Of a DNA stretch of 64,000 bases, positions 1 through 64,000 are shown one piece after another. The DNA comes from Eledone cirrhosa (Eukaryota), in assembly GCA_964016885.1 (NCBI GenBank), contig OZ024741.1, positions 278,752,001 through 278,816,000 of the forward strand. The letters run 5' to 3'. Position numbers and translations under genes: made by a program. The notes below the pieces were generated by a model. That model searched no databases. It was not told the origin of the DNA and was given only the letters and a program-made list of their open reading frames with translations. Numbering within the stretch: position 1 is the first letter of the stretch; every line of letters starts with the position of its first letter.

Positions 1-473
1 AGGCGGTTTTTCTCTGTACGGTGGCTATGGTGAAAGAAGTTATATGGTGGACGAGGTTGAGAGGACTGAGGACAGATGCCTTTCTCTCCGGACAACAATT
101 GATTCCCTTCTTTAAGTATCACTTTAGAAGGAGAATCAGGGTGGAAAGAGAGGCACTGCACCCCAGTAAATTTACTGAAAGGTAGGTGAATGAAGCGAAA
201 ATGGCCCGAGTGATTGGGCCTTCTCTGTTTATAAGCCTGTAGGTTGAGGAGAGCAAAAGGAAGAAAGGAGCACTTGCACAACACGCTCCTGGAGTTGAGA
301 GTTGTTCTATCGACGGGGTATTAAACAACCCATTTGTGGTGCCTCCCCCCTATTGGAGATTTCGATTGTTGTAATTGTTTGTTTTTATATTTTTTACACG
401 ACTGTATGTAAAATCCCCGGCATGTCTTTGTATTGTCCCCTTTTCTTGTTGCGCCCTTGTGGCTAATAAAGAA

Positions 474-476
<3 letters not shown>
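1..476 (+). mobile_element. 3' end of L1/Tx1-like LINE (ORF2 C-terminus + 3' UTR)
   Basis: Frame 3 reads AVFLCTVAMVKEVIWWTRLRGLRTDAFLSGQQLIPFFKYHFRRRIRVERE, homologous to the 6926-7705 ORF; ends GCCCTTGTGGCTAATAAAGAAATC followed by (CTAT)n. Confidence 0.8.
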
Positions 477-559
<83 letters not shown>

Positions 560-562
560 CTG
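474..562. repeat. (ATCT)n microsatellite
   Basis: Direct reading. Confidence 0.95.
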
Positions 563-744
563 TCTAGATAATTATCTGTCTGTCTGCTACCATTTAGAAC
601 TAATTAACTAATTGCCAAGTGACTTCTATAGAGAGACGTGTAATCCTTACTACTTCCAACCTCCCACTTATGCCGTCTCTCTCACTTATTGTCTTCCTCG
701 ATAGTCATCATGCATCCCATCACAGCACTTGACAAATTCACTCA

Positions 745-852
745 CATCACCACCATTACAACAACAACAACAACTCCTCCTCCTCCTACTACTACTACTA
801 CTACTACCACGACCACCACCATCAATACCACCACCACTGCCACCACCACCAT

Positions 853-912
<60 letters not shown>

Positions 913-918
913 CATCAT
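745..918. repeat. Compound trinucleotide microsatellite (ACA/CCT/ACT/ACC)
   Basis: Direct reading; explains the poly-T/L/V ORFs. Confidence 0.95.
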
Positions 919-1199
919 CTGCTTCATTATGTACTTCTGGTGATTTCTAGGGGTGGGGCTTGTGCTGCAACTAGAAATCCTTCTGCCTCGTCCAGTGCTT
1001 CGTAGCCAGTTTTTTTGTACTTTGCTTGTCTACTTACTTTCTATTCAGCCTTTTCAGGTATTGGCTATGTAAGGATTTTTCTTGCCATCGTTTAAATATG
1101 GTATTCCAGGGGTCTATTTTCAGTTTCGATTTTAAGTTTTTCACAATTTCTGTTGTTGTTTCTTGTCTGTTTTCATTTTCCACTCTGCTAGCTGTTAAT

Positions 1200-2908
1200 C
1201 GACACGAGAGTGCAAGAGAAGGAGAGGGAGAAAATTAACCGATACCAGGACTTAAAGTGGGAGGTAAAAAGGATTTGGAACTGCCATGAAGTCGAAGTGG
1301 TCCCGATTGTCATAGGCGCACTAGGTACTATCTCAAAAAGTTTCCAGGGATGGTTAAAGAAAATTGGCCCCGCCACGCTTTTTGGAACGCTTCAAAAGGC
1401 ATGCTTGCTGGGAACAACAAGAACCCTCCGATACGTCCTGAATATCTGAGGCTGCAGGTAGTGGCTTGATATTCATTTCAACAAACTTTCCAGTTAACTA
1501 ACATCAGTGACTGAGACTCAAAGAATAATAATGATAATAATATAAAAAAAAAGGCTACAGAAGGAATGCTAATGGCTGCGCAAGAGTAGACCCTCAAAAC
1601 GAAGTGGTTGAAACACCATATTTACAAGGAGGAGGCTAGCCCACTGTGCAGGATCTGTGGAGAGAGAGAGAGGAGACTGTGGCTCACATTGTATCCGAGT
1701 GTAAACACCTAGCCCAGACTCACTATAAGGGCTGGAGACATGATGTGATAGGCAGGGTGATCCACTGGCACCTATGCAAACTAAACAATTTACCACATTC
1801 TGAGAAGTGGTATGAGCATAAGCCAGAGTCGGTGATAGAAAACGATCAGGTGAAGGTGCCGTGGGATTTTAGGATACAGACGGACAAGAAACTGGAACAC
1901 AATAGACCTGACCTGGTGGTTTTGGACAAGGAAAACAGATCGTGCCTGATTGTGGATGTGGCCTTCCCATTCGACACGAGAGTGCAAGAGAAGGAGAGGG
2001 AGAAAATTAACCGATACCAGGACTTACAGTGGGAGGTAAAAAGGATTTGGAACTGCCATGAAGTCAAAGTGGTCCCGATTGTCATAGGCGCACTAGGTAC
2101 TATCTCAAAAAGTGTCCAGGGATGGTAAAGAAAATTGGCCCCGCCACGCTTTTTGGAACGCTTCAAAAGGCATGCTTGCTGGGAACAGCAAGAACCCTCC
2201 GATACGTCCTGAATATCTGAGGCTGCAGTTAGTGGCTTGATATTCATTTAAAAAAACTTTCCAGTTAACTAACATCAATGACTGAGACTCAAAGAATAAT
2301 AATAATAATAATAATATAAAAAAAGGCTACAGAAGGAATGCTAATGGCTGCGCAAGAGTAGACCCTCAAAACGAAGTGGTTGAAACACCATATTTAAAAG
2401 GAGGAGGCTAGCCCACTGTGCAGGATCTGTGGAGAGAGAGAGGAGACTGTGGCTCACATTGTATCCGAGTGTAAACACCTAGCCCAGACTCACTATAAGG
2501 GCTGGAGACATGATGTGATGGGCAGGGTGATCCACTGGCACCTATGCAAACTAAACAATTTACCACATTCTGAGAAATGGTATGAGCATAGGCCAGAGGC
2601 GGTGATAGAAAACGATCAGGTGAAGGTGCCGTGGGATTTTAGGATACAGACGGACAAGAAACTGGAACACAATAGACCTGACCTGGTGGTTTTGGACAAG
2701 GAAAAAAGATCATGCTTGATTGTGGATGTGGCCTGCCCATTCGACACGAGAGTGCAAGAGAAGGAGAGGGAGAAAATTAACCGATACCAGGACTTAAAGT
2801 GGGAGGTAAAAAGGATTTGGAACTGAATATCTGAGGCTGCAGGTAGTGGCTTGATATTCATTTCAACAAACTTTCCAGTTAACTAACATCAATGACTGAG
2901 ACTCAAAG
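1200..2908 (+). mobile_element. Three tandem 5'-truncated R4/Dong-clade LINE 3' fragments (about 1200-1522, 1543-2294, 2317-2908) separated by (AAT)n
   Basis: CxxC..ETVAHIVSEC knuckle, RHD, NRPD, KINRYQDL, PIVIGALG restriction-like endonuclease motifs; identical 3' UTR ending GACTCAAAG-(AAT)n. Confidence 0.9.
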
Positions 2909-2911
2909 AAC

Positions 2912-2985
<74 letters not shown>
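2909..2985. repeat. (AAT)n microsatellite, insertion target
   Basis: Direct reading. Confidence 0.95.
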
Positions 2986-2987
<2 letters not shown>

Positions 2988-3010
2988 CTAGATTCTATAA
3001 GGACAATAAT

Positions 3011-5512
3011 ATGTTCAAAAACAACCAAAGAAACTTCTACAGAAAAATTGGTAAGTCAACAATAACTGCTAAATCAATACCACCCAAGGAGGAAGTGCAA
3101 GAATTCTGGGAAAAGATCTGGGCCGAAGAAAAAGTTCATAACATACATGCCCCATGGATAGACAGACAAATGAAAGAAACAGCTCACCTTGAAGAACAAA
3201 CATGGGAAAATATAACAGTTGAACAGCTGCGCTTGGCTCTAAGAAAAACCAGCAAATGGAAATCCCCAGGAAAAGACAAAATACAAAACTTTTTGATAAA
3301 TGCCTTCACAGAGTCTCATGAGCTGTTAGCCCAACTTTACAATGAAATAGTTAAGGAGCCAGAAAAGATACCATCATGGCTAGTTAACGGCATTACATTC
3401 CTGCTACCGAAGAATGATGAGACAAACAATCCCAAAAATTACAGACCGATAACCTGCTTGACCACAATGTATAAAATTTTAACATCAGTCCTAACTGAAT
3501 ACACATATGACCACCTGATAATAAATGACCTATTTCCCATTGAGCAGAAAGGGTGTAAACGAGGCTCATATGGCTGTAAGGATCAGCTTCTGGTTAACAA
3601 AATGATACTGGAAGATTGTCATAATAGACACAAAAATCTATCGATTGCTTGGATAGATTATAAAAAAGCATTTGATAGTTTGCCACACAGTTGGATTGAA
3701 AAATGTTTAGAGATTTTCAAAATATCCCCCGTTGTCAGGAGGTTTTTGTCATTCAGTATGAGGACATGGAGAACGACACTCCTTTTGAATAGTGAAACAA
3801 AATCACTGGAAGCTGGAGAAGTTAACATTAATTGTGGAATTTTTCAGGGTGACTCTTTAGCACCGCTTTTATTCTGCATCGCACTTATACGATTAAGTAA
3901 AATGCTCAACGAAACAAAACATGGATATAGAGTCTATGACAAAACCATTAATCACCTGTTCTACATGGATGACCTGAAACTATTCGCAAAAAATGATGAA
4001 CAATTGCAAGGGCTATTATCCACTGTGAAGCAGTTCAGTGATGACATTAAAATGGAGTTTGGACTGGATAAATGCGCCAAAGCAACGTTCACCAGAGGAA
4101 AGCTGCTGAAGAGTTCAGACATTAATCTTGATCGGGGGAACGTGATAAGAGAGCTTGATCAAGAACAAACTTACAAATATCTAGGTGTTTGTGAAGGAGA
4201 CGGAATCAAGCACTCGACAATGAGGGAAAGGATAAGGAAGGAATGTTACCGCAGAGTCAGAGCAATCTTAAGAACGGAATTGAATGCAAGGAATAGGATC
4301 GATGCCATAAACACGCTTGCCATACCAGTAGTAACCTACAGTTACAATGTCATCAACTGGTCAAGCACAGAGATCCGTAGGCTCGATACAAAAATCCGAA
4401 AATTCTTAAACATGCACAGAATGCATCACCCTAAGGCAGACATAGATAGAATATATCTCCCTAGGAAAGAAGGAGGACGTGGGTTAATCCAGTTAGACAT
4501 TGCGTTGAAAACTGCAACAATTGGATTATCCACATATCTAAGGGAATCACATGATTGGATGATCAAACTCGTTTTGAAACACGAAAGCACCAAAAGATCA
4601 TATTCCATTACAAAAGATGCACAAAGATACAGTAATGGACTACAAATTTCAGAAGTCCCATTTACTGCTGAAATGGAAAACACAGAAAAAGCAAAGCAGG
4701 TAAAAGTAACTGCAAAGAAAGAACTGCTACAGAAACTGGCTAAGAAATGGCAAGAAAAGCCTCTGTATGGAAAATACCCAGAGCGAGCTAACAATCCTGA
4801 TGTTGACAAAACTTTAACCCATCAGTGGTTGGCATCCTCTGGACTGAAATCGGAGACTGAAGGACTGATTATATCCGCACAAGATCAGTGTCTGCCAACA
4901 AAAAATTACCAAGCCAACATAATAAAAAATGGGTGCAGCTCATTATGCCGTGTATGCAAAAAACAACCAGAGACCATTGACCATATAATTTCAATGTGCA
5001 GTCCTATAGCTCCAACCGAATACCTAAACAGGCATGACAGAGCTGCACAATACATACATTGGATAATGTGTAAGCATTTTGACCTGCCCCATCAAAAGAA
5101 TTGGTGGGAGCATCAACCACCTCCCATACTTGAAAAAGATCACATCTCAATCTTGTGGAACTTTAGCATCCAAACAGACCGAAAAATAGATGCAAATAGA
5201 CCTGATATAATATTGAAGGACTTTCAAAGGAGGGTATGCCTGCTAATTGATATGTCTGTTCCAATAGACAAGAATGTATCTATAAAAACATTTGAAAAAT
5301 TGAGCAAGTATAAGGACCTGGAGATAGAAATTGGAAAAATGTGGAAATTGAGAACTAAAACAATACCAGTGGTTGTAGGCGCTCTGGGAATGATACCTAA
5401 GGGGTCTAACGACTACTTATCGCAAATCCCAGGAAACCCGCGTATAGGAGAAATACAAAAGATAGTACTAATGGGAACTGCCCATATACTAAGGAAGATC
5501 CTGTCAATATAA
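3011..5512 (+). CDS. RT + CCHC + restriction-like endonuclease ORF of an R4/Dong-clade non-LTR retrotransposon (5'-truncated element about 2986-5655)
   Basis: 833 aa uninterrupted; KSPGKD, YRPITCL, WIDYKKAFDS, GIFQGDSL, YMDDLK, YKYLG, EGGRGL, CRVC..ETIDHIISMC, RHD, RPD, KYKDL, PVVVGALG; flanked by (AAT)n on both sides. Confidence 0.93.
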   Translation: MFKNNQRNFYRKIGKSTITAKSIPPKEEVQEFWEKIWAEEKVHNIHAPWIDRQMKETAHLEEQTWENITVEQLRLALRKTSKWKSPGKDKIQNFLINAFTESHELLAQLYNEIVKEPEKIPSWLVNGITFLLPKNDETNNPKNYRPITCLTTMYKILTSVLTEYTYDHLIINDLFPIEQKGCKRGSYGCKDQLLVNKMILEDCHNRHKNLSIAWIDYKKAFDSLPHSWIEKCLEIFKISPVVRRFLSFSMRTWRTTLLLNSETKSLEAGEVNINCGIFQGDSLAPLLFCIALIRLSKMLNETKHGYRVYDKTINHLFYMDDLKLFAKNDEQLQGLLSTVKQFSDDIKMEFGLDKCAKATFTRGKLLKSSDINLDRGNVIRELDQEQTYKYLGVCEGDGIKHSTMRERIRKECYRRVRAILRTELNARNRIDAINTLAIPVVTYSYNVINWSSTEIRRLDTKIRKFLNMHRMHHPKADIDRIYLPRKEGGRGLIQLDIALKTATIGLSTYLRESHDWMIKLVLKHESTKRSYSITKDAQRYSNGLQISEVPFTAEMENTEKAKQVKVTAKKELLQKLAKKWQEKPLYGKYPERANNPDVDKTLTHQWLASSGLKSETEGLIISAQDQCLPTKNYQANIIKNGCSSLCRVCKKQPETIDHIISMCSPIAPTEYLNRHDRAAQYIHWIMCKHFDLPHQKNWWEHQPPPILEKDHISILWNFSIQTDRKIDANRPDIILKDFQRRVCLLIDMSVPIDKNVSIKTFEKLSKYKDLEIEIGKMWKLRTKTIPVVVGALGMIPKGSNDYLSQIPGNPRIGEIQKIVLMGTAHILRKILSI

Positions 5513-5668
5513 GTACATCACAAGTCTAAACACTAAGGATGCATGTGTGAATATGTGTGTTCTTTCTTGAACATGGCGGACCTTGTTGTCTCTTGAGGTC
5601 ACTGGTTGTGACTTGGTGATAACTCGTATAAACATAAAGCAAGATAAATGCAAATAATGATAATAATA

Positions 5669-6569
5669 GTACTGAAGAAGAGGACAATGGACCAGGGATG
5701 TCCAGGGAGGAAATAACAAGGAGGAAGAGCAACCTTCATGAAAATCACTTCATAGTACCTTCTTTGAGAAAACTGAATTTAGAGATCCACAGACATGGAA
5801 CTGGTTAAAAAGAGACCTTAAAAAGGCTACAGAAGGAATGCTGATGGCTGCGCAAGAGCAGGCCCTCAGAACGAAGTGGGTGAAACACCATATTTACAAG
5901 GAGGAGGCTAGCCCACTGTGTAGGATCTGTGGAGAGAGAGAGAGGAGACTGTGGCTCACATTGTATCCGAGTGTAAACACCTAGCCCAGACTCACTATAA
6001 AGGCTGGAGACATGATGTGATGGGCAGGGTGATACACTGGCACCTATGCAAACTAAACAATTTACCACATTCTGAGAAGTGGTATGAGCATAAGCCAGAG
6101 TCGGTGATAGAAAACGATCAGGTGAAGGTGCTATGGGATTTTAGGATACAGACGGACAAGAAACTGGAACACAATAGACCTGACCTGGTGGTTTTGGACA
6201 AAAGGGAAAAAGATTGTGCCTGATTGTAGATGTAGCCTGTCCATTTGACACGAGAGTGCAAGAAAAGGAAAGGGAGAAAATTAACCAATACCAGGATTTA
6301 AATTGGGAGGTAAAAAGGATTTAGAACTGCCATGAAGTCAGAGTCATCCCGATTGTCATAGGCACACTAGGTACTATCTCAAAGAGTTTCCAAGGATGGT
6401 TAATGAAAATTAGTCCAGCCCCGCTTTTTGGAACACTTCAAAAGGCATGCTTGCTGGGAACAGCACGAACCCTCCGATACGGCCTGAATATCTGAGGCTG
6501 CAGGTAGTGGCTTGATATTCATTTCAACAAACTTTCTAATTAAATAACATCAATGACTGAGACTCAAAG
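5669..6569 (+). mobile_element. Decayed 5'-truncated R4/Dong LINE, same family as 1200-2908
   Basis: TWNWLKRDLKKATEGMLMAAQEQAL, RHD, NRPD with frameshifts; same 3' UTR plus (AAT)n. Confidence 0.88.
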
Positions 6570-6590
6570 AATAATAATAATAATAATAAT

Positions 6591-7661
6591 GATTTCTTTA
6601 TTGGCCACAAGGGCTGACATCAAGAAAAACATTACAGACGGCACAGGACGGTACGATGTGGGGTTTGTTCGTGTAAAGATTTTTATTATTTATATAAGAA
6701 AAGAAAAAAAAGACATAGAAACATATATATATATAAACAATAAAAATGAAAATTGAAACATTCAAAAAAATTCAAACAAAAAATTCACTAATAGGGGTGA
6801 AACTTCCGAGGGTCACTTGTGCCGAAAAAGACCAATGCCACCCTGACCACCAGGGCAAGCGCCCTCTCAGTTTTCCCACTCCTCAGTCTATAGGCGCATA
6901 CTCAGAGCGTGCCCGTTCACTCGGATCAGACTCGCACTTTCACCCACCTTTCAACAAACTTACTAGAAGACAGCACTTGCCTCTCCACCCTGATTTTCCT
7001 CTTCAAGTGAAACTTGAAAAAGTTAATCAGGGATTGGCCGGAGAGGAAAGTGTCCGTCTTCAACCCTTTCAACCTTGTCCACCACACAATCTCTTTCGCC
7101 ATGGCCACCAGGCAGATGAAGACTGCCTGCCCTTCCTCCTCTTTAAAGGAGGATGGCGGGGATATCTGCACAATGGACTCAGTCGATAACCGGATCCGTC
7201 TTACACGCGACAGCAGCTGTTCGACATAGCTCCACAAGTCAGCAATCCGCGGGCACTGAACGAGTGCGTGCAGGACGGTTTCCTCGGCTTGCGCGCATCT
7301 CAGACAAGCTCGGCTGACAGCACCTCCGTGCCTGTAGAGCTTATCCCGAACCGGCAACGCTCCCCGGTAGCACTGCCAGGCCAGGGTTTTCTGGAAGTTG
7401 TCCATAGGCCCCAGTCTGAAAGTTCTCTTGAAGAGAGCGAACAGCTGATCATCTTCGACGCCCAGGGTCTCCCCGAGAACGTCGTCGCTCTTTCCCTCCA
7501 CTAGCCCTCTATAGAACGCCGAGGTGGATGTTCCACCGATACTAGTGCACAACTGGTAGAGGGCGGTGAGCGATTGGAGACATTCCAGCTTCCAAGCGCT
7601 ATCCCTCGGTCTTTTCCTTATCCAGGGCTGCAGCTCTGTCAAGGAGACGAGCTGGGGAAAA
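6591..7661 (-). mobile_element. 5'-truncated L1/Tx1-like LINE (ORF2 C-terminal Zn knuckle + 3' UTR)
   Basis: ORF 6926-7705: LAWQCYRGALPVRDKL, CLRCAQAEETVLHALVQC (zf-RVT-type region); tail CCCTTGTGGCCAATAAAGAAATC-(ATT)n. Confidence 0.85.
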
Positions 7662-7675
7662 GATAATAATAATAA

Positions 7676-7870
7676 TGCTTTCTGATTTAGGTACAAGGCC
7701 GGCAATTTTGGGGGAGGTGAAAGTCGATTAAATCGACCTCAGTGCGTTACTGGTATTTTATTTTATCGACCCTGTAAGGAAAAAAGCAAAGCTAGTTTCG
7801 GCAAGATTTGAACTCAGAACATAAAGGGCCGTAACTATATGCTGCAAAGCATGTTGTCCGACGCTCTACT
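7676..7870 (-). mobile_element. tRNA-derived SINE (family 1)
   Basis: B-box GAGTTCAAATC on minus strand, shared core and tail. Confidence 0.8.
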
Positions 7871-7939
7871 AATACTAATTTGATAATAATAATTCTAATT
7901 GTCATCATCAGATAGTAATATAGCACCAACACCATTATC

Positions 7940-8690
7940 ACTTCACTCGACCCAACACTGAAGCTCAGTCGAAGGGATGAACTGCCAAAAGACGCACCTG
8001 ATAAAAAACGACCACACCTGGTCAATGTCTAGGAACGATTGCAAAGGACATAGTTTCAGCGCATGTTTGTGTATCAACAGATATGTTATGCCGAGCCCTC
8101 CGTGCAAAAGGTGCTGGTAGCATGTGAACCGCCTGACCAGGATAGCACGTCTCTCCAACAAAAAATGAAAGAGAAAACGCTCGAATTTGGTGAGCCAAGA
8201 ACTAGGGCAAGTCACGACGTCCATGCGATAATATATGACAGAGGCAATGTATATATGTTCATCACCTCTGTTCAACCTTTAAGGGATAAAATCTTCTCGG
8301 TACATTTCCGGATGAGACAAACTACCCTGCTTATTAACGCATACCAGGTTCCTACCCACCTGGAGGTCCGGACCAAACCAGACTCTTAGCAACGTAACCG
8401 GTCTGTCCGAGCTGCAAACCTATCGACTTGTCTAGGTTACTCTTTGCCCCTGTTAAATGTTCGTATTCTTGTGCGATCGACACAATCACACAACCATATT
8501 TCATATAGAGTTTTCTCTTCTTGAGCATCTGATGCTGTTTTCAGACGCTGGCTCCTCTACGACACACAAAGGTATAAAACACTTTTTACAGTTTCATAGG
8601 AATCATTACTGCTGCCTTTCTAACATCAATTCTGATAATTTCCTTAGCCTGGGTCAATTTAGTAAGTTTCTTGGCAAGAGATAGCAGATA
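7940..8690 (-). mobile_element. Old degraded L1/Tx1-like ORF2 fragment
   Basis: ORF 7943-8275 (LFHFL...HGGLGI...HALKL) resembles the post-RT region of L1/Tx1 ORF2 and overlaps by homology with the 6926 ORF start. Confidence 0.55.
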
Positions 8691-9011
8691 TAATTATTTT
8701 GGTTAATTTCAGTGGCTGAAAAAGACGTTTTAATCGTGTTGTTGCTGTTGTTGTTTCTATCGCCAATGGTGCTGTTGTTGTTTATGTTGTTGTTGCTGTT
8801 TTCTTTGCTGTTGTTGTTTCTATCGCCAATGGTGCTGTTGTTGTTTATGTTGTTGTTGCTGTTGCTGTTTTCTGCCGCTGATAATATTTTTATCATTTTC
8901 ATTGATACCTTTTGTTGCAGTTGTGGAGGTGGTGCTGATATCAATAACAGTGTGTTTGGTATCACTATAATTTTGGTCTGTTTTGTTTTTGTTAGAGTTA
9001 GTTTTTGTTGC

Positions 9012-10590
9012 TGGTACATTACTGGTACTTTATTTTATCGACCTCGTAAGGATGAAAGGCAAAGTTAACCTCGACGGGATTTGAACTCAGACCGTAAAGG
9101 GACGTAACTATACTGGAAAGCATGGCGTCCGACTCTTAGCAATAATTGTTTCTACTTTTGGCACAAGGCCAGCAATTACCCAGTACATTACTGGTACTTT
9201 ATTTTTTCGACCCCGTAAGGATGAAAGGCAAAGTTAACCTCGGCGGGAATTGAACTCAGACCATAAAGGGCCGTAACTCTTTGCTATCAATAATGGTAAT
9301 GGAAATGGTATCAGATGCTGTAAGCGTTGGTAAATGGTTGCTATTTTGTCAGAGAGAGAGATAGAAAGAAAGCTGATCATAACTTTCGCACCCCTTCTCC
9401 ATGTTGTTCAATTATCGCCAAATCTGATGCCATTTTCAGAAAAATCTTCGATAAAAACAAAGATATTCAAATGGGAAACACCCTCTCTTAGAGCCAGAAG
9501 TTTGGGGCCGTTTCTTTTATGAAATCAAAGTATTTGACCTTACTCATGATATATGTGGTCATAATACTAAATAAAAACTGACAGAGACAGGTTCGAAATA
9601 GCAAAATGATGATACACATTCAATTTAAACTAGCACCTATAATTGTTGCTACATTTGGCACAAGGCCAGACATTTGAAGGCGATAGGAACTCGATTAAAT
9701 CGACCCTAGTGAGTTACTGGTACTTTAATTTGTCGACCCCTGAGGTTGAAAGGTAAATCTAACATCGGCGGGATTTGAACTCAGTACGCAAAGGGCCGTG
9801 ACTATATGTCAGAAAGCATGTTGTCCGACGCTCAACCGATTCTGTCAATTCACCGCCCTCATGAAAACGTAATAATGGTTTCTGATTTAGGCAGAAGGCC
9901 AACGATTTTTTGGGGGAGGGGAAAGTTGATTATATCGACCCCAGTACTTGACTGGTACTTTATTTTATCGACCTCGTAAGGATGAAAGGTAAAGCTAACC
10001 TCGATGGAATATAAACGCAGAACGTAAATGGCCATAACTCTATGCTGCAAAGCATGGTGTCTGATGCTCTACCGATACTGCCAATCCACCGCCCTAATGA
10101 AAACGTTATAATGATTTCTAATATAGGAACAAGGCCAATAATTTGGGTGGAGGGGCAAGTACCTGATTGGTACTTTATTTTATCGACCCCCGTAAGGATG
10201 AAAGGCAAAGTTAACCCCGGCGGTATTTGAACTCAGAACGTAAAGGGCCATAACTCTATGCTGCAAAGCATGGTGTCTGACACTCTACTGATACTGCCAA
10301 TCCACCGCCTTAATGAAAACATAATAATGCTTTCTTTATTAACCACAAGGGTTCAATGAAAACGTAATAATAAGAACACTTTATTAATGCTTGTAATATC
10401 GATAATTGTTTCTACTTTAGGCACAAGGCCAGCAATTACCCAGTGCATTACTGGTACTTTATTTTATCGACCCCGTAAGGATGAAAGGCAAAGTCAACCT
10501 CGGCGGGATTTGAACTCAGATCGTAAAGGGACGTAACTATGCTGGAAACATGGCGTCCGACCCTCTACCGATACTGCCAATCCACCGCTT
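9012..10590 (-). mobile_element. Cluster of about 6 family-1 tRNA-derived SINEs
   Basis: Repeated minus-strand A-box TGGCAG(A/T)ATCGG, B-box GAGTTCAAATCC, core GCCTTTCATCCTTACGGGGTCGATAAAATAAAGTACCAG, tail GGCCTTGTGCC..AGAAACAATT; TSD TAATATCGATAAT around 10403-10590. Confidence 0.88.
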
Positions 10591-11181
10591 TTAATATCGA
10601 TAATAATGAACAATTCTAATAATAATGATAGGTGCAGGTGACGCTAGACCTTTACATGTATCCATTAAAAATCTTAAATGGAAGAATTTTGTGAAGTATG
10701 GTATTAGTTAAGCTAATGCCACTACCGAACCAAATTCCATGTCCATTGTTCTGCACAGCTGAATTCATTCTTAATAAAGGAGATGGTTTATTCATGTAGA
10801 ATAATAAAAAAAAAGAACAAAACAGCTATATTGCGTTGGCAGCAGCGTTGGTGATGACTATATAGTGAGAGTGTGAGGAAAGATTTGTTTCAAACCATTA
10901 TTTAAATATCACTGATATAAAGTCCTCCGTTACTTTCCGCTAAAGAAACAGATAAAACAAAAGAAAATGTAAAGAAAAGAGGGAAAATATTATAATGAAC
11001 AGTTTTGATGATGTAAAATGACTTTCTGTTTTCTCCATTTTCATTTCGTATCAATTCTTTATGTCTTACCATAGGGATTTGTTCCTTCGTCAGAATTCAC
11101 GCATCCATTATAATCTCTGTTTTCTACATCGTCAGTAGACACAGCAAACGTTATCTATCTATCTGAATGACTGTCTCAAAA

Positions 11182-11525
11182 AGGCGGCCAATTGACAGAG
11201 TCGTTAGAACATCGGATAAAATGTTTTATTGTATTCGTTTCGGCTCTCTGCTCTCTGAGTTCAAATCCCGCCGAAATCAACTTTGCCTTTCATCCATTCG
11301 AGGTCAATAAAAAAGTACCAGTCAAATACTGAGTTTGACTCTTGCTCTATATCCCTTTCTCACTTCTATTCTCTCACTCTCTCTATCATTTTCTGGAAGA
11401 AAGCTGCTCTATTCAGACGTAGAGAGGATTGGACTCCGCCAGGTTTTAAAATGCCCTAGAACCGCCGTATGTCAATATGGTGCCCCTACGACTCCCTCAA
11501 GAGTTACGGGACCATGCATGTCTGC
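11182..11525 (+). mobile_element. SINE with family-1 head/core but alternative 3' body (family 1b)
   Basis: Same head/core then TTCAGAC.TAGAGAGG...GCCCCTACGACTCCC...GAGTTAC; relatives at 29422-29730, 31325-31590, 57719-57985(-). Confidence 0.7.
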
Positions 11526-11589
11526 CTCGTTCTCGTAATAGTTTATGATTTAAAGAAGGAACTGTGCTGGATTATCGTCAGTTTTAACG

Positions 11590-11855
11590 ATTATTGTTCC
11601 AGTTGTACGAACAACTGAACATCCTGCTCGAGAAATTTAGCGAACATCCACAGAAACGTGCATCTTTAACGTAATTCCCAGGGAGATTCAGCGTAATAAA
11701 GTGTGATAAGCATGGCCTTTGGATACAACTCATTTTTGTCGGCTGAGTGGACTAGTGGAATGTGAAATAAAGTGACTTGGTGAAGGACACAACATGCCGC
11801 TATCAATTGAAGCCATGATCTTACAATCATGTGCTAAACACGCTAACCACTAAAC
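11590..11855 (-). mobile_element. Degenerate tRNA-derived SINE (family 2)
   Basis: Minus strand TGTCCTTCACCAAGTCACTTTATTTCAC matches 40937-41055 and 50803-50960. Confidence 0.6.
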
Positions 11856-12174
11856 AAGGGAAGACAATGTTATACGCACACAATATATGTGGCAAATATT
11901 GTGGGTGTCGGCTCTTCTACATTAAGGTGGAGGAGGTAGTGTTGGTGAAGAATACAATTATTACACAGAATTTAGAGGAGATCTTCCTAATAAATGAACA
12001 TTTCGACAGCATCATAATTATTCATACTTTTACATGCACACTCACCCGAACATACAAACACACACATGCAAAAACACGCACGCACGCACACACACGCACA
12101 CATCAAACATTAAGCTAATATATATCACAATTGTTCTGTATCGTTCTCCTGTGTTGTTTTACACAGACACACAC

Positions 12175-12226
<52 letters not shown>

Positions 12227-12227
<1 letters not shown>

Positions 12228-12415
12228 CGAAGGAGTTGTGGTAAGGAACCAGATGGACCATAACGCACCAGAGTACTCAATTCTTAGGGTAGTAGAGTGG
12301 GTAATGGGAAAAAGTATAACCCCGACGGCAGAGCTCAAGCCGTTTCAACGGCTATTTCTGGACCCGAAATAGCCGTCGAAACGGCTTGAGCTCTGCCGTC
12401 GGGGTCATACTTTTT

Positions 12416-12418
<3 letters not shown>
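12227..12418. mobile_element. (TA)n-flanked fold-back element with ~50-bp hairpin
   Basis: Arms 12310-12358 and 12366-12418 are inverted; homologous copy in opposite orientation at 56850-57048. Confidence 0.8.
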
Positions 12419-12504
<86 letters not shown>

Positions 12505-12733
12505 ATGTACGTTTATACATTTTAAAATGCTTAAATGCTTAAGTTTTATTTTGAAATGCGTGTTTCCTCTGTCTTCTATTACCAACATTTTCAGCAATTT
12601 TGTCCACAACTATATATGCTTTTTACTGTACTTCATTTATCTATAATTACATGTATTTTACTTTATTTTATCGCATTTTATCTGCTCCTGATTTGTTATC
12701 TTCTCAGATGGTTGGTTACCTTATATAAATATT

Positions 12734-12937
12734 GATTTCTTTATTAGCCACAAGGGCGCAACAAGAAAGGGGACAATACAAAGACATGCCGGGGATTTTA
12801 CATACAGTCGTGTAAAAAATATAAAAACAAACAATTTCAACAATCGAAATCCCCAATAGCGGGGAGGCGCCACAAATGGGTTGTTTAATACCCCGTCGAT
12901 AGAACAACCCTCAACTCAAGGAGCGTGTTGTGCAAGT
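12734..12937 (-). mobile_element. Very short 5'-truncated L1/Tx1-like LINE (3' UTR only) with 19-bp TSD
   Basis: Reverse complement of 272-476; TSD GTTACCTTATATAAATATT at 12715-12733 and 12938-12956. Confidence 0.9.
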
Positions 12938-13249
12938 GTTACCTTATATAAATATTAATGCTTGCTCTTATCTAACCTCTCATAACATGTATCCTCCAAA
13001 TGTTCCTGAAGCAAAGTTTAGACCCTAACTCTTGTAATAAGGATGAAGATTCCTATCCTGTGCTAGGATGAAACGGTCGTTAGTTATTGAATGTTTGAAA
13101 GATCAAATACTCTTTTATTATTTACATTGTATTTCGACACTGTATTATACTTGTTATATTACATCGAGCTATATTCATACTTGTAACTGGGTAATATTTA
13201 ATATTACTCACCATATATATATTTATACTTATATATATATGTATGTATG

Positions 13250-13478
13250 TATCCCGGGTTTAATCGGGGGTAACCACAGTAAGTAAGGTACTCAATACAT
13301 AGTAGAGTATATATAAGATTTAATATAGAAATGGCTTCTACAGGACTAGAACTGTTTCATTCAAAGGAAATCATCAGTGCCCGTTGTGACATAGCAAGCC
13401 ACACCGGACACTAGAGTAATTCCTTTATTTTCCTCGGAAGAAGAGATATTAATCTCGAAATATCAGGCCATGTGAATA
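13250..13478. mobile_element. Penelope-like terminal fragments with degenerate HHR motifs
   Basis: Minus CTGATGA-TTTC..GAAT-GAAAC near 13343-13385; plus CCT-CGGAAGA-AGAGAT..ATCTC-GAAAT-ATC-AGG at 13432-13467; homologue at 52843-52978. Confidence 0.55.
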
Positions 13479-13713
13479 AATTAATTGTTTCTATTTTTGG
13501 CACAAGACCAGCAATTACCCAGTACATTACTGGTACTTTATTTTATCGACCCCGTAAGGATGAAAGGCAAAGTTAACCTCGGCGGGATTTGAACTCAGAA
13601 TTAATGTAAACAAACAAGCCCTGTTTCTTACAATTTAATTATTCTCCGTCTAAACCACCATTGTCGTGGCTTTCAAACATCGAATTCTTTATATATATAA
13701 AGAATTCGATGTC

Positions 13714-15118
<1,405 letters not shown>

Positions 15119-16329
15119 CAAAAGTATATATTGAGTTAGAAACTCAAAGCAGTCTCTTACAATTAAATAGCTCAAGGAAAACATTTTCGGGCCGTGTAAT
15201 ATAATTAAATATAATAAAGAGAGATAAACACAGATATATATATATATGTGTTCAAATCATAAGGGACCAGATTCATTCTGCTGATCTACACTCTCTTCCA
15301 CATGCTTGACAGGTACGATGAGCAGGATCCTCGACAGCAGCCTGGTAGTCAACCACTGGCCTCACTTTATGACATTTTTATACATACATATATACATACA
15401 TATTTACATGCATACACATATACATATGCACGCATACACGCGCGTGCACACAGACGCACTCACATATACAGATATGTGTATGTGAGCGTGGTTAAGAGGT
15501 TAGCTTTGCAATCTTTAAGTTCCGGGTTCGACCTCACTTGGTCATCTTGGACGCTAAAATAAAATACGTACTAGACTTGAAAAAAAGAATAATGTAATAG
15601 AGTCGATATCATTTAGTAAATGAAGGTGGTGCTACAGCATGCCCATAGCTTAATGACTGAAACCAGTAAAAGAAAACTATATAGGAATAAAAATGTTTTT
15701 GTGCGTGTGTTTGTGTAGGTACCAATATCTGTGCATGTATGTAAACATACATATAATGGTGTTCTCTGTAAAGAAACAGACAGTGCAGTTATAAAACATT
15801 TGGTATTAAAATAGTCAAATAATTAAACTTTCTCTTAAAAGAGGACAACAAAATATTTGTTACTATATATTTTATCATTGATAATTTTATTCTTCACTTT
15901 ATCTTCCTGTTACTACGTGAAAGGAATTTAAAGTCTCATTAGAACATAGAACATCATCATAACAATGAATGCCACCACATATTTTTATTCTAAAGTATTT
16001 TATTTCTTACAATGTTTACGCTTCTGCTTCAAATATATTTGTTTTGCACATAATTCAATGTAGGTGGACACGAAATAAACATACATGTACACACACTGCA
16101 CACACTGCACATACTGCACACGCAATCTAAGACTTTGCGTCTATTTTGAAATAGTTTTTAAAATGTCCGACCGGACTAATAACCGCACCTATAATCTAAA
16201 AAAAAAAAAAAAAGCGACAAAAAGCAATACGAGGAATCTTAACTATAATAAAGGAAGGTCTGCGGGATTGCGTCCAGAATATATTTTTTTACCCCGTTTG
16301 TAAAATAAGTTGGATTACTTTGAATAAAT

Positions 16330-16458
16330 AATTGTTTCTACTTTTGGCACAAGGCCAACAATTATGCCAGTGTATTACTGGTACTTTATTTTATCGACTC
16401 CGTAAGGATGAAAGGCAAAGTTAACCTCGGCGGGATTTGAACTCAGACCGTAAAGGGA
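16330..16458 (-). mobile_element. Family-1 SINE body (head expanded into adjacent array)
   Basis: Core and tail identical to other copies. Confidence 0.85.
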
Positions 16459-17722
16459 CTCTGCCAATCCACCGTTCGACGCTCTACCGACTCTGCCAAT
16501 CCATCGTTCGACGCTCTACCGACTCTGCCAATCCACTGTTCGACGCTCTACCGACTCTGCCAATCCACTGTTCGACGCTCTACCGACTCTGCCAATCCAC
16601 TGTTCGACGCTCTACCGACTCTGCCAATCCACCGTTCGACACTCTACCGACTCTGCCAATCCACCGTTCGACGCTCTACCGACTCTGCCAATCCACCGTT
16701 CGACGCTCTACCGACTCTGCCAATCCACCGTTCGACGCTCTACCGACTCTGCCAATCCATCGTTCGACGCTCTACCGACTCTGCCAATCCACTGTTCGAC
16801 GCTCTACCGACTCTGCCAATCCACCGTTCGACGCTCTACCGACTCTGCCAATCCACTGTTCGACGCTCTACCGACTCTGCCAATCCACCGTTCGACGCTC
16901 TACCGACTCTGCCAATCCATCGTTCGACGCTCTACCGACTCTGCCAATCCACCGTTCGACGCTCTACCGACTCTGCCAATCCACCGTTCGACGCTCTACC
17001 GACTCTGCCAATCCATCGTTCGACGCTCTACCGACTCTGCCAATCCACTGTTCGACGCTCTACCGACTCTGCCAATCCACCGTTCGACGCTCTACCGACT
17101 CTGCCAATCCATCGTTCGACGCTCTACCGACTCTGCCAATCCACCGTTCGACGCTCTACCGACTCTGCCAATCCATCGTTCGACGCTCTACCGACTCTGC
17201 CAATCCACCGTTCGACGCTCTACCGACTCTGCCAATCCACCGTTCGACGCTCTACCGACTCTGCCAATCCATCGTTCGACGCTCTACCGACTCTGCCAAT
17301 CCACTGTTCGACGCTCTACCGACTCTGCCAATCCACCGTTCGACGCTCTACCGACTCTGCCAATCCATCGTTCGACGCTCTACCGACTCTGCCAATCCAC
17401 CGTTCGACGCTCTACCGACTCTGCCAATCCATCGTTCGACGCTCTACCGACTCTGCCAATCCACCGTTCGACGCTCTACCGACTCTGCCAACTCATCGTT
17501 CGACGCTCTACCGACTCTGCCAATCTACCGTTCGACGCTCTACTGACTCTGCCAATCCACCGTTCGACGCTCTACCGACTCTGCCAATCCACCGTTCGAC
17601 GCTCTACCGACTCTGCCAACTCATCGTTCGACGCTCTACCGACTCTGCCAATCCATCGTTCGACGCTCTACCGACTCTGCCAACCCACCGTTCGACGCTC
17701 TACCGACTCTGCCAATCTACCG
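16457..17722. repeat. 32-bp minisatellite (~39-40 copies) derived from the SINE tRNA head
   Basis: Unit GACTCTGCCAATCCACCGTTCGACGCTCTACC equals the reverse complement of the SINE 5' end including the A-box. Confidence 0.93.
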
Positions 17723-18320
17723 GCCTTGGTTTCTGATTTAGGCACAAGACCAACAGTTTAGGGAAGATTGGGATAAGTCTACACCGTTTGCATACATGGT
17801 CCCATAACTCCCGAGGGAGTCGTAGGGGCGCTGTTGCACGTGTCATAATGTATGCAGGTGTTAGATTATATGTCATTATGTATGTGTTAGATTATATGTC
17901 ATTGTGTATGTATGTGCGTGATACAGTGTATGGTATTGTGTATGTTTGTGTGTGTTAGAGTATATAACATTGTGTGTGTTTCTGAGGGAATGTATTGTTG
18001 TGTATGTATGTGTGCGATACATTATATGAAATTGTGTATATGTGTGAGTGTAAATGTCATTGTGTATGTATATGCATGTAATATTTCAGCATCTGAAAAT
18101 GTATGTATGTATGTGTGTGTGTATGTATGCATGTATATGTGTGTGTATCACGACATCATGCAGTTTAATAGTATTTAACTCTCTCTCTTCTAGTACCTAC
18201 AAATCTGTGTATGTGTATGTATGTATGTATGTATGTATGTTTTCTCTTTCTCTTAATTTCGAGTATATTTTTTTGACCGGCCACCTTCCTGGTGGCAAGG
18301 TTGTAAAAGAAAAGAAATTG

Positions 18321-21300
18321 TCATCCCTTGAATCGCAAGAATGTTTTGCATATTTTGAAGGTGCCAGCTATCGCAGCCATTTGTAGACTATGAATTAGGG
18401 AGCTGCGCTTTTTGTCCGCAAATCCAAGTTCGGTCATACTTTGGTCCAAGCGGGTTGGTATATAACCCGTAGCACCAATAATGATGGGTATGAAGCTAAA
18501 GGTGTATCTTGGATACTGGATTTGTAAGCTCCTCATCAATGGTCCGTAGATGTCCTCCTTCTCCTGCATTTTTCTGACAACGTTTACATCAAGTGGGCAG
18601 CTGATCTCCACAACAGAACACGTTTTCAATGTGTGGTCCCAAACTACAATATCAGGCCGGTTGTGCTTTAATTTGGTCGCAGTTTTTATTTTCAGGTTCC
18701 ACCAGTATTCCTTAGTGCCATCTGTCTCAATATATTCTTCCTCATTTGTTGTTAATTTTGTTTTCCGAAGTGCGTTCCAGATAGTTCTAGCTATCCCATC
18801 GTGTCTCATGGGGAGGTAGTAGCGAGATGACATTCTTTCGCAGCTGGCAACAATGTGGCTTACATCCTCGATCTTTGTTTTACATAGCCTACATTTATTG
18901 TCAGCTGCTGGCCCTCCTCTTTTGTGCAGCAGATATTTGGTAGGGAGTTCTTGTTCCTGTATTGCATAGAGATATCCCTCAAGGTGTGATGTCATAAACT
19001 TGTCGGAACTCCATGCCAGGCTTTTTGAGTGGTTTATCCCCTCTATGGTCTGTGTTTTACGCCTCAAGTATCCATGCACAACTTTCTCTGTAAATTGGTC
19101 AATTTTTTTTTCTTGTTTGAACATTGAATAGGATCTTCCGATTTCTCTGGGTGAGAGATTTATATCAGGCTTTATTCCATATCTCTCCTCCAGATCAGTC
19201 GCTATTCTAATGATATTTCTTTTTTCATGCTCATAAACCTGAGCAAGATGGTCGCCAACCTTTTTCCTCTGTTGAAGGTGTTGCTTCAGTGTTACTATCC
19301 GGGTTTCATATGTTGTTAATATTGATTTTAGACCCCGGCCACCTTCCTTGCGTGAGAAGTATAGCCTATCCACATCACCATTGATGTTAAAGTTCCCAGT
19401 AACACTGAGAAGTTTACGAGTTCTAACATCCATCTCACTTAGTTCTTGCAATGACCAGTTCAGTAGGCCAAATGTTGGCGTTAGAATTGGCACAGCATAG
19501 GTATTGTGGGCAATGTATTTGTTGTATGCTGACAGTTCTGATGACCATATTTTTTTTACTCTTCTGAGGTATTCAGTTCTGGTTCTCTCCTTATTTATGG
19601 GTCCATCATATCTGACATTCTCATCCTGTCCAAGATATCTGTAGTTGTCACCTGACTGCAGAGGTTGTATTGTCAGGCCGTTCATATCTAGATTTCTAGA
19701 GGAGGGCACAGCTCTTCCACGTTTTACTGCCAAATATGCACACTTGGACTCACCAAATTTCATTTTGATGTCGGTTGAAAATTGTGTAATGAGGTCCAAT
19801 TGTTTCTTGATGTCATTGATATTTGGCCCATACAACTTCAGGTCATCAACAAAGAAAAGATGGGAGATACTTCTGGGCCCACTTCTTTGTCCACCTTGTT
19901 TCCTGAGTAGGTAAGATAGTGGATTCAGTGAGAGAACGAAGAGTAGTACTGACAAGCTATCACCCTGAAAGATGCCCTTCTGGTAATGTATCCTATCAGT
20001 CTTAACCTGCTCCTTCTCACCTCTAAGGATCAAATTGGTGTACCAGTTCTTGGTCAGGCGTTCAACAGCAGCTACTAATGATTGTGGGACTTTAGCTAAC
20101 TGTAAAGCCTTAATAATCCACCCATGAGGTACACTATCAAATGCTTTTTGATAGTCCAGCCACACGACAGTCATGTTTCTGCGATTCTTTGTTGTTTTTT
20201 CCTGAATCATTTTGTTAGTTAGTAGGTGATCTATGCAACCCCACACCTCCCTCTTTCCACCAGCTTGCTCAGGTGTTATGATGTTGTTGGTAGCACAGTG
20301 ATCTTGTAAGAACAGGTTAAGGCACCCAGTATATAATTTATACATGATGTTTTGGCAGGCAATTGGGCGGTAATTTTTAGCAAGGGTGGTTTGGCTATTT
20401 TTGGGAATGAGGAGAGTAGTGGCAGTTGATAACCATCTGGGCAGTTCTTGTGTGCCCTTAATGGTTTCTGTAAACAGCCGTATGAGATCTTGCCGATAGA
20501 AAGTGAAATTCTTCAACCAGTATCCTGTAATGAGGTCTGGGCCTGGCGATTTCCTATTCGACATTTTCTGTAGAGCTGTTTCCAGTATTGACCCATCTAT
20601 GTCATATTGTTTTGTCTGGACATGTTGGCAGTAGTCCTGTTCCAGTTGTTTTAGCCAATTAGCTTGTCTGTTGAATCCGTCATCCGTTTCCCATACAGAT
20701 CTCCAGTAGTTCTCAACCTGTTCTTTTGAAGGGGTGTCGTTTACAGGGATTGAGCTTTTGCCACCGAAGCTGCGATAAACTGATTTAGGATCTCTGGCAA
20801 ACAATCTATTTAGCACTTGTCGTTTATGGGCTGTTGACTTATATTTTAGTCTTTCTGTTGTAGCTGTGAGTTGTTGTTTCAACTGGTGTAATTTGGAGTT
20901 CAAAGTTTTAAATTTGGTATCTCCAAATCGTCTCTCTAACTTTTTCTTTAGGTCTTCCTGGTGTCGTGTGAAGTTTCTCTCTATGTTGCATTTCATAACG
21001 ACTGCGATGTGTGAGATACTTCGTCTCAGGGACAAAATTTTGGTTTTTAAATTTCGCATCCACGCTGGTTCAGGCTTTCTGTTTGTATCTTGATTGCGTG
21101 GTTTTAGATGTGTGTTATATGATAGCAATGTGACAGCTGAAACATATAACAAAACATTGAGCGTTTCAAATGTCGTTTCTACACCTTTAGATCGTATAGC
21201 CTTCAGATAATTGCCAGCTATTTCGTTCACCGCTTCCAATTCCAATTTAGTGGGTTCTTTACTGACTCTAGTGTTGTATGGTCTGTCACTCACATTAAGG

Positions 21301-21323
21301 CTGTGTATCTCTTGAAACATATC
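18321..21323 (-). CDS. RT-RLE ORF of an R4-clade LINE, ~1000 aa open, 5'-truncated (element 18241-21324)
   Basis: KSPGPD, YRPIAC, WLDYQKAFDS, GIFQGDSL, FFVDDLK, YRYLG, CRLC..EDVSHIVASC, RHD, RPD; both ends abut (ATAC)n; ORF-track N-terminus is microsatellite. Confidence 0.92.
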   Translation of the reverse strand, partial: DMFQEIHSLNVSDRPYNTRVSKEPTKLELEAVNEIAGNYLKAIRSKGVETTFETLNVLLYVSAVTLLSYNTHLKPRNQDTNRKPEPAWMRNLKTKILSLRRSISHIAVVMKCNIERNFTRHQEDLKKKLERRFGDTKFKTLNSKLHQLKQQLTATTERLKYKSTAHKRQVLNRLFARDPKSVYRSFGGKSSIPVNDTPSKEQVENYWRSVWETDDGFNRQANWLKQLEQDYCQHVQTKQYDIDGSILETALQKMSNRKSPGPDLITGYWLKNFTFYRQDLIRLFTETIKGTQELPRWLSTATTLLIPKNSQTTLAKNYRPIACQNIMYKLYTGCLNLFLQDHCATNNIITPEQAGGKREVWGCIDHLLTNKMIQEKTTKNRRNMTVVWLDYQKAFDSVPHGWIIKALQLAKVPQSLVAAVERLTKNWYTNLILRGEKEQVKTDRIHYQKGIFQGDSLSVLLFVLSLNPLSYLLRKQGGQRSGPRSISHLFFVDDLKLYGPNINDIKKQLDLITQFSTDIKMKFGESKCAYLAVKRGRAVPSSRNLDMNGLTIQPLQSGDNYRYLGQDENVRYDGPINKERTRTEYLRRVKKIWSSELSAYNKYIAHNTYAVPILTPTFGLLNWSLQELSEMDVRTRKLLSVTGNFNINGDVDRLYFSRKEGGRGLKSILTTYETRIVTLKQHLQQRKKVGDHLAQVYEHEKRNIIRIATDLEERYGIKPDINLSPREIGRSYSMFKQEKKIDQFTEKVVHGYLRRKTQTIEGINHSKSLAWSSDKFMTSHLEGYLYAIQEQELPTKYLLHKRGGPAADNKCRLCKTKIEDVSHIVASCERMSSRYYLPMRHDGIARTIWNALRKTKLTTNEEEYIETDGTKEYWWNLKIKTATKLKHNRPDIVVWDHTLKTCSVVEISCPLDVNVVRKMQEKEDIYGPLMRSLQIQYPRYTFSFIPIIIGATGYIPTRLDQSMTELGFADKKRSSLIHSLQMAAIAGTFKICKTFLRFKG

Positions 21324-21375
21324 GTATGTATGTATGTATGTATGTATGTATGTATGTATGTATGTATGTATGTAT

Positions 21376-23557
21376 GTAGATGTCCTCCTTCTCCTGTATT
21401 TTTCTGACAACGTTTACATCAAGTGGGCAGCTTATCTCCACAACAGAACACGTTTTCAATGTGTGGTCCCAAACAACAATATCAGGCCGGTTGTGCTTTA
21501 ATTTGGTGGCAGTTTTTATTTTTAGGTTCCATCAGTATTCCTTAGTGCCATCTGTCTCAATATATTCTTCCTCGTTCGTTGTTAATTTTGTTTTCCGAAG
21601 TGCGTTCCAGATGGTTCTAACTATCCCATCGTGTCTCATGGGGAGGTAGTAGCGAGATGACATTCTTTCGCAGCTGGCAACAATGTGGCTTACATCCTCG
21701 ATCTTTGTTTTACATAGCCTACATTTATTGTCAGCTGTTGGCCCTCCTCTTTTGTGCAGCAGATATTTGGTAGGGAGTTCTTGTTCCTGTATTGCATAGA
21801 GATATCCCTCAAGGTGTGATGTCATAAACTTGTCGGAACTCCATGCCAGGCTTTTTGAGTGGTTTATCCCCTCTATGGTCTGTGTTTTACGCCTCAAGTA
21901 TCCATGCACAACTTTTTCTGTAAATTGGTCAATTTTTTTTATCTTGTTTGAACATTGAATAGGATCTTCCGATTTCTCTGGGTGAGAGATTTATATCAGG
22001 CTTTATTCCATATCTCTCCTCCAGATCAGTCGCTATTCTAATGATATTTTTTTTTCATGCTCATAAACCTGAGCAAGATGGTTGCCAACTTTTTTCCTCT
22101 GTTGAAGGTGTTGCTTCAGTGTTACTATCCGGGTCTCATATGTTGTTAATATTGATTTTAGACCCCGGCCACCTTCCTTGCGTGAGAAGTATAGCCTATC
22201 CACATCACCATTGATGTTAAAGTTCCCAGTAACACTGAGAAGTTTTCGAGTTCTAACATCCATCTCACTTAGTTCTTGCAATGACCAGTTCAGCAGGCCA
22301 AATGTTGGCGTTAGAATTGGCACAGCATAAGTATTGTGGGCAATGTATTTGTTGTACGCTGACAGTTCTGATGACCATATTTTCTTTACTCTTCTGAGGT
22401 ATTCAGTTCTGGTTCTCTCCTTATTTATGGGTCCATCATATCTGACATTCTCATCCTGTCCAAGATATCTGTAGTTGTCACCTGACTGTAGAGGTTGTAT
22501 TGTCAGGCCGTTCATCTCTAGATTTCTAGAGGAGGGCACAGCTCTTCCACGTTTTACTGCCAAATATGCACACTTGGACTCACCAAATTTCATTTTGATG
22601 TCGGTTGAAAATTGTGTAATGAGGTCCAATTGTTTCTTGATGTCATTGATATTTGGCCCATACAACTTCAGGTCATCAACAAAGAAAAAATGGGAGATAC
22701 TTCTGGACCCACTTCTTTGTCCACCTTGTTTCCTGAGTAGGTAAGATAGTGGATTCAGTGAGAGAACGAAGAGTAGCACTGACAAGCTATCACCCTGAAA
22801 GATGCTCTTCTGGTAATGTATCTTATCAGTCTTAACTTGCTCCTTCTCACCTCTAAGGATCAAATTGGTGTACCAGTTCTTGGTCAGGCGTTCAACAGCA
22901 GCTACCAGTGGTTGTGGGACTTTAGCTAACTGTAAAGCCTTAATAATCCACCCATGAGGTACACTATCAAATGCTTTTTGATAGTCCAGCCACACCACAG
23001 TCATGTTTCTCCAATTCTTTGTTGTTTTTTCCTGAATCATTTTGTTAGTTAGTAGGTGATCTATGCAACCCCACACCTCCCTCTTTCCAGCAGCTTGCTC
23101 AGGTGTTATGATACTGTTGGTAGCACAGTGATCTTGTAAGAACAGGTTAAGGCACCCAGTATATAATTTATACATGATGTTTTGGCAGGCTATTGGGCGG
23201 TAATTTTTAGCAAGGGTGGTTTGGCTATTTTGGGGAATGAAGAGAGTAGTGGCAGTTGATAACCATCTGGGCAGTTCTTGTGTGCCTTTAATGGTTTCTG
23301 TAAACAGCCGTATGAGATCTTGCCGATAGAAAGTGAAATTCTTCAACCAGTATCTTGTAATGAGGTCTGGGCCTGGCGATTTCCTATTCAACATTTTCTG
23401 TAGAGCTGTTTCCAGTATTGACCCATCTATGTCATATTGTTTTGTCTGGACATGTTGGCAGTAGTCCTGTTCCAGTTCTTTTAGCCAATTAGTTTGTCTG
23501 TTGAATCCGTCATCCGTTTCCCATACAGATCTCCAGTAGCTCTCAACCTGTTCTTTT
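21376..23557 (-). pseudogene. Second copy of the same R4 family, truncated at both ends and frameshifted
   Basis: Near-identical to 18546-20727; ORFs 22033-23685 and 21532-21909. Confidence 0.9.
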
Positions 23558-23754
23558 GTATGTCGGCGACTAAACCGGCAACTCCACCAAGCTTGCTTGA
23601 TGAGGAGAGTGGTTTTTGGACAACCTGCGGGATGAAAAACAAAACCCATCAGAGAGCGGAGGAACTCAGAAGAGTCAACGGTCATTCAATACTTATTTTT
23701 TTTTTTTTTGTGGATCGAGGGACTCCTAGTCTTCATTAAGACATCTCTCTAGGA

Positions 23755-25785
23755 CAGGGGTCACCAAACTACGGCCCGCGGGCCAGATCAGGCCCGCGAC
23801 GTCAGTTCATCAGGCCCGCCGACGGTACTTGCATTTGCGTGATAAAACGGATGGAACACGAGATGTTTCTAATTCAATGTCTTTTTCATTTTCAGATCCC
23901 GTTTTCTTCACTTTTATTATGGCTACTAAGAAAAGAAAAGTGGACGCCGAGTGTCGCGTTTTCAATGAAGAATGGGGAGTAAAGTACTTCTTTGTGGAAC
24001 CAAAGGACCAGAAAGCTAGTTGCGTGGTATGCAGCGAAAGTGTTGCCGTTTTGAAAGAGTACAATCTTCGGCGTCACTATGAAACAAAACATCTATCAAC
24101 ATATTCAAAGTTTTCTGGAAAGTTACGCTCTGAGAAATATGAGTCCATGAAACATGGTTTAGAAACTCAAAGAAATCTCTTCACGAAAAAGTTTGCTGAA
24201 AATGAATCTGTCACTCGTACAAGTTAAAAATAGTGCATAAGTTGGCAGAGCGAGGAAAACCGTTTACTGATGGAAACTTCATCAAAGAGTGTATGATGGA
24301 AGCAGCAAATGACTTGTGTCCTGAGAAAGCCGATTTGTTTGGAAGTATCAGCCTTTCGGCAAGTTCAGTTGTGCGGAGAACAGAAGAACTTGGAGAGAAC
24401 ATAGTGCTACAGATACGCGAGAAAGCTAGGAACTTGTGGTATTCTCTGGCGCTGGATGAGTCTCTCGAGTACGTCACAACTTCTCGTGTTCATTCGTGGT
24501 GTCAATTTGGACTTTCAGATAACGGAAGAGTTGGCATCCGTTTGCTGCATGCATGGAACAACAACTGGAAAAGACATTTTCATGGAAGTGCAGAAATCTT
24601 TGCAAGACTATAACCTTCAGTGGAATCAGCTTCGAGGTGTTACAGTTGATGGAGGAAAAAACATGGCTGGAGTGAGGAAGGGTCTGGTCGGGCAGATCAG
24701 GACTCAGTTGGAAGATTTGCAAATTCCGGGCGCTCTGTTCATACACTGCATCATACATCAGCAAGCACTCTGTGGGAAAGACTTGGATATTTCTTGTGTA
24801 CTGAAACCAATCGTTTCTGCTGTGAACTTCATTCGAGGACATGCACTCAATCACCGTCAGTTCCAGGCTTTTCTTGAAGAAATTGATTCTGATTTCTGTG
24901 ACTTGCCTTATTACACAGCAGTGAGGTGGCTCAGCTGCGGTAAAGTCCTGTTTCGTTCTTACAAGCTCCGAAACGAAATAGATGTTTTTCTCACTGAAAA
25001 AGATAGAGCTGATCCACAGCTGTCAGATCCTACCTGGCTGTCAAAGTTGTCATTTTTGGTCGACATCACATCCACATGAATGAACTGAACTTGAAACTTC
25101 AGGGTAAGGATAACCTTGTCTTTGATCTCTACAGAATCATCAAAGGATTTCGGAGAAAGCTGTCATTGTTTGAAGCACAACTGGAAGGAGAAACTTCTCT
25201 CACTGTTTCAAAGAGTTTTGCGCTACAATTGCTGAAGATGTCAACCTCGATTTTCCTAAAAAGATTATTCGTGACTTGAAGAAGCATTTTTTGGAGAGAT
25301 TTTCAGATCTCGACAGAATTGAGAGTGACATTCTTCTGTTCCAGAATCCGTTTGATTGTAACCTTGATGATGTGCCAGTTGAACTACATTAGGAGCTCAT
25401 TGATTTGCAAGCAAATGACTTGTTGAAAGAGAAGCACAGAGAAGACAAACTTGTTGAATTTTACCGCTTCTTACCTGATGTTGAGTTTCCGAAATTGAAG
25501 AAATTTGCCGCTGGTATGGCATCATTGTTTGGAACAACTTATGTCTGTGAGCAAACATTTTCAAAAATGAAGTATGTGAAGTCATCACATCGAACGAGAT
25601 TTACTGATGAACATTTGAAAGCAATTCTCTTGATTTGATGCAGCAATTCAAAACCAAACATTGATGATATCTTGAAAGCCAAACGTCAGTTTCACAAATC
25701 TAACTAACCTTTTTTGCTGCTTAGTTTGTAAGATTCGGATATGTGCACACTAGGTCTGATGTAACTAAAAGTTTGGTGACCCCTG
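23755..25785 (+). mobile_element. hAT (Buster/Charlie/SPIN-like) DNA transposon, full length
   Basis: 16-bp TIRs CAGGGGTCACCAAACT / AGTTTGGTGACCCCTG; 8-bp TSD CTCTAGGA at 23747-23754 and 25786-25793. Confidence 0.95.
23919..25707 (+). pseudogene. hAT transposase pseudogene (GTF2IRD2/EPM2AIP1-like family)
   Basis: MATKKRKVDAECRVFNEEW, CVVC..NLRRHY, SLALDES, DGGKNM, HCIIHQQAL, VRWLS, TYVCEQTFS; stops and frameshifts. Confidence 0.9.
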
Positions 25786-26267
25786 CTCTAGGAGAAGGTC
25801 AATCTGATATAAAATCTGCGATTACGTTTGCATTCGATATTCAGAGAGTGGGATTGGCCCCGTGCAAAGCATTTTCTCACTTAAAAAAGCTTTAAGCACA
25901 GGCATCGCTTGATATATGACATTTTTTGCGAAGCATGATATTGCTGGCCGTAGGCAAGTCCCTAACAGGACTAAAAAGCCACACCCGTGATGCTCATGCT
26001 TAAGTATCAAGCGATGGCATTACTCGAAATCGAGTTGCAGCTATCATGTGTGTATTTTTGTTTATGCGTATATATGTGTATATATGTGAATGTGTGTGCG
26101 TGTTTGTGTGTGTCGTGACATCACAAACTCTGCACAGTAGCTAGTTCACTCTCTTTATTTCAACATCGGCAAATTTTCTACAGAAAAGATATTTTCCAAT
26201 TGTTGTCTGTAATAAACATATCTTGATTTTCTATTTCTTTCTACAGTTTTTTCTCTCTCTCTCTCAG

Positions 26268-26421
26268 GTAATCACTGAAGCGGTAAGTGTAAAATTTCAA
26301 GTTTTGTTGCTGTTTTTAGTGTGAAATCCATGAATTTCTGGATTTGATGGGAAGATGAAAATAATTAAACCATTCCATCAACCAAGGTCTTTTTTCTTTT
26401 TAGATTGGAAAAGAATTTTGA
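26268..26421 (+). other. Possible host micro-exon (26268-26282) plus terminal exon (from 26404)
   Basis: Polypyrimidine-CAG acceptor, GTAAGT donor, second TTTTCTTTTTAG acceptor; phase-0 join reads VITEA-IGKEF-stop. Confidence 0.3.
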
Positions 26422-26749
26422 GACATGTCAACGAAACCAACCTGGCGTGGTGTTATCTGTAAAATATTGCTGCATCCAAAACACATTTTTAAAACAAGTA
26501 ACGTCACTTATTCAGGGATGCTGTCGTTTAAAATAATAATAATAATTAAAACATAATAATAATAATGATTTTATTTATTGGCCACAAGGGCCGACATAAT
26601 ATTAATAAAGAAGAAACAATTACAAAAGGCATTTCTGAGTTGTTAAATGATATGTTCTAGCTGGTGAAGACTAGGCCTTCAGATTAAGAAGTTCAATTCA
26701 CGTATACCTACTGCTCACCAGAAACTGTCTAAACCAAATGAAAGAGAAG

Positions 26750-28205
26750 AAAATAAAAGATCTATTATCAAAGGAAAAAGTTAAGTGGTAGGAATAAGAT
26801 ACTGGCTATCAACACAGGGGCTGTTGCAGCTCTAAAGTATAATTGTTTCTACTTTTGGCACAAGGCCAGCAATTACCCAGTGCATTACTGGTACTTTATT
26901 TCATCGACCCCATGAGGATGAAAGGCAAAGTTAACCTTGGCGGGCTTTGAACTCAGAATGGGAAGGGACGTAACTCTATGCGTCAAAGCATGGCGTCCGA
27001 CCCTCTACCAATACTGCCAATCCACCGCCCTCTCAGTTGCAGCTCTAAAGTATAATGCTGGTGTGATAGAGTGGAGATGTGATGAACTTAAGGAGCTTGG
27101 TAGAAAAACCAGGAAAATGATGACACTACAAGGGGCACTACACCCTAAAAATGACATGGACAGGTTGTATCTATCACGACAGAGAAGATGTCTCATTAGC
27201 TGTGAAATGTGTGTAAAGCTGGAGGAAAATAACCTGGCATGGTATGTAAAGAATTCAAAGGAGAGATTGACGGCAAGAGCCCTAAGCAGTGATGAATCAA
27301 AGGAAAGGGGAGAATTTAAACAAGACAGACAGAATTACACATTGAATAGATAGAAAGAAATGTATGGTCAATTCTTACGTGAAATGCCTGAGACATTTGA
27401 GAAAGATAGGGACTGGGAATAAACTAGAAAAAGTGACTTAAAAGTTGAAACTGAGGCCCTTATTTGTGTGGTCGAAGAACAGGAATTGAGAACGAACTAT
27501 ATCAAGTTCAATATTGACAAGTCAGTGAATTCCCCACTTTGTAGGTTGTGTGGTGAGAAAGGTGGAATAATAAACCACATTATTAGTGAATGTAAGATGT
27601 TTACTCAGAAAGAGTAGAAGAGAAGGCACAACAACATTGCCAGATTGGTTCACTGGAAGTTCTGTCATAAGTATGACATGAGCAGAAGTGAGAAATGGTA
27701 TGAGCACCAACTGGAAAGGGTGCTGAAAACAAACAGTATAAGATCTTGTGGGACATAACTATCCTGTGTGACTATTTTATTGTGGTTAGAGAGCCTGACA
27801 TTGTTGTCGTAGAAAAGAAGAATAACAAGGTAAGTACTGTGGATATTGCTTCGCCATGGGACCATAGGGTGAATGAGAAGGAAAGTGAGAAAGTTGAGAA
27901 ATACCAGGAGCTGTAGAGAGAAATCAGGAAACTATGGAGAATCAGTAGAAGTGGTACTGATTATTGTTGGTGTACTGGGAGCAGTTAGTAAAAGGTTGGA
28001 TGTATGGCTTGAGAAGCTAGGAATTACCATGAAGAGAGGATTGTTGCAGAAAACAGTCTTGCTAGCAACAGCACGGATTCCAAGGAGGGCATTAGAAAGT
28101 TGAAGGAGAAGGAATGACCCAAAGGACCTTTAGCCATTGGCTATAGCTCGCTGTTTTGGTAGAGTGTTGCTATAACATTTGCCAGAGCAAAAGCGTTACG
28201 AGAAA
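26750..28205 (+). mobile_element. Decayed R4/Dong LINE 3' part
   Basis: RNKILAINT, ALHPKNDMDRLY, ETEAL, CRLC, IIVGVLG remnants; ends at (AAT)n. Confidence 0.8.
26844..27035 (-). mobile_element. Family-1 SINE nested in R4 LINE, 21-bp TSD
   Basis: TSD GTTGCAGCTCTAAAGTATAAT at 26823-26843 and 27036-27056. Confidence 0.92.
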
Positions 28206-28217
28206 TAATAATAATAA

Positions 28218-29255
28218 TGGTTTATGATTTAGGTATAAGGTCAGCAACTTGGGGGGGGGGGGTCGATTAAATCGACCTCATTTCTTGACTGGTACTTTAT
28301 TTTATTAACTCCGTAAGGATGAAAGGCGAAGTTAACCTCGGCGGGATTTGAACTCAGAATTTAAAGGGTCGTAACTTTATACCGCGAAGCATGGTGTCTG
28401 ACGCTTTACCGATACTGCCAATCCACTGCCCTTAGTAATAATTGTTTCTACTTTAGGCACAAGGCCAGCAATTATCCAGTGCATTACTGGTACTTTATTT
28501 TATCGACCCCGTAAGGATGAAAGGCAAAGTCAACCTCGGCGGGATTTGAACTCAGATCGTAAAGGGACGTAACTATGCTGGAAAGCATGGCGTCTGACCC
28601 TCTACCGATACTGCCAATCCACCGCACTGCCCTTAGTAATAATAATTGTTTCTACTTTAGGCACAAGGCCAGCAATTTCCCAGTGCATTACTGGTACTTT
28701 ATTTTATTGACCCCTAGAGGATGAAAGGCAAAGTCAACCTCGGCGGGTTTTGAACTCAGTCCGTAAAGGGACGTAACTCTATGCTGCAAAGCATGGCGTC
28801 CGACCCTCTACCGATACTGCCAATCCATCGCCCTAGTAATAATAATGGTTTCTGATTTAGGTACAAGGCCAATAACAATTTTGGTGGGAGGGGAGAGTCG
28901 ATTAAATCGACCCCAGTACGTTACTGGTGCTGTGTTTTATTGACCCCGTTAAGATAAAAGGCAAAGTTAACCTCGGCGGGATTTGAACTGAGAACATAAG
29001 ACTTAGAGTGGTTATAACAATATTGTCAGCAGTAATGCCGTTTTCTAAACCAGGCACAAGACCAGCAATTTATGGGAAGAGGGAAGTCGACTATATCTAC
29101 ACCACTACTTTAGGGCTACTTTGTTTTATCGACTCCAGAAGAATGAAAGGCAAAGTTGATATTGGCGGGATTTGAACCCAGAACGTAAAGAACCACAACA
29201 AAATGCCACTAAGCATTTTGTACGACTCTATACCGATTCTACCAATCAGCCGCCC
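28218..29255 (-). mobile_element. Head-to-tail cluster of about 5 family-1 SINEs
   Basis: Repeated head/core/tail; duplication CACTGCCCTTAGTAATAAT at about 28424 and 28626. Confidence 0.88.
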
Positions 29256-29421
29256 TGATAACAATAACAGCAGCCACTTCAGATCAGCTCTAATAAAGCA
29301 GACCTATAATTAAATGTATTCCAACCGCAACTACCTCATCATGTGTACCTATGAATATATCATCTAAGATGGTAGGGAGCGATTTGAGAAAGACATTTAG
29401 CTGCTTTTATGAGGTCGTGAT

Positions 29422-29730
29422 AAGGCGACGAATTGGCAGAGTCGTTATACTGTCAGATAGAATGCTTTGTGGTATTCGTCGCGGCTCCCTACTTTCTGAG
29501 TTCTAATCCCGCCGAGGTCAATTTTGCCTTTCATTCTTTCGAGGTAGATAAAGAAAAGTACCAGTAAAGTACTGGGTAAATTCTTCCGCTATGTCTCTTT
29601 TACACTTTCTATCTTTCTCTTGAAGAAATTTGCCGTGTTCAGACCTAGAGAGGGATGGGCTCTGCCAGGCTTAAAATACCCAAGAAACGCCGTACACTAC
29701 TACGAATACAGCAGGAGTTACTGTACCATA
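29422..29730 (+). mobile_element. SINE family 1b
   Basis: A/B boxes, core, 3' body shared with 11182-11525. Confidence 0.7.
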
Positions 29731-31047
29731 CCAGATCCCCTAATCATATAGAGGCTCTGTGTCTACGGAGGTGTAATGGATTGGATTGACTGTGGTATAG
29801 CTAAGAACACTTCAGTATTAATAAGAGGAACAGGATATGATGTATTAACACAGCAGTTATTAGTAATTCCCGATTGACGGATATCCATGAGGTGAACGAT
29901 TAATCAATTTATATGCATTAGAAAAATTAAATATTAGTTAATTGACCGAATAATGAATAGTTCAATAATGTAAGACCACTTAGCTCACGAACTAATATAA
30001 AAACGGAACTCATATAAAGACATACAAAAAATATCGTAACATTTTCTAATCTGAAAATACCCTCCCAATTATCTCAACAAACACAAAGGTTTAAAGGTGT
30101 GAACAAACAAGTGAACAAAAGGATTAATTGCATGTCCACTTCATTGCTTTAACATCTTCATGGAATCCTCTACTTAACACTTTCCGCCTAAAACCTTTAT
30201 TCGCTTGAGATTTAACTTTGTAAATTCAATAGGAAAATATTGATTCTAAGTCTTCAATTTGTTGACATTTGCAAGTAAATTATATGACAAACGTAAATAA
30301 GATGCAAAGTATGTGATTATTACTTCACATCCTCCAACACATTATGTGTTATGGAATTAAGAAACCTCTATTAATTAAATTTAGAATAGATCGAAGTTCT
30401 TTGGCTTTTACATTTAGAACATAAAAGCAGCCAGCAGGTAATCGACCTCCGTCGGTTTCGACGAAGAATGTTCCAGTTGTTCGATCAACCTGCTAGTGAG
30501 AAAATAATTGGAAAATTGGCTGAGAATTTCATAGACACGTGTACTCTTAATGTAATTCTCAGGGTTATTCAGCGAGACAGTGTGTGACATGAATGACTCT
30601 TTGAATTACTGGCTTCCAAACACTTTCCGTCTATTCAATTTTATTCACAAGACATGAATGAGTTAACCTGAGGATATGGTAAATGACACATGTAATGGGA
30701 TCGAACTCAGGATGTGATGATAGAGAATCGAACTCTTTAACCATTCGGCCAAACTGCGCCCACAGCGACCAACATATAAAGAAGACACGTTAGTTATATG
30801 TTAGAATTTATTGAAATAGATATAACCACTTAAACGTTTGGAGAATAGAAATGAAGAAGTAAGTCTGCAGGGCTCAGTGGAGGAAGTTACAAATATCAAA
30901 GCTCTTTCGCTGTATTTTCGTATTCTTGAAGCTTCTTACTCATATATCATTCCGATCCAATCGACTTATGAAATTGACTAAACGATCCCTTCATCTATTT
31001 TACTTTTCACCAACACTTTATGATATACGTGTTTTTATTTCAAACAG

Positions 31048-31145
31048 CAAACTTTTAAATGAATGTGGAGATAGCTTCATATAATGAGAACGACATATGG
31101 TTACTTGTCAATTACTTTCTGTGACTTGCGGATATGGCTGCAAAA
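31048..31145 (+). other. Possible 5' exon ending ATG GCT GCA AAA | GTAAGT
   Basis: TTTTTATTTCAAACAG acceptor, GTAAGT donor; another GTAAGT at 30859; unique non-repeat context. Confidence 0.2.
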
Positions 31146-32049
31146 GTAAGTGTTACTTCTGAAAGTCGCTTTGAAGAAGCGGCATCCATATCTTAAATTA
31201 CTTTCAATTCTCCACTCATAAATGCTTTATTAATACATAGGAGCCTTTAAGTGGAACACTCAAAGCCTCTGCGTGGGAAATATTGGCGTTTTTACATGTT
31301 TGGAGTGTCTCTTGTTAATCAATATGTCGGCGAACAGGCAGTGTTGTTAGAACGTCAGGTAGAATGCTTTGTGGTATTTGTTCCAGCTCTCTGCGCTCTG
31401 AGTTCGAACCCTGCCAAGATCAACTTTACCTTTAATTCCTTGAGGTTGATACAGAAGCTACTAGTACCAGTCCAGTATTGGGGTCGATATTCTTCATTTT
31501 AACACCTTTCTCACTTTCTCTCACGATGTCTTTCTCTGTCTCCTCCTCTCTCTGTCGGCATTTATACGACACCATCAGGAGTTACCGGCCCTTCACATTG
31601 TCTTGTTGATTAATGAGTGTGCGGGCATAATTACACGTTTAATTGGGAGTATATGTCTAGGTGTTTGCATTTGTGAACCAATGTAGTTGCATGTATAAAC
31701 GTGACAGTGCATTTGTGCACATTTGAAAATTATTTCTATAACCGACCGCTTACTTTTCGTACTGGTCACGGTCGAGACCTCATCAGGTATCTTCGGTCCC
31801 TGCACTGCTGATATTTTTTTAAAATCAGAAAGGTAGCAACCCGCATGGGAAGGGAGCCATTTAATTAACGGGGCGCAGCTGTAACACAGAGCAGGGGTAT
31901 AGAATCAGTCACTCCCGCCTTCTCCTTTTCTTTGGTTGCTTAATTCCTTTTTTCTAACTATTTTTTCTTATTTTCCTTAATATCTCTGTATAAATTTGAG
32001 CGACATCCGTCCGTCTGTAACACAATATGTATATATATATATATATATA

Positions 32050-34756
32050 TGAAGGGAAAATAATAAGTGTCACTGAGGCCCCACCCCAGAAAGACAGATT
32101 GCTTTTGGAGAAAAATATGGGGTGAAAAGAAGAATTTCAACCAAGATGCAGTGTGGCTAAAAGAAATCCAAAAGAACTATTGCTCCTACACTACAAACAA
32201 AAACATACGAAATAAGTGAGGGTACCCTTGAGACTGTGATAGGAAAACTCCAAGATAAGAAAACACCAGGAAGAGACATGATTGTCGGCTACTGGTACAA
32301 AAAACTGATATTCTATCGGAGGTATCTTACTGACCTCTACCAACAAGTTCTTAAGGGAGATACACTTATACCAGAATGGTTGACATTAGCACAAACATTA
32401 CTGGTCCCCAAGAACAAAGACACCCACCTGGCAAAAAATTACCGACCCATTGCATGCCAGAACCTAATATATAAGATGTATACAGCTTGGCTGAACCTAT
32501 TCCTCCAAGATCACTGTGAAGATAATAACATCATCACAGATGAACAAGCAGCTGGAAAGAAAGGGGTTTGGGGATGTGCTGAACAACTCCTAATCAACAA
32601 AACTGCGATGTCGGAGGTGCGATAACTTAGGAGGAATATGGCTAGTCTGCCTGGACTACAGAAAAGCTTTCGATTTTGTTCCCCACTCTTGGATGATAGA
32701 GGCCCTCCAACTTGCTAAAGTTCCAGACATTATTAGATGATGTCTTCTTCTTGGGCTACTATCCTAAGGTTAAAGACAGAGAGGGAGGACTCTATTTTCA
32801 CTGACAAAATGAAATATCGCAGGGGTATATTTCAGGGAGACAGTCTCTCTGTGATATTATTCATCCTGTCATTAAACCCCTTGTCCTTTCTGCTCAAGAA
32901 ATGTGAAGGATACATCATTGGCTCACAGGAGGACAGAAATACGAACCTAACCCATAATTTCTTTGTGGATGATCTGAAACTCTATGCCAAGAACATGGAT
33001 GGGATGAAGAAAAATTTTGACTTGGTTACAACATTCTCAAAGGATATAGGAATGGAGTTTGGCCAAGATAAATGCTCATATATGACTGTAAAGCGGAGAA
33101 AAACAACAACCCAATCTAGCAACATTTGTATCAATGACCTAACTGTTTCACCGATATCTGATGAGGAGTGCTACAGATACCCGGGGATAGATGAGAACAT
33201 ATCCTATAATGGTATCTGTAATAAAGAACGCGTAACCAGGGAATACTACACCCGATTAAGAAAGATTTGGTCATCGGAACTCTCTACGCAAAACAAAACA
33301 GTGGCTCACAATGTGTTTGCTGTGCCTGTCCTAACACCAACGTTTGGAATACTCAATTGGACGATAGACGAAATCCGAGCGATTGATGTTAGAACTCGAA
33401 AGATACTAAACAACACCGGAAACTTCCACATCAACAGTGACATAGACCGCCTTTACTTGAAACGTAAGCAGGGAGGCAGAGGCCTAACATCAGTCCAGAC
33501 AGCATTTGAATGTCGCATCATATCCCTCCGACAACATCTTACGAACCTCAAAGCGTAGGAGCCCGTTTCTCGAGAAAGTCTATCTGCATGAAACAGATAA
33601 GATCATGAGAGTTGGGAAGGAACTCCTCGAGAGGTATTCCGTGTGATAATCAAAAACTCACACCCAGGGAAGTAGCTCAGCAGTATCGCAGTGAATCCAT
33701 GGATGAAAAACTGCATGCTTATCAGCAAAAAATAATGCATGGATATGTTGCCAGGAAGCTCCAGAGTGAGAGTAATATAGATAAGGAAAGTAGTCTATCT
33801 TGGACCAACAACCGGTATATTGGCTCTCACTTTGAAGGATACGCTTTTGCAATCCAAGAACAGGAAATCAACACGAAATACCTGATTCACAAAAGAGATA
33901 GGGATGCAGGCAAAACACCTAGATGTGATAACAAGTGCAGACACTGCAGAATTAACATCGAAGATGTCACCCATGTCATAAGCAGCTGTCCAAAGACGTC
34001 ATCGCGGTACTATCTACTTATGAGGCATGATGTAGTGGCCAAATTACTGTACAATGCAATCCGTAGAAAAGATAGCCCCGATAATAAACACATTAAAAGC
34101 TACAGCAATATGGAAGACATCTATGTACATAATATGAAAGAGTACAGGTGGAATGTTCCAGTAAAAACCTCAATAAAATGCAGGCATAACAGACCAGATA
34201 TTATGATATGGGACAGGGAAAAGAAGGCATGCACAGTAGTGGAAGTTAGCTGTCCAGCAGATGCCAATATAATATCAAAGATTAGTGAAAAGGAGAATAT
34301 TTATGCAGAACTGATGAGAAATCTGCAGATACTCCATCCTGATTACACCTTCAGATTTATGCCTGTGATTATTGGGGCACTGGGGTATGTTAGTAACTGC
34401 CTCAATATAAATCTTGAGAAGCTGGGTTTCACAGGAACAGAAATAACACAACTAGTTAGGAAATTACAAGTACAATCCATTAATGGAACCATAAAAATAT
34501 GTAAAACATTCCAAAAATGTTGCATCTAATAACTGCATATACACATGTACAGATACTAAGCATATACACATGCACACATACAACTCAAAACATACACATC
34601 CATACATACAATAACATCCATATCTACACATGCATGCATACATAATCTACCTAGTTGATGTTGTGTAAATTCCAATGAGAGAGTCTTGTGTCTATGTTAG
34701 AAACCGACTCTCTCTCTATTGGCAAAAATTTGTGAAATTATAAAACCAGAAGAACA
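32050..34756 (+). pseudogene. Decayed R4-clade LINE (related to the ATAC-associated family)
   Basis: ORFs 32236-32625, 32737-33558, 33612-34529 give YRPIAC, GIFQGDSL, FFVDDLK, CRHC..HVISSC, RHD, RPD; ends at (ATAC)n-like tract. Confidence 0.9.
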
Positions 34757-34863
34757 ATACATATATACATACATACATAGATACATACATGCATATATAC
34801 ATACATAGATACATACATAAACGCATATATACATACATAAACACATACATATATTTCCATACA

Positions 34864-34918
<55 letters not shown>

Positions 34919-35644
34919 TGATAATATGTATAAACTTAAACTTTCCATATGCATTTTAAATATTTTAGCTGTTTAATACCACAAGTATCCTTCGAGAATT
35001 CTCGTTTGCTATAATTCTGCTGTATAGCAATGAGCTAAAAATCATTGACTTTTCTATCATTATACAGTATATGTACTTCCATATTTTTGCTTATTTAATC
35101 GCCTTATTTCGGTGTTTTACTTTTTATCCAATTTTTTAAATAATTTATTTTTAATGCCAAATCCAATATTTATTTCTGTTTTCTCGATAACATTTCGGAT
35201 TAGTCGGATCCATATTAATTCAAGTGCTTGTTACATATGTTCATGTTTTGGAAGATTGTAAAGTGTACGTTGTGTGCATATGCGTGCAAGGATTTATGCG
35301 TGGGATCGGTTGGGTGGAGCGACTGTATACATGTTACACGACATGGATGTGTGAATGTGTATAAATAATGGAAGGTTGATCTACTACCTGGAAACAAGCA
35401 ATGTTCACTAGATATTTTCGAGAGTACAAACATATCTCTCCATATCATCTCATCTATCTCATGTTGTCTCTCGTATGTGTGTATGTATGTATGTATGTAT
35501 GTATGTATGTATGTATGTATGTATGTATGTATGTATGTGTGCGTGCGCGTGTGTGTATGTGTATGCGTATACATATAAATATATGCACACACACACACGC
35601 ACACACACACACACATATATAAATATATAAATATATATATATAT

Positions 35645-36103
35645 ATAATCAAGGTTTAGCAAATAAGAAAAAGTTACAAAATAAATTTTAAAAAATTAAT
35701 TTTACTTTCTATGGTTACCTTTACCGAATCGGTTTCGAGTCACAAAAATAAACGGAGTCCATACGGCATCCGTTGCAAAGATAAACTCTCGTCAGAAGGT
35801 TCTTTCACTCGGAGAATATAAAATTCCCGAGTTCAAATTACGAACTGGCGCTATTCAAAATTGTTCCCGAGATGAGAGAAAATGAAGTGGAATCAAATCT
35901 TTCAAGTGCCGTGTGTAAAGATAGAGGCATAGTGAGTAAAGTTAATTTTTTAAAATTTATTTTGAAACTTTTTCTTATTTGCTAAACCTTGATTATATAT
36001 TTTCTGGCTCGTTAATTTATTAACCTGCCATTGAACCACATTGGCATATGGTTGGACAATACATGTGTCCCTTAGCGCCTTGTGCGTGTAGGAACATATA
36101 CTC

Positions 36104-36107
<4 letters not shown>
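35645..36107. mobile_element. (TA)n-flanked Penelope-like non-coding element with inverted ends
   Basis: 35645-35706 inverted at 35935-35998; contains HHR. Confidence 0.75.
35717..35800 (-). ncRNA. Type I hammerhead ribozyme with extended stem II
   Basis: ACCUU-CUGACGA-GAGU..(AACGGA/UCCGUU)..ACUC-GAAACCG-AUU-CGGUA-AAGGU; all three stems pair; GUA site. Confidence 0.88.
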
Positions 36108-36175
<68 letters not shown>

Positions 36176-36178
<3 letters not shown>

Positions 36179-36275
36179 GTGACTTTGGACATCCTGCAGG
36201 ACTAAAAACAAAACCTCTCAAATGGCAAAGGAGCTCTTAAGAATCAATGGCTATCCAAAATCACCGGGAGAGATG
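36176..36275 (+). pseudogene. Possible Penelope RT thumb fragment
   Basis: MAKELLRINGYPKS contains the LxxNGYP motif typical of PLE RTs; starts at (TA)n. Confidence 0.45.
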
Positions 36276-36680
36276 ACGCCTTAGCCTTTGTCAAGGCAGA
36301 ATTCTAGGAGAAGGAAAACTCTGATATAACACCTGCAACTCTGATGGTATCCAATGATGTTGACTTGTTCTTCTTTTTGGTAAATATCATCTTGGTTAAG
36401 AGAGTGGGACTGGCTTTGTGCAGTGCCTTTGCTCACTATAAAAGCTTCAGGGCACAGGCATTGCTTTAAATCTGGAGATCTCTCTGCACTTGTCCTCACA
36501 TGGTACCATGGGCCCAGCACTATGTGTCAATAATTGTCATAATGTAGTGTTTGTACCAGAGTTTTCAAGTCGCTGGCTGGACTAAAAAGTCACACTCGTT
36601 CAGCGCATCAGTAGGGTTCTCCTACATGGATATAAAGTAGTGGCCGTACTCGAAAACGAGTTGGCAGCCACCATATATAT

Positions 36681-37703
<1,023 letters not shown>

Positions 37704-37716
37704 ATATATATGTATA

Positions 37717-37808
<92 letters not shown>

Positions 37809-37917
37809 AAATATATATATATATAGTGAAGAAAGTGTGGACGTTAGAAAACTTTCTATACAGATCACGTTAAATGAGGAAAACGATAACTAAAAAAAGG
37901 GTTCGAAAAGCGCACCT

Positions 37918-37958
<41 letters not shown>

Positions 37959-37962
<4 letters not shown>

Positions 37963-38575
37963 CACTGATGAGGGACTAATTTTATAATATGTAACCCATG
38001 TGCAACCACGCAGTATTCCTCTTTCTTCCCATGTTTTTCATACATATTTACCTCGACTGCGATTATCTGTTTCTCTCTTTCTCTCTTACTGCTCCCCCGT
38101 TCTCTCTGTTTCTCTCACCTTCTTTCGCCCCCTCTGTCAGTTGCACTTTCTCTCGACTGACCTCTTCCTCGCACTTCCACTCACTCACTCTCTGTGTCTC
38201 CCCTTCTCACTTCCTCCTGTTCGTTAGTAGTGGGATTCTTTCTTTCTTACATCTCATTCACGTCGGACGGTCTGTTTTCTGACCGCTCATGAAATTCACC
38301 CAGCTTATGCTGACCGGATAACCATCATGTTGCATGCTGTTTTCCTACCTTCGGTTTGCTTTTCCTTCTATGTTGTTTACTTGTCTCACTCGCTTTACGC
38401 GATTCACTTGTCCCAATAGCTTATTTTAGTTATTGCTCGCACCAACCTGAGGTATCTGATTTTTAATGCGATGAAATACCAATGATGGTTGGCAAATCAC
38501 TGACGAGGGACTAATTTTATAATATGTAACCCATGTGCAACCACGCAGTATTCCTCTTTCTTCCCATGTTTTTCA
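37959..38575 (+). mobile_element. (TA)n-flanked element with ~81-bp direct terminal repeats (pLTR-like)
   Basis: AAATCACTGA(T/C)GAGGGACT...TGTTTTTCA at 37959-38040 and 38495-38575. Confidence 0.65.
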
Positions 38576-38765
38576 TATATATATATATATATATATATAA
38601 AGGATCTTATATAAATTGATGTTCGCGAAGCTTGATTTCTTCGTTCTAGGTTTTCAAAACATTTCTTATTAGGTTATATTGACCTTTCGTTAAAAATCCT
38701 GCATACTGGTTTTCGATTGTATGGTTTGGGGCGCTTCTATCCTTCTCTGTTTTATTATCATTTTC

Positions 38766-38801
<36 letters not shown>

Positions 38802-38842
38802 TAGGAATAACCAAATAGTGCTTAAAAATACATTGTTTTATT

Positions 38843-38889
38843 AGCTAACAGTGTTTCATCCATACCCCATGGCAGGAATCATCAGAGCC
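38843..38889 (-). ncRNA. Minimal type I hammerhead ribozyme
   Basis: Reverse complement of 39906-39952. Confidence 0.75.
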
Positions 38890-39905
38890 TATAAACAAGA
38901 GTATATCAATAGTTGCATGTTCCATCGAGCTGCGTCACCAGAACAAGGTTAAAGGACCAGCAGGGGGGGGGGCGAGGCCACCGCTATATGGACAAAGACA
39001 GAATACATGATGCACATAATGTCATAAAATGTCTTAAAAAATTACATCAAAAATAATAAATTAAATGGGGAATGCCAGTTATTGCGGACCTGGTGTATTT
39101 TCAATTTCCTCACTTGTGTGCCGGCTGTACATGTACCATACATTTCTTTAACTCGTCGTACTTTCTTTTATTTTTTATTTTAGATTTTAAGTGTATATCC
39201 CAGACCGCCTATGGTGATAAATCCCCTGGGTATAGGTTTTGGAAAAATAGTGTTATCTCTCTTAACGTTCGGAACTGGAACATATCGATGTGGTTCGTAG
39301 GAATCTGATATGATAAGGAGAATCGACCTGTTATAAGGCGATATAATTGGAGTACACCATCCCTCATATGGACTATCATACATGTAAGGCTGCACCAGTG
39401 CTAACCAACTATTCTTCTCACAGACTCATGCTTGCAAACTCTCTTAATCTGCCTGTACACCCTCTTTTTGCACTGCTTGTGCTCTGATGTATCTATGCTT
39501 TGCTTTGTTTTATATTTTTTGGGGGAGGGGGGGGGGGGGCTTTTTGTTCCTTTATTGTTTTGTATTTCTATATTTATCTCTTTTGTTATCTCTGTATTTT
39601 TGTACATTTTTATTTTTTTTTTTATTGTTTCTGATCATGCTGAGTAATACCTTCACTCATCCCTTGATACCCTCTCCCAACCTTTTTATCATCTATTGCA
39701 CCATTTAAGTGATAAATCTTTGGTGTAATTTTTAATTTTTAATTTTTGATGTAATCTTTTAAGACATTTTATGACATTATGTGCATCATGTATTCTGTCA
39801 TGTTCCATATAGCGCTGGCCTCGGGACCCCCCTGCTGGTTCTTTAACTTTGTTCTGGTGACGCAGCTCGATGGAGCATGCAACTATTGATATACTCTTGT
39901 TTATA

Positions 39906-39952
39906 GGCTCTGATGATTCCTGCCATGGGGTATGGATGAAACACTGTTAGCT
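39906..39952 (+). ncRNA. Minimal type I hammerhead ribozyme
   Basis: GGCU-CUGAUGA-U-UCCUGCC..GGUAUGGA-U-GAAAC-ACU-GUU-AGCU. Confidence 0.75.
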
Positions 39953-40139
39953 AATAAAACAATGCATTTCTAAGCACGCTTTGGTTATTCCTATAACTAT
40001 AATGGCTCTGTAGTATACTAGTTATCCTACATTGAGCTAAAACCACACTGTCATACCAAGGGCAATATATCTGCGTCTCTGGGCATATTGATATATTTGT
40101 CAACTAAACTATATATATATATATATATAGTATATATAG

Positions 40140-40760
40140 AGTTATAAATTCAAAATAGTCTTTTACAATTAAATAGCTCAAAGAAAGGAATATTTCCGAG
40201 CCGTGTAATACAAATGAATATCTGATAGGGATAAACACCGATACAAGTATACATGTGTTCGCATTGCAAATGACCAAGTTAGCTAGATTGAAAAATACTA
40301 ATTAAAATAATACGGTTTGCCTGTCTCGATTTAAAATAATAAATCAATAAAAATAAACCTATATTGGCAATATAAAACAAAGCAAAGCATAGATACATCA
40401 GAGCACAAGCAGTGCAAAAAGAGGGTGTACAGGCAGATTAAGAGAGTTTGCAAGCATGAGTCTGTGAGAAGAATAGTTGGTTATCATAAAGTTACTATTC
40501 CTGTGCTCTTCTGCGGGTACCCACAAATTGGTAATCACAGGAATAGTAACTTTCACTTAATTGTTGCGAAACAAATTAAAAATTTGTCCGGGTATCACGG
40601 CTATTGCCAATATAGGTTTGTTTTTATTGATTTATTATTTTAAATCGAGACAGGCAAACCGTATTATTTTAATTAGTATTTTTCAATCTAGCTAACTTGG
40701 TCATTTGCAATGCGAACACATGTATACTTGTATCGGTGTTTATCCCTATCCGATATTCAA
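40140..40760. mobile_element. Inverted-repeat element with captured spacer
   Basis: 40224-40372 inverted at 40602-40750; spacer 40370-40482 is the reverse complement of 39402-39514. Confidence 0.75.
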
Positions 40761-40837
40761 TTGTGTATATATATATATATATGTGTGTGTATATATATAT
40801 ATATATATGTGTGTATGTATATATATATATATGTGTG

Positions 40838-40915
<78 letters not shown>

Positions 40916-40936
40916 TATACATATATATACATTGTG

Positions 40937-41055
40937 AAGGCGTGTGGCTGAGTGGTTAGAGAATTGGATTCGCAATCGTAAGGTTGTGCGTTCGATTCCT
41001 GGATCAGGCGATGCGTTATGTCCTTGAGCAAGACACTTTATTTCACGTTGCTCCT
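40937..41055 (+). mobile_element. tRNA-derived SINE family 2 (5' part)
   Basis: A-box TGGCTGAGTGG, B-box GTTCGATTCC, GTCCTTGAGCAAGACACTT. Confidence 0.75.
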
Positions 41056-41218
41056 TCTACCTGGAGTTGCGACCGATAGATAGTATTAGCAATTGGAAAG
41101 ACCAACGGAAACATTGTTCCCTCGGTCCGATTCGACGAAAGTTGATCGTTCCTTTATATACATTACACATATATTCTCGGCTGTCTTCTAGTCCAGCAGT
41201 CGCAAGCGGTGGGAGGGA

Positions 41219-41260
41219 CCGTCCTGACGAAGGCCAGTTAAGCCTGAAATGCATAGACGG
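41219..41260 (+). ncRNA. Minimal type I hammerhead ribozyme
   Basis: CCGUC-CUGACGA-AGGC-CAGUUAA-GCCU-GAAAU-GC-AUA-GACGG; palindromic AUGCAU stem III. Confidence 0.85.
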
Positions 41261-41411
41261 TTGTCCCACTGGCTTCTGCTGGACATCACCAGAGGGCGTT
41301 AGCCCACCGGTGTTTGCATAGCTACGGCTTCCTGAAACCGTATTTCTTTGGAGATACGAAATACTTATACATATTGCATAAAGCTATGCTTGAAGCGAAA
41401 TCCTATTTCTT

Positions 41412-41478
<67 letters not shown>

Positions 41479-41545
41479 TATACATATACATATATACATA
41501 TATATATACATATATATATATACATATATATATATACATATATAT

Positions 41546-41626
<81 letters not shown>

Positions 41627-41753
41627 CATATATATATACATATATATATATACATATATATACATATATATGGTGGCTGCCAACTCGTTTTAGAGTACGG
41701 CCACTACTTTATATCCATGTAGGAGAACCCCTATATATATATATATATATATA

Positions 41754-42303
41754 CGAGGGGGCTTCAAAAGGTTCGTGGAAAAAATACATATCTAAAGATC
41801 ATATGCAGGGATTTTGATCTCAATGCACACGTACCGTCTCGTACTAACGTGACATCATATGTTCTAATATGAACCCTTAAAGGCTTGATGCAACGCGGCG
41901 CCGCACGTCGGAAGTCAGCACCCGCTCGAACAACATGGCCTGCATCAAAACACCAAATTCATGGTGAAGCTAGGGTGGAAGAGCAGCCGATCATTGACGA
42001 CCTGGAGCATGTTTATGGGGACAATGCCCCAAAGAAATCAACGACCTACAAATGGACAAGATGATTTAGAAGTGGAAGAGATGAGGTTTTAAAGATAATC
42101 TCCAGTTGAAGATGTAAAAAAAGCTGCTTTGACATAGTTTAAATCGCATGGCACTCAGTTTTACACAAATGGACTTAAAGGCTGGTATCAATACTTACAG
42201 AAGTGTATTGACCTAGACAGAGCATATGTTGAAAAATAAACATCATAACTTAAACCGTTTTTTCCAAATGTCCTTTTTTCATGAACCTTTTGAAGCACCC
42301 TGG
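41754..42303 (+). mobile_element. Internally deleted mariner (irritans/Hsmar2-like)
   Basis: TIRs CGAGGGGGCTTCAAAAGGTTCGTGGAAAAA / TTTTTTCATGAACCTTTTGAAGCACCCTGG; remnants KFMVKLGWK, VYGDNAPKKS, LQKCIDLDRAYVEK-stop. Confidence 0.85.
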
Positions 42304-42674
42304 TTGAACATACTGGTTGACTCATAAAAAACTTTTTTTTTAAATTTCAAATGTGCCCGTAGCAATGCAAATGATCATAACATCATTCGATAAATAAATT
42401 GAAGGTAAACGAATGCTAGCAAGTGGAAAGGGAATTAAATCGAAACCAGTAATTGACTCGTACTTTATTTTATCTGTCCCGAAACTATGAAGGGCTGAGT
42501 TGACTGCGGAGTGATTTGAACTCAGAATGTATAAAATACAGAACTAAAACACCAGAGTCTGACATTGCTAATCCACTTCCAATGCTATGGCTGCTATTGA
42601 TGATGATGATAATGATGATACTGATGATGAGGATAATGATGATGGTGATGATGATGGTGATGATGATGATGATG

Positions 42675-42705
<31 letters not shown>

Positions 42706-42942
42706 ATATTATGGGAAGAAGGAAGAGGGGAGGGGGCTAAAAGTAGTCACTATAGATAGAATAAAGAGTAAAAACAAAACACAAAAAATTGAACAGTAAA
42801 ATAGCATCAACATAGTTGAACTCGGACAAAATTATGTAGGTATATTATGGCTAAACTTATTGATTGATTATTGAATTCATACTGACAGTTCAAACGCCTT
42901 TTTAAGAGCGACTTAACCATGTCTGATAGAGATACTCGAAAG

Positions 42943-42988
<46 letters not shown>

Positions 42989-43118
42989 GTTATATATATA
43001 TAACATAAATATATATATATATATATATAAAACAAATGTATATACTGTACACACGAATGTATATATATATATATATATTTCCATATATGCACATACATAT
43101 ATGCGTGTGTGTATAAAC

Positions 43119-43152
<34 letters not shown>

Positions 43153-43209
43153 ATATATAGACACACACACACACAAATATATATAGATGTATATATGTGT
43201 GTGGGCATA

Positions 43210-43298
<89 letters not shown>

Positions 43299-43316
43299 TG
43301 GCCATAAGTCATATAT

Positions 43317-43350
<34 letters not shown>

Positions 43351-43351
43351 C

Positions 43352-43410
<59 letters not shown>

Positions 43411-43940
43411 GTGTGCGTGCGTGTGTATGTGTATGCATGTGTGATAGAATAGAATAGATAGATGTTATAGAAGGGATAAACGTGGAGTGAATGTGGTGGG
43501 GGAGAAAAAGAAAAAGTTGGTATACTCACACACATACATCCATATAACTAATGCATGCATACAGAGTCATACACCCACGCACACACACACACACACACAC
43601 ACACAACATACTCATACACACATGCAGCCTCAAAGCATATTTTAATGTGTCTAGTATATATATATTATGCACATCCACATCCACACAAATACACACGCAC
43701 ATATATATGTAAATATATACATATATATATATACGAGTGTGTGAATGTGTGCGTGCGTGTGTATGTGTGCGTGCATGTGTATGTGCGTGTGTGTGTGTGT
43801 GTAGGAATCTGAGACACAGAAAATAACTGCAATTACAGTCAGTTGCTATAAAATAGCTTATAAAAATAGGGTAAAGACCCCATGAGAGGGTCTTTACGCT
43901 AGCAACATTTTCCCGTCTCATATATATATATATATATATA

Positions 43941-44958
43941 AGAGGGTGTTAAAGTTTGCTTGAAGCATTGTGAAATGTGTAAAATACGTAGTTAAGAAAG
44001 CCACAACAATGTAGAGGGGAATCTCGAGGTAGGAAGTGAATGATATATAGGAGAAACAGGTGAAAGTGAAAATTGAGAGAGACAAAGATGAAAACAAAAC
44101 AAAGGTAGAAGGGTTACCGTAGGAGAGATTTAATCCCAATATTTCGGTCTCACGCCCATCAACGGGGGGAAAGTTCCAAAAGGGGGGGAACAGGCCAAGC
44201 GGAGAAAGTTGCGATGTCGTTAAGACAGGAATGCCGTTATGGGGAGAAAATTATTTAAAATTTAAACGAGGGAAAGAATGCGCGTGCGCGTGATAGGCTG
44301 TGGCAAAAGCTACTGACCAAATGGGTTAAATCAAGAGGGTGCGCTAGCGTGTGAAAGCCGTAAAATATGTGTGTGTAACTGTGTGTGTATAAGTGTAAGT
44401 GTGTATATGTGTGAGTGTGTGTGTGTGTGAAAGATAGTGGGCTGTAGAAGCTGGAAATCAAAGGGTGTGAAAGGTGGTAGGTTGTAAAACATGTGTGCGT
44501 GTATAAATATAGATGTGTGTGTGTAAGCGTATGGGTAAACATGTGTGTGTAACTGTGTGTGTATATGTGTGTGTGTGAAAGATAGTGGGCTGTAGAAGCT
44601 GGAAATCAAAGGGTGTGAAAGGTGGTAGGTTGCAAAAACATGTGTGCGTGTATAAATATAGATGTGTGTGTGTATGCGTATGGGTATGCATATACGTGCG
44701 TGTGTGTGAAGATAGCAGGCCGTAGGCTGTGAATGGTCACTATGGTTAAGTTAGCCATGTCAGCTCATTTCTCACAGCCCGGTTGTTAAGTGGGGGTCTG
44801 AGGTTCTTAATAACAAGTGCTTCCTTTATCCTTAAGGATCCGATGCTGCGTTCAGTCGCTAGGACTGTGACCAAGGGTCTACCCTGTGGGTTTCCGCATT
44901 TAAGGATGTGTTTACGGAAGGAAGATGCGTTGGTGTTGATATGTTCCTTGATACGAAC

Positions 44959-44961
<3 letters not shown>
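43941..44961 (-). mobile_element. 5'-truncated Penelope-like element (GIY-YIG end + pLTR)
   Basis: GIY-YIG C-terminal coding piece, HHR-like motif 44135-44169, (TA)n at both ends, internal ~126-bp duplication. Confidence 0.82.
44746..44961 (-). pseudogene. Penelope GIY-YIG endonuclease C-terminal fragment (no start codon; absent from ORF track)
   Basis: HVRIKEHINTNASSFRKHILKC...LRIKEALVIKNLRPPLNNR...-stop: RxxEH, H, E and PxLN motifs. Confidence 0.85.
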
Positions 44962-45025
<64 letters not shown>

Positions 45026-45026
45026 T

Positions 45027-45260
45027 ATATTGTTATACTTTGGGAGGGTCATGTTGCCAATAAGAATCACACGCACCAGTTGCATTCACTCCAATTTATT
45101 ATAAATTAAATTTATAAATTTAAGAATTTATAAATTGAATTTATAATAAATTGGAGTGAAAGCAACTGGTGCGTGTGTTTCTTATTGGCAACATGACCCT
45201 CCCAAAGCATAACAATATCGGTTTCAACACACGTTTTCAGATAAAGAATCTTGCTAAACA
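45027..45260. repeat. (TA)n-anchored palindrome (~190 bp)
   Basis: 45027-45120 inverted at 45125-45217; related tail at 50050-50090. Confidence 0.8.
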
Positions 45261-45589
45261 AATTCAGAAACGAAATATATATATATATATATATATATAT
45301 GAATTTTCATAAAATGTAGTATTCTCTGCGCGATAGGTAGGCGTAAACAGCTGAATACTATATGTATAGTAAAAGGTCGGGTTCAGATATAACCATATAT
45401 TGAACGAAGAGCAGGAGAGAAAGGCAGAAAGAGAGCCTAAAGCATGAGATGAGAAATGAGAGGGATACATATATATATATATAGAGAGAGAGACAGGAGA
45501 TGGAGGGAGGCGAGAGGAGAGAATAGGAGAAAAGCGGGAATGAAATCGATGGAGCAGAACTTTATATATATCATCATCACCATCATCAT

Positions 45590-46400
45590 CATTTTACGTC
45601 CACTTTTCCCTGCTTGCAAGGGTGGGACGGGTCCTATTCAGCACAGCATCTCTCCACTTGTCATGGTCCTTTGTCATATCCTCCGTGAGCTTCAGCAATC
45701 TGAAGTCTGCTCTCACCACCTCCGCCTATGCTTTTTGTGGTCTTCCTCTACTGTGTTTTTCTTCTACTGGGATTTCTTGGCACTGCTCTACCCAGCAGTC
45801 ATCCTCCATGCGCATCACATGTCCATACCATCTCAGTCTTCTCTCCCGCACACTACAACTTATCCCTCTTAAACACAGTTTCTCTCTCAACTCATCCATG
45901 CTTGGTCGTTCATTGACACTGCACATCCAACGGAGTATGCTTGCCTCATTTCTCTCCAGCCGTCGCATATCCTCTGCAGTTGTTGCCCATGTCTCACTAC
46001 CTTGCAGCATCTCACACAGGCATCATATAACCGGCCTTTTGTACACAGGGAGAAACCCTTCTTTGTCAGCAGAGGAAGCAGCTCCCTAAACCTCTTCCAA
46101 CCCGTCATTCTAGATACTATGGCCTCGGAACACCCTCCTCCCATGCTAATCTGATCACCTAGGTACCGGAAGCTATCAACCACTTCTATAGAACCCACTT
46201 GCATTTGAAAGATGTGTCTATCAATGCGACTTCTACTGTCTAATTTCCCTGTACATCTACTGCATACGTATTTCTCCCTAACTTTAGTTTGCCTGCTATC
46301 CCACTACATCTCTTGTGCACCCAGGACCTACATTGTATGCATTTTATAGAATTTATGCCAGTTCCTTTTCTGCATATCGAACATGGCTATTTCCCTGACG
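45590..46400 (-). mobile_element. 5'-truncated RTE-clade LINE
   Basis: EVVDSFRYLGDQI, GWKRFRELLPLL, GSETWA, RLRWYGHVMRM, RGRP; (ATG)n tail. Confidence 0.88.
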
Positions 46401-46779
46401 GTTATATATTCGTCATAACAACGATGATGATGATGATGATGATGATGATAATGAGGAGGAGGAGGAGGAGGAGGAGGAGGGGGAGGAGGATTGCTATCGT
46501 GATGATGATGGGGAAAGAAAATGATTACGTTGAAATGAGAAGAAGAAATGGCAGAAAGAGAACACAGAGTAAGTCACTATTTATATCAAATACAAACCAT
46601 AACTAATTTGCAAATGTGCATTAATTGCCAGTGTTAATTAATTAATATATGCACAAAGGAGTGTATAATGGAAACTTTATACAAATTCAATGTATTTACC
46701 TAGTGGAGGTGGGTAGATGTTACCGGCTAAATATAGTCGGAGTTTCCTCAACAAAGTTCCGTGGCTCTGATACTGTACT

Positions 46780-47860
46780 TAGTTATCTCGTTCAGTCCTC
46801 TTGCAGATCAGACAACAAGGAGTTCTGTGCCCAATCGCTTGTCTCTTTCCATATAATATTAAACTGTTTTAAATCTTCTTTGAAAATATCACAGCCTGTC
46901 GGTTTGGTCTCCTATTTTTTTAAAACTTCTTTTCTCTGACTATTCGTCGCTCTGGCATTCGGTATACATCTCTCGCAAGCCTCATTCTTTGTCTTGTCAC
47001 ATTTTCTTGCTGGCTACGGAACTTAGCCCTCCTCAGAACTTCATTGATAGTGGACCGGTGTCTGTGTGTGATCTTAAGTATACTGTGCAAACACCATTGA
47101 TCGAATACATCCAGCTTCCAAGCTGTCTTGATAGTCATCTCCCACGTTTCCTCTGCATAGATTGCTGTTTGGGATACAGAGAGATCTTCACGCAAGTACT
47201 GAACAAGGTGGCTTACCTATATGTTGCTCGTCCAATTCTAGAGCGGATACCTATTTCTGTATCTCCTCTTTTTGCAATAATTCTTTCTTTCTAACTTTAG
47301 CACAAGGCCAACAATTTGGGGCAAGGGGAATGTCGATGGCATCAATCCTGAAAAGACAAAGTTGACTTCGGTGGGATATGAACCCAGAACGCAGAAAGTC
47401 GTAACTAAATACCGCAAAATATTGTGTCCCATGCTCTACTGATTCTACCATTACATGACCGTCTTTCTGTTGCAATAATACTACCCAGATAATATGTGAA
47501 CTCAGCATGATATTCTGGCTACAGGTTCTTGTCTAAATACCTGCTCCAGCTAGTCAACTTGTGTGCAATGTCTTGTTTCTATCTTTAAGTGCCATATATA
47601 TCAACTGGAGGTGTTGTGTAACAACGAAACGCAGTGTACTTCAAGATCGATACTAAAGTGTGACATAGATGTCTTATATCACCTATCTGCTTCGTCTGGT
47701 CACTGACTAATTTCATTGTGTGGAGGGTCATGAATGAAACATGAGCAGGAATACAAGGGACTGTGGAGAGGCGTCATATATATCTCGACTTTGTTGGTGA
47801 CATTGCTCTCCTGGCAGAATCACGTTTAACATTTCAGCAGATGACCACCAGACCACCAGA
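46780..47860. mobile_element. Old RTE/RTE-X fragments with nested SINE (47280-47450)
   Basis: Minus YAEETW..LDVFDQWCL..IL; plus LDFVGDIALLAE (LDFADDI-like) near 47785. Confidence 0.6.
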
Positions 47861-48254
47861 TTAACAAAAAAGGATGGCCGGAGAGTCAGCAGTAGGTATA
47901 AGGACAATTTTTAAAATAACACACATACATACACCCACACATACATACACACACACACATACATACACACACACATACACACTCTCTCCTTCTCCCTCTC
48001 TCTCTCACACTCATATACTCTCTCTCTTTTACACACACACAACCAAATTCCACTCATAGGTATTGGTGAAACCGAGTCATGCATATCGCTTAAATAACCT
48101 CGGTCTCTTTCGTAAACTATGTATATATATATATATATATGTGTTGTGTGTGTGTGTGTGTGTGTGTGTAAAAGGTAAACAGAAATAACAACACAATCGG
48201 TACAGTATATGGAAGGGATATATTAGGTTAACGCTTGATATAGCAGGAAGAGGG

Positions 48255-48290
48255 TCTTAACGTTTCGGACGCTAGTCCTTCGTCAGAAGA
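48255..48290 (-). ncRNA. Minimal type I hammerhead ribozyme (PLE-type)
   Basis: UCUU-CUGACGA-A-GGAC-UAGC-GUCC-GAAAC-GUU-AAGA; palindromic AACGUU. Confidence 0.82.
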
Positions 48291-48413
48291 AAGAATGAGA
48301 AATAAGATAGATTGAGGGGACGGGCGGGTTGGAATTAGAAAAAATGTCTTTAGATAAAAATAACAGGTCCATTCATGTTGACATTTCTTATATATATACG
48401 CGCATGTACAAAT

Positions 48414-48466
<53 letters not shown>

Positions 48467-48971
48467 CAAGTGTGGGTCTATGCGTCCGTGTGTCTGTGCG
48501 TGTATTTACGTTTGTCAATGTACAAATGATGTTCATTTCAATGAAAAAGACAAAAACATCACTTATGAAATCTATTGGAGTGTAACCATCAACACGTTTA
48601 TTTACAAAGAACCAAAACTAAAAAAAAAAAAACCCCATGACGATTCTAATTATAAATACATGAGCGTAGGCTCATGTAAATACAATAGAACAGGTAATAT
48701 TGAACAACTGAATTGACTGTTGTTCTATAACTGTTGATATAAATATAGCAAGGTTTAAATAGACTTGAAACAAAACCTTTCTTCCACCATCGTATTAATA
48801 TCTCATAATATAATGAATACAATTATAGTAACAGTAATAATGTTGTTGTTTTTTAATTACCTAATACAAGGGAAAGGGAACATTCTGGTAATGCCTACAA
48901 CATTGATAGGATTTTCCAATATGGAAGGTTATTGCAGTTTGTGTTAATTTCGTTTTTTATGTATGTATAAC

Positions 48972-48999
<28 letters not shown>

Positions 49000-49006
<7 letters not shown>

Positions 49007-49490
49007 TATCCACGGTAAGTTGTGGGGTCCAGTCTGGATGAAGAACTCAATGTAATCCATATGTTGAAAATGTTGTAGGTTAAAATAAATCCCGGAAAAC
49101 AATAAAATATTAAAAGGAAAACAGAGTTAAAACAGAGTCATGATATAAGTTAAAACAATGAAATAAAAAAATCAAGTCATTAGAAATATACTTCACTGCT
49201 TTACGATCGTTTCTAGGTGATGATAATACATCGTAACTATACTTCGTTATCGATCTATGTACGGTTAGTTACATAATAACAGATAAAGAGAATATTTACT
49301 TACATGCATATCACCAGCTGTTGTGATATGCGTGCAAGTAAATATTCTCCTTATCTGATATTTTGTAACTAACCTTACATAGATCGATAACGAAGTATAG
49401 TTACGATGTATTATCATCACCTAGAAACGATCGTAAAGCAGTGAAGTATATTTCTAATGACTTGATTTTTTATTTCATTGTTTTAAGTTA
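49000..49490. mobile_element. (TA)n-flanked ~345-bp palindrome with HHR 3' half
   Basis: 49146-49314 inverted at 49323-49490; GAAACG-AU-CGUA-AAGC at 49424-49439. Confidence 0.7.
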
Positions 49491-50105
49491 TATATATATA
49501 TATATATATATATTATGTAATCAATAAAATGAGGTAAATTGCAGCCTACTAGCTCTTACTTCATTATTTTATATATATATATATATACATAAACAGAAAA
49601 TATGAATGGAATAACAACAACACCCAAACAAACAATACTGACTTAAGAGAAATATAAATAAATAAATAAATAAATAAATATATACACAAGCACAATAACA
49701 GCAAACACATATAACCACACACTAGTAAACTAAGATAGAAAACAATAATCGAAACATAGTCACCCAAACGCGAACACACACCATACACTATACACACACG
49801 CAACCGCATGCGCAGAGAAGAAGACAAAAATAAATCAATAAATAAATGAACATAATAGTACCACTGATGATGTTGCAAATGTGCAACGAAAGAACTTTGT
49901 TAGACTATATATATATCTATATTATATCTGTATTTTTGACCGTTGGTCAGTCAATGATAAACATTGAGGACCGAATGAATTAACTGTGGAGATATAAACG
50001 ATACAGAAGCGAAAACCAACCAAACAGTGAGTGTGTTTAGTTATTATTTCTGGCAATATTATTATGACCCTCCCCAAGTATAACAATATATGTATACATA
50101 TATAT

Positions 50106-50295
50106 TTGGGAGCCCCTACATGGACACACTAGAAGAGGAAGACCAAGGTTAACATATGTTGATGCCCTAAGGACAGACACTGGTCTGTTGGAGATGCAGG
50201 ATATGGCAGCGATAATGAGGGACAGAGACCGCTGGAGAGAGCTCGTCCATGGATCTCGGGAATTTTACCCGCCTTAGATAGATAGATAGATAGAT
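50106..50295 (+). mobile_element. 3' end of RTE-type LINE with (TAGA)n tail
   Basis: WEPLHGHTRRGRPRLTYVDAL...MRDRDRWRELV. Confidence 0.75.
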
Positions 50296-50385
50296 ATATT
50301 TGTATATATAGATATATTTATATACATAACTATAGTTATACATAGATATATGTGTGTGTGTATAATATATAAGTATCTATCTATC

Positions 50386-50740
50386 AATGTAATCTGAGTT
50401 TTTCGAATATTAATAATAACATTCGATTCGTTTGCAATTATGCAAACAAGCCTCAATTTTATAGCCAAGTCAATAGAATGAACACTTCATTCTTGCTCTT
50501 ATGTTGGCATGCAAGCGACATGGCTATAAAATTGAGGCTTGTTTGCATAATTGCAAACGAATCGAATGTTATTATTAATATTCGAAAAGGCAAAGTTAAC
50601 CTCAAATCCCGCCGAGGTTAACTTTGCCTTTCATCCTTACGGGGTCGATAAAATAAAGTACCAGTAATTTACTGTTTAATTGCTGGCCTTGTGTCAATGG
50701 TAGAAACAATTATTAATATTCGAAAAACTCAGATTACATT
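50386..50740. repeat. Palindrome with SINE inserted into right arm
   Basis: 50386-50467 inverted at 50521-50740; SINE 50589-50710 with TSD TATTAATATTCGAAAA. Confidence 0.8.
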
Positions 50741-51025
50741 TATTGTATTCAGCCATGTAGAGCGAAATTTTCTTTTTTATCTATCCATCTATATATATAT
50801 AAATGGCTTAGTGGCAAGGATATTTGGTTCACTATCGTAAGGTCGTCATTTCGATTCCTGGTGGCGTGTTGTGTCCTTCAGCAAGACACTATATTTCACG
50901 TTGCTCCAGTCTATTTAGCTGCTAAAAGTAAGTTGTACCTGTGTCACGTCGAATCTCCCTGATATATATATATATAGTAATAATAATAAATTTGAAGACT
51001 AAAATCCAATGAGGGATCGATAAGG

Positions 51026-51071
<46 letters not shown>

Positions 51072-51874
51072 GGAATAGAATGAAACGAAATTTCATTTCT
51101 CACTCTTAGTACGGCAGTTACTTAAATGTATGTATGTATGTATGTATACGTACATACATATTTGTTTACAAACAAACCGAACATTATAATAAATGTTCGG
51201 TACACCGATACGTGCATATATATATATATATGTGTGCATGTATGTATATATATACATACTACTGTACGTCTGTATACATATATGTATGTACGTATACATA
51301 CATACTTACACATACATATATATATAATACTTACACATACATATATATAATTGTTTCTACTTTTGGCACAAGGCCAGCAATTACTCAGTGCATTACTGGT
51401 ACTTTATTTTATCGACCCCGTAAGGATGAAAGGCAAAGTCAACCTCGGCGGGATTTGAACTCAGATCGTAAAAGGCACATACATATATATAATGGTAACT
51501 AGTAAGTGATAAATAATAAATAGTAATTAATTACTTGATGATACTATTAATAACTTAATAGTGACATTAATTATTTTAATCCTCTATCAGGCCAAATTTA
51601 AAATTTATATGTGTGTGTATGTGTATATACGTATATATATGTGTGAATGTATGTGTTTGTGTGTGTGTGTGTATGTATGCGTATGTATGTGTGTGCAAAT
51701 GTATGTATGTGTATGTATAGTATAGTTTACACGAGAGAGACATACGTACTTGCAGGTGTGTATATATATATATATATGTATATGTATATGTGTATATATA
51801 TATGTGTATGGATGCATATATATGTATATATGTATGTATGTATGTGTATATATGTATGTGTATGCGCGCGTGTG

Positions 51875-51931
<57 letters not shown>

Positions 51932-52063
51932 ATGTGTATGCGTGTGTGTGTGTATATTTGTGTGTTTGTGTTTTTCCTGTGTATATATGTATATATGTGT
52001 ATGTATGTGTGTGTGTGTGTGCGTATATGTATGTGTGTGTGTGTGTATGTGTATGCGCACACA

Positions 52064-52111
<48 letters not shown>

Positions 52112-53404
52112 CGTGTGAATGTGTGGGTGTGCACACACACACAAACATGTGTATGTGTGTGTGTATGTGTATGTAGGTATATATGTATGTGTGTGTGTAA
52201 GTGTTTTTGTATGTGGTTGTGAGTATGTAAATATATTTTATTCTTTCCATTCTACAAAAACACTCTGGCCACCTGTGGCTTGTATGTTAACTTGACCACT
52301 CACCCCAATCTGTGCCATGATTCGGTCTTGTTAAATGTTTAATTTCTATTACCAACCCACCTAAAAATTTCCCTACTATATATCTGTTGAATTACTATTC
52401 TTGGGGTTTTTATTTATTTATTTATTTTTTATTTATTTCTTTATTTATTATTTATTCATTTATCTATTTATTTATTCATTTATTTATTTATTTATTTATT
52501 TACTTATTTATTTATTTCAAAAAAGCACTCTGAACCTTCTGAAGACAGACTTAAGACTTTTCTATATATGTACACACACATATATATAAGTAAGTTTTTT
52601 TTAATATATCCTACACAGGTGAAAATATAGGAAAATGAAATTGGAATTTTTAAGAAGGTTTATTTACAAGAATTTATAACTTTAGCGGTTTCATATGTTT
52701 CTTGAAAAGTTAAGAGATATGGAGAGATATGTGGATATGCTAACTTGAAACTGATGTTGGGAAAAATGATAAATTATCGTAAATAAACCTTCTTAACGAC
52801 ACCAATTGCATTTTCAACTTCGTTTTCCTGTATATATATATATCCCGGCTTCAATTGGGTAACCACAGTAAGTAAGGTACTCAATACATAGCAGAGTATA
52901 CATATTTAATATAGAAATAGCTTCTACAGGAGATGATTTCTCCCGAATGAAACAGTTCTAGTCCTGTAGAAGCCATTTATATATATATATAAGGAAAAGA
53001 ATGACTTCACTTGTAGTCCTAAACAATTTGATTTACCTAACTGTACCAAGGATTTCACACATTTTTCAATATATTTATATATATATATATATACACACAT
53101 ATATATCTATATCTATAACAATGAAAATGTCTGGCTGTGTGTGTGTGTGTGTGTGTGTCTGTTACGCAGCAACTTTTGATCCTCAAGTCCGATTTTCAAA
53201 CTTTCTTTTGTAATCAAGCACAAATTTATCAGGGCAGGTCGGCACGACATTGCGAATGATCGACTCATCCCCCTTTGTCCAAGTAAAGAATCGATAAAAC
53301 TGACTATAGGTACGACTTTGCACAGAAAAAATCTCTATATCTATAAAAATGAAAAAGAGAGAGTGAGAGTGAAAGAAGCAGACAGACTAAAAGAGGGGGA
53401 TAGC

Positions 53405-53441
<37 letters not shown>

Positions 53442-53639
53442 GCTGCGTTTGATACATGACAGTGGAAAAGGGGCAGGAAAGCTATAACTAATTAACATGT
53501 GTGCGTGTGTGTCTGTGCGTGCGCGTGTGTGTGTTCGTGCAGCGTTCCAGTAAGAATTAAATCTATTAACATGTGTGTGTACGTGCACACGTGCGTGCGT
53601 GAGTTTGCGTGTGTTTGAGCGTTTGCGTGCGTGAGTGTG

Positions 53640-53703
<64 letters not shown>

Positions 53704-53704
53704 T

Positions 53705-55498
<1,794 letters not shown>

Positions 55499-56270
55499 TC
55501 AACACTGCGACACAAACTGTCTTCTAACAATCAAATACCTCGCTGCTTTCAATAATTACCAAATTGTAGACATACTGCCTTTTTGAAATTAATAACACCA
55601 TACATTTTCGACTGTAAACGTTGTGACCACTTTGAGCTGCACGGTATTGAAATGCACGTTCCCCTCTGGTTGGTTGAGCCAGTTTTCCATGGATTCACCA
55701 GCACGTGCAGCAGACGTTGATTCACATGGCTTTGCTGCCGCAGTTGACGCCGTGTTTCGGTTGATACAGCTCAAACAGCAGACGTTGACTCACAGTTCTT
55801 TGCTGCCGCAGTTGACGCTGTGTTTCGATTGATGCAGCTCGAGCTGCGGAAGTTGCCTCAGCATTTCTATGCCGCCGTAATGAACACTGTGGTTCGTTCT
55901 CTGCATCTCCTGCAATAGACGTTGCCTCAATATTTGCCAAACATCCCACATTATTGTCATAAATTCCATGTGACTCACTTTTGGGCTGGTGACTTCCTTG
56001 TGGCATAGTTCGCGTTTGGAGCTTCACCGCGTCAACGTCACACTTTTACACTCATTCACCTTTCATATGCCATAACATTTTACCGCTTTTACATCGAACA
56101 ACACAAACGTCTTATGGTTAAAAATAAATGTTTTGGGGGGGGGGTTCGTGCTACGTTGTTTTCTCTTTAAAAAAATTATTTACTAATGGTAGACTTACAC
56201 CCGGGAAACGCCGGGTATGGCTGCTAGTATATATATATTAAAATAACAGATTATAGTTTATATATATATA

Positions 56271-56807
56271 CGAGAATAATCCCAAAAGAAAGGTCTCCAA
56301 AGCGATGGGGACGCAGAGATATTGAAACTTTTCCGTTAAAATCCTGTGGATGATGATTCGGGAAACCAAAGGAACCAAAATGCAGATAGTGTGACCCGCC
56401 GATCTTTACGCATGTTTTCCTGAACCTTTGCGACTGTCATGTCGGAAATTGACGGTCTCCCGCTCCTTTGTTCGTCGGCAATTTCATTACGACCGGCTGT
56501 ACACTCTCTACACCATGCACGACTGTCCATACACTTCCGTCAATTGGCGATGAATTTCAATCGGTTCAACGCCTTTTGAGTTCAAAAACCGAATAACTGC
56601 GCAAACTTCACACTTGGCGGTAGCGTTCAACGGGAGCTCCATTCTCAACGGCTGCCAAGCCAAGATTGAGCATCCCAGCGAAGCGCGCGCATGCTTGTTT
56701 GGGAGTGAAGGAAGCACCAATCACAACAGTGTTGCCAACAGCCGTACGAACACAGTTTGTCTGCGTCCCCATCGCTTTGGAGACCTTACTTTTGGGAGAT
56801 TATCCTC

Positions 56808-56808
<1 letters not shown>
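56271..56808 (-). mobile_element. Internally deleted mariner in (TA)n
   Basis: ~47-bp TIRs (CGAGAATAATCCCAAAAGAAAGGTCTCCAAAGCGATGGGGACGCAGA and its near complement), TA flanks; AVIRFL..EIHRQLTEVYG..RSGRPS HTH region. Confidence 0.88.
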
Positions 56809-56849
<41 letters not shown>

Positions 56850-56851
<2 letters not shown>

Positions 56852-57046
56852 AGGAGAGAGTATGACCCCGACGGCAGAGCACAAGCCATTTCGACGGCTA
56901 TTTCTGGACGTCCTGAAATAGCCGTCGAAACAGCTTGAGCTCTGCCGTCGGGGGTCATACTCTCTCCTATTACCCACTCTACTACCCCAAGTATTGAGTA
57001 CTCTGGTGCGTTATGGTCCATCTGGTTCCTTACCACAACTCCTCCG

Positions 57047-57048
<2 letters not shown>
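56850..57048. mobile_element. (TA)n-flanked fold-back element, sister of 12227-12418
   Basis: Homologous, opposite orientation. Confidence 0.8.
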
Positions 57049-57084
<36 letters not shown>

Positions 57085-57334
57085 GATATTAAATAAATGG
57101 AAACTATATTTATAAAACCATATTTATTTCATTATATATATTTCAGGGATATCATATTAACAATATGTTATGCCTTCTTCAGACAAAATACAATATAGAC
57201 AGTTTTATAGATAAATAGATTTGACATACCGTTCAACATCGACTTGTATTTGAAAAAGTTGATTTGGCAAATCAACTTTTTATATCAGTTATAAATATTT
57301 ACTAGTTGTAACCCAACAATTTAAATATAACTTT

Positions 57335-57373
<39 letters not shown>

Positions 57374-57491
57374 TAACAGATTAAAGTTTAAGCAAAGAAT
57401 CTCTGCTTTCACCCTTAACGGGATCTTTTGATTTTATATATTTTGATATAAACATTATCCTTATCGAGCCCTCTTCGGATTTTAGTCTTCA

Positions 57492-57721
57492 TGACACGGC
57501 TAGGAGGTATAGGTTAAAAAGAAGATTACACACACGCACACATATATATATAGTAATAATTGTTTCTACTTTTGGCACAAGGCCAGCAAATACCCAGTGT
57601 ATTACTGGTACTACACTGGGTAATTGCTGGCCTTGTGCCAAAAGTAGAAACAATTATTACTATATATATATGTGTGCGTGTGTGTATTCTTCTTTTTAAC
57701 CTATACCTCCTAGCCGTGTCG
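57492..57721. repeat. Palindrome centred on a SINE tail
   Basis: 57492-57600 inverted at 57613-57721. Confidence 0.85.
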
Positions 57722-58774
57722 TAGGGGCGCTGTAGTGTCATACAGCGTATCTCGGTGTTTCTTTTAACATGGCGGATCCCATTTCCTCTCCAGGTTTGAA
57801 CACAACCGATTTTTTTCAGAGAAGGGGAGAGGGGTGATAAAAATAAGTAATAAAGTGGAGAAAACGGCTTGTACTTTTTATCAAACTCGAAAGGATGAAA
57901 AGCACATTTGACTTCGCCTTGGCGGGATTCGAACTCAGAGAGCAGAGAACCGAAACAAATACCGATATTCTAATAAATCGCCCACCAACTGTACCTGATT
58001 GATCTCTCTCTCTTTCTATATATACATATGCCAACAGATTAATTACTAGGAGAAAATGTTTAAGATTCAATTATATTTGATAATGATTAAAGAATATATT
58101 AAAGAAAATTGCTATATTTGATGTAAATAAAAGTAAAATGGAATTACGTGGGAAAATAATATCTAATGCAGTTCATAAATTGCCTGGACACCAAATGTCT
58201 ACTTAAAGCGAAAGAAGTCCCATGTAGTTTGTAACGGAATAAGACGCTGAGGTCGATATAGAAAAACTAGTTACAGGTGTAGAGGCCCCGAGAGAATTTA
58301 ACTGTTCTCAATATTAAATATAAACTTGACTGAAGGTTATACATAATATAATATATAATATGATACAATATAATGTATTATATATTATAAGTATGAAACA
58401 AAACCACAAATTTGTAGTTGAGGAATATATTTCTCACAAGCGGACGCAATGAAACATTGAATATATATTTGCATGTATGTGTGTATGTATGTATGTATGT
58501 ATGTATGTATGTATGTATGTATGTATGTATGTATGTATGTATGCATGCATGTATGTATTGCATATATATGAGGGTTGCACATTTTTTCGGGGGTATGTGT
58601 TACCCATATGAAATGTCTGCCCCTATTGGGGAAAATCGATTAATTTTTAAATTGCATTTGTGATAGTATTTTACACGTTTTTATTGTATGTAAACTTCCT
58701 CCTTTGTATTTGTCCCCTTCTTTTGTGCCCCTGTGTCTAATAAAGAAACATATCTATTTATCTATCTATATCTA

Positions 58775-58857
<83 letters not shown>

Positions 58858-58924
58858 GACGTAAAATAAGAAAATATTTTTTTAAAAAAATTTAAAAAAA
58901 ATTTTTTTCCTTACTTAAATTTTC

Positions 58925-59006
58925 ACTCCAACTAATTAGTTTCTGCAATGGGATAAAGACAGTTACGTAATCCAACTGTCGAGAATTCATTGCGTCATCA
59001 GGAAGT
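58925..59006 (-). ncRNA. Type I HHR in left arm (also 59484-59565, 60044-60125, 60603-60684, 61162-61243)
   Basis: Reverse complement of the motif at 61662-61743. Confidence 0.87.
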
Positions 59007-61661
59007 CTATTCTCAGTTAAGTCTCCAGGCAATGCGCGGACACTGGCGGCTCATATAAAAATAATAATAATTCGGTAGATCGAACAGCTTGCGAGGACTG
59101 GATTCTATGTACCGAAATTCTCACTGCTTCAAGTCAAATGGCCGATTCTAAAGAATCAATCACGTGACACAGAGGCTAGTTAGAAGGAATGGGATGGTAA
59201 GATGACTGACGCCTACTAACACCCCCAAAAAAATTTTTTTTAGAAGTGGTTTTGACAAGTTTGCTCGACAAATCAGTGATTTGGAGATAAATATAGATAA
59301 TTTAATATATCAACTAACATAAGCGCACAGATGCACGCCCATGCCAGCAAATACACAGGTTATGTCATAGTACCTAGGTGGTTCAATGCAGGAGAATGCA
59401 GAACAATAATATAAAGGACGTAAAATAAGAAAATATTTTTTTAAAAAAATTTAAAAAAAATTTTTTTCCTTACTTAAATTTTCACTCCAACTAATTAGTT
59501 TCTGCAATGGGATAAAGACAGTTACGTAATCCAACTGTCGAGAATTCATTGCGTCATCAGGAAGTCTATTCTCAGTTAAGTCTCCAGGCAATGCGCGGAC
59601 ACTGGCGGCTCATATAAAAATAATAATAATTCGGTAGATCGAACAGCTTGCGAGGACTGGATTCTATGTACCGAAATTCTCACTGCTTCAAGTCAAATGG
59701 CCGATTCTAAAGAATCAATCACGTGACACAGAGGCTAGTTAGAAGGAATGGGATGGTAAGATGACTGACGCCTACTAACACCCCCAAAAAAATTTTTTTT
59801 TAGAAGTGGTTTTGACAAGTTTGCTCGACAAATCAGTGATTTGGAGATAAATATAGATAATTTAATATATCAACTAACATAAGCGCACAGATGCACGCCC
59901 ATGCCAGCAAATACACAGGTTATGTCATAGTACCTAGGTGGTTCAATGCAGGAGAATGCAGAACAATAATATAAAGGACGTAAAATAAGAAAATATTTTT
60001 TTAAAAAAATTTAAAAAAAATTTTTTTCCTTACTTAAATTTTCACTCCAACTAATTAGTTTCTGCAATGGGATAAAGACAGTTACGTAATCCAACTGTCG
60101 AGAATTCATTGCGTCATCAGGAAGTCTATTCTCAGTTAAGTCTCCAGGCAATGCGCGGACACTGGCGGCTCATATAAAAATAATAATAATTCGGTAGATC
60201 GAACAGCTTGCGAGGACTGGATTCTATGTACCGAAATTCTCACTGCTTCAAGTCAAATGGCCGATTCTAAAGAATCAATCACGTGACACAGAGGCTAGTT
60301 AGAAGGAATGGGATGGTAAGATGACTGACGCCTACTAACACCCCCAAAAAAATTTTTTTTAGAAGTGGTTTTGACAAGTTTGCTCGACAAATCAGTGATT
60401 TGGAGATAAATATAGATAATTTAATATATCAACTAACATAAGCGCACAGATGCACGCCCATGCCAGCAAATACACAGGTTATGTCATAGTACCTAGGTGG
60501 TTCAATGCAGGAGAATGCAGAACAATAATATAAAGGACGTAAAATAAGAAAATATTTTTTTAAAAAAATTTAAAAAAAATTTTTTTCCTTACTTAAATTT
60601 TCACTCCAACTAATTAGTTTCTGCAATGGGATAAAGACAGTTACGTAATCCAACTGTCGAGAATTCATTGCGTCATCAGGAAGTCTATTCTCAGTTAAGT
60701 CTCCAGGCAATGCGCGGACACTGGCGGCTCATATAAAAATAATAATAATTCGGTAGATCGAACAGCTTGCGAGGACTGGATTCTATGTACCGAAATTCTC
60801 ACTGCTTCAAGTCAAATGGCCGATTCTAAAGAATCAATCACGTGACACAGAGGCTAGTTAGAAGGAATGGGATGGTAAGATGACTGACGCCTACTAACAC
60901 CCCCAAAAAAATTTTTTTTAGAAGTGGTTTTGACAAGTTTGCTCGACAAATCAGTGATTTGGAGATAAATATAGATAATTTAATATATCAACTAACATAA
61001 GCGCACAGATGCACGCCCATGCCAGCAAATACACAGGTTATGTCATAGTACCTAGGTGGTTCAATGCAGGAGAATGCAGAACAATAATATAAAGGACGTA
61101 AAATAAGAAAATATTTTTTTAAAAAAATTTAAAAAAAATTTTTTTCCTTACTTAAATTTTCACTCCAACTAATTAGTTTCTGCAATGGGATAAAGACAGT
61201 TACGTAATCCAACTGTCGAGAATTCATTGCGTCATCAGGAAGTCTATTCTCAGTTAAGTCTCCAGGCAATGCGCGGACACTGGCGGCTCATATAAAAATA
61301 ATAATAATTCGGTAGATCGAACAGCTTGCGAGGACTGGATTCTATGTACCGAAATTCTCACTGCTTCAAGTCAAATGGCCGATTCTAAAGAATCAATCAC
61401 GTGACACAGAGGCTAGTTAGAAGGAATGGGATGGTAAGATGACTGACGCCTACTAACACCCCCAAAAAAATTTTTTTTAGAAGTGGTTTTGACAAGTTTG
61501 CTCGACAAATCAGTGATTTGGAGATAAATATAGATAATTTAATATATCAACTAACATAAGCGCACAGATGCACGCCCAAGCTGTTCGATCTACCGAATTA
61601 TTATTATTTTTATATGAGCCGCCAGTGTCCGCGCATTGCCTGGAGACTTAACTGAGAATAG

Positions 61662-61743
61662 ACTTCCTGATGACGCAATGAATTCTCGACAGTTGGATTA
61701 CGTAACTGTCTTTATCCCATTGCAGAAACTAATTAGTTGGAGT
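61662..61743 (+). ncRNA. Type I HHR in right arm (also 62223-62304, 62782-62863, 63341-63422, 63900-63981)
   Basis: ACUUC-CUGAUGA-C-GCAAUG..GACAGUUG/UAACUGUC..CAUUGC-A-GAAAC-UAAUUA-GUU-GGAGU; predicted cut after 61738. Confidence 0.87.
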
Positions 61744-64000
61744 GAAAATTTAAGTAAGGAAAAAAATTTTTTTTAAATTTTTTTAAAAAAATATTTTCTT
61801 ATTTTACGTCCTTTATATTATTGTTCTGCATTCTCCTGCATTGAACCACCTAGGTACTATGACATAACCTGTGTATTTGCTGGCATGGGCGTGCATCTGT
61901 GCGCTTATGTTAGTTGATATATTAAATTATCTATATTTATCTCCAAATCACTGATTTGTCGAGCAAACTTGTCAAAACCACTTCTAAAAAAAAAATTTTT
62001 TTGGGGGTGTTAGTAGGCGTCAGTCATCTTACAATCCCATTCCTTCTAACTAGCCTCTGTGTCACGTGATTGATTCTTTAGAATCGGCCATTTGACTTGA
62101 AGCAGTGAGAATTTCGGTACATAGAATCCAGTCCTCGCAAGCTGTTCGATCTACCGAATTATTATTATTTTTATATGAGCCGCCAGTGTCCGCGCATTGC
62201 CTGGAGACTTAACTGAGAATAGACTTCCTGATGACGCAATGAATTCTCGACAGTTGGATTACGTAACTGTCTTTATCCCATTGCAGAAACTAATTAGTTG
62301 GAGTGAAAATTTAAGTAAGGAAAAAAATTTTTTTTAAATTTTTTTAAAAAAATATTTTCTTATTTTACGTCCTTTATATTATTGTTCTGCATTCTCCTGC
62401 ATTGAACCACCTAGGTACTATGACATAACCTGTGTATTTGCTGGCATGGGCGTGCATCTGTGCGCTTATGTTAGTTGATATATTAAATTATCTATATTTA
62501 TCTCCAAATCACTGATTTGTCGAGCAAACTTGTCAAAACCACTTCTAAAAAAAATTTTTTTGGGGGTGTTAGTAGGCGTCAGTCATCTTACCATCCCATT
62601 CCTTCTAACTAGCCTCTGTGTCACGTGATTGATTCTTTAGAATCGGCCATTTGACTTGAAGCAGTGAGAATTTCGGTACATAGAATCCAGTCCTCGCAAG
62701 CTGTTCGATCTACCGAATTATTATTATTTTTATATGAGCCGCCAGTGTCCGCGCATTGCCTGGAGACTTAACTGAGAATAGACTTCCTGATGACGCAATG
62801 AATTCTCGACAGTTGGATTACGTAACTGTCTTTATCCCATTGCAGAAACTAATTAGTTGGAGTGAAAATTTAAGTAAGGAAAAAAATTTTTTTTAAATTT
62901 TTTTAAAAAAATATTTTCTTATTTTACGTCCTTTATATTATTGTTCTGCATTCTCCTGCATTGAACCACCTAGGTACTATGACATAACCTGTGTATTTGC
63001 TGGCATGGGCGTGCATCTGTGCGCTTATGTTAGTTGATATATTAAATTATCTATATTTATCTCCAAATCACTGATTTGTCGAGCAAACTTGTCAAAACCA
63101 CTTCTAAAAAAAATTTTTTGGGGGGTGTTAGTAGGCGTCAGTCATCTTACCATCCCATTCCTTCTAACTAGCCTCTGTGTCACGTGATTGATTCTTTAGA
63201 ATCGGCCATTTGACTTGAAGCAGTGAGAATTTCGGTACATAGAATCCAGTCCTCGCAAGCTGTTCGATCTACCGAATTATTATTATTTTTATATGAGCCG
63301 CCAGTGTCCGCGCATTGCCTGGAGACTTAACTGAGAATAGACTTCCTGATGACGCAATGAATTCTCGACAGTTGGATTACGTAACTGTCTTTATCCCATT
63401 GCAGAAACTAATTAGTTGGAGTGAAAATTTAAGTAAGGAAAAAAATTTTTTTTAAATTTTTTTAAAAAAATATTTTCTTATTTTACGTCCTTTATATTAT
63501 TGTTCTGCATTCTCCTGCATTGAACCACCTAGGTACTATGACATAACCTGTGTATTTGCTGGCATGGGCGTGCATCTGTGCGCTTATGTTAGTTGATATA
63601 TTAAATTATCTATATTTATCTCCAAATCACTGATTTGTCGAGCAAACTTGTCAAAACCACTTCTAAAAAAAATTTTTTTGGGGGTGTTAGTAGGCGTCAG
63701 TCATCTTACCATCCCATTCCTTCTAACTAGCCTCTGTGTCACGTGATTGATTCTTTAGAATCGGCCATTTGACTTGAAGCAGTGAGAATTTCGGTACATA
63801 GAATCCAGTCCTCGCAAGCTGTTCGATCTACCGAATTATTATTATTTTTATATGAGCCGCCAGTGTCCGCGCATTGCCTGGAGACTTAACTGAGAATAGA
63901 CTTCCTGATGACGCAATGAATTCTCGACAGTTGGATTACGTAACTGTCTTTATCCCATTGCAGAAACTAATTAGTTGGAGTGAAAATTTAAGTAAGGAAA

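Follow-up and report, generated by a model that had tools for sequence, protein, structure and literature searches.

Opposed multi-unit arms in a hammerhead repeat array of Eledone cirrhosa point to a probable two-ended insertion by a Penelope-type enzyme

What process could leave a tandem array of a short non-coding repeat that changes strand partway along, so that its two halves form a multi-kilobase inverted repeat? Such an array lies at the right-hand end of the stretch of Eledone cirrhosa DNA analysed here (OZ024741.1, 278,752,001-278,816,000, forward strand), which we call the window; it is 64,000 nt long, and all coordinates below are positions in it. The window is repeat-rich animal DNA with many (TA)n tracts and with remnants of non-LTR reverse transcriptase (RT), hAT and PIF1 elements, and its dispersed repeats presumably resemble octopod SINEs. 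The array is built from a 559-bp non-coding unit, whose position 1 was set at window position 58855, and its parts are as follows:

58777..58854, no strand: (TC)n then (TA)n microsatellite adjoining the left end of the array, the putative target site
58855..61578, minus strand (the hammerhead sense strand): left arm, four full 559/560-bp units plus 487 nt
61329..61576, no strand: central unpaired spacer, 248 nt, unit positions 238-485, present in the left arm only
61577..61578, no strand: strand-switch junction, a 2-nt CA overlap common to both arms, with no inserted bases
61577..64000, plus strand: right arm, 237 nt plus three full units plus at least 508 nt, continuing past the window end

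The exact unit match of the left arm stops at 61578, and that of the right arm begins at 61577, at unit position 237. The first-pass annotation had described a strand switch at this point through a 2-nt CA overlap, turning the array into a multi-kilobase palindrome, and both descriptions are borne out: no base is added at the junction, and the arms, with the 248-nt spacer between them, show five differences over ~2,420 aligned nucleotides, four of which fall inside a homopolymer run of C, A or T and one of which is a G>T change. The CA overlap was rejected as a signal in itself, since an overlap of at least 2 nt is expected in 17.7% of all unit phase pairs (P = 0.18) and is uninformative on its own. 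The sense 3' end of the left arm, which we call the short end, is at 58855; its mirror point is 64051, 51 nt outside the window, and as far as the window reaches the right arm is not longer than the left.

Hammerheads were located by a motif-and-stem scan, which found a type I motif in 10 of the 10 units that cover the motif region. The innermost motif of each arm, together with an older and smaller copy of the element that served for comparison, is given here:

61162..61243, minus strand: left-arm hammerhead motif nearest the junction, with H17 at 61167 and further copies at 60679, 60120, 59560 and 59001
61662..61743, plus strand: type I hammerhead motif nearest the junction in the right arm, with H17 at 61738 and further copies at 62228, 62787, 63346 and 63905
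53704..54135 (53702 also used as the start), no strand: small, older copy, head-to-head, lying between (TA)n and (TC)n(TA)n

The five motifs of the left arm (59001-61238) are on the minus strand and the five of the right arm (61667-63905) on the plus strand, so the sense 3' ends face outward on both sides, as had been claimed. Each predicted ribozyme combines a 5-bp stem I, an extended stem II, a palindromic stem III and a GUU triplet. Helix II has a C-A mismatch at its base, which together with the GUU triplet may slow the predicted ribozyme. When positions 52000-64000 were searched against Rfam, 44 matches were obtained at E<=1, none of them a hammerhead. Between the array and the small copy (two sequences), 22/22 hammerhead pairs are kept, four through two-sided changes, a result equalled by 37 of 500 shuffles, and the hammerhead region by itself folds with a z-score of -1.6. 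At 61665 the array hammerhead carries a U in place of the C of the small copy and of most reads, changing a C-G to a U-G pair in helix I; this is one of several alleles common to both arms and minor in public runs.

The unit as a whole has a GC content of 0.36 (36%), below 50%, and is without an ORF, the longest stop-free frame being 52 aa in three concatenated units. Folded as a circle it reaches a z-score of -3.9, with 0/40 shuffles as low. A 25-nt motif from the hammerhead end had 0 matches among metagenome and viral contigs. By these sequence features the unit fits a non-LTR retrozyme with a predicted hammerhead.

Having no ORF, the unit lacks the RT and GIY-YIG frame of an autonomous Penelope-like element (PLE), and because it has no coding frame its enzyme would have been supplied in trans, from a PLE outside the window. 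No GIY-YIG match was found in 123 of the 137 window frames of at least 70 aa; the other 14 lie across the RT and hAT remnants of the 18.5-25 kb region. The RT frames of the window, identified by RVT_1 matches, are of the non-LTR type and lie at 2900-5512 (+), 18321-21413 (-), 22033-23685 (-) and 32161-34529 (+); 18321-21413 is a 1030-aa open frame, which a second, partial copy adjoins. A remnant at 53100-56230 contains a PIF1 helicase frame (54076-55281, E 7e-38), just downstream of the small retrozyme copy, and its ends are, we presume, Helitron-like. A 32-bp tandem repeat of ~40 copies, 96% alike and with several open frames, occupies 16457-17722.

The immediate surroundings bear on how the array arose. 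The small copy is ~80% identical to the unit and has the geometry that had been attributed to it, with unit 1-214 running forward at 53710-53908 and unit 117-1 then 558-430 in reverse at 53920-54150; its arms differ at 2/115 nt, and its one whole hammerhead (53841, minus strand) is in the left arm only. Its end and the left end of the array are at the same unit phase. Beyond the short-end phase one arm of the small copy carries an extension, at 54022-54135, which we call the tail and which corresponds to a segment of the array unit. Two further elements share this layout:

61814..61928, plus strand: unit tail segment, unit positions 559-445, with two predicted hairpins flanking an ACCAC linker
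35647..36106, no strand: sister element, a (TA)n-bounded fold-back with an outward hammerhead at 35795 (minus strand) and a 112-nt tail on one side
38797..40109, no strand: sister element, a (TA)n-bounded fold-back with outward hammerheads at 38885 (minus strand) and 39910 (plus strand) and a 111-nt one-sided tail; its arms are 93% alike

In the small copy and the two sister elements the tails are 111-115 nt long, are present on one arm only and have motifs in common. The tail hairpins of the array and the small copy fold with z-scores of -3.0 and -3.2, and those of the other two sister tails with -1.8 and -1.1; all 29 of 29 consensus pairs are kept, two of them through a double change.

Terminal inverted arms were found in 11/53 (TA)n-bounded intervals, against 16/2756 cross-paired ends and 25/1060 random placements. 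In three of the 11 (35647, 38797 and 53702) a hammerhead faces outward and the short end, which sits on (TA)n, follows the predicted cut site by 50-75 nt. Arm identity in these three is 90-98%, which marks them as old genomic features and not read errors. Head-to-head geometry is thus ordinary within the window, although the 11 fold-backs are of mixed kinds. That at 56271-56808 (538 bp) has symmetric ends with terminal inverted repeats of ~47 bp in TA and a weak Mos1 HTH_48 match (E 0.009, under the curated cut-off), and is probably a mariner deletion derivative. Those at 12227-12417 and 56847-57047 represent one element of ~190 bp, the two copies being 90% identical; both are flanked by (TA)n tracts and consist of a ~115-nt hairpin with an identical centre plus a ~80-nt tail. 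The fold-back seems to transpose as a unit, and the pair was rejected as a case of variable-junction insertion because the hairpin centre is the same in both. At 57552 the fold-back consists of the end of an abundant repeat in palindromic form. The remaining four (37032, 40130, 45031 and 48999) fall in none of the classes given to these seven.

Near-perfect centres were seen in the fold-backs at 37032-37722, 45031-45274, 48999-49488 and 50400-50588, and the hammerhead scan found no motif in any of these; the first three lie between (TA)n tracts and have one-sided extensions of 38-151 nt. They are possibly other non-autonomous PLE or Naiad-type families. The spacer of 40130-40765 carries a 118-bp, 99%-identical inverted copy of 39399-39516, whose source is ~850 bp upstream within the neighbouring element, and looks like local DNA captured during the joining of two arms. 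Solo hammerhead-like motifs of other families, with a palindromic helix III, are present at 41217-41262 (plus strand) and 57125-57190 (minus strand).

We think it probable that the array is a non-LTR retrozyme that a PLE enzyme reverse-transcribed from the two DNA ends left by a cut in (TA)n, using an RNA template that was multimeric and uncut, or circular; the array itself is likely a single recent insertion. Like a PLE insertion, it joins an inverted 5'-truncated copy head-to-head and abuts a (TA)n/AT-rich target at its left end, the right end and any target-site duplication falling beyond the window. A Penelope-type enzyme, acting in trans from a PLE absent from the window, would cut the (TA)n tract on both strands and copy the unit RNA inward from each cut end. 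The left cDNA would begin at a 'short' start site, 75 nt downstream of the predicted ribozyme cut site, and the right cDNA probably at a 'long' site ~115 nt further on; on a monomer cut by the ribozyme, both proposed start sites would fall in the first ~190 nt. The two cDNAs would then stop at phases (487 and 237) that bear no relation to each other, pairing over 2 bp would join their 3' ends (..CA and ..TG), and host repair would fill in the second strands.

Priming from both DNA ends, already put forward in the first-pass annotation, gains support from the one-sided tails: a tail missing from the other arm has not been copied back from that arm, which favours two separate priming events over fold-back copying. 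It is further supported by work with a purified PLE, Poseidon, which cleaves AT-rich DNA on both strands and extends both, initiates at two positions inside the RNA, one at each border of the tail, and uses mostly uncut RNA (PMC11167929). The CA overlap, being at chance level, adds nothing to this part of the claim. As for the template, each arm spans five predicted cut sites and the left end lies 75 nt downstream of one, so the RNA was an uncut multimer or a circle, or else the array grew from a seed of more than one unit; the earlier suggestion of a circular or multimeric template holds to this extent, although in sequence a circle, a linear multimer and later local expansion look the same. 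The more specific version, in which one Penelope-type complex copied a circular ribozyme RNA by two-ended rolling circle, with more than four turns on each side, we put forward tentatively, as a possibility that we would not at present bet on; if it is true, the array would preserve in the genome an instance of rolling-circle reverse transcription from two ends and would be direct structural evidence that Penelope machinery inserts animal retrozymes, with the longer, structured tail marking a second start site.

Could the junction instead be a product of the sequencing or the assembly, a folded-back long read or a misassembly having fused an ordinary tandem array with its reverse complement? 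We consider this unlikely, and public sequencing runs bear on it in part. Of 24 listed runs, none of them on record as RNA, 20 contain part of the unit, and five, under three organism labels, contain at least half of 51 words. Compared with the unit monomer, run X24 yielded 6,115 reads, with 735 head-to-tail 559-bp joints, and the same joint is present in contigs of X1, X4 and X5, that is, in 4/4 runs examined; its occurrence in independent runs shows that the tandem family exists and is common to more than one organism. None of these four runs lists a strand-change joint at a 1% threshold, the runs not being known to come from this individual, so the evidence for the junction is that of the assembly itself. 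X24 was cut at AATT, and since one AATT is 19 nt from the junction its power to show the junction is lowered. Six X24 pile-up ends (59235, 59299, 59302, 59543, 59631 and 59675) were rejected as element termini and treated as library cut sites because 6/6 are on AATT; one X24 pile-up end coincided with the tail end of the small copy. The summed contig depth of X1, which is not a measure of copy number, is highest near the 3' end.

The arms are nearly identical, as a folded-back read would make them, and form a near-perfect mirror around one breakpoint, like the long-read artefacts described with Breakinator (PMC12870357); both also carry alleles at 59416, 59562 and 59576 that are in the minority in the public runs, X24 among them, and the discriminating position, 64051, is beyond the window. 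According to the available part of the same source, fold-backs make up ~0.55-0.6% of nanopore genomic DNA reads and HiFi data are virtually free of them, which would weigh against an artefact if this assembly was built from HiFi reads. Against an artefact, there are 0 foreign bases at the junction, the 248-nt offset exceeds the 200-nt working definition in that text (PMC12870357), and the few unit variants are not mirrored between the arms, a weak argument as most of them are in homopolymers. The same geometry recurs in old, diverged copies of the same family and in two sister families.

A second alternative is self-priming: one long cDNA would have folded back at unit position 236-237 and then been copied back. 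Self-priming on the antisense strand is the published proposal for head-to-head PLE junctions, as given in the accessible text of PMC3846280, and it predicts both identical arms and the same 2-nt overlap; in keeping with it, the right arm does not exceed the length of the left inside the window. The junction is without a palindrome, however, which leaves 2 nt to pair across a 248-nt loop, and the one-sided tails of the small copy and the two sister elements would need an extra jump. We therefore judge this route quite unlikely. A later rearrangement, in which a head-to-head seed or a plain array was expanded by unequal crossover or was inverted by a replication template switch, appears very unlikely to us: local expansion of PLE ends into arrays is favoured in the available text of bioRxiv 10.64898/2026.07.22.740005 and the homogeneous units fit recent homogenisation, but a crossover seed needs more than one unit per arm, so that this route too calls for a template longer than the unit, the arms have the same alleles, something that would not be needed under independent expansion, and a template switch should leave a second junction, of which there is none in the window.

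Under the preferred reading, two-ended copying by a PLE enzyme, the palindrome would be a by-product of insertion and not a device for making dsRNA. Read-through into kilobases of dsRNA had also been proposed, and here the claim divides. A transcript crossing the junction on either strand would indeed fold back, 82/82 nt of its first sense hammerhead pairing with the other arm, so that the ribozyme would be blocked in such a transcript; if it cut first, the break is predicted 160 nt beyond the junction on the plus strand and 410 nt beyond it on the minus strand. The unit's own sense transcripts, on the other hand, diverge from the junction and never cross it, and a hairpin would therefore need a flanking promoter or a host intron. 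From the sequence, then, kilobase dsRNA is conditional on an outside promoter reading inward. A>G counts in the public runs were rejected as evidence of editing because the runs are DNA or of unknown kind.

We finally compared the array with the systems that it most resembles, citing several of the papers from the portions of text available. With the animal non-LTR retrozymes (PMC7229834; bioRxiv 10.64898/2026.07.22.740005) it shares a non-coding, low-GC tandem unit with one type I hammerhead each and a compact predicted circle. The unit length of 559 bp falls within the 51-972 bp reported by Li et al. (bioRxiv 10.64898/2026.07.22.740005) and exceeds the 150-450 bp of the retrozymes of Cervera and de la Pena 2020 (PMC7229834). 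What sets it apart from these is its division into two arms of several units each, facing in opposite directions. In the available texts the word 'inverted' has 0 occurrences in Cervera 2020 (PMC7229834), and Li et al. (bioRxiv 10.64898/2026.07.22.740005) use it once, within the title of a reference; a search of the retrozyme, Penelope and cephalopod literature, mostly open-access and taken as main texts, turned up no retrozyme with several units in each of two opposed arms.

The hammerheads are like those of the PLE type, as far as described in the accessible part of PMC4209133, in that helix I is short (5 bp), helix II long and helix III palindromic, with an additional base following A9, and differ from them in an extra A before G12, which makes the C-A mismatch noted above, and in the GUU cut triplet; in that account PLE-type hammerheads occur as paired motifs 100-700 bp apart on opposite strands (PMC4209133). 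PLEs usually insert at (TA)n, with a tail of 30-40 bp on one end and, on the 5' side, a 5'-truncated copy in inverted orientation (PMC8557442, in the text available). With the inverted pLTRs of the endonuclease-bearing PLEs Penelope/Poseidon, Neptune and Naiad (PMC8557442, PMC3846280, PMC11167929) the array has in common head-to-head 5'-truncated copies, a (TA)n target and a hammerhead upstream of the 3' end, and the one-sided tail of such insertions is seen here in the sister copies, at 111-115 nt as against the published 30-40 nt (PMC8557442). The array differs in having no ORF and no junction palindrome, and in that its arms are whole-unit multimers and not one short pLTR. The likeness to inverted Penelope pLTRs, drawn in the first-pass annotation, is accordingly supported, but the geometry itself is already known, being the commonest published PLE arrangement in the available text of PMC3846280 and that of 11/53 intervals here; the unusual part is the presence of more than four units on both arms. 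Li et al. note limited empirical evidence for the retrozyme life cycle (bioRxiv 10.64898/2026.07.22.740005, available text), and mobilisation of animal retrozymes by PLEs has so far been argued from co-occurrence and phylogeny. The hammerhead, short start site and tail would together make a testable RNA substrate for an in vitro PLE assay. The PLE-specific scars (head-to-head join, short end on (TA)n and one-sided tail) and the multi-unit arms would, if the preferred reading is true, tie retrozymes to PLEs at one locus.
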